Shown here: positions 1-64,000 of the stretch, one piece after another | Layout: each line of letters opens with the position of its first letter | Position numbering within the stretch: the first letter of the stretch is position 1 | Source: Escherichia coli | GTDB lineage: Bacteria; Pseudomonadota; Gammaproteobacteria; Enterobacterales; Enterobacteriaceae | DNA length: 64,000 nucleotides | Strand: one strand, 5' to 3' | NCBI RefSeq assembly: GCF_044324875.1 | Contig: NZ_CP172185.1 | Made by a program: the position numbers and the translations under genes | The notes under the pieces: generated by a model | Databases searched by the model: none | Seen by the model: the letters and a program-made list of their open reading frames with translations, nothing else | Told to the model about the DNA's origin: nothing

Positions 1-1
1 A

Positions 2-181
2 CTTGAATTATATTCAGTAGATGCGGAACGGGTGTCTCTGAGAGTCCGGGTGGAAGACGATATTTCTGTTCGCGTATTTATCAATAAACCCAGCGAAGAA
101 GCCTGGGGCGATGTTGTTATGCACATGAAAAAGCACATCGCTAATCACCTGAAAAAGCGAGCGCCATCAGCACTTCGTTAA
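2..181 (+). CDS. C-terminal fragment of an unidentified prophage gene (5' part outside window)
   Basis: Frame open from window edge, ...LRVRVEDDISVRVFINKPSEEAWGDVVMHMKKHIANHLKKRAPSALR, stop TAA at 179-181; convergent with Q. Confidence 0.4.
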   Translation, partial: LELYSVDAERVSLRVRVEDDISVRVFINKPSEEAWGDVVMHMKKHIANHLKKRAPSALR

Positions 182-247
182 GCAGAGCTGGAGAGTCGGG
201 GCATAAATTTTTTATGCCCCGGCGAAGCAGCAGACAAGCGAAGCGCG

Positions 248-1303
248 TCAGGATATGGGCTGGGTGTCTAACAGTGCGTAAGGGTTAAAACGGATCACCT
301 CTTCGCCCAGCCAGTCGTTGACGTGTTTCATTGCTTCCATGACGGGCATCAGTTCGTTAATGGCAAACACACGGGCTGCCTTCTCCACATCCCCGAATGA
401 CCCCTTCTCACCCGGCATGGCCCCCATCAGCTGCGGCGGTACACGGTGCACGGACAGCACATCATCACGCGATGCAGCCTTGACGTTCATGAACTCATCC
501 TTTGCGGTGATTTGCTGAAACGGCAAAATCTGTACGCCATCCTTACCACCTCCCGCCGCGTGGATGAGCAGATTTTTAAACGCCCCGCCACCACGCGCGC
601 TTTGCAGTGTTTCCCGCAGTTTTTCCATGCTTTCACGGTCAACCTGCGCCGCACCGATGTAGACAATACAGCCCGCGTGTGAGCCGTTATCGTAGTAGAG
701 CTTGCGGAAGATATCGGCGGAATGTGACAGGCTGGCAGACAGCAGGCCGCCCAGGTAATCCGGCATCCCGTAAATCTCCTGGTTGATATCAGGATTCATC
801 AGGTGGCATATCGTCCCCTCACGAAAGCGGTACTCTTCCTGTCCTTCCTGTATATACCACCATGATTTCATATCGCTGCCACGTCGCATGTATTTCGCCA
901 GCGCCCGGCGCAGGGCCAGCGGTTCGCCAAGCATGTTGCGCCGCAGCTCAAGACAGGCATTACCGAACACAAACCAGTCCATCGCCACCCCGGCGAACTC
1001 CTGGCGGGACAGCAGAGGATGTGGAATATAGCAGCCCAGCAGCACATTACGTTTGAAGCTGAGCGCCGACTGGTGCCAGGACGTCTGGCGGGCAGCCCGT
1101 GCCAGTCCGTACCAGTCAACGGGCGTTTCAAACCACCGCCCGTTGTCGGCGCAGTACATGCTGTCCAGCAGGTCGGCCCCTGACAGCCGGTAAGGTCCTT
1201 CAAACGTGAAGGCACTCAGTGTCGGGTCGCTTCGCAGGGAATCCGCAAGGCTGCCCTGCGCTGCGCGGGCGTTCGTACGTCGTTGTTTATTTTTTCTGCT
1301 CAT
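248..1303 (-). CDS. Q: Phage portal (capsid vertex) protein, P2 gpQ-like
   Basis: 351-aa ORF; size, position (divergent from capsid operon, adjacent to terminase) and sequence character as recalled for P2 Q. Confidence 0.8.
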   Translation of the reverse strand: MSRKNKQRRTNARAAQGSLADSLRSDPTLSAFTFEGPYRLSGADLLDSMYCADNGRWFETPVDWYGLARAARQTSWHQSALSFKRNVLLGCYIPHPLLSRQEFAGVAMDWFVFGNACLELRRNMLGEPLALRRALAKYMRRGSDMKSWWYIQEGQEEYRFREGTICHLMNPDINQEIYGMPDYLGGLLSASLSHSADIFRKLYYDNGSHAGCIVYIGAAQVDRESMEKLRETLQSARGGGAFKNLLIHAAGGGKDGVQILPFQQITAKDEFMNVKAASRDDVLSVHRVPPQLMGAMPGEKGSFGDVEKAARVFAINELMPVMEAMKHVNDWLGEEVIRFNPYALLDTQPIS

Positions 1304-3054
1304 CAGAACTCCGTAACACTGAAGGGGGCGGCATCATGTTCACCGCCGACAGGTTCGTTGATAACGGCCAGCATGGTGGCCCATGCAAGATCGCCATGGC
1401 TTACGCCTCTTGCGCGATCTGTTTCGTAGGTGATAAATCCGGCCTGCGTTTTTGTTTTGCGTACCGCGTTAAAGGCGCTCACCAGTTCGCGCTCGCTGCG
1501 GTCGTACTCCCACCGCCCGGCGCGCATGAGCTGCAGCATCTTCAGAACCAGCGTGCGCTTTGATGACAGGGTGAAGGTGTAGGGAATGGCTGCCGGAAAA
1601 AAGCGCTTCACAATCTGATACACCGCATCCCCGTGACCGCCGGTTACGTCAATACCGATATGCTCAACGTTATAGCGAAAGGTGAACTCTTCAATCACCT
1701 TCGCCTGCGCCTCAAACTCCAGCCCCTGCACCCGCCGCGTCTCCACGGTGCGAAAACGCCCGCCCGGTACGGCTGGCGGCACCACCACGACAACCGCCCC
1801 GCTGTCACCGTTCCCGCTACTGCCGTTGGCGTCGTACCCAATCCACACAGGGCGGTTCCCCATCGGACGCGGTGCAAACGGCTTCCAGTCCGGCCACTCG
1901 TCGTATCCGTCAACACCGCAGCCAATCAGGATATTCAGGTTAAATGCCGATTCCCCTTCGCGAGCAAATTCACACATGTAGAGATTGCGGAACTCGTCTT
2001 CAGTGTTATTGCGCCGGATTTTGTCAATGTTGGTTAACGTCCATCCCTGACTGACCACATCTTCCAGCGTCACAATTTGCCGCCAGATATAGTCAGGACA
2101 GATAAGGCCGTTATGAAGCGCATTCCAGCTCACATCAAAATGCTGACGTTTATGAGTACGAAGCCCTTCATTCCAGTGATCGCCGTTCCAGTATGCATAC
2201 GCCTCATGTGTTTCACTTGATGGCGTGGAAAAATAGGTACACCGCAAACCATCCAGCGTTGCCATAGCAGCAGCCACCTTGCGCAGCTCTGCGAAACGCC
2301 CCGTCCAGAAAAACTCATCAAAATACAGATTCCCTGTGTACGCTTGCGCGGTGGCCGCAGAAGTGCCGAGAAAATGCAGCTCTGCACCGTTGGAGAGGAT
2401 GACTTTATCGCCCCCTTTCAGTTCCACATCAACTTCAGATGCAGCCTTCTGAATAATGCTTTTAAACTGGAGCGCCTGACGACGAGACGCAGACAAAAAA
2501 ATCTGGTTACGCTGGTAAGGTTGTGCCACATCGTCACGCAGCGCCATCAGCAGCGCTTCCTGCGCAAAATACCAGGTCGCCCCAATCTGGCGGGATTTCA
2601 GGATCATCCTGTCAGTAATTCCGGCACGCTCACAGGCACCGATAGCATCAAGCCATTTGCGCTGGTGTCCGGCCAGCCTGTCGGTAATTTTTTCCCGCAG
2701 CGCCGCGATCTGTTCCGGCGTGAAATGATTTTTGCGTTTTTTCGCCCGGCCTTTCTTTCCTGTTGCCGTCTCATCCGGCAGACCGTCATGCAGCTTTTTA
2801 AGCTGACGGGTCAGCAAATCAATTTCCTTAAAGTCCCCGCCTGTTTTATTCTGTTTTTCCGTGAGCTGAATGAGTCGCGCATCCATGGACTGCGTGACAC
2901 GCTGAACCGGGGGCGTCTCATCCCACTGGTCGCGTTTTTTCCACGAATGGATCGTGTTCTGGTTGATACCCATAAGGCGGGAAATTTCCGCAACAGGGTA
3001 ACCCTGCCAGTACAGCTGGCGTGCCCGCTGGCGAACAAATGTATCCTGAATCAT
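1303..3054 (-). CDS. P: Terminase large (ATPase) subunit, P2 gpP-like
   Basis: 583-aa ORF immediately upstream of Q on the same strand, 1-nt start/stop overlap; terminase-like size and context. Confidence 0.8.
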   Translation of the reverse strand: MIQDTFVRQRARQLYWQGYPVAEISRLMGINQNTIHSWKKRDQWDETPPVQRVTQSMDARLIQLTEKQNKTGGDFKEIDLLTRQLKKLHDGLPDETATGKKGRAKKRKNHFTPEQIAALREKITDRLAGHQRKWLDAIGACERAGITDRMILKSRQIGATWYFAQEALLMALRDDVAQPYQRNQIFLSASRRQALQFKSIIQKAASEVDVELKGGDKVILSNGAELHFLGTSAATAQAYTGNLYFDEFFWTGRFAELRKVAAAMATLDGLRCTYFSTPSSETHEAYAYWNGDHWNEGLRTHKRQHFDVSWNALHNGLICPDYIWRQIVTLEDVVSQGWTLTNIDKIRRNNTEDEFRNLYMCEFAREGESAFNLNILIGCGVDGYDEWPDWKPFAPRPMGNRPVWIGYDANGSSGNGDSGAVVVVVPPAVPGGRFRTVETRRVQGLEFEAQAKVIEEFTFRYNVEHIGIDVTGGHGDAVYQIVKRFFPAAIPYTFTLSSKRTLVLKMLQLMRAGRWEYDRSERELVSAFNAVRKTKTQAGFITYETDRARGVSHGDLAWATMLAVINEPVGGEHDAAPFSVTEF

Positions 3055-3118
3055 TTCTCCCCCTCATGTGATTCAGGCAGTTTACTCACCCCTTACAGGC
3101 CTCCTGCCATGCCCGGTG

Positions 3119-3136
3119 TTGTCGGCATTCGCTTAC
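3119..3136. promoter_or_regulatory. TGT-N12-ACA box (candidate Ogr-type late-promoter activator site) in divergent P/O intergenic region
   Basis: tgtCGGCATTCGCTTaca read directly; centred ~74 bp from P start and ~82 bp from O start; P2 late promoters are known to carry TGT-N12-ACA near -55. Confidence 0.5.
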
Positions 3137-3208
3137 AACAAACGCACTTTGTCTGTCCCTGCCCCGTTTTGCCATCATGAGACAAACGATCATCACGAGG
3201 GCCCGACA

Positions 3209-4045
3209 ATGCCTGAACAGAAAAAAACATCCCGTAAAACATTCCGCGTGGCCGTTTCCGGTCCCACCGCAGACGGTCGCGAAATCAGCGCCGCAGATTT
3301 GCGCGCGGCGGCCAGTAACTTCAACCCTGAGATTTACGGCGCACGCGTGAACGTGGAGCACTGGCTTTCACCGGTTCCGTCCAGTGAATTTTCCGCCATG
3401 GGTGATGTGACGGCACTGAGCACAGAAGAAATCACCGAAGGTCCGCTGGTCGGTCGTACTGCGCTGTATGCGAAAATCGAACCCACCGACCGCATGAAAA
3501 ATCTGGTCTCCCGGGGTAAGAAAATTTACTCCAGTATTGAGCTGGCACGAAATTTCACCCCTACGGGCACCCCGTATCTTATTGGCCTTGCCATGACAGA
3601 CACCCCGGCAAGCATCGGCACGGAGCGTCTTCAGTTCGCCCTGCAGCAGCGCCGTTCGGTCATGACCTTCAATAATCAGCAGACGGAAGCACCGATGTTC
3701 TCTGACGCCATTGAGGCTGAAGTGATCGAACTGACGGAGCGCCGCAGCGAGGAAGGTGCGCAGTGGTTTAACCGCGTGATGAACATGATTGGGCGAGGAC
3801 GCAGGGCTGACGACACCCGGTTCTCCCGCATTCATGACGCCGTTGAGGGGATAGCCTCATCGCATGCCGACCTTCTCGACCGCTTCAGTGCACTGGAATC
3901 GCGCCATCAGGCAGACAGACAGAAAGTCGCCACCCTGTCCACTGAGCTGGCAGAGCTGAAAAACAGACTGCGCGGACTGGACGCTGATCAGCAAAGTCGT
4001 TTTACGGCAACCGGCGGGCAGTCCAGACAACTGGCTGACTACTGA
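3209..4045 (+). CDS. O: Capsid scaffolding protein, P2 gpO-like
   Basis: Track ORF 3068-4045; start moved to ATG 3209 (MPEQKKTSRKTFRVAVSGPTADGREISAADL...) by comparison with recalled P2 O N-terminus. Confidence 0.8.
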   Translation: MPEQKKTSRKTFRVAVSGPTADGREISAADLRAAASNFNPEIYGARVNVEHWLSPVPSSEFSAMGDVTALSTEEITEGPLVGRTALYAKIEPTDRMKNLVSRGKKIYSSIELARNFTPTGTPYLIGLAMTDTPASIGTERLQFALQQRRSVMTFNNQQTEAPMFSDAIEAEVIELTERRSEEGAQWFNRVMNMIGRGRRADDTRFSRIHDAVEGIASSHADLLDRFSALESRHQADRQKVATLSTELAELKNRLRGLDADQQSRFTATGGQSRQLADY

Positions 4046-4073
4046 CAGAAATAACCACAAGAGGTGATAACCG

Positions 4074-5213
4074 ATGAATCTGATCATGAGCGATGCCGCG
4101 CGGGCCGAGCTTTTTGCTTACCAGGCACAACAGGCGGAGATGAATAACATCACGATATCTGCGCTCTCCTCCCGCTTTTCGGTACAGCCGGCAGTGCAGC
4201 AGAGATTTGAAAACGCATCAAAGGAAAGCCATGATTTTCTTCAGAAAGCCAACAGCATTGGTGTGACAGAGCAGAAAGGTGAAAAGGTACTCCTGGACAC
4301 CACCGGGCCGGTTGCGCGCACGAACAGCAGTTATGACGGTACAAATCGTCGTAACCCGCTGAATGTGGTGGACATGAAAGCGCGACGCTATGAGTGCGAG
4401 CAGGTGAACTACGACACCTTCATCTCCTACCCTCAGCTTGACATGTGGGCCGGACACCCTGACTTCCAGCTGCGTGTGAGTCGCCAGATTGCCAGACAGG
4501 TGGCACTTGATCGCATCATGACAGGTTTTAACGGTACGCACCATGCGGAAGTCTCGGATATAAAAAAACACCCGCGACTTGAGGACGTCAATAAGGGGTG
4601 GCTGCAGGATATCAGGGACCAGGCCCCGCAACGCGTCATGAAAGACGTGATGCTGACTGCGCGCAATATGGACAATTCGGTGGCATACACAGGCAGATAC
4701 GCCAATCCCGATGCACTGGTCCAGGATGCACGCTCATCCCTGCTTGACGAATGGCACAAGGACGCAGACGACCTCGTTGTCATCATGGGGCGAAACCTCT
4801 TTAACTCCCTGCGCCTGCCGGTCCTGAACAGTATCAGCATGCAGAATGCGAATGCCGAACTGCTTGCCGGACAGCTCATTGTGTCAACGCGGACCATTGG
4901 CGGCCTTGATGTGTACCTTGCGCCATTTTTCCCGGCTCAGTCAATGCTCATCACCTCATTCAGCAACCTGTCGGTTTACTGGCAGAAGGGGTCCATGCGT
5001 CGTCTCATGAAGGATGAGCCCGAATACAACCGTATCGCCATCTATCAGTCCGTTAACGACTGCTATGTGGTTGAGGACCATGGTAAGTGCGCACTGATTG
5101 AGAATATCAGCTTTGCCGAATATGACCATGACGCGCCGGACTGGTACCGGGACGCCACAAAAGCACTGTCAGCGCAGGCTGAAGACAGGGATGCAGGGGA
5201 AGAGGAGGATTAA
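4074..5213 (+). CDS. N: Major capsid protein, P2 gpN-like
   Basis: 379-aa ORF; motifs RRYECEQVNYD, RVMKDV, LSVYWQKGSMRR parallel recalled P2 N. Confidence 0.85.
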   Translation: MNLIMSDAARAELFAYQAQQAEMNNITISALSSRFSVQPAVQQRFENASKESHDFLQKANSIGVTEQKGEKVLLDTTGPVARTNSSYDGTNRRNPLNVVDMKARRYECEQVNYDTFISYPQLDMWAGHPDFQLRVSRQIARQVALDRIMTGFNGTHHAEVSDIKKHPRLEDVNKGWLQDIRDQAPQRVMKDVMLTARNMDNSVAYTGRYANPDALVQDARSSLLDEWHKDADDLVVIMGRNLFNSLRLPVLNSISMQNANAELLAGQLIVSTRTIGGLDVYLAPFFPAQSMLITSFSNLSVYWQKGSMRRLMKDEPEYNRIAIYQSVNDCYVVEDHGKCALIENISFAEYDHDAPDWYRDATKALSAQAEDRDAGEEED

Positions 5214-5215
5214 CC

Positions 5216-5998
5216 ATGCTGACACCGGCACAGGCTCATTTCCAGCGCGTGATGGCTTTACGGGCAGGAACGGCAGCAGAAAACGAGGATATCGTGGCCC
5301 GCACGGCTCATGAGCAGGTCCTTCACCGTCTGCGCCTGGCACAGCAACGCATAAAGGGCGTCCAGGCAAAAGCGGCAAAGGCCGCGCTCAAGCGTGAAAT
5401 GCTGCCGGGTTTTGCAGGCTGGATAGACGGCACGCTGGAAGCCGACGGCGGACAGCAGGATGAGGTGATAGCCACACTCATGGTGTGGGCCGTGGACTGT
5501 GGCGACCTGGCGCTTGCACTGCGCATCGGGGATTATGTGGTTCGCCACAACCTCACGATGCCTGACAACTTCGGGCGTACGGCAGCCACGGTACTGACCG
5601 AGGAAATCTGCAACCCTGTTCTGACACAGGCCGGAACGGATGCACACGCCGATTTGTCCGGCTACATCGAACCGCTGGACACCCTCTGGCAAATTGTCGC
5701 GAACCGGGACATGCCCGATGAGGTCCGCGCCAAGCTGTGCAAGGCATGCGCCTTTGCCCGTCGTGGCCTGACCGATGCCGACAGCATGGCGGTGAGTCTG
5801 AAGCTGTTCCGTGAGGCAATGCACCTTAACCCGAATGCGGGGGTAAAACGTGAGATTGCCACGCTTTCACGGGCCCTGAAAAAGGCCGGACAGGATGAAG
5901 CCGCTGCCGCACAGGAGCCTGCGGCACAGAAAGATACAACCAGAGAACAGACCACGACGCCGAAGGCGAAAGCGAAAGCGAAGGCGAAACGTGGTTAA
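5216..5998 (+). CDS. M: Terminase small/endonuclease subunit, P2 gpM-like
   Basis: 260-aa ORF directly after N; Lys/Ala-rich C-terminus; position as in P2. Confidence 0.75.
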   Translation: MLTPAQAHFQRVMALRAGTAAENEDIVARTAHEQVLHRLRLAQQRIKGVQAKAAKAALKREMLPGFAGWIDGTLEADGGQQDEVIATLMVWAVDCGDLALALRIGDYVVRHNLTMPDNFGRTAATVLTEEICNPVLTQAGTDAHADLSGYIEPLDTLWQIVANRDMPDEVRAKLCKACAFARRGLTDADSMAVSLKLFREAMHLNPNAGVKREIATLSRALKKAGQDEAAAAQEPAAQKDTTREQTTTPKAKAKAKAKRG

Positions 5999-6100
5999 CG
6001 GCTGACCCCGTCAGAAGGCGGCGTGCCGGGCGTTCCGGTTACGGTTTTCCGTTCCCCTTACACCCGGCACCCACCGCTTTTTTTTCTGAAGGAGCGATTT

Positions 6101-6595
6101 ATGAGCATGGTCGCAAGACCGGAAGCCGCCCCTGCGCGGGACGACATCACCGACACCGACGACGGCGACGCCACCATCACCGCCGGGGCATTCTGGCCGG
6201 AGATTGTGCTGCGGGAGCTGCGCCTTGCAGTACGCCTGCCGGGCCGCATCACCTCCACACGTCTGGCGCACGTTGCCACGGGAGCCGTGGCTCACGTCAC
6301 GCGGGAGCTGGAAGAGTGGCAGCAGGCGCAAATCGCCGCAGGATTCAGCACGCTGACAGACGTACCTGCCGCCACCATCAACGGTGAGAGCGTCAACGCC
6401 TGGCATTACCGGCACGCCGTCTACAGCGCCACCCGTGCCCTGATTCTGGAACGCTGGCGGGATGTGGACACCACCGACAAGGGGGACCGCAGGGCTGACG
6501 CACTGGATGAGCAGGTGGAGGACCTGTGGCGCGACGTGCGCTGGGCGATTTCCGATATTCTCGGCTTTCCCCGTCTTTTTGTGGAGCTTGTGTGA
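6101..6595 (+). CDS. L: Head completion/stabilisation protein, P2 gpL-like
   Basis: Start set at ATG 6101 preceded by GGAG; ~164 aa; position after M. Confidence 0.7.
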   Translation: MSMVARPEAAPARDDITDTDDGDATITAGAFWPEIVLRELRLAVRLPGRITSTRLAHVATGAVAHVTRELEEWQQAQIAAGFSTLTDVPAATINGESVNAWHYRHAVYSATRALILERWRDVDTTDKGDRRADALDEQVEDLWRDVRWAISDILGFPRLFVELV

Positions 6596-6792
6596 TGAAA
6601 GTGAGGGCACTTCAGGGGGACACCGTCGATTTACTCTGTTTCCGGCACTACGGCACCACGCAGGGGGTGACCGCACAGGTACTTGATGCCAATCCCGGGC
6701 TCTGCCGCCAGGTAATTCTGGAAGCGGGACAGGAGGTGGAGATGCCGGAGCCGGAAAGGAAACAGCAACGCGAAAAGGTAAAGCTATGGTGA
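6595..6792 (+). CDS. X: Small tail protein, P2 gpX-like (65 aa)
   Basis: MKVRALQGDTVDLLCFRHYGTTQG...; ATG overlaps L stop (tgATG); position as P2 X. Confidence 0.65.
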   Translation: MKVRALQGDTVDLLCFRHYGTTQGVTAQVLDANPGLCRQVILEAGQEVEMPEPERKQQREKVKLW

Positions 6793-7076
6793 CGGGATTT
6801 TTTCAGCGCGTCAGTGACTGGATCACCTTCTGGGCGTCAGTGACGGCAACAACCATTGGTGTTATGACCATCAGCGAAAAAATTGCGCTGGCCGGGCTGC
6901 TTCTGGGGTCACTTTCCGCCATCCATGCCTGGCGCCACCGCAGGCGTACGGAGCAGGCAATGAAGCGCCGCAATGACCTTATCGCCCGCATCCTGGCACG
7001 TTCAGAAAACCGCGAGCTTCACGACGGTGAGAGACGGGCACTGGACAGCGTGAGACAGGACGGAGAAGAGCGGTGA
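6786..7076 (+). CDS. Holin (two predicted TM helices then highly charged C-tail; pinholin-like)
   Basis: WITFWASVTATTIGVMTI and IALAGLLLGSLSAIHAW hydrophobic segments followed by RHRRRTEQAMKRRND...; immediately upstream of the endolysin. Confidence 0.6.
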   Translation: MVTGFFQRVSDWITFWASVTATTIGVMTISEKIALAGLLLGSLSAIHAWRHRRRTEQAMKRRNDLIARILARSENRELHDGERRALDSVRQDGEER

Positions 7077-7618
7077 AACTGCCGGTAAAACGTTATGCGG
7101 TGGCGGCCATTGTGGCGCTGGGCGTCTCCATGGCACCCGGTGAACTGAGAACCTCACGGGAAGCACAGATAAAAATCGCCACCCGGGAAGAGTGCCGGGC
7201 GACACCGTACCGTGATATTGCAGGAGTAATGACCGTGGGATGTGGTTCAACAGGGGGCGTGGAGAACCGGGTTTACGGAGAAAAGGAGGTGGCCCGCCGC
7301 TGGGTGAATGACCTGCGGCACGCGGAAAACTGTATCAACCAGAACTTCAGCGGTGCCGCCATGCCCCAGTCCGCCTTTGAGGCGATGACCGACGCGGCGT
7401 TCAACGTCGGCTGTACCGGCCTGATGTGGTACCGGGACAGGAGCGGCAACCGGCAGCGCACCACCATCTGGAAGCACGCACAGGCGCACCGCTGGGTGGC
7501 GATGTGCGGGAGACTGACCGATTTTGTCAACAGTGGCGGACGCCGCTCACAGGGGCTGGTTAACCGCCGGGAGGAGTTCAGACAGTGGTGTCTTCGCGAC
7601 ACGGGAGGCAGCACATGA
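7073..7618 (+). CDS. SAR (signal-anchor-release) endolysin, T4-lysozyme-like muramidase
   Basis: GTG start overlapping holin stop; N-terminal weakly hydrophobic segment AVAAIVALGVSMAPG then E..TPYRD..GV.TVG.G.T catalytic-region pattern as recalled for phage P21-type endolysins. Confidence 0.8.
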   Translation: MKLPVKRYAVAAIVALGVSMAPGELRTSREAQIKIATREECRATPYRDIAGVMTVGCGSTGGVENRVYGEKEVARRWVNDLRHAENCINQNFSGAAMPQSAFEAMTDAAFNVGCTGLMWYRDRSGNRQRTTIWKHAQAHRWVAMCGRLTDFVNSGGRRSQGLVNRREEFRQWCLRDTGGST

Positions 7619-8022
7619 GACCGGTTTACGCCGTGATTGTTGCCCTCATGGTGACCGCCCTGACGGCAGTGGCCATGTGGCAGTCATACCGGCTGGGGCG
7701 TGCCGGTGAGGCACGTGACGCCGCAGAGCAGCAGCTGGGCGAATACAGCCGGGCGCTGCGTGAGTCCTCCGCCGTTATCAGCGATGCCTCCGCCGTACTG
7801 CATGAGGTGATGACGCAGCGACAGAAAAGGGCACAGGAAGGAGAAGTCAGACGTGAACAGCTTCGCGAAATTGCTGCGACGGATGAGTGCGCCGGCACTC
7901 TTCCTGACCACCGTTTTACTGACCGGCTGCGCGAACACACGGAACGCGCCACTGCCCGCGCCCTCCTTCCGGTTCATTCCGGCGGGACTGACGACGGGAA
8001 CACGGCCCCCGCCCTTCCCTGA
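7615..8022 (+). CDS. i-spanin (Rz / P2 LysB-like), N-terminal TM anchor
   Basis: ATG 7615 overlaps endolysin stop (ATGA); MRPVYAVIVALMVTALTAVAMW TM then charged coiled-coil-like region. Confidence 0.65.
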   Translation: MRPVYAVIVALMVTALTAVAMWQSYRLGRAGEARDAAEQQLGEYSRALRESSAVISDASAVLHEVMTQRQKRAQEGEVRREQLREIAATDECAGTLPDHRFTDRLREHTERATARALLPVHSGGTDDGNTAPALP

Positions 8023-8167
8023 ACACCCCACATGGGGAAATATCGGGATATGGAGCGACAGCCTCCTGGATGCACTGGAAACCTGCAACGCAGACAAACA
8101 GGCCATTGAGGCGCTGGAGCGCCGGAGACTCAACCGACAGAACGGAGGGGGACATGCTGAAAAGTAA
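7853..8167 (+). CDS. o-spanin lipoprotein (Rz1 / P2 LysC-like), in +1 frame overlapping and extending past the i-spanin gene
   Basis: Signal peptide MNSFAKLLRRMSAPALFLTTVLLTGC with lipobox LTGC; proline-rich mature part; start could alternatively be the internal Met at 7883. Confidence 0.6.
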   Translation: MNSFAKLLRRMSAPALFLTTVLLTGCANTRNAPLPAPSFRFIPAGLTTGTRPPPFPEHPTWGNIGIWSDSLLDALETCNADKQAIEALERRRLNRQNGGGHAEK

Positions 8168-8618
8168 ATCCCTGAGCACACACATGAGTACAGCGTGCCG
8201 GTGGTGCAGGGCCAACCCGGAAAAGTTCACCGTGTTCATTGAACGTGGCGGGATAGAGACCACCGGCGAGACGCCGACGTTCGTGTACAACTACCGGCTC
8301 GTGATGTTCGTCATGGACTACACGGGCGACCTGGACGACCTGACGCTTCCACTGATTGTCTGGCTGGCAGAGAACCAGCCGCAGTTGCTGCTTAATCCTG
8401 AGCGCAACGGCGATATTCAGTTCACGGCGGCCATTAACGACGACGACAGTGCGGACGTGCTTTTTGAGCTGCCGCTGCGCGAGCGCGTGCGCGTCACCCG
8501 CAGGGATGACGGCACCCTCACAACGGAACATCTGCCGGAGCCGAAATCGCGCATCCCGCAGGACGGCGACTGGTCGCACATTCTGGAGGATGTGACGTGG
8601 GAGGTGACCGGTGACTGA
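8154..8618 (+). CDS. R: Tail completion protein, P2 gpR-like
   Basis: Start set at ATG 8154 (MLKSKSL...); VMFVMDYTGDLDDLTLPLIVWLAENQP resembles recalled P2 R. Confidence 0.75.
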   Translation: MLKSKSLSTHMSTACRWCRANPEKFTVFIERGGIETTGETPTFVYNYRLVMFVMDYTGDLDDLTLPLIVWLAENQPQLLLNPERNGDIQFTAAINDDDSADVLFELPLRERVRVTRRDDGTLTTEHLPEPKSRIPQDGDWSHILEDVTWEVTGD

Positions 8619-9252
8619 CAGGGCTTTCACTGAACTGGACCGCACAATGCGGACCATCAGCAGCGGACTTTCCCCGCAGGCACTGAGCCGCATTGCCGGA
8701 CAGCTTGCCAGAGAGGTTCGCCGCAGCCAGCAACAGCGTATGCGCGCACAGAAAGCGCCGGACGGTACACAGTGGGAGCCGCGCAGACGGCGCATCAGCC
8801 GCCTGCAGCAGCGTATCCGCTTCATCCGGAACAACGAAACCCGCACGCTGAAAAACTGGCATCACGACGTGAGCAGACACGGACGCACCATCACCGGCTG
8901 GGATGAGGATAAGGGAGGCCTGCGCACCTTCTACCGGGAGGATATCACCCGTTATATTGAAATCAGCACCCGCCGCATCAGCCGCAACGCCACAAAGACC
9001 GTACCGATGTTTGCGAAGCTGCGCACGGCACGCTACCTGAAAGCCAGAGGCGATGCGGGCGGTCTGACCGTCGGTTATGACGGCGTGGCGGCACGCATTG
9101 CCCGCGTTCACCAGTTCGGGGAGCGCGACCGGGTGGCCGCAGGGGTGTATACGGATTATCCGGCCCGTGAACTTCTTGGAATAACACCGGCAGATGAACG
9201 GCTGATTGCCGACAGGCTACTGAACCGCATTGCGGGAGAAATATCATCATGA
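8611..9252 (+). CDS. S: Tail completion / virion morphogenesis protein, P2 gpS-like
   Basis: 213-aa ORF; GTG at 8611 (next in-frame ATG 8647); overlaps R stop and V start. Confidence 0.7.
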   Translation: MTDRAFTELDRTMRTISSGLSPQALSRIAGQLAREVRRSQQQRMRAQKAPDGTQWEPRRRRISRLQQRIRFIRNNETRTLKNWHHDVSRHGRTITGWDEDKGGLRTFYREDITRYIEISTRRISRNATKTVPMFAKLRTARYLKARGDAGGLTVGYDGVAARIARVHQFGERDRVAAGVYTDYPARELLGITPADERLIADRLLNRIAGEISS

Positions 9253-9830
9253 ACGCGGAGCTTATGCGCCTTATCAGCAACATTATCAGAACCGGCGTGA
9301 TTTTCGACGTGAACCCGCAGACCTGGGAGGTCCGGGTGCGCAGTGGCGGACTGGAGACAGGCTGGCTTCGCTGGAGCACCGCGCGGGCGGGCGCGTTCAG
9401 TGTCTGGGTGCCGCCAGCCACCGGTGAACAGGTGGCGTTCGTCTGTATCGGTGGTAATCCCGAAACCGCGATAATCATCGGCAGCCTCTGGAGCGATGAT
9501 ATCCCGGCACCGGGCAGCACACTGAAGGAAATCATCATGACAGCACCGGACGGTGCGGTATTCCGCTACGATGCAGACGCCGGTGCACTGGAGGTTAAGG
9601 GGATTAAAACAGCCAGCATTCAGGCCGACACGCGCATCACCCTGGACACGCCGGAGGTGGTGTGTACCCGCAAACTTATCACCGCCACCCTGGAGGTGCA
9701 GAACGGCGGCGAGATGCGCGGCAGCATATCCCACAGCGGCGGCAGCCTGACATCCAACGGTATCACCGTTCATACGCACACCCACGGTGGCGTCAGGACG
9801 GGCCCGGGCACCACGGGAGGCCCGCAATGA
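9249..9830 (+). CDS. V: Baseplate spike protein, P2 gpV-like
   Basis: 193-aa ORF, Gly-rich C-terminus; position and size as P2 V. Confidence 0.8.
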   Translation: MNAELMRLISNIIRTGVIFDVNPQTWEVRVRSGGLETGWLRWSTARAGAFSVWVPPATGEQVAFVCIGGNPETAIIIGSLWSDDIPAPGSTLKEIIMTAPDGAVFRYDADAGALEVKGIKTASIQADTRITLDTPEVVCTRKLITATLEVQNGGEMRGSISHSGGSLTSNGITVHTHTHGGVRTGPGTTGGPQ

Positions 9831-10177
9831 CCGCTGTTTACAGGGGGATGAACCCGCAGGGAACCGGCACGCTGAGCGACAGCGAACACCTGAAAAACAG
9901 CGTGCGGGATATCCTGACCACACCGCCAGGCAGCCGGGTGATGCGCCGCGAATACGGCAGCCTGTTACCGGACCTCATCGACGAGCCCATGAACGACACC
10001 ACGCGTTTACAGTGCATGAGCGCCACGGTGACTGCGCTGGCGCGCCATGAACCCCGTATAGCACTGCAGAACGTCGATGTGAACTGGCGGGCTGGCGGAC
10101 GCGCCGTGGTGACGTTATCCGGCATCATCACCGAAACCATGCAGAACATCACATTCAGTATCACCCTGAGGGAGTAA
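9827..10177 (+). CDS. W: Baseplate wedge protein (gp25/GPW family), P2 gpW-like
   Basis: Start set at ATG 9827 overlapping V stop (ATGA); MTAVYRGMNPQGTGTLSDSEHLKNSVRDILTTPPGSRVMRREYGS... typical GPW pattern. Confidence 0.8.
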   Translation: MTAVYRGMNPQGTGTLSDSEHLKNSVRDILTTPPGSRVMRREYGSLLPDLIDEPMNDTTRLQCMSATVTALARHEPRIALQNVDVNWRAGGRAVVTLSGIITETMQNITFSITLRE

Positions 10178-10180
10178 ATC

Positions 10181-11077
10181 ATGCCTTCCGTTGACCTGTC
10201 ACAGTTACCGGAACCGGCCATCATCGCGCAGCCGGATTTTGAGTCCATCCTGGCAGACATTAAAACCATGATGGTGAGCTCCTTCCCGGAAGAATACCGC
10301 GCCGCCGTCACCCGTGCCCTTACTCTGGAATCCGAGCCATTGAACATCATTTCCCAGGCCATGGCCTTTCGTGAAATGCTGCTTCGCCAGCGCATCAATG
10401 AAGCCGCCCGCGCCTGCATGCTCAGCCACAGCCGGGGCAGTGACCTGGACAATCTGGCCGCCAACAACAACACCCGCCGCCTGGTCATTCATCCGGCCAC
10501 TGATACCACGGAAGCAGTGATGGAAAGCGACACATCGCTGCGTCTGCGTGCCCAGTCAGCCTGGGACGGCCTGAGTGTGGCCGGACCGTCCGGCGCGTAT
10601 GAGTATTTTGCCCGGAGCGCAAGCGGTCTTGTCCGTGATGCGCGCGCCATCAGCCCGTCACCGGCCACAGTCACCGTCTCCATCCTGTCAGCAGACGGTG
10701 ACGGCACCGCCGGTGAGGCGTTACTGAACACGGTGCGCACCGCCCTGAATGCCGAGAACGTGCGCCCGGTTGCCGACCGCCTGACTGTGCAGAGTGCTAC
10801 CATCGTGAACTGGGTAATGGAAGCGAAGCTGTATTTTTATCCAGGGCCGGAGTCTGAACCCATGCTTGCGGCCGCTGACGCCGCTTTCCGTGCATGGCTG
10901 GCAGACCAGGGCCGTATCGGTCAGGACGTGGCCCTGTCAGCCATCACTGCAGCGCTGCATGTTCACGGTGTCCAGCGCGTTGAGGTCATAAAACCCACGC
11001 AGAACATCACCATCAGTGACACTCAGGCAGCCAGATGTACCACATTCAGCATCAGCGAAGGAGGACGCAATGAGTGA
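10181..11077 (+). CDS. J: Baseplate assembly protein, P2 gpJ-like
   Basis: 298-aa ORF following W; size and position. Confidence 0.8.
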   Translation: MPSVDLSQLPEPAIIAQPDFESILADIKTMMVSSFPEEYRAAVTRALTLESEPLNIISQAMAFREMLLRQRINEAARACMLSHSRGSDLDNLAANNNTRRLVIHPATDTTEAVMESDTSLRLRAQSAWDGLSVAGPSGAYEYFARSASGLVRDARAISPSPATVTVSILSADGDGTAGEALLNTVRTALNAENVRPVADRLTVQSATIVNWVMEAKLYFYPGPESEPMLAAADAAFRAWLADQGRIGQDVALSAITAALHVHGVQRVEVIKPTQNITISDTQAARCTTFSISEGGRNE

Positions 11078-11798
11078 CAGGAAAAAAACAGACAGCGCAC
11101 AGCACAGTACATCACTGCTTCCACCGTCCGCAGGGCCATTCATGCGCGCCACAGAGGCGACAGGAGTACGCATCAGTGCCATACCGGTGGACGCCGACAC
11201 CCTGTGGTCGCCGGACCGCTGCCCTGCTCACCTCCTGCCCTACCTTGCATGGGCATGTTCCGTTGACCGCTGGGACCGCAACTGGCCGGAAGAGACCAGA
11301 CGACAGGTGATTGGCCAGTCCTGGAAGGTACACCGCCAGAAAGGAACGGTCAGCGCACTGAGGGAAACAGCCGCAGCATTCGGTTATGAGATGACCATCA
11401 GTGAATGGTGGGAGCATGGAGGGCAGCCGGGCACCTTTACTGTGACCATCGGGGCAGACACTCAGGGCATCGGCCCTGAAACATGGCTGGAGATGGAGGA
11501 TCTGCTCAATGATGCACGTCCGGTTTCACGTCATATGACGGGGCTTTATGCCGCCCTGCGTTCTGGCGTGACGGTTTACTGCGCTGCGGGAGCAGGCTGT
11601 GATGAGCTTGTAACCATTCACCAGAAAGCTCGCGCCTCCCTGGCGGGCCAGGTGACCATCATCGCAGCAGGAGACACACACACAACCGACAGTGTGACCG
11701 TACTGCCGGGGGTTCCGTCAGGTATGTACGGGGAGATCTGTATCCGTACCGGCGCAGGTATATTCGTGAGTGAGATTGTGGAGGTTATCACCTTATGA
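11070..11798 (+). CDS. I: Tail/baseplate protein, P2 gpI-like
   Basis: Start set at ATG 11070 (MSDRKK...) overlapping J 3' end; directly precedes tail fibre gene. Confidence 0.7.
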   Translation: MSDRKKTDSAQHSTSLLPPSAGPFMRATEATGVRISAIPVDADTLWSPDRCPAHLLPYLAWACSVDRWDRNWPEETRRQVIGQSWKVHRQKGTVSALRETAAAFGYEMTISEWWEHGGQPGTFTVTIGADTQGIGPETWLEMEDLLNDARPVSRHMTGLYAALRSGVTVYCAAGAGCDELVTIHQKARASLAGQVTIIAAGDTHTTDSVTVLPGVPSGMYGEICIRTGAGIFVSEIVEVITL

Positions 11799-12910
11799 AC
11801 ACCGATTTTTATTCCGTTCTGACGGATGCCGGGCTGAAAAAACTGGCGGCAGCCGCAGCATCAGGGAATCAGATGAAAATCACCCATATGGCTGTAGGCG
11901 ACGGAAACGGAAAAGCCGTAACACCCGGCAGGGCCGACACCAGGCTTGTCAGGGAAAAATACCGTGCGCCACTGAACAGTCTGGAAGAAGACACAGAGAG
12001 ACCGGGGCATGTTATCGCAGAAATGGTGATACCTGAAAAACAGGGAGGGTGGTGGATCAGAGAATTCGGATTATTCGACGAAGACGGCGGAATGATTGTT
12101 ACAGGCAAATTTCCTGACACATGGAAGCCTGCACCTGGTCAGGGTGGAGCACGACTGATATCAGTGAAAGTGGTTGTGGCAGTATCACATACAGAAAACA
12201 TTGTGCTGAAAGTGGATCCTTCTGTTGTCATGGCAACCCGGGAATGGGTGAACACAAAAGCAGAGCAGTTAAAGAAAGAGCTCAGACAACCTGATGCAAC
12301 CACCAAAACAAAAGGCATTGTTCAGCTTAGCAGTGACATCAACAGCACCTCTGAAACGCAGGCTGCCACCCCCGGAGCGGTAAAAGCCGTGAATGATCGT
12401 GTGGACGGAAAACAGGACGCGGATCCCACGCTCACATCTCTGTCCGGGAAAAATGCACAGCAACTGAGGCAGCTTCTGGGGCTGGGCACGCTTGCCACCC
12501 TGAACAGGGGCACCGGTTCAGGGAATGTGCCGGACATGAGTCACTTTGCGAGTAAAAAAGCAGACTACGGTTACCAGTGTTTTCCTGGCGGCATAATGAT
12601 CCAGTGGCTGCGGATCCCCTCAGACCACACAGGAAGAGCTGTCAGTCAGGAAGCCCGGGTGGCACTAAGCGGCGTGCGACTGTTTTCAGTGGAGGGTAAC
12701 TGGAACGGTAATAACATGATTAAGACCCTGGCAAACTACCAGTGGCCGAGAGTTTTCGGGGCAATTTATGCGACCGTTGCAACCAGGAATCACGGATCTG
12801 CATGGCGAGTATATCCGGTGTCCGCGAACAAGGATGTGCGTGTCGTATCCATTGCCTGGGCGGGAGAAGGTACAGATGACACTTATGTGGTTGGGGTGGG
12901 AAGAGTATGA
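11795..12910 (+). CDS. H: Tail fibre protein, P2 gpH-like N-terminus with short divergent C-terminal domain
   Basis: N-terminus ...LKKLAAAAASGNQMKITHMAVGDGNG... and internal QLSSDINSTSETQAATPGAVKAVND match the recalled conserved P2 H regions; only 371 aa. Confidence 0.75.
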   Translation: MNTDFYSVLTDAGLKKLAAAAASGNQMKITHMAVGDGNGKAVTPGRADTRLVREKYRAPLNSLEEDTERPGHVIAEMVIPEKQGGWWIREFGLFDEDGGMIVTGKFPDTWKPAPGQGGARLISVKVVVAVSHTENIVLKVDPSVVMATREWVNTKAEQLKKELRQPDATTKTKGIVQLSSDINSTSETQAATPGAVKAVNDRVDGKQDADPTLTSLSGKNAQQLRQLLGLGTLATLNRGTGSGNVPDMSHFASKKADYGYQCFPGGIMIQWLRIPSDHTGRAVSQEARVALSGVRLFSVEGNWNGNNMIKTLANYQWPRVFGAIYATVATRNHGSAWRVYPVSANKDVRVVSIAWAGEGTDDTYVVGVGRV

Positions 12911-13353
12911 AAATGATGTGGTCGCCGTCTGTGGGCGGTTTTTTTGGTGAAGACAGCAGCCATATACCGGAAGATGCGGTGGAGGTTGATGAATCGATGT
13001 GGAGCAGGATGATGGAGGGACAACTTGAGGGAAAAATTATCGTTAACGGCCCTGACGACCTGCCTGTTCTGGAAGAGCGTCCGGGACCGGGGCCAGAAGA
13101 ATACCGGCATCAGGCTCGCCTTGAGCTTGCTGACCTTCGCCGACAGGGGCTGGAACACATAGAGTCGATGCGCTGGCGTGACAAAGCGGTCATGAACAGG
13201 CTGGGAGAAGAGGAGAAGCAGGAGTATAACGCCTGGCTTGACTGGCTCGACGCGCTTGACAGTACGGACATATCAGGGGCACCGGATGTGGTGTGGCCGG
13301 TGATGCCCGTCACGGTGGTTCCTGAACATCCTCAGAAAAAATTGCCGGAGTGA
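12907..13353 (+). CDS. G: Tail fibre assembly chaperone, P2 gpG-like
   Basis: 148-aa ORF overlapping H stop (ATGA); position after tail fibre gene. Confidence 0.65.
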   Translation: MKMMWSPSVGGFFGEDSSHIPEDAVEVDESMWSRMMEGQLEGKIIVNGPDDLPVLEERPGPGPEEYRHQARLELADLRRQGLEHIESMRWRDKAVMNRLGEEEKQEYNAWLDWLDALDSTDISGAPDVVWPVMPVTVVPEHPQKKLPE

Positions 13354-13360
13354 ACAGCCT

Positions 13361-13386
13361 CCGGCCTGAGACTGCACTCAGGCCGG
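13361..13386. terminator. GC-rich hairpin between convergent G and U genes (candidate terminator, weak U-tract)
   Basis: Perfect 10-bp inverted repeat ccggcctgag/ctcaggccgg with 6-nt loop; followed by aaattctgtt on plus strand. Confidence 0.4.
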
Positions 13387-13394
13387 AAATTCTG

Positions 13395-13841
13395 TTATCT
13401 GCCAGCATTGCGGATGATACCCGAAAGCATATCAGACACCGACGGCATCATTCGCTCCCGCAAATCCTCATCACAGCGTTCCATACTGACAGTGAACTCA
13501 ATTTTTTTGGCCTTACCGTGGCGGTCAAGTTCGCTTCGCGTTGTGCGGACAGCCGTTATCACATACATGCCGTATATCTGCCCCACACCGTCAATCAGCG
13601 GCCATGGGCGGCCAGTGTAAGCCTGCGTCGTTAAAAGGCTGAGGGAAACCTCACCGCCGGTAATTTCGGGATAAAGCACACCGGACAACGTGATCTGGTC
13701 GTCACCCGCCCCGATATACTGCCAGCTGGCCGAACGATTGATGCGTTCATTTTTAACGTGGCGCCAGGTTTTATTATGTTGCAGTTGTTGATGAGGCAGC
13801 GTACGCAACTCAAAAACAAACATGCCGTAAATCATCATCAT
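13395..13841 (-). CDS. U: Tail protein, P2 gpU-like
   Basis: 148-aa ORF downstream of tape measure on minus strand. Confidence 0.75.
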   Translation of the reverse strand: MMMIYGMFVFELRTLPHQQLQHNKTWRHVKNERINRSASWQYIGAGDDQITLSGVLYPEITGGEVSLSLLTTQAYTGRPWPLIDGVGQIYGMYVITAVRTTRSELDRHGKAKKIEFTVSMERCDEDLRERMMPSVSDMLSGIIRNAGR

Positions 13842-13852
13842 GCGAGGTACTC

Positions 13853-16800
13853 CTAATCTCTGTCACGGAAACTACCGACTGTCTGGCGGATACGGCGTTC
13901 CATTTCCGCACGGACGGCATCACCCACCATTTTTGCCAGTTCGCGCGGGTTTTGCGTGTGAACATCATGCAGGTGAATATGCAGTTCGCCAGTTAATCCC
14001 CATGGTGCCGGATCACTCTGACGCGGTCGGGGCGATGCGGGGGATATGGGCTGGCGCACAGCCTCAACCACCGGACGGGATGTTGCCGTTACGACGGGTG
14101 TCATTACCGGCGCAATATTGCCGGACACTACCGGTTTAATTACCGGGGAGAGCGTCGGTATAACATCGCCAGCCATAACCGGTTTGATCGCTGGCGAAAT
14201 AACCGGAGCAACAGACTCAGCCATGACGGAACTGACAGGCTGAGGCGCTCTCACTATGCCAGCATCGATAACCAGCATGAGCTCGCGTACTGCCTCAAGG
14301 ACAGGACGGGATATTGCCGCCATCACTGGTGTCATTAGCGGGGAGAACGTCGGCATGACATCGTGAGTCATAACCGGTTTGATCACCGGCGAAACCACCG
14401 GCGTAATATTACCGGACAGTACCGGACGGACGACCGGAGGAATAACCGGCACATTATTCACGGACACCACCGGCTTCACGACCGGCGACACGTTCGCCGT
14501 GGTGGATATCAGCGGCGAAACACTGACAGGCGGTGGCGCTGGCAGCGGTGGCAACGAAGGCACACTGACCGACGGCACCTGCGGCAGTCTGACAGGTGGC
14601 TCACTGACACTACCCGGTAACAGGGAAGCTGCGCGGTTAAAGCGTTCCTCCTTCCACTCACCACGAACGGCCAGCGCTTCCGGCAGGTTTTTAAAGATAA
14701 TATCGCCGGGACCAGTGCGTTTTTTCGCCTGTTTCGCCTCATCCAGCAGGCCACCGGTGTTATCGACGATTTTATTCAGGCGACGCATGGTGCCGGTATT
14801 CTCCCCCGTCAGCGGAGCAGTTGCTGCAGGTGCAGGTACTGGCGGCTTTTTGTCTTTGTCATTTTGCGGCGGATTAATGACATTAACATCCGCCAGGAGC
14901 ATGGCGGCTTTCTCGTTCAGCAGCTCCTTCTGCTTCAGCTCTTCCGCCTTTTTCCGGGCGCGCTCAACCGCCGACGGAATCAGCCCGAGTTTTTCCAGCA
15001 CCCGGGTTAATGAGTCAATCAGCAGCGTAACCGGACCGGTCACCAGATTGCTGATAAACTCCCCGACCTTCTGCCCGAACGTCCGCCCGGCTTCCGTGCA
15101 CTTGTCCAGCTCATCCTTTGTTGTGCTTACCGGCGCGAACAAATCCACGAACCACTGCCACACACGCCCGATTGTCTGCCCGACATACTCAAACAATGGT
15201 CCCAGTGGTGCCACAGCCTCGCGCAGTGGCGTAAGCCCCTGCCACAGGCCGGACAAGAACCCGCCCACGACAGCCTTCAGCTGGTCCCAGTGCCGCCAGA
15301 TAAGCACTGCCGCACCGACCAGTGTCGCCACCACAAGGCCCACCGGACTTAACAGAAAACCCAGCGCCCCGCCAAGTGCGCCCACCGCACCACTCACCAT
15401 CCCCCACAGTGCGGGCAGACCTGACAGTCTGAGCGCCAGTATTCCGATACCGCGCCCCAGTGAAATCAGTGCGCCGCCAGGTGAAGTGAACGCAGCCAGC
15501 AGACCACCACGCAGCGCGCCAAGTCCCGCCTGCACACCACGAAGCCGCCCCGCAACTACGCCCAGCAGTGCAGCAAACCGTCCGGCACCGGAGGTGATAC
15601 CGACAAACAGCACGCGCCAGCCACCGATACCGCCCAGCGGACCACCGAGTACGCCGCGCAGCTGCGTCAGTAACGGCAGCGCACGACCGAGGCCGGATGT
15701 GCCGGTCAGCAGGGCAAACCCAAGACGCAGTTTTGCCAGCGGCCCCATCAACACACCAGTGGCAAGTGACAGCGCCCCCATGGCCGCAACCGCAGCCAGC
15801 AGTGCACCACCGGCAATCAGCAGTTGTTTTGTCAGTTCAGGGTGCGCCTGGGCCAGCGCGGTGACTTTCGCAATAACCCGGGTGAACGACTGCGTGACAG
15901 AACGCAGCGGCCCGTCAACGAGGTCAGCGACACGGATACGCAGCCCTTCCCATGCGCTGTTCAGTGATTTCAGGTCGCCGTCCAGGTTGTCCGCCATGAT
16001 TCTGGCGTTTTCTTCCAGTTCGCCGTTCGCTGCCTGAATCTCACGCGTCAGGCGCGGCAGGTTTTTTTCGCCTGCCTGTTCAACCAGGCTCATCAGGGAG
16101 ACATACGCCTCCTGCCCGGCAATATCTGAAAAGAACGAGACTTTTGCCGCGTTACCGTATTTACGGGTGGCCTGATACAGCTCATACAGGATATCTTCCA
16201 TCGGGCGCATGTTCCCGTAAGCATCCTGCGTTTCCACGCCCAGCTGTTTCAGCGCCTTTGCTGCCGCTTTAGGCGGGTTCACAAGGCGGGACAGACTGGA
16301 GCGCAGCGCCGTACCAGCATCACTGCCACGTATCCCCATCGACCCAAGCAACCCGGTCATGGCTGCGGTCTGTTCAAGAGACAGACCGAGTGAGGCGGCG
16401 ACCGGTCCCGTATATTTCATCGTCTCACCAAGCCCGCGCAGGTCGGTATTGGTGCGGGTGAACGTTGCGGCCAGCGTGTCACCCACGCGGTTCATCTGGT
16501 CGGCAGACAACCCGAACTGCGTAAGGATATTTGAGCTGATATCGGCCGTCTGACCGAGGTCCATGCCGCTGGCCGTTGCCAGATTCAGCACGCCGGGAAG
16601 AGCCGCCTGTATCGCCTGCGGCGTGAACCCCGCCATGGCAAGGAACGCCTGACCGCTGGCAGCATCACCTGCGGTAAACTGCGTTTCGGAGCCGAGTTTA
16701 AGCGCCTGTTCGCGCAGCGCCTTAAACTGCGGACTGTTTTTGTCAATACGGGTCAGCGCCTGGACGCGCGACATCTCCTTACCAAAACTGACCGCCGGTT

Positions 16801-17431
16801 GCAGGAAACGCCCGGCCGCATAGCCACCTGCCGCTGCCGTGCCGACTGCCGTAAATCCACCCGCTTTCAGTTTTCCCGCCATCTCCTGAGCGCGGAAATA
16901 TTGCTGGCGTGCCTGCGTGACGCGTGCCAGAGTCTGCCGTTCACGTTCCAGCTGTTCGTTGTATTGCTGTGTTCGCCGTATGGCCTGTTGAATGGTGTTG
17001 TCACTGCCGGAAAGCGCAATACCGTGACGCCGCAGCTCACCACCCAGTTCGCGCATTCGCTGAACTTCACGCGCACGGACCTCATTGAGACGCTCAAGTT
17101 TGAGGCTCAAATCGTTCATCAGCTTTTTCTGTTTGTCAGACAGCACGGTTCCGGCGCGCTGAATTTGCTGAAGTGCGCTTAACTGGCGTTGTGCCCGGGC
17201 AATGCCGTTTCCGGCCTTGTTTGCAGCCTCGCGGGCGCGATCAAATGAACGGGCGTGGCGTTCCAGGTTTTTGATCGCACCCTGCGTTCTCTGTATGGAG
17301 TCGCCAAGCTGGCCCATCATGCGACGGGCGTTTTCGGTGGGACGGGTCAGCCTGTCAACAGCGCTGAAGGCGACCCGTATATCAAGCGTTTTCATGCTCT
17401 GCGTTCCCGCTGCGAAGGGCCGCCCGCTCAC
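13853..17431 (-). CDS. T: Tail tape measure protein, P2 gpT-like (1192 aa)
   Basis: Very long ORF; coiled-coil N-terminal part, Gly/Ala-rich hydrophobic central segment, Pro/Val-rich repetitive C-terminus; follows E/E' as in P2. Track start is GTG 17431 with SD GAGGTGG; alternative ATG at 17395. Confidence 0.85.
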   Translation of the reverse strand: MSGRPFAAGTQSMKTLDIRVAFSAVDRLTRPTENARRMMGQLGDSIQRTQGAIKNLERHARSFDRAREAANKAGNGIARAQRQLSALQQIQRAGTVLSDKQKKLMNDLSLKLERLNEVRAREVQRMRELGGELRRHGIALSGSDNTIQQAIRRTQQYNEQLERERQTLARVTQARQQYFRAQEMAGKLKAGGFTAVGTAAAGGYAAGRFLQPAVSFGKEMSRVQALTRIDKNSPQFKALREQALKLGSETQFTAGDAASGQAFLAMAGFTPQAIQAALPGVLNLATASGMDLGQTADISSNILTQFGLSADQMNRVGDTLAATFTRTNTDLRGLGETMKYTGPVAASLGLSLEQTAAMTGLLGSMGIRGSDAGTALRSSLSRLVNPPKAAAKALKQLGVETQDAYGNMRPMEDILYELYQATRKYGNAAKVSFFSDIAGQEAYVSLMSLVEQAGEKNLPRLTREIQAANGELEENARIMADNLDGDLKSLNSAWEGLRIRVADLVDGPLRSVTQSFTRVIAKVTALAQAHPELTKQLLIAGGALLAAVAAMGALSLATGVLMGPLAKLRLGFALLTGTSGLGRALPLLTQLRGVLGGPLGGIGGWRVLFVGITSGAGRFAALLGVVAGRLRGVQAGLGALRGGLLAAFTSPGGALISLGRGIGILALRLSGLPALWGMVSGAVGALGGALGFLLSPVGLVVATLVGAAVLIWRHWDQLKAVVGGFLSGLWQGLTPLREAVAPLGPLFEYVGQTIGRVWQWFVDLFAPVSTTKDELDKCTEAGRTFGQKVGEFISNLVTGPVTLLIDSLTRVLEKLGLIPSAVERARKKAEELKQKELLNEKAAMLLADVNVINPPQNDKDKKPPVPAPAATAPLTGENTGTMRRLNKIVDNTGGLLDEAKQAKKRTGPGDIIFKNLPEALAVRGEWKEERFNRAASLLPGSVSEPPVRLPQVPSVSVPSLPPLPAPPPVSVSPLISTTANVSPVVKPVVSVNNVPVIPPVVRPVLSGNITPVVSPVIKPVMTHDVMPTFSPLMTPVMAAISRPVLEAVRELMLVIDAGIVRAPQPVSSVMAESVAPVISPAIKPVMAGDVIPTLSPVIKPVVSGNIAPVMTPVVTATSRPVVEAVRQPISPASPRPRQSDPAPWGLTGELHIHLHDVHTQNPRELAKMVGDAVRAEMERRIRQTVGSFRDRD
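14060..14500. repeat. Imperfect tandem duplication (~230-bp unit) inside the 3' part of the tape measure gene
   Basis: gcctcaaccaccggacgggatgttgccg...gtgtcattaccgg (14061-) vs gcctcaaggacaggacgggatattgccg...gtgtcattagcgg (14292-); encodes repeated ...PVIKPVM..DV.PT.SP...SRPV.EAVR... units. Confidence 0.6.
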
Positions 17432-17908
17432 GCCAGGCGACCACCTCGCCGGGATCCATCAGGAAGATTTCAGCGGGAGACCAGTTGAAAATAACGGCGA
17501 TATCCGCCACAAAGTCTTCAATATGCTCAAAGGGCACGACGGTTATCAGCCTGCCGTCGCCGCCACGCTCTTCCCGCCAGAGTCCTGACCGGCCAAAAAA
17601 TTAACCGCCACCCCGCACAGCTGAATAAAATCAGCGGACCCCATGCGCTTAAGCAGAACCTCGTCCAGTCGCGGCGAAGTGACGCGCGGGAGTAACTCAA
17701 ACATCGCGTCCGTTTTCATGTTCAGCACGTCAAGCAGTGACAGCCCGCGCAGTGAACCGGCCTGCTGTACAGCAGGCGTGATTTCCACATACGTGATTTT
17801 TTTGTTACCGAGCACAAGGGGCGTTTTCAGCGTCACGCCGCGCTCACTGGTCACGTCCGCCGCATCAGCACCGTCAGTAACAGGGGCAACAACCGGATTT
17901 TCTTTCAT
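17382..17908 (-). CDS. E+E' fusion product from programmed -1 ribosomal frameshift (predicted ~175 aa)
   Basis: After slipping on T TTT TTG the -1 frame stays open for 70 codons (GRSGLWREERGGDGRLITVVPFEHIEDFVADIAVIFNWSPAEIFLMDPGEVVAWRERAALRSGNAEHENA) to TGA at 17382-17384, overlapping the start of T; triplet-by-triplet manual translation. Confidence 0.6.
17546..17908 (-). CDS. E: Tail assembly chaperone, P2 gpE-like (zero-frame product)
   Basis: 120-aa ORF ending ...VNFLAGQDSGGKSVAATAG; the NFL codons are AAT TTT TTG (slippery site). Confidence 0.75.
   Translation of the reverse strand: MKENPVVAPVTDGADAADVTSERGVTLKTPLVLGNKKITYVEITPAVQQAGSLRGLSLLDVLNMKTDAMFELLPRVTSPRLDEVLLKRMGSADFIQLCGVAVNFLAGQDSGGKSVAATAG
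17594..17602 (-). other. Slippery heptanucleotide T TTT TTG (codons AAT TTT TTG) for the E/E' -1 frameshift
   Basis: Plus strand ccaaaaaatt at 17593-17602; reverse complement AATTTTTTGG in the E reading frame. Confidence 0.65.
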
Positions 17909-17958
17909 GCATAAAACCTCAAATCAGGGGGCGACGCCGCGCGCCGCCGTGGAAAACA

Positions 17959-18477
17959 TTAACCACCAAGACCAATCGCCGAGCGCACGCGGTCCGGGAA
18001 GACGCTTTTGCCGTCCTTGCGTTCGATGTGGTTCAGTAAATCAATCTCCAGCACCGGACGGTCGTTAATGCTGAGTTTGTAGTAGGTACTTTTGACCGCA
18101 TAGGTGTGAGACGTGACCTCACCCTGTTTGGCCTCCCCGGTATCAATTTCCGTCACGCGACCGCGAAGCTCAATCTCGTACAGGTCACTCTGTTCTTCAT
18201 CGTTGTAGTACTCACCGACAAAGCGCAGCAGCGTACCGTCAATCGTTCCGCCGTACTTGAGGAACAGTTCGCGGGTCGGCCCGCCCATGGTGAAACTCGC
18301 ATCCAGCGCGCCGTCATCCAGGCCAAGGTCGATATTTACTGCACCGGCCATACCACCACCGCGATAGGCTTCCGTTTTACGGGTCAGTTTGGGGGGCGTG
18401 AAGCCGGTCACCCTGCCAATCTGGTTCACCCCGTCAGTAAACAGCGTGAACACCCTGAGATTTTTTGGTACGGCCAT
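17959..18477 (-). CDS. FII: Tail tube protein, P2 gpFII-like
   Basis: 172-aa ORF downstream of sheath gene; size and context. Confidence 0.85.
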   Translation of the reverse strand: MAVPKNLRVFTLFTDGVNQIGRVTGFTPPKLTRKTEAYRGGGMAGAVNIDLGLDDGALDASFTMGGPTRELFLKYGGTIDGTLLRFVGEYYNDEEQSDLYEIELRGRVTEIDTGEAKQGEVTSHTYAVKSTYYKLSINDRPVLEIDLLNHIERKDGKSVFPDRVRSAIGLGG

Positions 18478-18779
18478 TAAGCACCTCCAAGCGTCGCAAA
18501 TGCAGGACCAAAGAATTCATCAGTAAACGTCTGGTAAAGTTCCATATCCTCAAGCGGCGGAACGGGCGTGTACTTGTAGCGGATACGCACGCGTCCCTGA
18601 CGAAGTTCCGTGGTGCTGTTATCCACCACGTCATACCAGCACTCCGCACCAACGAGACGTCCTGACGTAACCAGCGCATCCAGTTTTGCGCGAATTGCGC
18701 TTAACACGTCTTTCACATTAGCAGGGGTCAGCGGGGCATCAATCGTTTCAAACTGCGCTTCCGCAACAGAATCAGCCAG

Positions 18780-18786
18780 CACCTGA
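18780..18786. repeat. Target-site duplication CACCTGA (left copy) of the IS21-family element
   Basis: Identical 7-mer at 21426-21432; reconstructed FI reading frame needs exactly one copy. Confidence 0.7.
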
Positions 18787-18988
18787 TGCAAAATGGCATC
18801 TGAATCGATCGCAGTTTGGCATTCGAATCGATCATGATTTGGCATCCATCTCCGATCACAGTTTGGCATCACAATCGATCACGATTTGGCATGCTTCCGA
18901 TCATTGATTGGCATCCTGCCAGTCACTCCGGGAATTAACTCTTTTCACCACAGTCTCCATTGCCGTGTTTAAACCAGTGGAGACGTCA

Positions 18989-20554
18989 ATGTCCAGAAAG
19001 AGAAAATCCAGGAGCACTATGGAAACCTGTTTTAAGATCCTTCAGCTCAAGTTCGACAAGAAGCTGACTAACCGTTGTATCGGACTGACGTTACACATCA
19101 GCGCCTCAACCGTTTTTGAGGTTCTTGCCCGCTTCAAAGCCTCTTCTCTGTCATGGCCATTACCTGCTGATATATCCCATGACACGCTGGAGAAACTCAT
19201 TTTTCCGCCCAAAGACACCTTTGCATCAGAGCTTGTAATGCCTGACATGTTGTACTTCGATACGGAAATGAGAAAACCAGGTGTGACGCGGCAACTGTTG
19301 TGGATGGAATACAAGGCACAGGCGGGTAACAAAGCGATGGGATACTCGCACTTCTGCCGTTGCTACCGGGAGTGGAAAAAAACGCGACGTCTCTCCATGC
19401 GCCAGGAGCATCGTGCCGGCGAAAAGCTTTTTATCGACTTCTGTGGTCCTACGGTTCCTGTTATTAATCCGGACACCGGTGAGATACGCCGCGTGGCAAT
19501 CTTCGTGGCCGTAATGGGGGCGTCCAACTATACCTACGTTGAAGCGTGCGAAGGTCAGGACATGATGTCATGGTTAAATGCCCACAGCCGTTGCCTGACC
19601 TTCCTGGGCGGCGTACCGAAGCTGCTCATCCCCGATAACCTCAGAAGCGCAGTGAAAAAGGCCGATCGATATGAGCCTGTCATCAACGACAGTTATCAGG
19701 CACTGGCTGAGCACTATGGCACGGTTATCATCCCGGCCCGACCACGCAAACCTAAAGATAAACCAAAAGCAGAAAACGGCGTCCTCATCGTTGAACGATG
19801 GCTTCTTGCCCGCATCCGTAATGAAACCTTCCACACGCTCAGGGCGCTGAATGCGCGCCTTAGGGAGTTACTGACAGACATGAATAACCGGCCAATGAAG
19901 GGGTACGGCAATCAAACCCGTGCAGAACGCTTCCGCATACTGGATGCGCCAGCACTCTCTCCGCTGCCTCTGGCACCTTATGAATACACGGAATACAAAG
20001 CTGTGAAGGTTGGCCCTGACTACCACGTTGAATATGCCCGTCACTGGTACTCCGTTCCACACGAACTGGTCGGTCAGCGTCTGTCACTGAAGGCGGGGCA
20101 GTCGGTGGTACAGCTCTGGCACAAGGGGCAGTGTGTGGCGCAACATCCGCGCAGCACACATGAATATAAACACACAACCAATCCGCTTCACATGCCAGAG
20201 CGCCACCGGCAGCACGGGACATGGACACCGGAACGCCTGATCGAGCAGGGAAAACGTACGGGCCCGTCCACAGGCCGGGTGGTTGAATCCATGCTGAAGG
20301 CAAAACCCCATCCGGAACTGGCTTATCGTGCAGTTCTGGGGCTGCTGGCACTTCAGAAAAAATACGGCCCGGAACGGCTGGAAAAGGCCTGTTACGTTGC
20401 CCTGCACTATAACGCCCCTGACAGACGCTTTATCGACAATCTGCTGCGTCACCATCGGGAGAACCTGGAGCTTCCATTATCCCGCCAGGGCGAACAACAT
20501 CCGGCATATGCTTCAGAGCATGAAAACCTGCGTGGTCCGGGCTACTACCACTGA
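18989..20554 (+). CDS. istA: IS21-family transposase IstA
   Basis: Start set at ATG 18989 after GGAG (track begins at a TTG at 18908); N-terminal HTH-like segment, ~520 aa; immediately followed by istB. Confidence 0.8.
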   Translation: MSRKRKSRSTMETCFKILQLKFDKKLTNRCIGLTLHISASTVFEVLARFKASSLSWPLPADISHDTLEKLIFPPKDTFASELVMPDMLYFDTEMRKPGVTRQLLWMEYKAQAGNKAMGYSHFCRCYREWKKTRRLSMRQEHRAGEKLFIDFCGPTVPVINPDTGEIRRVAIFVAVMGASNYTYVEACEGQDMMSWLNAHSRCLTFLGGVPKLLIPDNLRSAVKKADRYEPVINDSYQALAEHYGTVIIPARPRKPKDKPKAENGVLIVERWLLARIRNETFHTLRALNARLRELLTDMNNRPMKGYGNQTRAERFRILDAPALSPLPLAPYEYTEYKAVKVGPDYHVEYARHWYSVPHELVGQRLSLKAGQSVVQLWHKGQCVAQHPRSTHEYKHTTNPLHMPERHRQHGTWTPERLIEQGKRTGPSTGRVVESMLKAKPHPELAYRAVLGLLALQKKYGPERLEKACYVALHYNAPDRRFIDNLLRHHRENLELPLSRQGEQHPAYASEHENLRGPGYYH

Positions 20555-20570
20555 CAGAAGGAACAACAGT

Positions 20571-21326
20571 ATGAGTGATAACCTGTTAAACAAACTGACC
20601 CAACTGAAACTCCCGGCGATGGCCGGGAGCCTGATACGGCAGCGGGAAACGCCTCAGACCTACGACGAACTGTCGTTCGAGGAAAGGCTGACGCTGCTGG
20701 TTGATGACGAGCTTCTGAGCAGGGAAAACAGCCGTGTGGCACGGTTGAGAAAAAATGCCGGCCTGAAATACCAGGCAACACCGGAAGGGCTGCGCTATCC
20801 GGCCTCAAGAGGTCTGCGGGCTGAACAGATGAGAGAACTGCTGAACGGCCACTACATAACCCACAGGAAAAACCTGCTGATAACCGGTCCGACAGGATGT
20901 GGCAAGAGCTGGATAGCCAATGCGCTGGGCGAACAGGCATGTCGACAGAAACACAGCGTCCGGTACTGTAGAACCGGGCGATTACTGGAACAACTGGCTC
21001 AGGGACGTGTTGATGGCAGCTGGCTGAAATATCTGAAACAGTTGCAAAAAATACAGGTTCTAATCCTGGACGATCTGGGGCTGGAACAGTTAAGTAACGC
21101 CCAGTGTAATGACCTTCTGGAGCTCATAGAGGATCGTTACGGACAAAGCAGCACGATAGTGGTAAGCCAGTTCCCGGTAGATAAATGGCATGGTCTGATG
21201 GAGAACCCAACAACAGCAGATGCCATCCTGGACAGACTGGTACATAACTCACACCGAGTGGTCCTTCAGGGAGAGTCACTGAGGAAAAATCCCCCGGTAG
21301 TGGAAAGCAGCGAAAAAACGCGTTAA
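20571..21326 (+). CDS. istB: IS21-family ATP-binding helper protein IstB
   Basis: Start set at ATG 20571 after AAGGAA; Walker A GPTGCGKS and Walker B ILDDLG motifs, 251 aa. Confidence 0.85.
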   Translation: MSDNLLNKLTQLKLPAMAGSLIRQRETPQTYDELSFEERLTLLVDDELLSRENSRVARLRKNAGLKYQATPEGLRYPASRGLRAEQMRELLNGHYITHRKNLLITGPTGCGKSWIANALGEQACRQKHSVRYCRTGRLLEQLAQGRVDGSWLKYLKQLQKIQVLILDDLGLEQLSNAQCNDLLELIEDRYGQSSTIVVSQFPVDKWHGLMENPTTADAILDRLVHNSHRVVLQGESLRKNPPVVESSEKTR

Positions 21327-21425
21327 AAAGCGGTAGAAAAAGTTAAGTTCCCGGTTGATCGAATGGATGCGAATCGCTGATCGGACTTCGATGCCAATCC
21401 GTGATCGAATAGAGCGGAATACGCA

Positions 21426-21432
21426 CACCTGA
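21426..21432. repeat. Target-site duplication CACCTGA (right copy) of the IS21-family element
   Basis: See left copy at 18780-18786. Confidence 0.7.
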
Positions 21433-22482
21433 GCGGTTCGCGTGTACACCTCAAAGATATACGCCTTCGTTTCCGGCGTACGGTTGCCCCAGAAGCGGAA
21501 ACCGTTACGGCGAATGATGGTGGTGATTTCCTTGTTGTTGAGATTGTTGGCATCGCTGTCTTCGGACTGAAGGGACCAGAACACCGGGCTGGAAATACCC
21601 AGCACATTTCTTACCGGCACGTTGGACAGCGATTTATGCCAGCCCTGTTCGTGGTCAATACGTGCACGTAAACCGCAGGCGTACGCCGCAGCCGGGAAGA
21701 CCTCATTAGCGCCGGATTTCGGGTTATGGGCGATGAAGTCAGGCCAGAGCAGCATAAGTTCGCGCTCGTTAAATCTGGCGCGGTAGCTGATTGCATCAGC
21801 GGGCTTCTTGCAGTTGTGACAGCCCGCGTAGACAAATGCGCGAAGTTTTTCTGCAATTACACACAGGGATTTTGTGACAGCTTCAGTATCCAGTCCGGGC
21901 GCTGCGATGATGCGCGGACGGTAACCGATGGCATCATCCTGTTCAGCTATCAGAAGTGCATACATACCGGTATAATTACCGTCGCCATCCGTGCCACCAA
22001 TGACATACTGGTCCTGCGTTTTGTGTGGGTATACAGGATGTGCATCTTCAGACTCATCAATACCAAAAAATGCCCTGTCTTCAGGATCCAGATGACCGAA
22101 TGATGTAACTCCTGTATCCGGGGCGCCCTGAGAACTGGCATCAGGAACGCGCACCACAATCACCTTCGTGCTCACCTGGTCGGCGACAGCCTTAAGCGAT
22201 TTGTAAAGCGTCCCCTTTGTGCCGGCCTTACCCAGCACATCACTGACGCGGGTCAGCAGTGTGGGTTTGTTCAGCGGGAACAGAGTTTCATCCGCGTCAT
22301 CTGCCGTAGCCACAATACCAATAACACTGGAATCCACATCATTAATGGCGGTGGCAAGGCCGGTACTTTCCCTTACGCGCGCACCATGAAAGCGTGTTTC
22401 ACTCATATGTTTCACCCTTGTCTGGCTGGTTGATTTTGCGTAATCATTACCCACGATGCCGCCGGTATCATCTCCTGCCCGT

Positions 22483-22500
22483 TCTCACCGTTCGCTTACA
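22483..22500. promoter_or_regulatory. TCT-N12-ACA box (one mismatch to TGT-N12-ACA) in divergent FI/D intergenic region
   Basis: Shares the 16-mer TTCGCTTACAACAAAC with the P/O intergenic box; centred ~85 bp from FI start and ~76 bp from D start. Confidence 0.4.
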
Positions 22501-22566
22501 ACAAACAGCCGTTCACCACGGTCGCACGCCGTGAAAACATGACGGGACACACCACGAGGGCAGACC

Positions 22567-23658
22567 ATGACCGACCTGTTAATCAACGTTCCGTCACCGG
22601 ATATCGAAATCACCATCAACAACAACAGACTCCGTAACGTCACGGAGCGGCTCATGACGCTGTCACTGACCGACAACCGGGGCTTTGAGGCGGACCGCGT
22701 CACCCTGACCATTGACGACGCGGACGGGCAGCTTCAGCTGCCACAGCGCGGCGCACGCCTGAACGTGATGATTGGCTGGCGCGGGGAGGCGCTGGTTAAC
22801 AAGGGTGTCTACATCGTTGATGAAGTGACGTGGGAAGGCCCGCCGGACAAACTGACCATCACCGCCAGCAGCGCCGATTTTCGCGAAGAGTTCAACGTGA
22901 AGCGTGAAGTCTCCTGGCACGACGTGACGGTAAAACAGGTTGTGTCAGCCATCGCGCACCGCTACGGCCTGAAAGCACAGATAAGCGATATCCTCATGGA
23001 TATCGAAATTGACCACGCAGACCAGACCGAAGAGAGCGATATATCCTTCCTGACCCGCATGGCTGAAATGCTGGGTGCGATTGCCACCGTAAAAAACGGC
23101 AGCCTGTTATTCATTCTGCCGGGTGGCGGAACCGGGCCGGACGGAAAAGCCCTGCCTTCGTTCGCCATTACCCGCAGCAGCGGCGACAGTCACCGCTTTC
23201 GCATTGCTGACCGTGATGCGTATACGGGGGTCCGGGCGCACTGGCTCGATCTGAAGTTCGGGCAAAAGAAAAAAGTGAACGTGAAGCGACGCAGGGAAGC
23301 CGGGAAACAGAAACAGGAGAAGAGCAGCAGCCGGGAAGGTGATTACATGGAGGGCGCGGAAGGGAACGTCTACGTTCTGCGCAGGACTTACCAGAATGAA
23401 GAAACCGCACGACGTGCAGCAGCTGCAAAGTGGCAGGAACTACAGCGGGGCGCGGCATCATTCTCCATCACGCTGGCGCGCGGTCGTGCCGACCTGTACC
23501 CTGAAATGCACGGCAGGGTAACAGGTTTTAAAAGCGAGGTGGACAATCAGGACTGGATTATTGCCAGGGTGGAGCACAGCATAGATGAAAGCGGCTTCAC
23601 CACACAACTGGAGCTGGAAGCGAAAATCCCCGAATGGATAGCAGATTCAGGCGGATAA
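22567..23658 (+). CDS. D: Tail protein, P2 gpD-like
   Basis: 363-aa ORF; size and position before ogr; leader CACGAGGGC shared with O gene leader. Confidence 0.8.
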   Translation: MTDLLINVPSPDIEITINNNRLRNVTERLMTLSLTDNRGFEADRVTLTIDDADGQLQLPQRGARLNVMIGWRGEALVNKGVYIVDEVTWEGPPDKLTITASSADFREEFNVKREVSWHDVTVKQVVSAIAHRYGLKAQISDILMDIEIDHADQTEESDISFLTRMAEMLGAIATVKNGSLLFILPGGGTGPDGKALPSFAITRSSGDSHRFRIADRDAYTGVRAHWLDLKFGQKKKVNVKRRREAGKQKQEKSSSREGDYMEGAEGNVYVLRRTYQNEETARRAAAAKWQELQRGAASFSITLARGRADLYPEMHGRVTGFKSEVDNQDWIIARVEHSIDESGFTTQLELEAKIPEWIADSGG

Positions 23659-23701
23659 AATTAAAATGAGCCATCTCCACTCAGCCAGATAAGGAGAAGC
23701 C

Positions 23702-23953
23702 ATGTTCCGTTGTCCCCTGTGCGGTGCATCCGCACGTATCCGCACCAGTCGCAATGAAAATGATTCAGGCACAGTTCGCCTGAAGTACTACCAGTGCAAT
23801 AACCTCGAATGCGGGATCGGCTTTACCACACTGGAGGGTTTTAACAAATTCACATCAAAACGCGCCCCGTCGCCGCAGGGTACAGAGCGGATACCGTGGG
23901 AAGATTTTCCGGGATCTCACAGGGGGAATGCTCAGATGAATCTTGATATTTAA
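23702..23953 (+). CDS. ogr: Ogr/Delta-type zinc-finger late transcription activator
   Basis: MFRCPLCGASARIRTSR...YYQCNNLECG: CxxC...CxxxxC arrangement and N-terminal similarity to recalled P2 Ogr. Confidence 0.8.
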   Translation: MFRCPLCGASARIRTSRNENDSGTVRLKYYQCNNLECGIGFTTLEGFNKFTSKRAPSPQGTERIPWEDFPGSHRGNAQMNLDI

Positions 23954-24002
23954 GAACAATAATCAGGTTGAGAGGACATCATAAGGCAAGTAGATTAACG
24001 GC

Positions 24003-24097
24003 AGATACTTTCCCGCAACCACGGGCAAGTATTTAATTATCCATGATGAAATATGACCTAAATTGTTTTTTGCCCGCCGGAAAGCGGGCATTTTTTT
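24003..24097 (+). ncRNA. Candidate small RNA cassette 1 (promoter TTGAGA-17-TAGATT at 23968-23996; hairpin + U7 terminator 24072-24097)
   Basis: Exact 17-bp spacer; stem GCCCGC/GCGGGC then TTTTTTT; no convincing RBS or ORF; also serves as terminator after ogr. Confidence 0.35.
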
Positions 24098-24311
24098 ATT
24101 CTTTTGTGGTTATGGGGTCATCAGGAACCACGTGCAGATTATATTTTTGTTTTTTTGGCGTTCCTCCGGCAGCAACGAGTTCATCAATAAGACACTGACA
24201 CGCCTGAACATCCCGGGCATGTCTTAGTTTCACCTTTATTGATTTAACCTTATCCTCACCGGAGGAGAAATGCAGTTCAATCTCAATATCGTTTCTTCGG
24301 AACAATCTCAT
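24096..24311 (-). CDS. Hypothetical 71-aa protein (no family recognised)
   Basis: ATG preceded by AGGGGG; MRLFRRNDIEIELHFSSGEDKVKSIKVKLRHARDVQACQCLIDELVAAGGTPKKQKYNLHVVPDDPITTKE; AT-rich upstream region with TATAAT-like elements. Confidence 0.4.
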   Translation of the reverse strand: MRLFRRNDIEIELHFSSGEDKVKSIKVKLRHARDVQACQCLIDELVAAGGTPKKQKYNLHVVPDDPITTKE

Positions 24312-24483
24312 ACGCCCCCCTGAATATATCAGAAATGCTAGTATCGAAAAATGAGAAAACAGTTAGACAGGAGAAACATATTAACACAAATCATTTATAC
24401 CTATAGATGAAATTATAATTTCATTCATGAATATGATAGATAACTATATTGTGAACAAAATGAAAAATGGCTAAATTAAAAAT

Positions 24484-24564
24484 GGGCATGGAGGAATGCC
24501 TCGTAATCAGTAATACATGATCCATACTTCCTTGTTTTGCCCGCCGGAAAGCGGGCATTTTTTT
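24484..24564 (+). ncRNA. Candidate small RNA cassette 1b (promoter TTGTGA-17-TAAATT at 24449-24477; terminator 24539-24564)
   Basis: Same terminator sequence as cassette 1; body shares ATACATGATCCATAC-like segment with the other cassettes. Confidence 0.3.
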
Positions 24565-24668
24565 GGCGGTTACCATCGCCTCACCTTCCTGGTTCACACA
24601 AAGCAACCCTGATTTTCCATGAAAACTTCAGGGTTGAGCCAAAAGCACAAAGACAGTAGATTAACCAA

Positions 24669-24767
24669 GGGTACCCGCCACCTGCCAACAGGAACGGTAT
24701 CCAGTACGTATTAATGACTGACAATTCACATTGCTGTTTTGCCCGCCAGAAGGTGGGCATTTTTTTG
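24669..24767 (+). ncRNA. Candidate small RNA cassette 2 (promoter TTGAGC-17-TAGATT at 24634-24662; terminator 24741-24767)
   Basis: Terminator stem GCCCGCC/GGTGGGC carries substitutions relative to cassettes 1 and 1b that keep pairing; 5' body ACCAAGGGTACCCGCCACCTGCCAACAGGAA. Confidence 0.4.
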
Positions 24768-24871
24768 GCAGTTATCATGGACGCACCTTCATGACACATA
24801 TTAAGCAGACCTGATTTTTCCATGAAAAATTCATGGTTGAGACAAAAGCACAAAAACAGTAGATTAACCAC

Positions 24872-24969
24872 GGGTGCCTGCCACCTGACAACAGGAAGGG
24901 GTGTCCATTATCCATGATATACAAACGAAAAGTCTTGTCTTTTGCCCGCCGTTGCGCGGGCTTTTTTTT
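24872..24969 (+). ncRNA. Candidate small RNA cassette 3 (promoter TTGAGA-17-TAGATT at 24837-24865; terminator 24944-24969)
   Basis: Terminator stem GCCCGC/GCGGGC with different loop (CGTTGC); 5' body ACCACGGGTGCCTGCCACCTGACAACAGGAA ~85% identical to cassette 2. Confidence 0.4.
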
Positions 24970-25366
24970 ATCCAAGAACCCTGTCTGCAGCAACACGCGC
25001 CAGAAATCCAGAGCGGCTACCGTATTCAGGATGAGACTCAACGAACTGATCAATGCGACGAATAAGCAGAGATGGCAGGGTAACATTGATTTTTTCCGAT
25101 TTCCCCATCAGGCGGGACACATCCACCTCAACGAGCGCCCACACTGCATCACTGTATTCAGGATCTGATTGCCATTCATCAAGATTTGTAGCGACAGGGA
25201 TAGACTCACCAGATTCAACCAGTAATTCTACGTGTGCCTCAATGGCTTCACGGGCACTGTCTACCGCATCCTGAAAACTATCACCGCCAGAAAAACAGCC
25301 GGGCAGATCTGGGACGCGAACACCAAAAGATGAATCCCCCCGGTCAATAGCGATTGCATATAACAT
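24968..25366 (-). CDS. hicB: HicB-family antitoxin (N-terminal HicB fold plus C-terminal ribbon-helix-helix)
   Basis: 132-aa ORF MLYAIAIDRGDSSFGVRVPDLPGCFSGGDSFQDAVDSAREAIEAHVELLVESGESIP...KINVTLPSLLIRRIDQFV; GGAGG 5 nt before ATG; 22 nt downstream of hicA. Confidence 0.7.
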   Translation of the reverse strand: MLYAIAIDRGDSSFGVRVPDLPGCFSGGDSFQDAVDSAREAIEAHVELLVESGESIPVATNLDEWQSDPEYSDAVWALVEVDVSRLMGKSEKINVTLPSLLIRRIDQFVESHPEYGSRSGFLARVAADRVLG

Positions 25367-25388
25367 TGAGACCTCCAGAAGGTGGGGC

Positions 25389-25568
25389 TTACAGCCCCGC
25401 CTGTTTCTTAATACTTTTTAAAGTTGGTAAAGGTATATCTTTTTGAGGGTGTTTTACCGTTACCAGCCCCTTCTTTGTCGGATGTTTGAATTGATGATGA
25501 CTCCCCTTAACCCTAACAAGATACCATCCATCCGCCTCTATCATTGCTATTGCACTTTTGCTATCCAT
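25389..25568 (-). CDS. hicA: HicA-family mRNA-interferase toxin (59 aa; absent from ORF track because <60 aa)
   Basis: Manual translation MDSKSAIAMIEADGWYLVRVKGSHHQFKHPTKKGLVTVKHPQKDIPLPTLKSIKKQAGL; matches the recalled HicA pattern GW...GSHH.F.HP...G.VTVPHP.KDL..GTL.SI.KQAGL. Confidence 0.65.
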   Translation of the reverse strand: MDSKSAIAMIEADGWYLVRVKGSHHQFKHPTKKGLVTVKHPQKDIPLPTLKSIKKQAGL

Positions 25569-25588
25569 CCCCCCGTACTCCGTCTTTC

Positions 25589-25617
25589 GTTGTTGGAGTT
25601 ATTATAACCCCAACAAC
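25589..25617. promoter_or_regulatory. Palindrome GTTGTTGG-N13-CCAACAAC upstream of hicA (candidate operator)
   Basis: Perfect 8-bp arms read directly; GGAGTTATTA also repeated at 25595 and 25636. Confidence 0.35.
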
Positions 25618-25767
25618 TAGTCAAAGCAAGGGTTCGGAGTTATTAGAGTTATAGAATAATTGACTGCCTCCCCAAAACTGCGGCAAGAAAAAACCACTGA
25701 CCACGGTCAATTTGTGGATCATGAATTAATTTTTATTTATAAATCAATGCATTATACAAAGAAAAAA

Positions 25768-25787
25768 GGCCGCAGAGCGGCCTTTTT
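25768..25787 (-). terminator. Intrinsic terminator downstream of ihfA (bidirectional hairpin)
   Basis: ggccgcagagcggcc stem-loop flanked by A-run upstream and T-run downstream. Confidence 0.6.
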
Positions 25788-25799
25788 AGTTAGATCAGA

Positions 25800-26099
25800 T
25801 TACTCGTCTTTGGGCGAAGCGTTTTCGACCCGGCTTTTTAACTTCTGCCCGGGTCTGAAGGTCACCACGCGCCGTGCTGTAATGGGAATATCCTCGCCCG
25901 TTTTCGGGTTACGTCCCGGGCGTTGATTCTTATCACGCAGATCGAAGTTACCAAAACCAGAGAGTTTCACCTGTTCGCCGTTTTCCAGAGCGCGACGGAT
26001 CTCTTCGAAAAACAGTTCAACCAGTTCTTTGGCATCCCGCTTGCTAAGCCCAAGCTTATCAAACAGATATTCTGACATTTCAGCTTTTGTAAGCGCCAT
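25800..26099 (-). CDS. ihfA: Integration host factor alpha subunit
   Basis: 99-aa translation [92 protein letters not shown]... recognised as E. coli IHF-alpha. Confidence 0.95.
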
Positions 26100-26103
26100 A
26101 GGT

Positions 26104-28494
<2,391 letters not shown>

Positions 28495-28505
28495 CTATTC
28501 CTGCC

Positions 28506-29531
<1,026 letters not shown>

Positions 29532-29554
29532 TTAATTTTTTCAAAACGCGCATA

Positions 29555-29579
29555 CAAAAAAAGCCTCCACTGGGAGGCT
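29555..29579 (-). terminator. pheS attenuator terminator
   Basis: agcctcc-ac-tgg-gaggct hairpin followed by U-run on the minus strand, between pheM and pheS. Confidence 0.55.
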
Positions 29580-29627
29580 TTCAGGCGCTGTTTTCCGTTT
29601 CTCTTCTCACGCGCTAGCCTCCTGGAG

Positions 29628-29672
29628 TCAGGTGCTAAAGTAAAAAAAGAAGCGGAAAATAGCAGCATTCAT
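29628..29672 (-). CDS. pheM: pheST operon leader peptide (Phe-rich, 14 aa)
   Basis: Manual translation [14 protein letters not shown]; classic attenuation leader. Confidence 0.7.
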
Positions 29673-29794
29673 TGCTTGCGTTACCTTTTGGTACTTTTCA
29701 AAAGACCTTTATTGAAAAGGCTACGGCGATAAAAGTCAATGTTTTGATGGCGTTGAAACGAAAAGAGGGAGACTAGCTCCCTCTTTCAACTGGC

Positions 29795-30178
<384 letters not shown>

Positions 30179-30204
30179 TTAAAAAGTTAAAAAACGTTAA
30201 CGGC

Positions 30205-30426
<222 letters not shown>

Positions 30427-30498
30427 TTAATAAACGAAACAAAGGCGAACAAAGCCTGTGAAGCCCGAAGGCTCCACAGACAGTGCTACTTGAAGGCC

Positions 30499-31044
<546 letters not shown>

Positions 31045-64000: not shown

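Follow-up and report, generated by a model that had tools for sequence, protein, structure and literature searches.

Directly downstream of the ogr gene of an Escherichia coli prophage, a first-pass annotation had noticed four plus-strand cassettes, each composed of a promoter, a short body, and a hairpin followed by T7-8. This raises the question of what these cassettes are: genes for small RNAs, debris of phage integration, or elements which serve the neighboring genes. In the following, "the window" denotes the whole stretch of DNA that was analyzed (64,000 nt).

Anatomy of the array

The features of the locus are listed below (window coordinates).

23702-23953, plus strand: ogr/Delta-like zinc-finger late activator (ORF, PHROG 603, RefSeq annotation of the identical region)
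23968-24097, plus strand: unit A (-35 TTGAGA 23968-23973, -10 TAGATT 23991-23996)
~24003-24097, plus strand: predicted RNA of unit A, 95 nt (5' hairpin, AU-rich single strand UUAUCCAUGAU..., U-rich stretch, hairpin 24071-24090, U7)
24096-24311, minus strand: ORF71, a 71-aa orphan, convergent with unit A and divergent from unit B
24407-24424, no strand: perfect 18-bp palindrome ATGAAATTATAATTTCAT in the divergent control region of ORF71 and unit B, as read from the sequence
24449-24564, plus strand: unit B (-35 TTGTGA 24449-24454, -10 TAAATT 24472-24477)
~24484-24564, plus strand: predicted RNA of unit B, ~80 nt (5' hairpin GGGCAUGGAGGAAUGCC, single strand, hairpin 24538-24557, U7)
24604-24636, no strand: dyad CAACCCTGA-N15-TCAGGGTTG with inner TTTTC-CAT-GAAAA, overlapping the -35 of unit C
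24634-24766, plus strand: unit C (-35 TTGAGC 24634-24639, -10 TAGATT 24657-24662)
~24669-24766, plus strand: predicted RNA of unit C, 98 nt (two-tier 5' hairpin, single strand, hairpin 24740-24759, U7)
24837-24969, plus strand: unit D (-35 TTGAGA 24837-24842, -10 TAGATT 24860-24865)
~24872-24969, plus strand: predicted RNA of unit D, 98 nt (5' hairpin as in unit C, hairpin 24944-24961, U8)
24968-25366, minus strand: hicB, type II toxin-antitoxin pair with hicA; cargo between array and attR
25389-25568, minus strand: hicA, partner of hicB (ORF, RefSeq, and PHROG evidence)
25758-25782, no strand: attR core AAAGAAAAAAGGCCGCAGAGCGGCC, the ihfA terminator (25 bp, duplicated on the btuC side)

The four cassettes were confirmed. 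They span 23968-24969, and each consists of a promoter, a non-coding body of 80-98 nt, and a terminator made up of a GC hairpin and 7-8 T. The -35/-10 pairs (23968-23996, 24449-24477, 24634-24662, and 24837-24865) have a spacer of 17 nt in 4/4 cases, as had been described, but the -35 hexamer TTGAGA occurs twice rather than three times, the others being TTGAGC and TTGTGA (one each). The terminator hairpins (24071-24090, 24538-24557, 24740-24759, and 24944-24961) are directly followed by T7-8. The pattern common to the promoters and that common to the terminators each occur four times in 64 kb, always within the array, while ~0.04-0.05 occurrences are expected from shuffled sequences and 0 of 100 shuffles reach four. 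A generic promoter scan showed no enrichment in the region (3 found vs. 4.0 expected), so that the case for the promoters rests on the shared motif. The ~205-bp tandem repeat which had been attributed to the last two units exists, but its period is 203 bp and it covers units B, C, and D (78-84% identity).

All four units (4/4) carry a putative Hfq-type module, UUUU-GCCCGCC...GGGC-U7-8, which comprises a U-rich stretch, a GC hairpin, and a 3' U-tail. A fold with 5' hairpin, open middle, and terminator is predicted for every unit type of the window and for most of the variants encountered elsewhere. The unit A RNA folds with -27.7 kcal/mol (z-score -3.4); for unit D, the z-score is only -0.7. 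The single-stranded segment of unit B has CUUCCUU at its 3' end, which is anti-Shine-Dalgarno-like. That of unit C includes UCACAUUGCU (RyhB core motif), and that of unit D starts with AUUAUCCAUGAU, as in unit A. With respect to the neighboring genes, the hairpin of unit A is the first terminator downstream of ogr, which is the last conserved phage gene ahead of the cargo region, and unit D is convergent with hicB.

The palindrome at 24407-24424 is unique within the prophage and is a candidate operator. Another candidate operator is the dyad at 24604-24636, which is kept in all C/D-type copies elsewhere and has an imperfect copy at ~24807-24839, ahead of unit D. A link of the B, C, and D promoter dyads to the immunity region was rejected because no further copies were found anywhere in the prophage.

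Coding on either strand was rejected as well. Where codons differ within stop-free frames of the C/D repeat, the synonymous to non-synonymous counts are 0:9, 2:7, and 0:9, and candidate ORFs in the cassettes start without a Shine-Dalgarno sequence and pass through the terminators. Both results agree with the initial impression that the bodies lack a consistent ORF. On the antisense side, the ORFs (MPAFRRAK...) start within the terminator, again without a Shine-Dalgarno sequence, and their protein is not conserved. Type I toxin-antitoxin repeats (Sib/Ibs-like or hok/sok-like) were rejected because the antisense ORFs are not conserved as a small toxin; hok genes in other strains are modules separate from the cassettes. 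A type III toxin-antitoxin (ToxI-like) array or a CRISPR or RNA anti-CRISPR-like array was dismissed given the period of 203 bp, with a promoter and terminator in each unit. No toxN or cas genes were found beside the array, no CRISPR repeat matched at gathering level in Rfam, and no tRNA or tmRNA was found at the site.

Prophage boundary and distribution of the array

The host element is a Xuanwuvirus-like (P88-like, P2-family) prophage, with the array located between ogr and attP. The first-pass annotation had placed the array at the prophage/host junction. The true right end of the prophage is the attR core, ~790 bp to the right of the array and past hicAB; the attL copy of the core is found on the btuC side (L005 6521-6545). 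The position of the attR core (25758-25782) thus makes hicAB and the four cassettes phage cargo, and the prophage boundary is corrected: integration occurred in the ihfA terminator, and hicAB is carried along. Rfam also scores the ihfA terminator as the 3' end of STnc540. The reconstructed btuC-ihfA empty site, which has no cassette, is present in 5120/5426 E. coli genomes, which speaks against one of the cassettes being the native attB.

The family is rare, being found in 30/5426 E. coli genomes and in a few contigs from metagenomes. Lysogens with the window-type prophage include isolate F374 (NZ_OY754371.1), TUM9803, and LH50-c. An identical array occurs in prophages at glsA|copA and at serS, which have different integrases; the array is tied to three different att/int modules and three att sites in all. 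Elsewhere, hok or a 73-aa ORF is found next to the array instead of hicAB, with the form of the array unchanged. In the closest phages (P88-like), ogr is directly followed by hok, a methyltransferase, or other cargo, and there are no cassettes. The array is what is termed a moron: like morons, the cassettes are autonomous promoter-gene-terminator units between conserved phage genes and are missing from the closest relatives. The classic morons of temperate phages, as referred to in PMC4104026 (citing Juhala et al., 2000), encode proteins, whereas the cassettes would encode only short RNAs, several in a row.

In other strains, the entire cargo region is present at the serS locus as partial tandem copies, beside Int arm-like motifs. 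Where these tandem remnants have decayed, the adjacent copies of ORF71 carry truncations or frameshifts, while the promoters and terminators of the cassettes are intact. Each phage has four copies, and strains with the serS locus in addition have up to ~13 per genome.

BLASTN of the array gave no match in INPHARED phages or PLSDB plasmids, and a search of 5426 E. coli and 100,044 species-representative genomes revealed no native host cassette. Pattern scans returned unrelated sRNA-type terminators only (species-representative genomes) or E. coli-type arrays only, plus chance matches (IMG/VR and metagenomes). No description of such an array was found in the literature.

ORF71 is equivalent to the C-terminal half (positions 72-127 of 128 in the phrog_14142 profile) of proteins with 128-133 aa, a family whose function is unknown; the longer relatives are found in another context, without cassettes. 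It was rejected as an obvious regulator, being an orphan with no match in Pfam, NCBIfam, or PADLOC and with a low-confidence AF2 model (pLDDT 63.6).

Unit variants and comparison with known RNAs

Ten distinct unit variants were collected from E. coli genomes, IMG/VR, and metagenomes. The promoter pattern TTG(A/T)G.-N17-TA(G/A)ATT is kept in 10/10 variants, with spacers differing at up to 7-8 of 17 positions, and so is the terminator pattern UUUUGCCCGCC-N7-GGGC-U7-8 (10/10). The 5' hairpins of A, B, and C/D occupy the same position but are mutually unrelated in sequence; in variant B4, the 5' hairpin is lost. Conservation extends to promoter, 5' hairpin, and terminator; the single-stranded middle, which is AU-rich and has UAUC(A/C)AUGA as its shared core, is divergent and swapped between copies. 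Variants C2 and D1 show 93% identity in the promoter and 95% in the 5' hairpin vs. 62% in the middle; B1 and B2 show 100% (promoter), 96% (5' hairpin), and 94% (terminator) vs. 62% (middle). The reverse holds for D1 and D2, with 69% in the promoter vs. 97% in the middle. Because the segment identities are mosaic, they suggest conserved scaffolds with exchanged middles.

The differences between the terminators had been interpreted as pair-preserving and thus as a signature of selection on RNA structure. This argument could not be upheld. The terminators differ by a single G-C to G-U substitution, an additional C-G pair, and altered loops. Compensatory double changes were found in 0/19 predicted pairs among C/D-type copies, the pair changes being one-sided and wobble-compatible only, and one copy breaks a pair. 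With no two-sided change in 19 pairs, the covariation signature is weak. As the diversity of the array is small and largely clonal, its conservation in part reflects recent common ancestry.

The sequences had not been recognized as any named sRNA, and a search of Rfam at gathering and permissive thresholds indeed gave no family; terminator-driven similarities below threshold were to RyhB, AgvB, Hrs1, RprA, and the Trp leader. The covariance model of RyhB (RF00057) scores 17-21 bits for the four units vs. a gathering score of 55, and that of AgvB/AsxR (RF02702) scores 17.7-20.2 bits vs. a gathering score of 56; both alignments are based on the terminator.

AgvB/AsxR (EcOnc01-03) are Hfq-bound sRNA families at moron sites of EHEC lambdoid prophages (Tree et al., 2014, PMC4104026). 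The 3' regions of the EHEC prophage sRNA families are conserved and their 5' ends are variable (PMC4104026). They resemble the array in being prophage-encoded at a moron site and in having copies that are related without being identical and that combine a conserved part next to the terminator with a variable part for targeting. AgvB/AsxR are Hfq-associated, and the units of the array carry a predicted Hfq-type module. On the other hand, AgvB/AsxR are lambdoid, located downstream of PR', 51-60 nt in length, and present as one per prophage, in convergent pairs, while the array belongs to a P2-family prophage, occupies the slot between ogr and attP, and has four units of 80-98 nt with a 5' hairpin, in tandem and in the same orientation. 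By sequence or covariance model, the units are not members of AgvB/AsxR.

Unit C (and likewise C2 and C3 elsewhere) has the RyhB core CUCACAUUGCU (11/11 nt) just upstream of an Hfq-binding-type terminator, and also resembles RyhB in its length of ~95 nt and its three-part architecture. The C-type middle and RyhB have CTCACATTGCT in common. While the conserved core of RyhB is GCACGACAUUGCUCACAUUGCUUCC, the 11 nt are what is found in the array, in C types only. Outside of this 11-mer, similarity is weak and restricted to the C types (local-alignment p 0.006-0.04); none is seen in units A, B, and D. The covariance-model score in this comparison is 18 bits (gathering score 55). The RyhB promoter is Fur-repressed, whereas that of unit C has no evident Fur box: reading of the promoter revealed no GATAAT-like repeats, the dyad there being CCCTGATTTTCCATGAAAACTTCAGGG. 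The segment ACAUUGCUG of unit C could pair with the sodB start region UAGCAAUGU. Whole-sRNA duplex folding against sodB did not separate even genuine RyhB from shuffles.

OmrA/OmrB, PrrF1/PrrF2, and Qrr1-5 are tandem chromosomal sRNA paralogues which have their own promoters and terminators and are partly diverged. Their seed is the most conserved part, and they are regulated by known factors. The array is similar in that it has adjacent duplicated units, each with a promoter and a terminator. It differs in being phage cargo rather than chromosomal, and its middle is the least conserved part, swapped between scaffolds.

With respect to targets, complementarity of at least 10 nt between the units and ORF71 or hicAB was not found outside the units themselves, and complementary 10-mers in the prophage and the window were self-antisense or scattered chance matches only. 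One 14-nt identity with the mRNA strand of the chbR-chbF intergenic region is probably due to chance. Duplex energies at prophage translation starts did not beat shuffles, in a comparison where some start coordinates are off, as window and reference strain differ. The middles have no match of at least 20 nt in 50,697 phage genomes that would mark them as phage-derived spacers.

Interpretation and rival explanations

We consider it likely, with a probability of roughly 60%, that the cassettes are paralogous, independently transcribed Hfq-type sRNA genes ("sRNA morons") carried as cargo by P2-family prophages. The anatomy of the cassettes, their conservation across paralogues, the absence of a coding signal, and their status as mobile phage cargo are the observations behind this reading. 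It corresponds to one of the candidate explanations of the first-pass annotation, phage-encoded regulatory or anti-sRNA transcripts, which is the one favored by the evidence. We infer transcription, Hfq dependence, and targets along the following lines. Transcription of each unit would start at a sigma-70 promoter of its own, probably during lysogeny, and the presence of dyads at the promoters of B, C, and D is suggestive of a regulator. Termination would take place at the intrinsic terminator, where the U-rich stretch, hairpin, and U7-8 have the form of a known Hfq-binding module, and the 5' hairpin may stabilize the RNA. The AU-rich middle would pair with translation-start regions of target mRNAs, or sponge other sRNAs. 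Duplication and exchange of modules may have diversified the middle segments, so that one phage would carry several specificities. Unit C, with its RyhB core motif, could have targets of the RyhB type, for example sodB. A bolder version, which we regard as a long shot, envisages an arsenal of scaffolds with exchangeable guides: programmable silencers directed against host regulons or competing phages, among them one Fur-free RyhB mimic which hijacks the iron-sparing response, in an unrecognized cargo/defense slot of P2-family phages beside toxin-antitoxin cargo.

A sub-variant of the sRNA reading, in which the RNAs inactivate host sRNAs by pairing or titrate Hfq instead of targeting mRNAs, appears rather unlikely. 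AgvB/AsxR of lambdoid prophages work in this manner and set a precedent (moron site, conserved 3' part, and variable part; PMC4104026), and several RNAs with an Hfq-like module per phage, up to ~13 per genome, would load Hfq. The units, however, score only 17-20 bits with the AgvB model (gathering score 56, alignment based on the terminator), are longer than these anti-sRNAs (80-98 nt plus 5' hairpin vs. 51-60 nt), and, in the case of unit C, resemble RyhB itself and not its complement. Unlikely, too, is that the units act at the DNA level or are selfish repeats, i.e., duplicated promoter/terminator linkers for cargo exchange through homologous recombination, decoy arrays of operator and promoter sites which titrate a DNA-binding protein, or young neutral duplications. 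Modules have clearly been exchanged by recombination, conserved dyads are located at the promoters, diversity is low and clonal, and compensatory covariation is absent, all of which would fit. Yet the -35/-10 hexamers and the exact 17-nt spacing are kept despite changes in the spacer sequence, as are the stems and U-tracts of the terminators despite changed loops, and unrelated 5' hairpins are found at an equal position in A, B, and C/D. This is expected of transcribed RNAs and not of recombination linkers.

Explanations which tie the cassettes to their location fare worse. We consider it very unlikely that they are cis elements, with hairpins serving as terminators or insulators and transcripts as convergent antisense regulators of ogr, ORF71, and hicAB. 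The ORF71 stop codon is immediately adjacent to the hairpin of unit A, the first terminator downstream of ogr, and the hicB stop codon to that of unit D; a palindrome separates unit B from the divergently oriented ORF71. However, neither unit B nor unit C has a convergent partner, and on the minus strand the hairpins lack a U-tract and would thus be poor terminators for ORF71 or hicB. Moreover, the form of the array is unchanged when hok or the 73-aa ORF replaces hicAB, and the cassettes persist where ORF71 decays. The absence of complementarity of at least 10 nt to ORF71/hicAB outside the units, the occurrence of the array with other neighbors, and prophage translation starts which pair no better than shuffles likewise lend no support to the antisense control of hicAB or ORF71 proposed earlier. 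Attachment-site debris, which had been proposed as well, would mean that the cassettes are copies of an attB sRNA gene, with phage-borne and displaced 3' ends having accumulated in successive integrations. Integration into terminators does occur in P2-family phages, the phage in the window using that of ihfA (STnc540 3' end according to Rfam), and serial integration has multiplied cassettes at the serS locus of other strains. The proposal is refuted for this locus by the duplicated core (25758-25782), which is outside every cassette, by the cassette-free empty site in 5120/5426 genomes, and by the same four cassettes inside prophages at two more att sites with other integrases; nor is there a native host cassette among the 5426 E. 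coli and 100,044 species-representative genomes. Such debris is thus extremely improbable.

If expressed, the sRNA morons would represent an undescribed sRNA family without an Rfam model and, as far as we could find, the first in the ogr-attP slot of the P2 family. The concept of sRNA morons would then apply to P2-like as well as lambdoid phages, and the array would show how seeds diversify in nature while the scaffold is fixed. Through its RyhB-core motif, unit C offers a testable link to iron metabolism. The strains which carry the array are poultry- and human-associated E. coli.

Structure of the cassette array

Reading of the sequence at window 23400-25600, together with consensus scans, confirmed that ogr is followed by four plus-strand cassettes (units A to D), each with a promoter, a short predicted transcript, and a hairpin with a T-tract, as described in the first-pass annotation.

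Promoters, terminators, and predicted transcripts of the four cassettes (plus strand; sequence reading and consensus scans; transcript start taken 7 nt past the -10 box)
Unit A: -35 TTGAGA at 23968; -10 TAGATT to 23996; hairpin 24071-24090; T7; transcript ~95 nt; fold z-score -3.4
Unit B: -35 TTGTGA at 24449; -10 TAAATT to 24477; hairpin 24538-24557; T7; transcript ~80 nt; fold z-score -2.4
Unit C: -35 TTGAGC at 24634; -10 TAGATT to 24662; hairpin 24740-24759; T7; transcript ~98 nt; fold z-score -2.3
Unit D: -35 TTGAGA at 24837; -10 TAGATT to 24865; hairpin 24944-24961; T8; transcript ~98 nt; fold z-score -0.7

The -10 boxes are those previously listed, but TTGAGA, claimed three times, occurs only twice, one -35 box being TTGAGC. 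In the 64-kb window, the promoter pattern TTGWG-N18-TARATTA has four matches (0.04 expected), all within the array, and the terminator pattern TTTGCCCGCC-N7-GGGC also has four (0.05 expected). The spacing between units B, C, and D is 202 and 203 bp. The direct repeat reported for the last two units was recovered by TRF (78-84% identity), but its 203-bp period also takes in unit B.

No coding signal was found in the units, in line with the reported lack of a consistent RBS or ORF: internal ORFs have no Shine-Dalgarno sequence and read across the terminators, and in the stop-free frames of the C versus D repeat, differing codons are mostly non-synonymous (synonymous to non-synonymous 0:9, 2:7, and 0:9). 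The structure of the array is real, non-random, and non-coding. For each unit, folding predicts a 5' hairpin and the terminator, separated by an open, AU-rich middle. The terminators differ by one G-C to G-U change, one extra C-G pair, and loop changes. Such pairing-preserving differences had been taken as a signature of selection on RNA structure, which could not be upheld, as none of 19 predicted pairs is altered on both sides among six C/D-type copies.

Prophage boundaries and distribution of the array

The array region is identical in E. coli F374 (NZ_OY754371.1), where the prophage extends from beside btuC to ihfA, and in eight further complete genomes. The att core (AAAGAAAAAAGGCCGCAGAGCGGCC) is the ihfA terminator, with a 25-bp duplication at window 25758-25782 and at 6521-6545 of L005, the stretch carrying the btuC-side prophage end. 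Arm-like motifs TGTGG(A/T)C lie inside both ends. Comparison of the ihfA-side locus in other genomes, proposed earlier as a check, showed that 5120 of 5426 complete E. coli genomes have the reconstructed empty site btuC-core-ihfA without interruption. From the duplicated core and the common empty site, it follows that hicAB (24968-25568, minus strand, on the phage side of the core) and the four cassettes are phage DNA; hicAB is cargo rather than a host island. The array, which had been placed at the attR/host junction, ends ~790 bp inside the right boundary.

An identical array occurs in prophages between glsA and copA, which have a different integrase and a 73-aa ORF in place of hicAB; their duplicated core (CTTGACCTTCCCCTTGCTGG) is the copA promoter. 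Prophages at serS carry variant arrays followed by hok modules. With the core located elsewhere, the empty site widespread, and the array present at other att sites, the proposal of a cassette serving as native integration target is refuted for this locus. No tRNA or tmRNA was found at the site. An Rfam match to STnc540 (window 25703-25858, minus strand; 43.1 bits, gathering score 38) covers the ihfA 3' end and terminator, that is, the attR core. The phage thus integrates into what is catalogued as the 3' end of an sRNA region, and integration exchanges the sequence downstream of the STnc540/ihfA hairpin.

Arrays are carried by 30 of 5426 complete E. coli genomes, many from poultry. Neither 50,697 phage records nor 72,556 plasmids gave a match; true arrays were detected in three contigs of IMG/VR and in five from metagenomes. 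The array was not found in 100,044 species (one genome each), where a pattern scan returned only unrelated sRNA-type terminators, such as that of RyhB from Intestinirhabdus alba. Of the described phages, P88-like Xuanwuvirus (Peduoviridae) are nearest, with ~75% nucleotide identity in gpD/ogr. In these, cassettes are absent: ogr leads directly into hok, methyltransferases, or other cargo, after which comes the integrase. The interval from ogr to attP is thus a cargo slot with the array as one alternative content. Rather than an att remnant, the array is mobile cargo, carried by a rare lineage of P2-family phages.

A composite locus at serS is present in 25 of the 30 carrier genomes, some of which also have a window-type prophage. 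In strain ECCNB12-2 (stretch L004, 3050-6850), an intact prophage end (ogr-A-ORF71-B2-D2-hok; ORF71 is a 71-aa ORF) is followed by two decayed tandem cargo copies (B4-C2, then B3-C3-D1b) and by a second, degenerate hok and a 73-aa ORF. The ORF71 copies in the remnants are truncated or frameshifted; most cassettes have an intact promoter and terminator.

Over the tail-fibre/tape-measure region (window ~11313-21425), the prophage diverges from its otherwise near-identical counterpart in NZ_OY754371.1 and differs from it in length by a net 1431 bp, which indicates that related prophages have exchanged segments in mosaic fashion.

Unit variants and comparison with known RNAs

Counting all copies, there are ten distinct variants of the unit (A, B1-B4, C1-C3, D1, D2). 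All ten keep both hexamers at the exact 17-nt spacing, with spacers differing at up to 7-8 of 17 positions, and all keep UUUUGCCCGCC-N7-GGGC-U7-8 with variable loops. The 5' hairpins of types A, B, and C/D occupy the same position and are unrelated in sequence.

Sequence identity between unit variants by segment
C2 vs. D1: promoter 93%, 5' hairpin 95%, middle 62%, terminator 84%
B1 vs. B2: promoter 100%, 5' hairpin 96%, middle 62%, terminator 94%
D1 vs. D2: promoter 69%, 5' hairpin 85%, middle 97%, terminator 90%

Because these identities are mosaic, they point to module exchange and fast divergence of the single-stranded middle. Most variants share a loose core, UAUC(A/C)AUGA, after the 5' hairpin, and B-type middles end in CUUCCUU, which is complementary to the Shine-Dalgarno sequence. 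The patterns fit transcribed, structured RNAs under constraint; the support is architectural rather than statistical covariation, as the copies are few, partly clonal, and devoid of compensatory changes.

No Rfam family reaches its gathering score within the array, in agreement with the earlier statement that the sequences are not any named sRNA. Permissive matches (RyhB, AgvB, Hrs1, RprA, Trp leader; 17-24 bits) align essentially the terminator only. The arrangement of U-rich stretch, hairpin, and U-tail is a putative Hfq-binding module of the kind described for enterobacterial sRNAs. Gathering-level matches elsewhere in the window, unrelated to the array, are the ALIL pseudoknot (a frameshift signal of IS3-family transposases), the pheST leader, and the ES036 sRNA, at three loci (47590-47706, plus; 29554-29678, minus; 54867-54909, plus).

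Among published RNAs, the AgvB/AsxR group comes closest: these sRNAs bind Hfq, are related without being identical, and are encoded at the moron site of lambdoid prophages, their 3' regions being conserved and their 5' ends variable (PMC4104026). The units fall outside this group by covariance-model score, length, phage type, and arrangement. The array would belong with the prophage sRNA morons.

C-type middles carry CUCACAUUGCU, identical in 11 of 11 nt to the RyhB core of E. coli K-12 and I. alba.

Positions of the RyhB-core motif
Window 24722-24735: unit C
L004 4994-5005 and 5643-5654: C2/C3

Local alignment to RyhB gave p values of 0.006-0.04, for C types only, and ACAUUGCUG could pair with the start region of sodB (UAGCAAUGU) through eight Watson-Crick pairs and one G-U pair. 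As the RyhB covariance model scores only 18 bits on the C type, far under threshold, and no Fur box is apparent at the unit C promoter, the C-type unit would at most be a seed mimic or distant derivative of RyhB, not a family member.

Function, targets, and candidate operators

Judged from sequence, we consider it most likely (probability about 0.6) that the cassettes encode several Hfq-type regulatory sRNAs whose pairing regions have diversified. That they are DNA-level or neutral repeats seems rather unlikely. Cis-acting or antisense elements are a somewhat poorer candidate still: antisense control of hicAB or ORF71 had been suggested, but no complementarity of at least 10 nt to either was found. 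We give very little credence to att debris. The tandem partial cargo copies at serS in other strains do look like remnants of serial integration, which multiplied the cassettes to about nine, but these are still phage cargo. Moreover, the core in the window is the ihfA terminator, outside the array, and the array recurs between glsA and copA, where the integrase is another one, and as variants at serS.

As to targets of such sRNAs, pairing with translation-start regions of the prophage (some start coordinates are off) was no better than for shuffled sequences, and the middles had no match of at least 20 nt in 50,697 phage genomes. Over 14 nt (CTGACAATTCACAT), unit C exactly matches the chbR-chbF intergenic region (window 50083-50096) in its mRNA-sense strand. 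This is probably a coincidence (~0.04 expected by chance for unit C alone, more counting all variants).

Further features of the array region
24096-24311, minus strand: ORF71, orphan, 71 aa
24407-24424: perfect 18-bp palindrome between ORF71 and unit B
24604-24636: long dyad CAACCCTGA-N15-TCAGGGTTG, overlapping the -35 box of unit C
~24807-24839: imperfect copy of the dyad ahead of unit D, overlapping its -35 box

The unit C dyad is conserved in C/D-type copies elsewhere. Since palindrome and dyads have no further occurrence in the prophage, immunity region included, they are candidate operators. ORF71 matches phrog_14142 and two proteins of 128-133 aa (P0009 and P0011), in each case over the C-terminal half only, with no match in Pfam, NCBIfam, or PADLOC; a low-confidence AF2 model has a beta-hairpin and a helix. 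Near raiA, next to the end of another P2/HP1-like prophage, there is a longer relative without cassettes. The unit A hairpin is the first terminator downstream of ogr, so that a form of RNA A derived from the ogr 3'-UTR is conceivable.

Follow-up and report, generated by a model that had tools for sequence, protein, structure and literature searches.

The question raised by this locus is what the 1846 bp between ogr and ihfA (23954-25799) represent, and at which base the neighbouring prophage gives way to host DNA, in a stretch of 64,000 nucleotides of Escherichia coli contig NZ_CP172185.1 (the whole of which is called the window here). The first-pass annotation had placed a prophage beside ihfA with about 1.8 kb of accessory DNA at the junction, which was borne out by genome comparison. 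The gene order that it had given for K-12, ihfA followed by btuC, is right, with the btuC start 100 bp past the ihfA stop codon, and btuC is absent on this side of ihfA as it had said, a P2-like prophage separating the two genes here. btuC is missing from the window altogether because the window begins inside the prophage, at the portal gene; the integrase and attL belong to the left end of the prophage, which the window does not reach. The elements that flank the interval are as follows.

1-25782: right-hand portion (about 25.8 kb) of a P2-like, P88/Xuanwuvirus-related prophage, from portal gene to attR, assigned by colinearity with the prophages of genomes F374 and 23CRST011
22567-23658, + strand: gpD, the P2 late/tail gene D (Pfam Phage_GPD, E = 4e-17)
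23702-23953, + strand: ogr, late-gene activator zinc-finger protein (Pfam Ogr_Delta, E = 5e-14; annotated as ogr/Delta-like in the siblings)
25800-26099, - strand: ihfA, the first host gene (Pfam Bac_DNA_binding; annotated ihfA, WP_001229265.1)

Beyond ihfA stand pheT and then pheS. The interval itself contains an orphan ORF, four hairpin copies, 203-bp tandem units, hicB and hicA; its + strand exhibits four copies of a G+C-rich hairpin, each followed by a T-run, and two of the 203-bp units. The G+C content of the interval is 0.42-0.47, against 0.52-0.63 in the phage structural genes.

For the boundary, attL, the integrase and btuC were read from the two sibling genomes F374 and 23CRST011, not from the source strain. 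Both siblings are 100% identical to the window over 23600-26100 and 98-99.6% identical over the remaining prophage, F374 also differing in tail fibre and IS content, and both carry a full set of P2-type late and structural genes in the order btuC, two small genes, integrase, P2 genes, D, ogr, orphan ORF, hicB, hicA, ihfA. A three-way alignment of the K-12 empty site, the F374 attL and the window attR left 25 bp alone as common to all. Exact copies of this core number two in F374, two in 23CRST011, one in K-12 and one in the window, where no further copy was detected even with 3 mismatches allowed; the two sibling copies are 36.5-37.1 kb apart, the second of them beside btuC and a tyrosine integrase gene. 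The attachment region of the window includes the following elements.

25703-25720, + strand: arm-type repeat ACGGTCAATTTGTGGATC in the phage arm, a putative integrase arm-binding site, matching the arm repeat on the integrase side
25742-25754, + strand: predicted IHF site AATCAATGCATTA by consensus match, 3 bp from the core
25758-25782, no strand assigned: attR core of 25 bp, AAAGAAAAAAGGCCGCAGAGCGGCC, the sole stretch identical across the K-12 empty site, attL and attR
25763-25787, - strand: intrinsic terminator of ihfA, intact at attR (terminator scan)

The prophage boundary, which the first-pass annotation had left open, is now fixed to the base: all of 23954-25782 lies inside the prophage, so that the 1.8 kb is phage-borne, and 25783-25799 (17 bp) is the only host sequence there outside the duplicated core. 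The core 25758-25782 consists of hairpin and U-tract from the intrinsic terminator of ihfA, and the 3' end of ihfA also matches the Rfam family STnc540 (25703-25858, - strand; 43.1 bits against a gathering score of 38). A search for a shared core at one of the terminator hairpins had been proposed beforehand, and this expectation held: the core is a terminator hairpin, namely that of ihfA, and none of the four hairpins of the array, which were rejected as attachment cores. Neither a tRNA nor a tmRNA is present as an integration target. The repeat ACGGTCAATTTGTGGATC shares 16 of 18 bases with GTGGTCACTTTGTGGATC, the motif in the arm beside the integrase gene (6636-6653 of the sequence designated L003), which is identical in SE11, and the integrase gene in that sequence (7767-8717, outside the window) was identified as a tyrosine integrase by Pfam Int_N and Phage_integrase and by phrog_1. 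Matches to the IHF consensus WATCAANNNNTTR are limited to two in the 64-kb window, one of them at 25742-25754; the SE11-type attachment site has a match at the corresponding position, and in both types another one lies on the far side of the core.

The possibility that the junction is ancestral host DNA was excluded by the comparison with empty-site genomes, in which homology resumes only at 25758 and the btuC-ihfA junction is intact in 5118 of 5426 complete E. coli genomes. An interval lost by K-12 and most strains has nothing in its favour except the position beside core genes, and is met only together with the prophage and inside 25-bp direct repeats, which leaves that explanation with a vanishingly small probability. 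About 6% of complete genomes (roughly 300 sites) have the btuC-ihfA site occupied, mostly by the SE11 type, and a related integrase gene was observed in 283 genomes, with at least 90% identity to the present type in 4-5 genomes. The array was met in 30 genomes. The hicAB segment beside ihfA is confined to 4 of the 5426 genomes, and all 10 contigs that were read with an identical HicB display the context ihfA-hicAB-orphan-ogr.

These distributions also bear on the view that the prophage ends just after ogr and that the 1.8 kb is a separate islet, either the remnant of an earlier element or a hicAB island. The AT-richness of the interval relative to the phage backbone, the decayed-looking repeats inside it and its absence from every sequenced phage would agree with such an islet, but with no internal core copy at up to 3 mismatches there is no sign of a second element; the segment 23954-24969 also occurs in the sibling prophages at copA, serS and zapB-glpF and is kept whatever the integration site; hicAB and the phage arm are found together with the integrase of the ihfA type, with a prophage in all four hicAB genomes and hicAB at ihfA without a prophage in 0 of 5426; and the arm repeats that match the integrase-side arm stand to the right of hicAB. 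A separate islet is thus very improbable.

The interval 23954-25782 is very probably the cargo-carrying right end of a P2-like prophage integrated in the ihfA terminator. Under this integration model, recombination by the tyrosine integrase would place the prophage into the intrinsic terminator, with attP carrying the terminator hairpin and U-tract as a 25-bp copy, and recombination with the host copy would double the 25 bp. ihfA retains an intact terminator at attR because the recombination duplicates the core, and btuC would keep its own upstream 58 bp and a second terminator copy at attL, where that copy would also end the phage integrase operon, which reads towards btuC. The predicted attP junction is ...CATTATAC-core-ATAATTGC..., and the predicted attL of the source strain, beside btuC, is AAAGAAAAAAGGCCGCAGAGCGGCC followed by ATAATTGCAATC, two small genes and the integrase. 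When the 45 nt across the attP junction were searched as an exact string, there were 0 matches in viral contigs and in metagenome contigs, where absence is weak evidence; none of the phage records contained the attP of the window type, the array or the SE11-type attP. The part from 23954 to 25757 forms a cargo (moron) region between ogr and the attachment site. Its segment 23954-24969 would consist of small transcription units that all end in the same + strand terminator, and hicAB, probably transcribed from a promoter of its own, abuts the phage arm. The first of these parts contains the following elements.

23966-24097, + strand: unit U0, with a promoter-like site, a predicted 5' hairpin and terminator T1 (RNA fold z-score -3.4)
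24096-24311, - strand: orphan ORF of 71 aa, matching phrog_14142
24538-24564, + strand: terminator copy T2 (repeat and terminator scans)
24567-24768, + strand: unit U1, 203 bp, with a spacer, TTGAGC-17-TAGATT, a 5' hairpin and terminator T3 (repeat and terminator scans)
24769-24971, + strand: unit U2, 203 bp, with a promoter-like site (24837-24865), a 5' hairpin and terminator T4 (repeat and terminator scans)

The promoter-like site of U0 (23968-23996) consists of TTGAGA, a 17-nt spacer and TAGATT. The terminators are formed by a stem at 24071-24090 followed by seven T residues (T1), by 24740-24759 followed by seven (T3) and by 24944-24961 followed by eight (T4), and the terminator scan returned 10 intrinsic terminators against 2.6 expected. 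T1 probably ends the D-ogr transcript as well, and the four + strand terminators may prevent antisense transcription from the ogr side across the orphan gene, hicAB and ihfA. The orphan ORF belongs to a family without known function, its homologues among 5.8 billion proteins are restricted to near-identical E. coli sequences, and searches of Pfam, PADLOC and the PDB sequences gave no match. An AlphaFold2 model built from the single sequence (pLDDT 76) exhibits a fold of three strands, a helix and a strand, from whose topology a HicB-like protein was considered and dropped, as Foldseek against the PDB returned nothing below E = 0.35. Additional copies of the ORF in the sibling prophage L006 are truncated.

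The three units resemble the hok/sok (hok/gef) loci of sibling prophages in their position after ogr, their promoter hexamers, the 17-nt spacing, the transcription start region and the 5' hairpin, and the hok cassette of L006 ends with a terminator that is a copy of the array hairpin. In a shuffle test against two hok promoter/leader sequences, 0 of 1000 shuffles reached the score observed for U2, the significant likeness extending over about 30 nt, whereas U0 and U1 were not significant singly. The hok/sok loci contain a toxin ORF, whereas the units of the window are promoter-to-terminator stubs of about 95 nt without one: the best tblastn match of a sibling Hok protein to the whole window (E = 0.48) falls in another part of it. 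Judged by sequence likeness, the units appear to be homologous to the hok/gef promoter and leader without the toxin ORF, and would yield RNAs of about 95 nt. The Rfam scan of the units returned nothing credible (AgvB, Hrs1 and Trp leader at E near 0.1-1), STnc540 at the 3' end of ihfA being the only family above its threshold, and covariation amounts to 3 compensatory pairs only, among 10 closely related copies. It is rather doubtful, though conceivable, that the units are functional small-RNA genes derived from hok leaders and active in the lysogen, and that the terminator hairpin is in addition a preferred crossover point at which co-resident P2-like prophages exchange cargo and entire blocks of attachment site and integrase, thereby changing their chromosomal target.

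The positions at which siblings diverge call for another explanation to be weighed. Homology with some sibling prophages stops at 24766, in U1, and 24969 is the last base shared with the copA sibling, so that each transition from conserved to variable sequence falls exactly at a hairpin copy; sibling arrays display up to 9 hairpins between different small cassettes (orphan ORF, hok/gef, 73-aa ORF). This pattern could suggest an array dedicated to cassette capture, whether integron-like or based on another site-specific system, with the hairpins serving for recombination and not for termination. Neither an integron-type integrase (IntI) nor an attI-type primary site was detected in or near the interval, however; the hairpins, unlike the imperfect attC-type ones of integrons, are perfect G+C stems with T-runs that share a single strand and are scored as intrinsic terminators; promoter-like sites are present within the cassettes themselves, whereas integron cassettes are promoterless; and many cassette copies are truncated duplicates, as unequal or homologous recombination among sibling prophages in one genome would produce. 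A capture array is highly unlikely on these grounds.

The second part of the cargo is the toxin-antitoxin module, whose elements are listed here.

24968-25366, - strand: hicB antitoxin, 132 aa, full length (Pfam HicB_lk_antitox PF15919, E = 9e-46, residues 3-126)
25389-25568, - strand: hicA toxin, 59 aa (Pfam HicA_toxin PF07927, E = 8e-22; PDB 4c26, 6g26)
25589-25629, - strand: putative hicAB promoter, with -35 TTGCTT at 25629-25624, a 17-nt spacer and -10 TATAAT at 25606-25601

In the direction of transcription hicB follows hicA after a gap of 20 bp, and the catalytic histidine motif of HicA, GSHHQF, is intact in the translation. Residues 3-128 of HicB align with the solved structures 6g1n (residues 4-129) and 6g26, and HicB3 (4p78) was matched as well. 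A palindrome with 14-nt arms, an inverted repeat 93% complementary (25589-25617), overlaps the putative promoter and is likely, from its sequence and position, to be the HicB operator. Compared with HicAB of Burkholderia pseudomallei (6g26) and HicA3B3 of Yersinia pestis (4p78), both proteins exhibit full-length matches, and as in known HicAB systems the toxin gene stands upstream of the antitoxin gene and a palindrome covers the putative promoter. Unlike in known HicAB systems, the module is set directly against the attachment-site arm of a P2-like phage; it may be active, and may stabilise or protect the lysogen. Among other temperate phages, hicAB or hicA was observed in Citrobacter phage phiNP (75% nucleotide identity) and in Haemophilus phages HP1 and HP2.

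The comparison of sibling prophages, which occur at up to 6 places per genome, separates the right end into two modules. Between the early genes and window position 24969, the F374 and copA prophages show 98.5-99.3% identity, and they are unrelated over the stretch that begins with hicAB, crosses the attachment site and ends with the integrase; the copA prophage has its own cargo ORF between T4 and its 20-bp core. The segment 24970-25757, with hicAB and the phage arm of the attachment site, co-varies with the integrase. On the circular phage map, hicAB, the attachment site, the two small genes, the integrase and the immunity genes constitute one exchangeable module, and near-identical phages have different integration sites because one contiguous block (cargo, attachment site, integrase) differs. 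Near-identical phages at ihfA, copA, serS and zapB-glpF therefore provide a clean case of module exchange with the breakpoint at a terminator copy.

The observation is right, is of an ordinary kind and leaves current understanding unchanged. For annotation, hicAB, the orphan gene and the repeat units belong to the phage as cargo and are not host genes. It adds a further P2-like phage that targets and rebuilds an intrinsic terminator, and this terminator belongs to the gene of IHF alpha, IHF being the host factor that such phages use for integration.

The closest sequenced phages are P88-like, with about 77% nucleotide identity; when 23954-25799 was searched against sequenced phages, only homologues of hicAB or hicA were matched, and the array was not found. 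The window copy of the prophage may be defective and have ceased to act as a phage because an IS21-family element breaks its tail sheath gene (Phage_sheath_1), a gene that is intact in F374. In phage P2 and its relatives, likewise, ogr closes the late genes ahead of the attachment site, integration relies on a tyrosine integrase and IHF-type sites, and attachment sites fall at terminators and small-RNA genes, between ogr and the integrase gene; other E. coli P2-like prophages occupy small-RNA loci such as rybB and cyaR (table, PMC3032704). Unlike in P2, the target is the ihfA terminator, ogr is separated from the attachment site by about 1.8 kb of inserted cargo, and the prophage has its tail gene block in inverted orientation. 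The nearest published counterpart is the P2-like prophage PP_SE11-4 of strain SE11, reported in 2008 between btuC and ihfA with a 25-nt duplication (Oshima et al.; PMC2608844). It shares with the present prophage the integration site, the 25-nt duplication, the integrase with two small genes beside btuC, the arrangement of ogr and then a toxin-antitoxin cassette beside ihfA, the IHF positions and an identical integrase-side arm motif (TGTGGTCACTTTGTGGATC). It differs in its integrase gene, which is only about 78% identical in DNA, in a backbone from another P2-like lineage, and in its cargo, which is a single hok/gef locus, whereas that of the window comprises the orphan ORF, the 203-bp units and hicAB.

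The interval between ogr and ihfA (23954-25799, 1846 bp) carries an orphan ORF and a hicAB pair, and the genes in and around it are arranged as follows, gpD and ogr on the + strand and ihfA, pheT and pheS on the - strand, where the first-pass annotation had placed them.

22567-23658, + strand, gpD
23702-23953, + strand, ogr
24096-24311, - strand, orphan ORF of 71 aa
24968-25366, - strand, hicB
25389-25568, - strand, hicA
25800-26099, - strand, ihfA, with pheT and pheS next, also on the - strand

Four copies (T1-T4) of the hairpin TTTTGCCCGCC-N4-6-GCGGGC, each with a T-run after it, lie in the interval, all on the + strand, and Tandem Repeats Finder detected two 203-bp tandem units (period 203, 2.1 copies, 78-84% matches). 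The G+C content of the interval is 0.42-0.47, versus 0.52-0.63 in the phage structural genes.

The interval is not host DNA. In K-12, btuC starts 100 bp past the ihfA stop codon, in line with the first-pass annotation, and a 401-bp probe across this junction is unbroken in 5118 of the 5426 complete E. coli genomes and split in about 307; homology between the window and the intact-junction genomes picks up again only from 25758. The hicAB segment was observed beside ihfA in only four complete E. coli genomes, all with the prophage, and in a larger set of assemblies the 10 contigs read that encode an identical HicB all exhibit the order ihfA, hicA, hicB, orphan ORF, ogr, D. The first-pass observation is confirmed and its reading of a prophage abutting ihfA is supported; the junction and homology comparisons exclude the alternative of ancestral host DNA.

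Two sibling genomes with a P2-like prophage at this locus, F374 and 23CRST011, are 100% identical to the window across 23600-26100 and share the order btuC, two small genes, tyrosine integrase, P2-type early and late genes, D, ogr, orphan ORF, hicB, hicA and ihfA. Three-way alignment of the K-12 empty site, the F374 btuC-side junction (attL) and the window ihfA-side junction (attR) gave a common core of exactly 25 bp, AAAGAAAAAAGGCCGCAGAGCGGCC, present once in K-12, twice each in F374 and 23CRST011 (36.5 and 37.1 kb apart) and once in the window (25758-25782), even with 3 mismatches permitted; two elements in tandem were ruled out because there is no third, internal copy. The attL side was read in these siblings, which are 98-99.6% identical to the window over the prophage, the window's own attL lying outside it. 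On the - strand the core reads GGCCGCTCTGCGGCC then TTTTTTCTTT, identified by terminator scan as the intrinsic terminator of ihfA, hairpin plus U-tract. The core shared with a terminator hairpin, which the first-pass annotation had suggested looking for, was found in this way, and the prophage boundary it had left open is placed at 25758-25782, within the ihfA terminator. The core lies inside an Rfam STnc540 match at 25703-25858 (-), which scores 43.1 bits (gathering score 38) and covers the ihfA 3' end; STnc540 is an enterobacterial small RNA, and the core coincides with the terminator of the match. Since the core comprises the terminator hairpin and U-tract, integration rebuilds the ihfA terminator at attR and leaves a second copy at attL, upstream of the unchanged 58-bp btuC leader, where its orientation would suit it to end the btuC-directed integrase operon. 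Phage records, viral contigs and metagenome contigs yielded neither an excised form nor a virion genome with this attachment site.

The sequences flanking the core look like a P2-type attachment site. An IHF consensus match, AATCAATGCATTA (25742-25754), lies 3 bp left of the core and is one of only two in the 64-kb window, a second IHF consensus match sits just beyond the right edge of the core, towards the integrase, and farther from the core ACGGTCAATTTGTGGATC (25703-25720) matches GTGGTCACTTTGTGGATC of the integrase-side arm. Because these elements stand right of hicAB, the true phage arm lies there, which places hicAB inside the phage genome.

Differential histories were observed for the two parts of the interval. 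The prophages of F374 and LH50-c, the latter a sibling at copA, are colinear, with 98.5-99.3% identity, between the early genes and window position 24969 (the final T of terminator T4), and unrelated outside this stretch. On the circular map the unrelated DNA forms one contiguous block, which in the F374-type prophage runs through hicB, hicA, the phage arm, the core and the second arm and ends with two unknown genes, the integrase and immunity genes; in LH50-c the block comprises a 73-aa ORF, an arm in which ATGGACAC and GTGGACAC are the repeats, and a core of 20 bp, CTTGACCTTCCCCTTGCTGG, located in the copA promoter region. The same backbone with a different attachment-site/integrase module therefore targets a promoter, not a terminator. 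Copies of this 20-bp sequence at L010 7671-7690 and 42820-42839 mark the two ends of the near-identical LH50-c prophage. Since identity ends at 24969 with one unrelated block beyond, the interval has two parts with separate histories: 23954-24969 is cargo linked to the backbone, found as well in siblings at copA, serS and zapB-glpF, and 24970-25757 is part of the module determining the integration site. In other siblings the shared sequence stops earlier, at 24766, where T3 ends.

The hicAB pair is complete. HicA matches PF07927 and PDB 4c26 and 6g26, and its GSHHQF motif is intact; residues 3-126 of the 132 in HicB match PF15919, and the protein also aligns with 6g1n over almost its full length and with 4p78. 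A candidate promoter upstream (TTGCTT, 17-nt spacer, TATAAT) is overlapped by a palindrome with 14-nt arms, the putative HicB operator expected there. The only relatives of the orphan ORF are near-identical E. coli proteins, a sibling array has additional, truncated copies of it, and Pfam, PHROGs, PADLOC and fold searches gave no function-bearing family, defence-system or fold match.

Three units between ogr and hicB (U0, U1 and U2) have in common TTGAGn, a 17-nt spacer, TAGATT, a short hairpin, about 45 A+U-rich nt and a terminator, and align with hok/gef loci over the promoter and 5' leader; these loci occupy the same post-ogr position in SE11-type prophages and also occur within sibling arrays. 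The U2-hok similarity exceeds 1000 of 1000 shuffles, U0 and U1 each being not significant alone, and the window contains no Hok ORF. The units appear to be hok-locus stubs that may still produce RNAs of about 95 nt, for which covariation is thin. The four terminators are co-directional with D and ogr and opposed to the orphan gene, hicAB and ihfA; plausibly, they block late-operon transcription from going antisense into the cargo and ihfA. A - strand terminator-like hairpin, GGCATTCCTCCATGCC then a T-run (24485-24500), lies upstream of the orphan ORF promoter region and could block read-through from the hicAB side.

Sibling arrays exhibit up to nine hairpins between orphan-ORF, hok/gef and 200-bp cassettes, several of them degraded copies. 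The array of LH10-b-1 at serS (L006 3355-6700) is far longer than that of the window, with nine copies of the hairpin, three cassettes of the orphan ORF (two truncated), two of hok/gef (one without a -10 region) and four 200-bp units. Only 30 of 5426 genomes contain the units, yet at up to six places per genome, and the array probably arose by unequal or homologous recombination among co-resident sibling prophages, which needs no special mechanism; there is no support for an integron-like system, because no such integrase lies in or near the interval and the hairpins have the form of canonical terminators.

In the window copy, the P2-type tail sheath gene is interrupted by a 2.64-kb IS21-family element (18787-21425) with TG...CA ends, a flanking 7-bp target duplication (CACCTGA) and two genes.

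18908-20554, IstA
20328-21326, IstB

The sheath ORF is 392 aa in the window versus 427 aa in 10 sibling contigs, and the copy is therefore probably defective in its tail. The tail-fibre region (11360-13416) aligns to neither sibling prophage, its flanking genes being 98-99.6% identical, which is the usual host-range cassette variation.

The integration site is already published: PP_SE11-4, a P2-like prophage of 35.8 kb, is listed as lying "between btuC and ihfA" and as having a 25-nt duplication (Oshima et al. 2008, PMC2608844), and a related integrase gene occurs in 283 genomes, typically with about 78% nucleotide identity to the one here. The SE11-type prophage has the same arm elements at the same positions, with an identical integrase-side motif. 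Common ihfA-site prophages hold large variable cargo between D and ogr (L008 914-4033; L009 295-3743), in one case a 1039-aa protein annotated as an MFS transporter and in another a SIR2-family protein with an ATP-binding protein, the latter looking like a defence-system hotspot. Two small genes oriented as btuC lie between the integrase gene and attL (F374 L003 6640-7780; SE11 L021 1857-2656) and are not alike in the two prophage types; for the F374 pair, Pfam and PADLOC gave no match and PHROGs gave only function-unknown families, and the position resembles a second cargo slot, at the opposite end of the prophage. Other P2-like prophages occupy small-RNA loci such as rybB and cyaR, which a core at the STnc540 terminator fits. 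PP_SE11-4 shares the architecture of the window prophage but has a hok/gef locus between ogr and attR, two more genomes checked (L008 and L009) are arranged like it, and a right end with hicAB is a rare version of this ordinary arrangement.

Follow-up and report, generated by a model that had tools for sequence, protein, structure and literature searches.

An open reading frame of 71 codons (ORF71) on the minus strand of an Escherichia coli prophage raises the question of whether it is a gene in its own right, a working partner of the RNA-like elements and toxin-antitoxin genes around it, or a remnant of something else. We examined it within a 64,000-nucleotide stretch of contig NZ_CP172185.1, referred to here as the window. 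The ORF list and the translation (MRLFRRNDIEIELHFSSGEDKVKSIKVKLRHARDVQACQCLIDELVAAGGTPKKQKYNLHVVPDDPITTKE) confirmed the minus-strand frame of the original prediction and place it at 24096-24311, and the RefSeq name of ORF71 in sister genomes with identical loci is WP_001236182.1, a "hypothetical protein". ORF71 is convergent with ogr, the gap to the ogr stop codon being 142 bp, and repeat mapping agreed with its predicted location between ogr and the cassette array, with cassette 1 and cassette 1b on its two sides (Table 1). It is flanked by two of the four copies of a terminator-bearing repeat (24063-24099, 24530-24566, 24732-24768 and 24935-24971); cassette 1 separates ogr from the 3' end of ORF71, with a T-run that overlaps the ORF71 stop codon. 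In-frame stops are present just upstream of the ATG, and a G-run (AGGGGGG) ends 3-4 nt 5' of it.

Table 1. Features around ORF71, with coordinates in the window
Feature	Coordinates	Strand	Description and basis
ogr (late transcription activator)	23702..23953	plus	Pfam Ogr_Delta, E 4.9e-14
Cassette 1	23966..24097	plus	Promoter-like TTGAGA-17-TAGATT (23968-23996), terminator 24071-24097
ORF71	24096..24311	minus	71 aa, ATG start, TAA stop; ORF list and translation
ORF71 C-terminal tail	24096..24143	minus	15 codons (NLHVVPDDPITTKE and the preceding Y) plus stop; alignments A2, A3
phrog_14142-homologous segment	24144..24323	minus	Codons 1-56 and ~12 nt upstream; PHROG hit, tblastn, nucleotide comparison, alignment A3
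AT-rich pocket	24312..24484		27.2% GC vs 52.0% for the window
Cassette 1b	24485..24566	plus	Small-RNA-like; 5' hairpin GGCATGGAGGAATGCC, then terminator 24538-24564
Cassettes 2 and 3	24567..24971	plus	~203-bp units, each with promoter-like element and terminator
hicB and hicA (toxin-antitoxin)	24968..25568	minus	Pfam HicB_lk_antitox, E 9e-46; HicA_toxin, E 8e-22
attR core	25758..25782		25-bp direct repeat, AAAGAAAAAAGGCCGCAGAGCGGCC, = ihfA terminator

ORF71 had been described as an orphan that resembles no family, and this description did not hold. In a PHROGs profile search, residues 1-56 of ORF71 matched positions 72-127 of the 128 positions of phrog_14142 (E 4.9e-12, 46.9 bits), a family labelled "unknown function" that comprises proteins of about 128 aa from P2-like prophages of Enterobacterales, and tblastn aligned ORF71 with full-length proteins of 128-133 aa at E ~1e-11. 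The full-length relatives P0009 (128 aa, the Salmonella/Citrobacter example of the family, with P0045 as its Klebsiella/Raoultella example) and P0011 (133 aa) align to ORF71 from their Met72. An exhaustive phmmer search of 1.8 billion representative proteins returned near-identical E. coli sequences, the 57-aa P0010 and again P0009 and P0011, together with two long proteins (602 and 807 aa) that gave short matches only. A profile search with alignment A2 collected 71 clusters (43 full-length, 7 partial and 21 short ones of <=71 aa), among which the ORF71 clusters scored E 2.8e-25 and 1.8e-24. The 43 full-length clusters, which span 117-207 aa and are mostly 128 aa long, come from Salmonella, Citrobacter, Enterobacter, Klebsiella/Raoultella, Yersinia, Pectobacterium, Yokenella and Kosakonia and align with a mean column identity of 58%, so that homologues with a conserved coding signature do exist for the family. 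ORF71 is 42-47% identical to its nearest full-length members. Every one of the nine residues that are invariant in the C-terminal half is present in it (M, L, D, E, E, L, R, C, L; invariance computed with ORF71 included), and four of the eight near-invariant columns (conserved in at least 90%) are altered in it (G73R, L75F, T88S and A117V). Such collinear homology to a conserved family indicates coding ancestry rather than a chance ORF, while being no proof of a working gene today.

Searches of Pfam, NCBIfam, PADLOC and PDB sequences gave no match for ORF71, and PADLOC-DB v2 contained no family at E up to 1 for ORF71, P0009, P0011 or P0010. Family hits were confined to sub-threshold ones to ACT (E 0.025) and EACC1 (E 0.17) in 1-2 of 51 members, which we did not use as a basis for assigning a function. 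Structure prediction was of little help, as the AlphaFold2 models of the family had low confidence (pLDDT 49-53) and the fold searches gave noise. The secondary-structure pattern of the family reads strand-helix-strand-helix-strand-strand-helix, of which ORF71 keeps the last strand-strand-helix only. No match to the ORF71 locus or protein was present in 50,697 phage records, and no mention of WP_001236182 was found in the literature.

The front half of the family protein is missing from the locus. With full-length members as queries, tblastn matched positions 1-71, the N-terminal half, in no frame of the window, and the AT pocket likewise had no phrog_14142-family homology, whichever frame was read. 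Nor was the N-terminal half present in 20 kb across the int/attL end of NZ_OY754371.1, a sister genome whose locus is identical. Two explanations for the gap were rejected: a frameshifted N-terminal half upstream in the window, given that tblastn with full-length members recovered the C-terminal match only, and a gene split by phage integration, given that the 20 kb with btuC, int and the portal gene in the sister genome are devoid of family homology. At the nucleotide level the family homology stops about 4 codons before Met72. The ~12 nt upstream of ORF71, tcaggggggcgt, correspond to the family codons Ala-Gly-Val-Ile (gcaggggttatt), and around Met72 the window has tcaggggggcgtATG in place of the gcaggggttattATG or gcagaggttattATG of intact genes. 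By this match, the apparent Shine-Dalgarno sequence is the remains of the codons Ala-Gly/Glu-Val-Ile; the G-run called a good SD in the original prediction does stand before the ATG. At the other end, the 15-codon tail has no family counterpart and runs into the T-run of the cassette-1 terminator. ORF71 is thus joined to foreign sequence at both ends.

The position of ORF71 is also that of the family. Like the intact gene, it sits at the att-proximal prophage end and is convergent with ogr; orientation and position relative to ogr and att are thus alike, and ORF71 differs from full-length phrog_14142 in being without positions 1-71 and in having a 15-residue unrelated tail. In clade A, the intact gene is convergent with ogr at the end of P2-like prophages in L005, L006, L018-L020 and L031-L035 (the last group being IMG/VR contigs), and the 5'-truncated locus L036 has the same arrangement, with ogr beyond hok. 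The next neighbour of the family gene is hok in L015-L017, L029 and L030 and a yegQ-type peptidase gene in Klebsiella L018-L020, and where an adjoining host gene is visible (L005/L006, L013-L020), it points the same way as the family gene. Clade B (P0052-like) is ~33% identical to clade A, and its gene is found directly downstream of int, at the opposite prophage end, in 23 viral contigs (L037-L059) and in L021, where it adjoins btuC. One viral contig, IMGVR_UViG_2778261161_000003, carries both a full-length clade-B gene after int (L051) and a clade-A relic by hok and ogr (L036). The placements of the two clades imply a circular order of repressor, int, family gene and opposed ogr, with attP on either side of the family gene; a conserved family therefore flanks the attachment site of P2-like phages on one side or the other. 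On this gene order, the family seems to belong to the lysogeny (repressor-integrase) transcription direction, and it may be expressed in lysogens. The integrase of the phage lineage in the window and those linked to clade B share ~81% identity.

Truncation at the 5' end recurs among family members. The same Met is the first residue of the 21 short clusters, which come from E. coli, Salmonella, Yersinia, Klebsiella, Pantoea and symbionts, and the 57-aa short forms at L013/L014, L007-L010 and L036 are 5'-truncated relics with residual upstream homology. In L013 and L014, which represent another E. coli P2-like prophage at ihfA, this homology reaches back to position 21, lacks a start codon and is shortened by an internal deletion, and in the P4-like satellite loci L007-L010 it extends to about position 58. 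Among the 57-aa forms, P0063 lies next to ihfA in other E. coli prophages and P0010 after the primase gene of P4-like satellites, so that the family or its debris is common to P2-like helpers and P4-like satellites. The short forms start at Met72 only because it is the first ATG left, and their differing breakpoints point to independent decay events. They are like ORF71 in being called from Met72, in being 5'-truncated and in their location at mobile-element ends or in variable regions; unlike ORF71, they keep start-less upstream homology (to position 21-58) and a normal C-terminus. The 5' end of the family gene is att-proximal, the side most exposed to recombination.

The limits of the prophage were mapped by its attachment site. 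The attR core marks the right prophage limit, 1.45 kb beyond ORF71, and the second copy of the 25-bp repeat lies at the btuC-side junction in the sister genome NZ_OY754371.1. The empty site reconstructed from the two flanks and one core is contiguous in 5120 of 5426 complete E. coli genomes. In E. coli SE11, a P2-like prophage, PP_SE11-4, has been described between btuC and ihfA with a 25-nt duplication (PMC2608844), the same integration site and duplication length as those of the ORF71 prophage; that account of PP_SE11-4 mentions neither ORF71 nor the cassettes. The att mapping places ORF71, the cassettes and hicAB within the ogr-attP interval as prophage cargo. The suggestion that ORF71 could be cargo is thereby borne out, as it lies within a P2-like prophage bounded by the 25-bp repeat and moves with the phage to ihfA, copA and serS, the segment from ogr to ~24500 being 99.7-100% identical at these three chromosomal sites. 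The cargo next to att differs by site: at ihfA it is hicAB, at copA a 73-aa ORF, and at serS a long array together with hok. The ogr-attP interval of the present phage lineage is thus a variable cargo region of small-RNA-like cassettes, toxin-antitoxin pairs and gene debris, and no account of the ogr-att interval was found in the literature on P2-like hotspots. An Rfam STnc540 hit at 25703-25858 includes the attR core. Beside the core, each phage arm has a direct repeat, GGTCAATTTGTGGATC (25705-25720) and, on the attL side, GGTCACTTTGTGGATC (L022 6638-6653), and these repeats look like arm-type sites of an integrase.

Tandem small-RNA-like cassettes of ~200 bp each fill the ogr-attP interval (23966-24971 in the window; 1069-3900 in L012). 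Within a cassette, a promoter-like TTGAGA-17-TAGATT on the plus strand is accompanied by a 5' hairpin that varies, a conserved stretch of the AUCCAUGAU type and a strong terminator. No Rfam family covers the cassettes or the ORF region, sub-threshold hits to Hrs1 and Trp_leader falling on the terminators only. The cassettes always occur with the present phage lineage, and the array length and the interspersed cargo vary by site. Terminator, ORF fragment, AT pocket and cassette 1b together form a repeat unit, in which cassette 1b has been duplicated jointly with the ORF fragment. The ogr-proximal copy of ORF71 is intact and identical (WP_001236182.1) at the three chromosomal sites, with ~100% identity over 560 bp, and because the whole 560 bp is this uniform, the intact copies may reflect recent spread and not selection.

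Two further, diverged copies of the unit are present in the serS array of strain LH10-b-1 (L012). Copy B (L012 3018-3500) shares 84% identity, and its ORF is disrupted by deletions of 8 nt and 2 nt and by a stop; in copy C (L012 2524-2848) the ORF is truncated after ~28 codons. The ORF part of copy B is 83.5% identical compared with 86.6% for the non-coding flank, and its substitutions at codon positions 1/2/3 number 13/7/14, neither of which gives a sign of coding constraint; no purifying selection on the reading frame was detected among the paralogous unit copies in L012. In these co-duplicated copies the reading frame has been lost and the RNA-like parts persist. In strain Ch1 (L060) the A7 tract of ORF71 (24154-24160) is one A longer (A8), so that the tail falls into another frame, and the RefSeq annotation has no CDS at this place. 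The databases also contain protein variants that are frameshifted or truncated (P0003-P0006, with P0003 and P0005 frameshifted); the frameshift variants may be real variation or long-read homopolymer error, and some could be sequencing errors.

We consider it probable that ORF71 is a non-functional relic of a phrog_14142 gene, truncated at the 5' end and altered at the 3' end, which is carried inside a repeated small-RNA-like cassette unit. The fragment probably lacks a function of its own and seems to have originated by recombination among the repeated cassettes. The ancestor would have been an att-proximal phrog_14142 gene encoding ~128 aa in the repressor/integrase direction, convergent with ogr, of which the 3' 168 bp remain. 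Recombination in the variable ogr-attP region would have taken away the 5' half of this gene, AT-rich DNA of the cassette 1b promoter region would have been put in its place, and the 3' end would have been joined to new sequence reaching into the cassette-1 terminator. The G-rich Ala-Gly-Val codons now resemble a ribosome-binding site, and the repeat unit in which the fragment is copied also includes the AT pocket and cassette 1b. The frame is still open because the conserved internal Met72 supplies an ATG.

The strongest rival, which we regard as unlikely, is that ORF71 is a functional stand-alone mini-protein, in which case a promoter in the pocket would drive the C-terminal strand-strand-helix domain; its role could be that of a small regulator or of an interaction or oligomerisation module that might, for example, interfere with the full-length protein when a related phage comes in. 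The intact ATG with its SD-like G-run, the retention of all invariant residues of the C-terminal half, the -10-like elements upstream and the intact ogr-proximal copy in annotated sister genomes are consistent with such a protein, but four near-invariant residues are changed and the paralogous unit copies are frameshifted or truncated with no coding constraint. The recurrence of 5'-truncated forms from the same Met across lineages (the 21 short clusters) could likewise mean that the C-terminal domain has a value of its own, whereas the short forms examined show start-less N-terminal homology and differing breakpoints, which argues for independent decay and not for a designed short gene.

The expression signals bear on the same choice. 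The original prediction pointed to an AT-rich upstream region with TATAAT-like elements, and the low GC content and the motif are both there: a permissive scan found a perfect TATAAT on the minus strand at 24412-24417, inside the 14-bp palindrome GAAATTATAATTTC (24409-24422), and an extended -10-like TGTTAATAT at 24378-24386, the perfect hexamer and the extended element lying 66-100 nt upstream of ORF71. A strict sigma-70 scan, however, found no minus-strand promoter in the pocket, which weakens the promoter part of the claim; sigma-70 hits across the region numbered 3, compared with 2.8 expected from shuffling, and the -10-like hexamers of the pocket carry little weight because they are expected by chance in 27% GC DNA. 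The hairpin 3' of the ORF71 stop has no T-run on the minus strand, as read from the sequence, which also speaks against a functional mini-protein. A plus-strand promoter-like TTGTGA-17-TAAATT was read by eye at ~24449-24477, before cassette 1b, and the best-conserved blocks among the three unit copies fall in the AT pocket; these conserved blocks fit a plus-strand promoter for cassette 1b rather than anything serving ORF71.

A more specific proposal, that ORF71 and the 57-aa Met72 forms are retained because their C-terminal domain interferes with or mimics the full-length att-proximal protein of related phages, strikes us as doubtful. Were it true, the mini-protein could be a small factor in superinfection interference or in the control of lysogeny, perhaps with a coupling to the neighbouring small-RNA-like cassettes. 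The P2 accessory ("moron") genes old, tin and fun(Z), which are expressed from the prophage, are intact and have demonstrated exclusion phenotypes. ORF71 resembles them as non-essential P2-like cargo in a variable region with GC below that of the structural genes; they lie elsewhere on the P2 map, whereas ORF71 is a fragment in the ogr-attP interval.

We consider it very improbable that ORF71 works together with the flanking cassettes, hicAB or both in a regulatory, toxin-antitoxin or defence module, as had been suggested for the adjacent RNAs; the convergent cassette-1 RNA could, for example, pair in antisense with the ORF71 mRNA and so control it. Transcripts from the two sides would overlap, since ORF71 ends right at the cassette-1 terminator, and the joint duplication of the ORF fragment with cassette 1b as one unit, the occurrence of ORF71, the AT pocket and the cassettes each in 30 of 5426 complete E. 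coli genomes, and the toxin-antitoxin cargo (hicAB, hok) of the same region would also fit a module. The co-duplicated copies that lost the frame while retaining their RNA-like parts argue against it, as do the empty PADLOC, Pfam and NCBIfam searches. In the comparison across loci, neither the cassettes nor hicAB accompany the family in any other lineage examined, and the absence of the cassettes from these other family-bearing loci means that the family has no conserved partnership with the RNAs or with hicAB. Within the present lineage the ORF71 unit is found without hicAB at copA and serS, beside the 73-aa ORF and hok, respectively, so a link to hicAB found no support in co-occurrence. In the window, hicAB is inside the prophage between the cassette array and attR, directly adjoining the latter and 650 bp from ORF71 across three cassettes, and Pfam gave no hit of ORF71 to HicA or HicB. 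A candidate pairing of AUCCAUGAU with the hicA start region was dropped, with 6 nt complementary only.

That ORF71 is a chance open frame in AT-rich intergenic DNA without coding ancestry is already refuted by the collinear protein-level homology to the family (E 5e-12 to 1e-11) in a syntenic position, even though chance ORFs of comparable length are numerous in the window and the pocket at 27% GC looks non-coding.

Reading ORF71 as a relic removes a false "orphan gene" lead, in that the RefSeq protein WP_001236182.1 belongs, as a fragment, to a catalogued phage family. More interest attaches to the intact family and to the cassette array than to ORF71 itself, and the intact family is a sensible target for functional work. 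The prophage backbone is related to isolated P2-like phages by at most 76% identity over 12% of a 12-kb query. In the window the prophage is defective because its tail sheath gene is interrupted by an IS21-family element of 2,639 bp (18787-21425), whose insertion duplicated 7 bp of target; the element comprises an IstA-like transposase (18908-20554) and IstB within the ORF at 20328-21326, and the sister genome has an intact tail sheath gene of 427 aa. At the attL end of that sister genome (L022 6640-7780), two co-oriented genes unrelated to phrog_14142 lie between int and btuC; one encodes 257 aa and has no family match, and the other encodes 125 aa and matches HEPN weakly (Pfam E 0.04). Together they hold the slot that the clade-B phrog_14142 gene has in related phages and are a candidate accessory or defence pair. 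A 2026 survey of P2-like viruses lists the BtuC permease as a phage "auxiliary metabolic gene" (PMC13100340); since P2-like prophages integrate right beside btuC, we speculate that this listing may be a prophage-boundary artefact.

What the first reader, a model, noticed from the sequence alone, without database searches (positions are those of the whole stretch)
24968..25620. hicA-hicB toxin-antitoxin pair next to the prophage end; toxin gene is invisible to the ORF track
A 59-aa minus-strand ORF (25389-25568) that I translated by hand has the HicA pattern (GW, GSHH-F-HP, VTV-HP-KD, KQAGL). It lies 22 nt upstream of a 132-aa HicB-like ORF with a C-terminal ribbon-helix-helix. A perfect palindrome GTTGTTGG-N13-CCAACAAC sits in the hicA promoter region as a plausible autoregulatory operator. 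TA modules at prophage borders are frequently stabilisation or abortive-infection cargo.
Basis: partly seen in the sequence, partly recalled or inferred. Interest (0 to 1): 0.5.

Follow-up and report, generated by a model that had tools for sequence, protein, structure and literature searches.

The report
Prophage-borne hicAB toxin-antitoxin pair

Summary
A 59-aa ORF (25389-25568, minus) is a full-length HicA toxin (Pfam E 8e-22). Twenty-two nt downstream, a 132-aa ORF (24968-25366, minus) is a full-length HicB antitoxin with a ribbon-helix-helix C-terminus (Pfam E 1e-45). Their closest solved relatives are Burkholderia pseudomallei HicA and HicB. RefSeq already names both proteins in the 4 of 5,426 complete E. 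coli genomes that carry the locus.

Two corrections:
- **Location.** The pair lies inside the prophage, not beside it. The 25-bp att core, which is the ihfA terminator, is at 25758-25782, 190 bp beyond hicA.
- **Operator.** The palindrome at 25589-25617 is real. However, 60 homologous promoters show that only its inner 17 bp (GGGGTTATAATAACTCC, over the -10 box) is conserved. Two direct half-sites upstream of the -35 box (25636-25652) are also conserved. The outer GTTGTT/AACAAC arms are unique to this lineage. The half-site changes together with the HicB beta-strand sequence across subfamilies.

Also seen: a conserved hairpin enclosing the hicA stop codon, and four unannotated sRNA-like units between ogr and hicB.

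Verdict: a known kind, low interest. Toxicity, DNA binding and biological role remain untested.

The parts
25389..25568 (-). hicA, 59-aa HicA toxin (dsRBD-like mRNA interferase family). Gly22, Ser23 and His24 are present.
   Evidence: ORF. Pfam PF07927 E 8.4e-22. PDB 4c26 and 6g26 HicA, E 6e-21 over residues 1-59. PHROG 353 'toxin'. RefSeq WP_029490553.1 is named a HicA family toxin.
24968..25366 (-). hicB, 132-aa HicB antitoxin: an N-terminal partial RNase H-like domain plus a C-terminal ribbon-helix-helix (beta-strand KINVTLP, residues 92-98).
   Evidence: ORF. Pfam PF15919 E 1e-45. PDB 6g1n HicB E 8e-31 over residues 3-128, and Y. pestis HicB3 4p78 E 2e-16. E91-P98 is invariant in 20 homologues. 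RefSeq WP_029490554.1.
25380..25402 (-). Stem-loop AGGCGGGGCU-GUA-AGCCCCACCU that encloses the hicA stop codon, a few nt upstream of the hicB Shine-Dalgarno sequence.
   Evidence: Detected. Folds at -16.2 kcal/mol. Kept with different stem sequences in nearly all diverse homologous loci. Cognate 5'/3' arms fold at mean -16.6 kcal/mol, against -9.2 for chimeras and -8.4 for shuffles.
25372..25376 (-). hicB Shine-Dalgarno GGAGG, 5 nt before the ATG. hicA has only GGAG 9 nt before its ATG, plus a G-run that abuts the ATG.
   Evidence: Read from the sequence. GGAGG is conserved in the enterobacterial-type homologous spacers and replaced by weaker purine runs (AGGAG, AAGGA) in more distant ones.
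25601..25629 (-). Predicted hicAB promoter: -35 TTGCTT (25624-25629), a 17-nt spacer, and -10 TATAAT (25601-25606). The predicted start of transcription is near 25594.
   Evidence: Read from the sequence. It aligns with TTGACA-N17-TATTAT/TATAAT in homologous loci. The consensus scan missed it because the -35 matches only 3 of 6 positions.
25595..25611 (.). O1: the conserved 17-bp inverted repeat GGGGTTAT-A-ATAACTCC, centred on the -10 box. This is the probable main HicB operator.
   Evidence: The core GTTA[TC]-N-ATAAC is at a fixed distance from the ATG in 51 of 60 unique homologous promoters. The half-site changes with the HicB RHH strand. B. pseudomallei HicB binds a palindrome over the -10 box (review).
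25589..25617 (.).
   Evidence: The outer 6 bp are fully complementary only in this window among 51 unique loci; the mode elsewhere is 2 of 6.
25636..25652 (-). O2: two direct half-sites, ATAACTCT and ATAACTCC, 9 bp apart and just upstream of the -35 box. This is a probable second HicB site.
   Evidence: Present in 44 of 60 unique homologous promoters. Four of the eight ATAACYCY matches in 64 kb fall within 58 bp here. An analogous pair of ATACACA(C/A) half-sites is seen in most of the Burkholderia-type loci with readable upstream sequence.
25758..25782 (.). attR core: AAAGAAAAAAGGCCGCAGAGCGGCC, which is the stem and T-run of the ihfA terminator. It is duplicated at the btuC-side junction of the prophage.
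   Evidence: The K-12 empty site aligns to both junctions with a 25-bp overlap. Core-genome identity begins at 25758 in about 5,400 genomes. There is a single copy in the window.
25705..25720 (+). GGTCAATTTGTGGATC: a candidate integrase arm-type site. A near-identical GGTCACTTTGTGGATC lies in the other prophage arm in the same orientation.
   Evidence: Read from the two junction sequences printed. This is an inference only.
24944..24969 (+). Plus-strand terminator (GCCCGCC-N-GCGGGC followed by T8) that abuts the hicB stop codon. It ends the last sRNA-like unit and marks the left edge of the hicAB cassette.
   Evidence: Identity with the LH50-c prophage stops at 24969.

Best explanation
**What it is.** A functional type II hicAB toxin-antitoxin operon of the ribbon-helix-helix kind (Gerdes 'class 4'). 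It is carried as a cassette in the variable slot between ogr and attR of a P2-like prophage integrated into the ihfA terminator.

**How it most likely works (inferred from characterised relatives, not shown here).**
- HicA is a small RNase with a dsRBD-like fold that cleaves mRNA and arrests growth.
- HicB binds HicA through its N-terminal domain and neutralises it.
- HicB oligomers use their RHH domains to repress the single promoter. They would bind O1, an inverted repeat over the -10 box, and probably O2, two direct half-sites upstream of the -35 box.
- Excess HicA would release HicB from the DNA.
- Antitoxin excess in this toxin-first operon is probably helped by a poor hicA ribosome-binding site, a strong hicB one, and perhaps the conserved hairpin at the hicA stop codon.

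**What is shown here.** Gene identities, the intact key residues, purifying selection on both genes, the position inside the prophage, and the conservation of the promoter motifs and their co-variation with the RHH strand.

**What is not shown.** Toxicity, neutralisation, DNA binding, and the benefit to phage or host (prophage retention or abortive infection).
For: - Family membership: Pfam full-length matches and PHROG toxin / HicB-like families in the moron category.
- Solved relatives: B. pseudomallei HicA and HicB, E 6e-21 and 8e-31.
- Key residues: Gly22 and His24 are the residues shown to be needed for toxicity in B. pseudomallei HicA (PMC3969222), and both are present here.
- Selection: against relatives, hicA has 25-31 synonymous and 2 non-synonymous codon differences. 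hicB has 49-59 synonymous and 28-33 non-synonymous. Both genes are therefore under purifying selection.
- Position: att core duplication places the pair inside the prophage.
- Cassette behaviour: a sister prophage carries a different small gene in the same slot, with the junction exactly at the hicB stop. The module is found in 456 viral contigs on mostly non-P2 backbones, and in the same ogr-adjacent position in L041 and L042.
- Promoter motifs: O1 in 51, O2 in 44 and both in 42 of 60 unique promoters.
- Co-variation: half-site ATAACyCC goes with strand KINVTLP, ATAACCAC with K(I/L)NIT(L/M)P in three of six such loci, and TACACAC with RIN(V/I)S(L/I)P in six of seven.
- Literature: the review states that B. 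pseudomallei HicB binds a palindrome overlapping the -10 box, and that Y. pestis HicB3 has two operators, the main one over the -10 box.
Against: - No experiment supports this allele.
- NCBIfam gives no hit for either protein, and PADLOC gives none, so it is not a listed defence system.
- The -35 hexamer is weak (3 of 6), and the promoter scan did not call it.
- The review says an anti-phage role for HicAB still needs experimental validation.
- The primary papers that define the B. pseudomallei and Y. pestis operators were not readable here. The comparison with the experimentally mapped sites therefore rests on a review and on relatives that share 65-89% identity with B. pseudomallei HicB.
Confidence: 0.9

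Rival explanations
1. The full 29-bp palindrome, outer GTTGTT/AACAAC arms included, is the operator. This HicB variant would then recognise a longer site than its relatives do.
For: Six of six extra complementary bp would arise by chance about once in 4,096 loci; only this locus out of 51 shows it. This HicB is only 75-79% identical to its nearest relatives, although HicA is 97% identical.
Against: The RHH beta-strand E91-P98 is invariant across 20 homologues whose promoters lack the outer arms. The downstream arm overlaps a partly conserved 5'-UTR sequence (CCAtCAAgACAAC in relatives), so only the upstream arm is new. The locus was picked because of its palindrome, which is a selection bias.
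Confidence: 0.2
2. The palindrome and the neighbouring repeats belong to the phage attachment site, as integrase, IHF or Cox binding sites. They would then have nothing to do with hicAB regulation.
For: They lie only 140-190 bp from the att core. A separate motif shared by both arms lies at 25705-25720.
Against: The O1 and O2 motifs travel with hicAB at a fixed distance from its ATG. This holds in dozens of phages that have no detectable homologue of this integrase, ogr or gpD. The motifs also change with the HicB RHH strand.
Confidence: 0.04
3. hicAB is a host chromosomal islet next to the prophage and is not part of it.
For: It lies beyond ogr, the last canonical P2 gene, and is separated from it by about 1 kb of non-coding repeats.
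Against: Core-genome identity resumes only at 25758. The 25-bp core is found once at each end of the whole insert, and not between ogr and hicA. All 4 complete genomes with hicAB also carry the prophage sequence.
Confidence: 0.03
4. The pair is an inactive remnant, or HicB alone is the useful product, for example as a phage-borne antitoxin that counters host HicA-based defence.
For: Phages are reported to acquire antitoxins as counter-defence (review).
Against: hicA shows the stronger purifying selection of the two genes, with 2 non-synonymous against 25-31 synonymous codon differences. It keeps Gly22 and His24.
Confidence: 0.05

Closest known systems
Burkholderia pseudomallei K96243 HicAB (PDB 4C26, 6G26, 6G1N, 6G1C)
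   Same: - Toxin-first operon.
- HicA aligns over all 59 residues, with 39 of 59 identical by my count of the alignment (the engineered H24A position counted as His). Gly22, Ser23 and His24 are kept.
- HicB aligns over residues 3-128, including the RHH.
- It is also located on a prophage or island, and its HicB binds a palindrome over the -10 box.
- Relatives of that system share the same design: two direct half-sites plus an inverted pair.
   Different: - HicB is only about half identical.
- The operator half-site is TACACAC rather than ATAACyCC, and the RHH strand is RINVSIP rather than KINVTLP.
- In the Burkholderia-type loci the stop-codon hairpin is followed by a U-run and a longer spacer.
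Citrobacter phage phiNP hicA/hicB (OR565852)
   Same: This is the nearest deposited phage copy. HicB is 75% and HicA 97% identical. It has the same O1/O2 promoter layout, the same stop-codon hairpin and a 23-nt spacer.
   Different: It sits on a different phage backbone, next to tail-fibre genes and a DinI-like gene. It has no outer palindrome arms.
Yersinia pestis HicA3-HicB3 (PDB 4P78)
   Same: HicB has an RHH domain and forms a tetramer. It has two operators flanking the promoter, and the main one lies over the -10 box.
   Different: It is more distant (E 2e-16). It has a 174-bp hicA-hicB spacer, and its operators are two 15-bp inverted repeats rather than one inverted pair plus one direct pair.
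E. coli K-12 HicAB (class 3)
   Same: Same toxin family and gene order. HicB autorepresses, and excess HicA derepresses.
   Different: [quoted passage not shown] The operon has two promoters, one of them CRP-S dependent. It lies at a different chromosomal locus and is not on a prophage.

Membership tests
HicA toxin family (Pfam PF07927) | Full-length match to the family profile | tested here: met
   E 8.4e-22, model positions 3-58 of 58. PHROG 353 'toxin', E 1e-22.
HicA toxin family (Pfam PF07927) | Functionally important Gly22 and His24 in the beta1-beta2 loop | tested here: met
   G22-S23-H24 align with the same residues of B. pseudomallei HicA. G22C and H24A abolish toxicity there (PMC3969222).
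HicA toxin family (Pfam PF07927) | RNase activity and growth arrest on expression | not testable with these tools
   This needs an expression and rescue assay.
HicB antitoxin with C-terminal RHH (class 4 hicAB) | HicB N-terminal partial RNase H-like domain | tested here: met
   Pfam PF15919 E 1e-45. Aligns with the solved N-terminal domain 6g1c, E 2e-18.
HicB antitoxin with C-terminal RHH (class 4 hicAB) | C-terminal ribbon-helix-helix DNA-binding domain | tested here: met
   Residues 89-128 align with the RHH of 6g1n and 4p78. E91-P98 is invariant in 20 homologues. No structure was predicted.
HicB antitoxin with C-terminal RHH (class 4 hicAB) | Toxin-first bicistronic operon with a short spacer | tested here: met
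   hicA lies upstream with a 22-nt spacer, and hicB has a good Shine-Dalgarno sequence.
HicB antitoxin with C-terminal RHH (class 4 hicAB) | HicB binds a palindromic operator in its own promoter | not testable with these tools
   Comparative support only: conserved O1 and O2, and half-site / RHH co-variation.
E. coli K-12-type hicAB (class 3) | HicB with a C-terminal helix-turn-helix domain | tested here: not met
   The C-terminus aligns with RHH-type HicB structures only. No K-12 HicB structure appeared among the PDB matches.
Cargo of a P2-like prophage | Lies between the duplicated att cores of the element | tested here: met
   The 25-bp core is at 25758-25782 and at the btuC junction, and the empty site is in K-12. 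P2-type genes gpD and ogr lie directly to the left.
Catalogued anti-phage defence system (PADLOC-DB 2.0) | Match to a model of a known or candidate defence system | tested here: not met
   No family at E <= 0.01 for HicA, HicB or the neighbouring 71-aa ORF.

The most novel reading that the evidence does not exclude
The conserved stem-loop that encloses the hicA stop codon is kept with compensatory changes from Enterobacteriaceae to Burkholderia, and is terminator-like in several lineages. It could be an unrecognised cis-regulatory element that sets the HicA:HicB ratio in toxin-first RHH-type operons. It might act as an attenuator or processing site, or as a double-stranded RNA target for HicA itself, which has a dsRNA-binding-domain fold.
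Probability: 0.15. Interest if true: 0.45.

Novelty: already known. Interest (0 to 1): 0.15.

Why it matters
It matters little on its own: this is one more annotated hicAB pair on a temperate phage. Three points have modest value.
- It shows that the slot between ogr and attR of this P2-like phage group exchanges small cargo cassettes.
- It gives a concrete two-site operator model, with coordinates, that can be tested by gel shift.
- Comparison across about 70 loci suggests a shared regulatory layout for RHH-type hicAB operons: direct half-sites, an inverted pair over the -10 box, and a stop-codon hairpin. I did not find this layout described in the papers I could read.

Tried and rejected
- **NCBIfam:** no hit for either protein at E <= 0.01. 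The RefSeq names must come from other evidence.
- **PADLOC:** no hit.
- **Rfam on 23600-25900:** nothing for hicAB. The only hit above threshold is STnc540 at the ihfA 3' end.
- **Promoter scan:** it did not call the hicA promoter because the -35 matches only 3 of 6 positions. The promoter was placed by alignment with homologous promoters instead.
- **The repeat finder:** It was confirmed by pattern search.
- **Operator papers:** the primary papers for B. pseudomallei (JBC 2018) and Y. pestis (J Bacteriol 2014) are not held. A literal search for the operator sequence found no relevant paper.
- **Hairpin alignment:** the MAFFT alignment was out of register because loop lengths differ. It was replaced by a test of cognate against chimeric arms.
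- **RelE-type pair:** I first mapped a RelE-type toxin pair of the reference prophage into the window. That was wrong. The window is about 1.4 kb longer than NZ_OY754371.1 between the portal gene and hicB, and it starts after that pair.
- **Palindrome as a terminator for ihfA read-through:** rejected. It folds at -17.2 kcal/mol, but no U-run follows it.

Full report
**Observation**

The minus strand carries a 59-aa ORF at 25389-25568 and a 132-aa ORF at 24968-25366, separated by 22 nt. The small ORF is missed only because it is one residue short of a 60-aa listing threshold.

Pfam gives full-length matches: HicA_toxin at E 8.4e-22 and HicB_lk_antitox at E 1e-45. PHROGs places both in toxin / HicB-like families of the moron category.

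The closest solved structures are B. pseudomallei HicA (4c26 and 6g26, E about 1e-20, all 59 residues) and HicB (6g1n, E 8e-31, residues 3-128 including the ribbon-helix-helix). Y. pestis HicB3 follows. Gly22 and His24, whose mutation abolishes toxicity in the Burkholderia protein (PMC3969222), are present.

The palindrome GTTGTTGG-N13-CCAACAAC is at 25589-25617. It is unique in the window, with 0.03 expected by chance.

**It is already annotated**

The 1.2-kb region occurs in 4 of 5,426 complete E. coli genomes. In all four, RefSeq names the two genes as HicA family toxin and HicB family antitoxin. The exact HicB sequence is on at least 1,000 contigs of the large protein collection. In Gerdes' classification it is a class 4 operon: toxin first, and HicB with a C-terminal RHH (PMC10865869).

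**Where it sits**

The left neighbours are gpD and ogr of a P2-like prophage. The right neighbours are ihfA and pheT.

- Core-genome identity with about 5,400 E. coli genomes begins at 25758.
- Aligning the K-12 empty btuC-ihfA site to both junctions gives a 25-bp overlap, AAAGAAAAAAGGCCGCAGAGCGGCC. This is the ihfA terminator stem plus its T-run.
- That core occurs once in the window, at 25758-25782.

hicAB is therefore inside the prophage, and its start codon is 190 bp from the attR core.

A sister prophage integrated next to copA in strain LH50-c is identical up to 24969. From there it carries a different 73-aa ORF instead of hicAB. This position is therefore a cargo slot with a sharp junction at the hicB stop codon.

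Relatives of the module occur in 456 viral contigs, mostly on backbones with no detectable gpD, ogr or integrase homologue. Two of them (L041, L042) have the same position next to ogr. The nearest deposited phage copy is in Citrobacter phage phiNP.

**The operator**

I extracted the region upstream of hicA from 66 loci, which gave 60 unique sequences.

- **O1.** Fifty-one of the 60 carry GTTA[TC]-N-ATAAC at a fixed distance from the ATG, within the consensus GGrGTTAT-N-ATAACyCC. It is centred on the -10 hexamer.
- **O2.** Forty-four of the 60 carry two direct ATAACyCy half-sites 9 bp apart, just upstream of the -35 box. Forty-two carry both O1 and O2.
- **In the window.** O1 is at 25595-25611 and O2 at 25636-25652. 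The promoter is TTGCTT-N17-TATAAT at 25601-25629.
- **Clustering.** Four of the eight ATAACYCY matches in the 64-kb window fall within these 58 bp.
- **Outer arms.** Beyond 8 bp from the centre, complementarity is at chance level in the other loci. Only the window has 6 of 6 matches there.
- **Burkholderia-type loci.** Loci whose HicB is 65-89% identical to B. pseudomallei HicB have the same layout with a different half-site. An inverted GTGTGTA-N4-TACACAC lies over the -10 box in all seven with readable upstream sequence. Two direct ATACACA(C/A) half-sites lie upstream of the -35 box in most of them.
- **Co-variation.** The half-site type tracks the RHH beta-strand. KINVTLP goes with ATAACyCC. 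K(I/L)NIT(L/M)P goes with ATAACCAC in three of six such loci. RIN(V/I)S(L/I)P goes with TACACAC in six of seven.

A review reports that B. pseudomallei HicB binds a palindrome overlapping the -10 box. It also reports that Y. pestis HicB3 uses two operators, the main one over the -10 box (PMC11594946). Together this makes O1 and O2 the probable HicB sites.

**Are the genes alive?**

Against four relatives, hicA differs at 25-31 synonymous but only 2 non-synonymous codons. hicB differs at 49-59 synonymous and 28-33 non-synonymous codons. Both are under purifying selection, the toxin much more strongly.

**Mechanism (inferred)**

- HicA is a small mRNA-cleaving toxin.
- HicB neutralises it and, through its RHH domains, represses the promoter at O1 and O2.
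- Excess HicA releases HicB from the DNA, as reported for the B. pseudomallei and E. coli systems.
- hicA has only a GGAG 9 nt from its ATG. hicB has GGAGG 5 nt from its ATG. This would favour an excess of antitoxin.

The biological role, whether prophage retention or abortive infection, is not addressed by any evidence here. PADLOC has no model matching either protein. The review states that an anti-phage role for HicAB still needs validation.

**Extra features**

*Stop-codon hairpin.* A stem-loop at 25380-25402 encloses the hicA stop codon.
- It is kept in nearly all diverse homologous loci, with different stem sequences and compensatory changes.
- A U-run follows it in the Pasteurellaceae-type and Burkholderia-type loci.
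- Cognate arms fold at a mean of -16.6 kcal/mol, against -9.2 for chimeras and -8.4 for shuffled 3' parts.
- Its function is unknown.

*sRNA-like units.* Four paralogous units lie on the plus strand between ogr and hicB. Each has a promoter-like site, a body of about 95 nt and a conserved terminator.
- They have no Rfam family and no match in deposited phages.
- They occur, unannotated, in 30 of 5,426 E. coli genomes.

**Verdict**

This is a known kind of system that public records already annotate, so interest is low.

Noticed in passing
window 23966-24969 (+): units at about 23966-24097, 24433-24564, 24632-24766 and 24835-24969: Four paralogous sRNA-like units lie between ogr and hicB. Each has a sigma70-like promoter (TTGAGA-N17-TAGATT), a body of about 95 nt (5' stem-loop, then an A/U-rich linker) and a conserved terminator, TTTTGCCCGCC-N-GGCGGGCA-T7/8. 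They have no Rfam family and no match in deposited phages. They are present but unannotated in 30 of 5,426 complete E. coli genomes.
   Followed up: partly
window 25380-25402 (-): A stem-loop encloses the hicA stop codon. It is conserved with compensatory changes across enterobacterial, Pasteurellaceae-type and Burkholderia-type hicAB loci, and is terminator-like in the latter two.
   Followed up: yes
window 25703-25858 (-), with the att core at 25758-25782: The prophage att core is the ihfA terminator, and integration rebuilds it. Rfam STnc540 scores above its gathering threshold here (43.1 against 38 bits), and the match runs across the junction into phage DNA.
   Followed up: partly
window 24968-25568, compared with loci L005-L046: The toxin is far more conserved than the antitoxin. 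HicA is 95-97% identical in most of these loci and HicB only 74-79%. That is 2 non-synonymous codon differences against about 30, at similar synonymous divergence.
   Followed up: partly
window 24969/24970; L003 6270-6522: There is a sharp cassette junction at the hicB stop codon. A sister prophage next to copA (strain LH50-c) is identical up to that point. It then carries an unrelated 73-aa ORF of unknown function and a different attachment site.
   Followed up: partly
window 24096-24311 (-): A 71-aa ORF lies inside the sRNA-like repeat region. RefSeq annotates it as hypothetical. It matches only PHROG 14142, of unknown function, and has no PADLOC hit.
   Followed up: partly
L002 6640-7780 and 16273-17780 (NZ_OY754371.1, outside the window): In the reference genome the same prophage carries further small cargo. 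Two hypothetical genes (125 and 257 aa) lie between attL and the integrase gene. A DUF6516 gene with a regulator, and a RelE-family toxin with an HTH gene, lie between the replication gene and the portal gene.
   Followed up: no
window 248-24700, compared with NZ_OY754371.1: The window is about 1.4 kb longer than the reference record between the portal gene and hicB. In the reference the tape-measure gene is annotated as an incomplete pseudogene, so the window may hold an intact copy.
   Followed up: no
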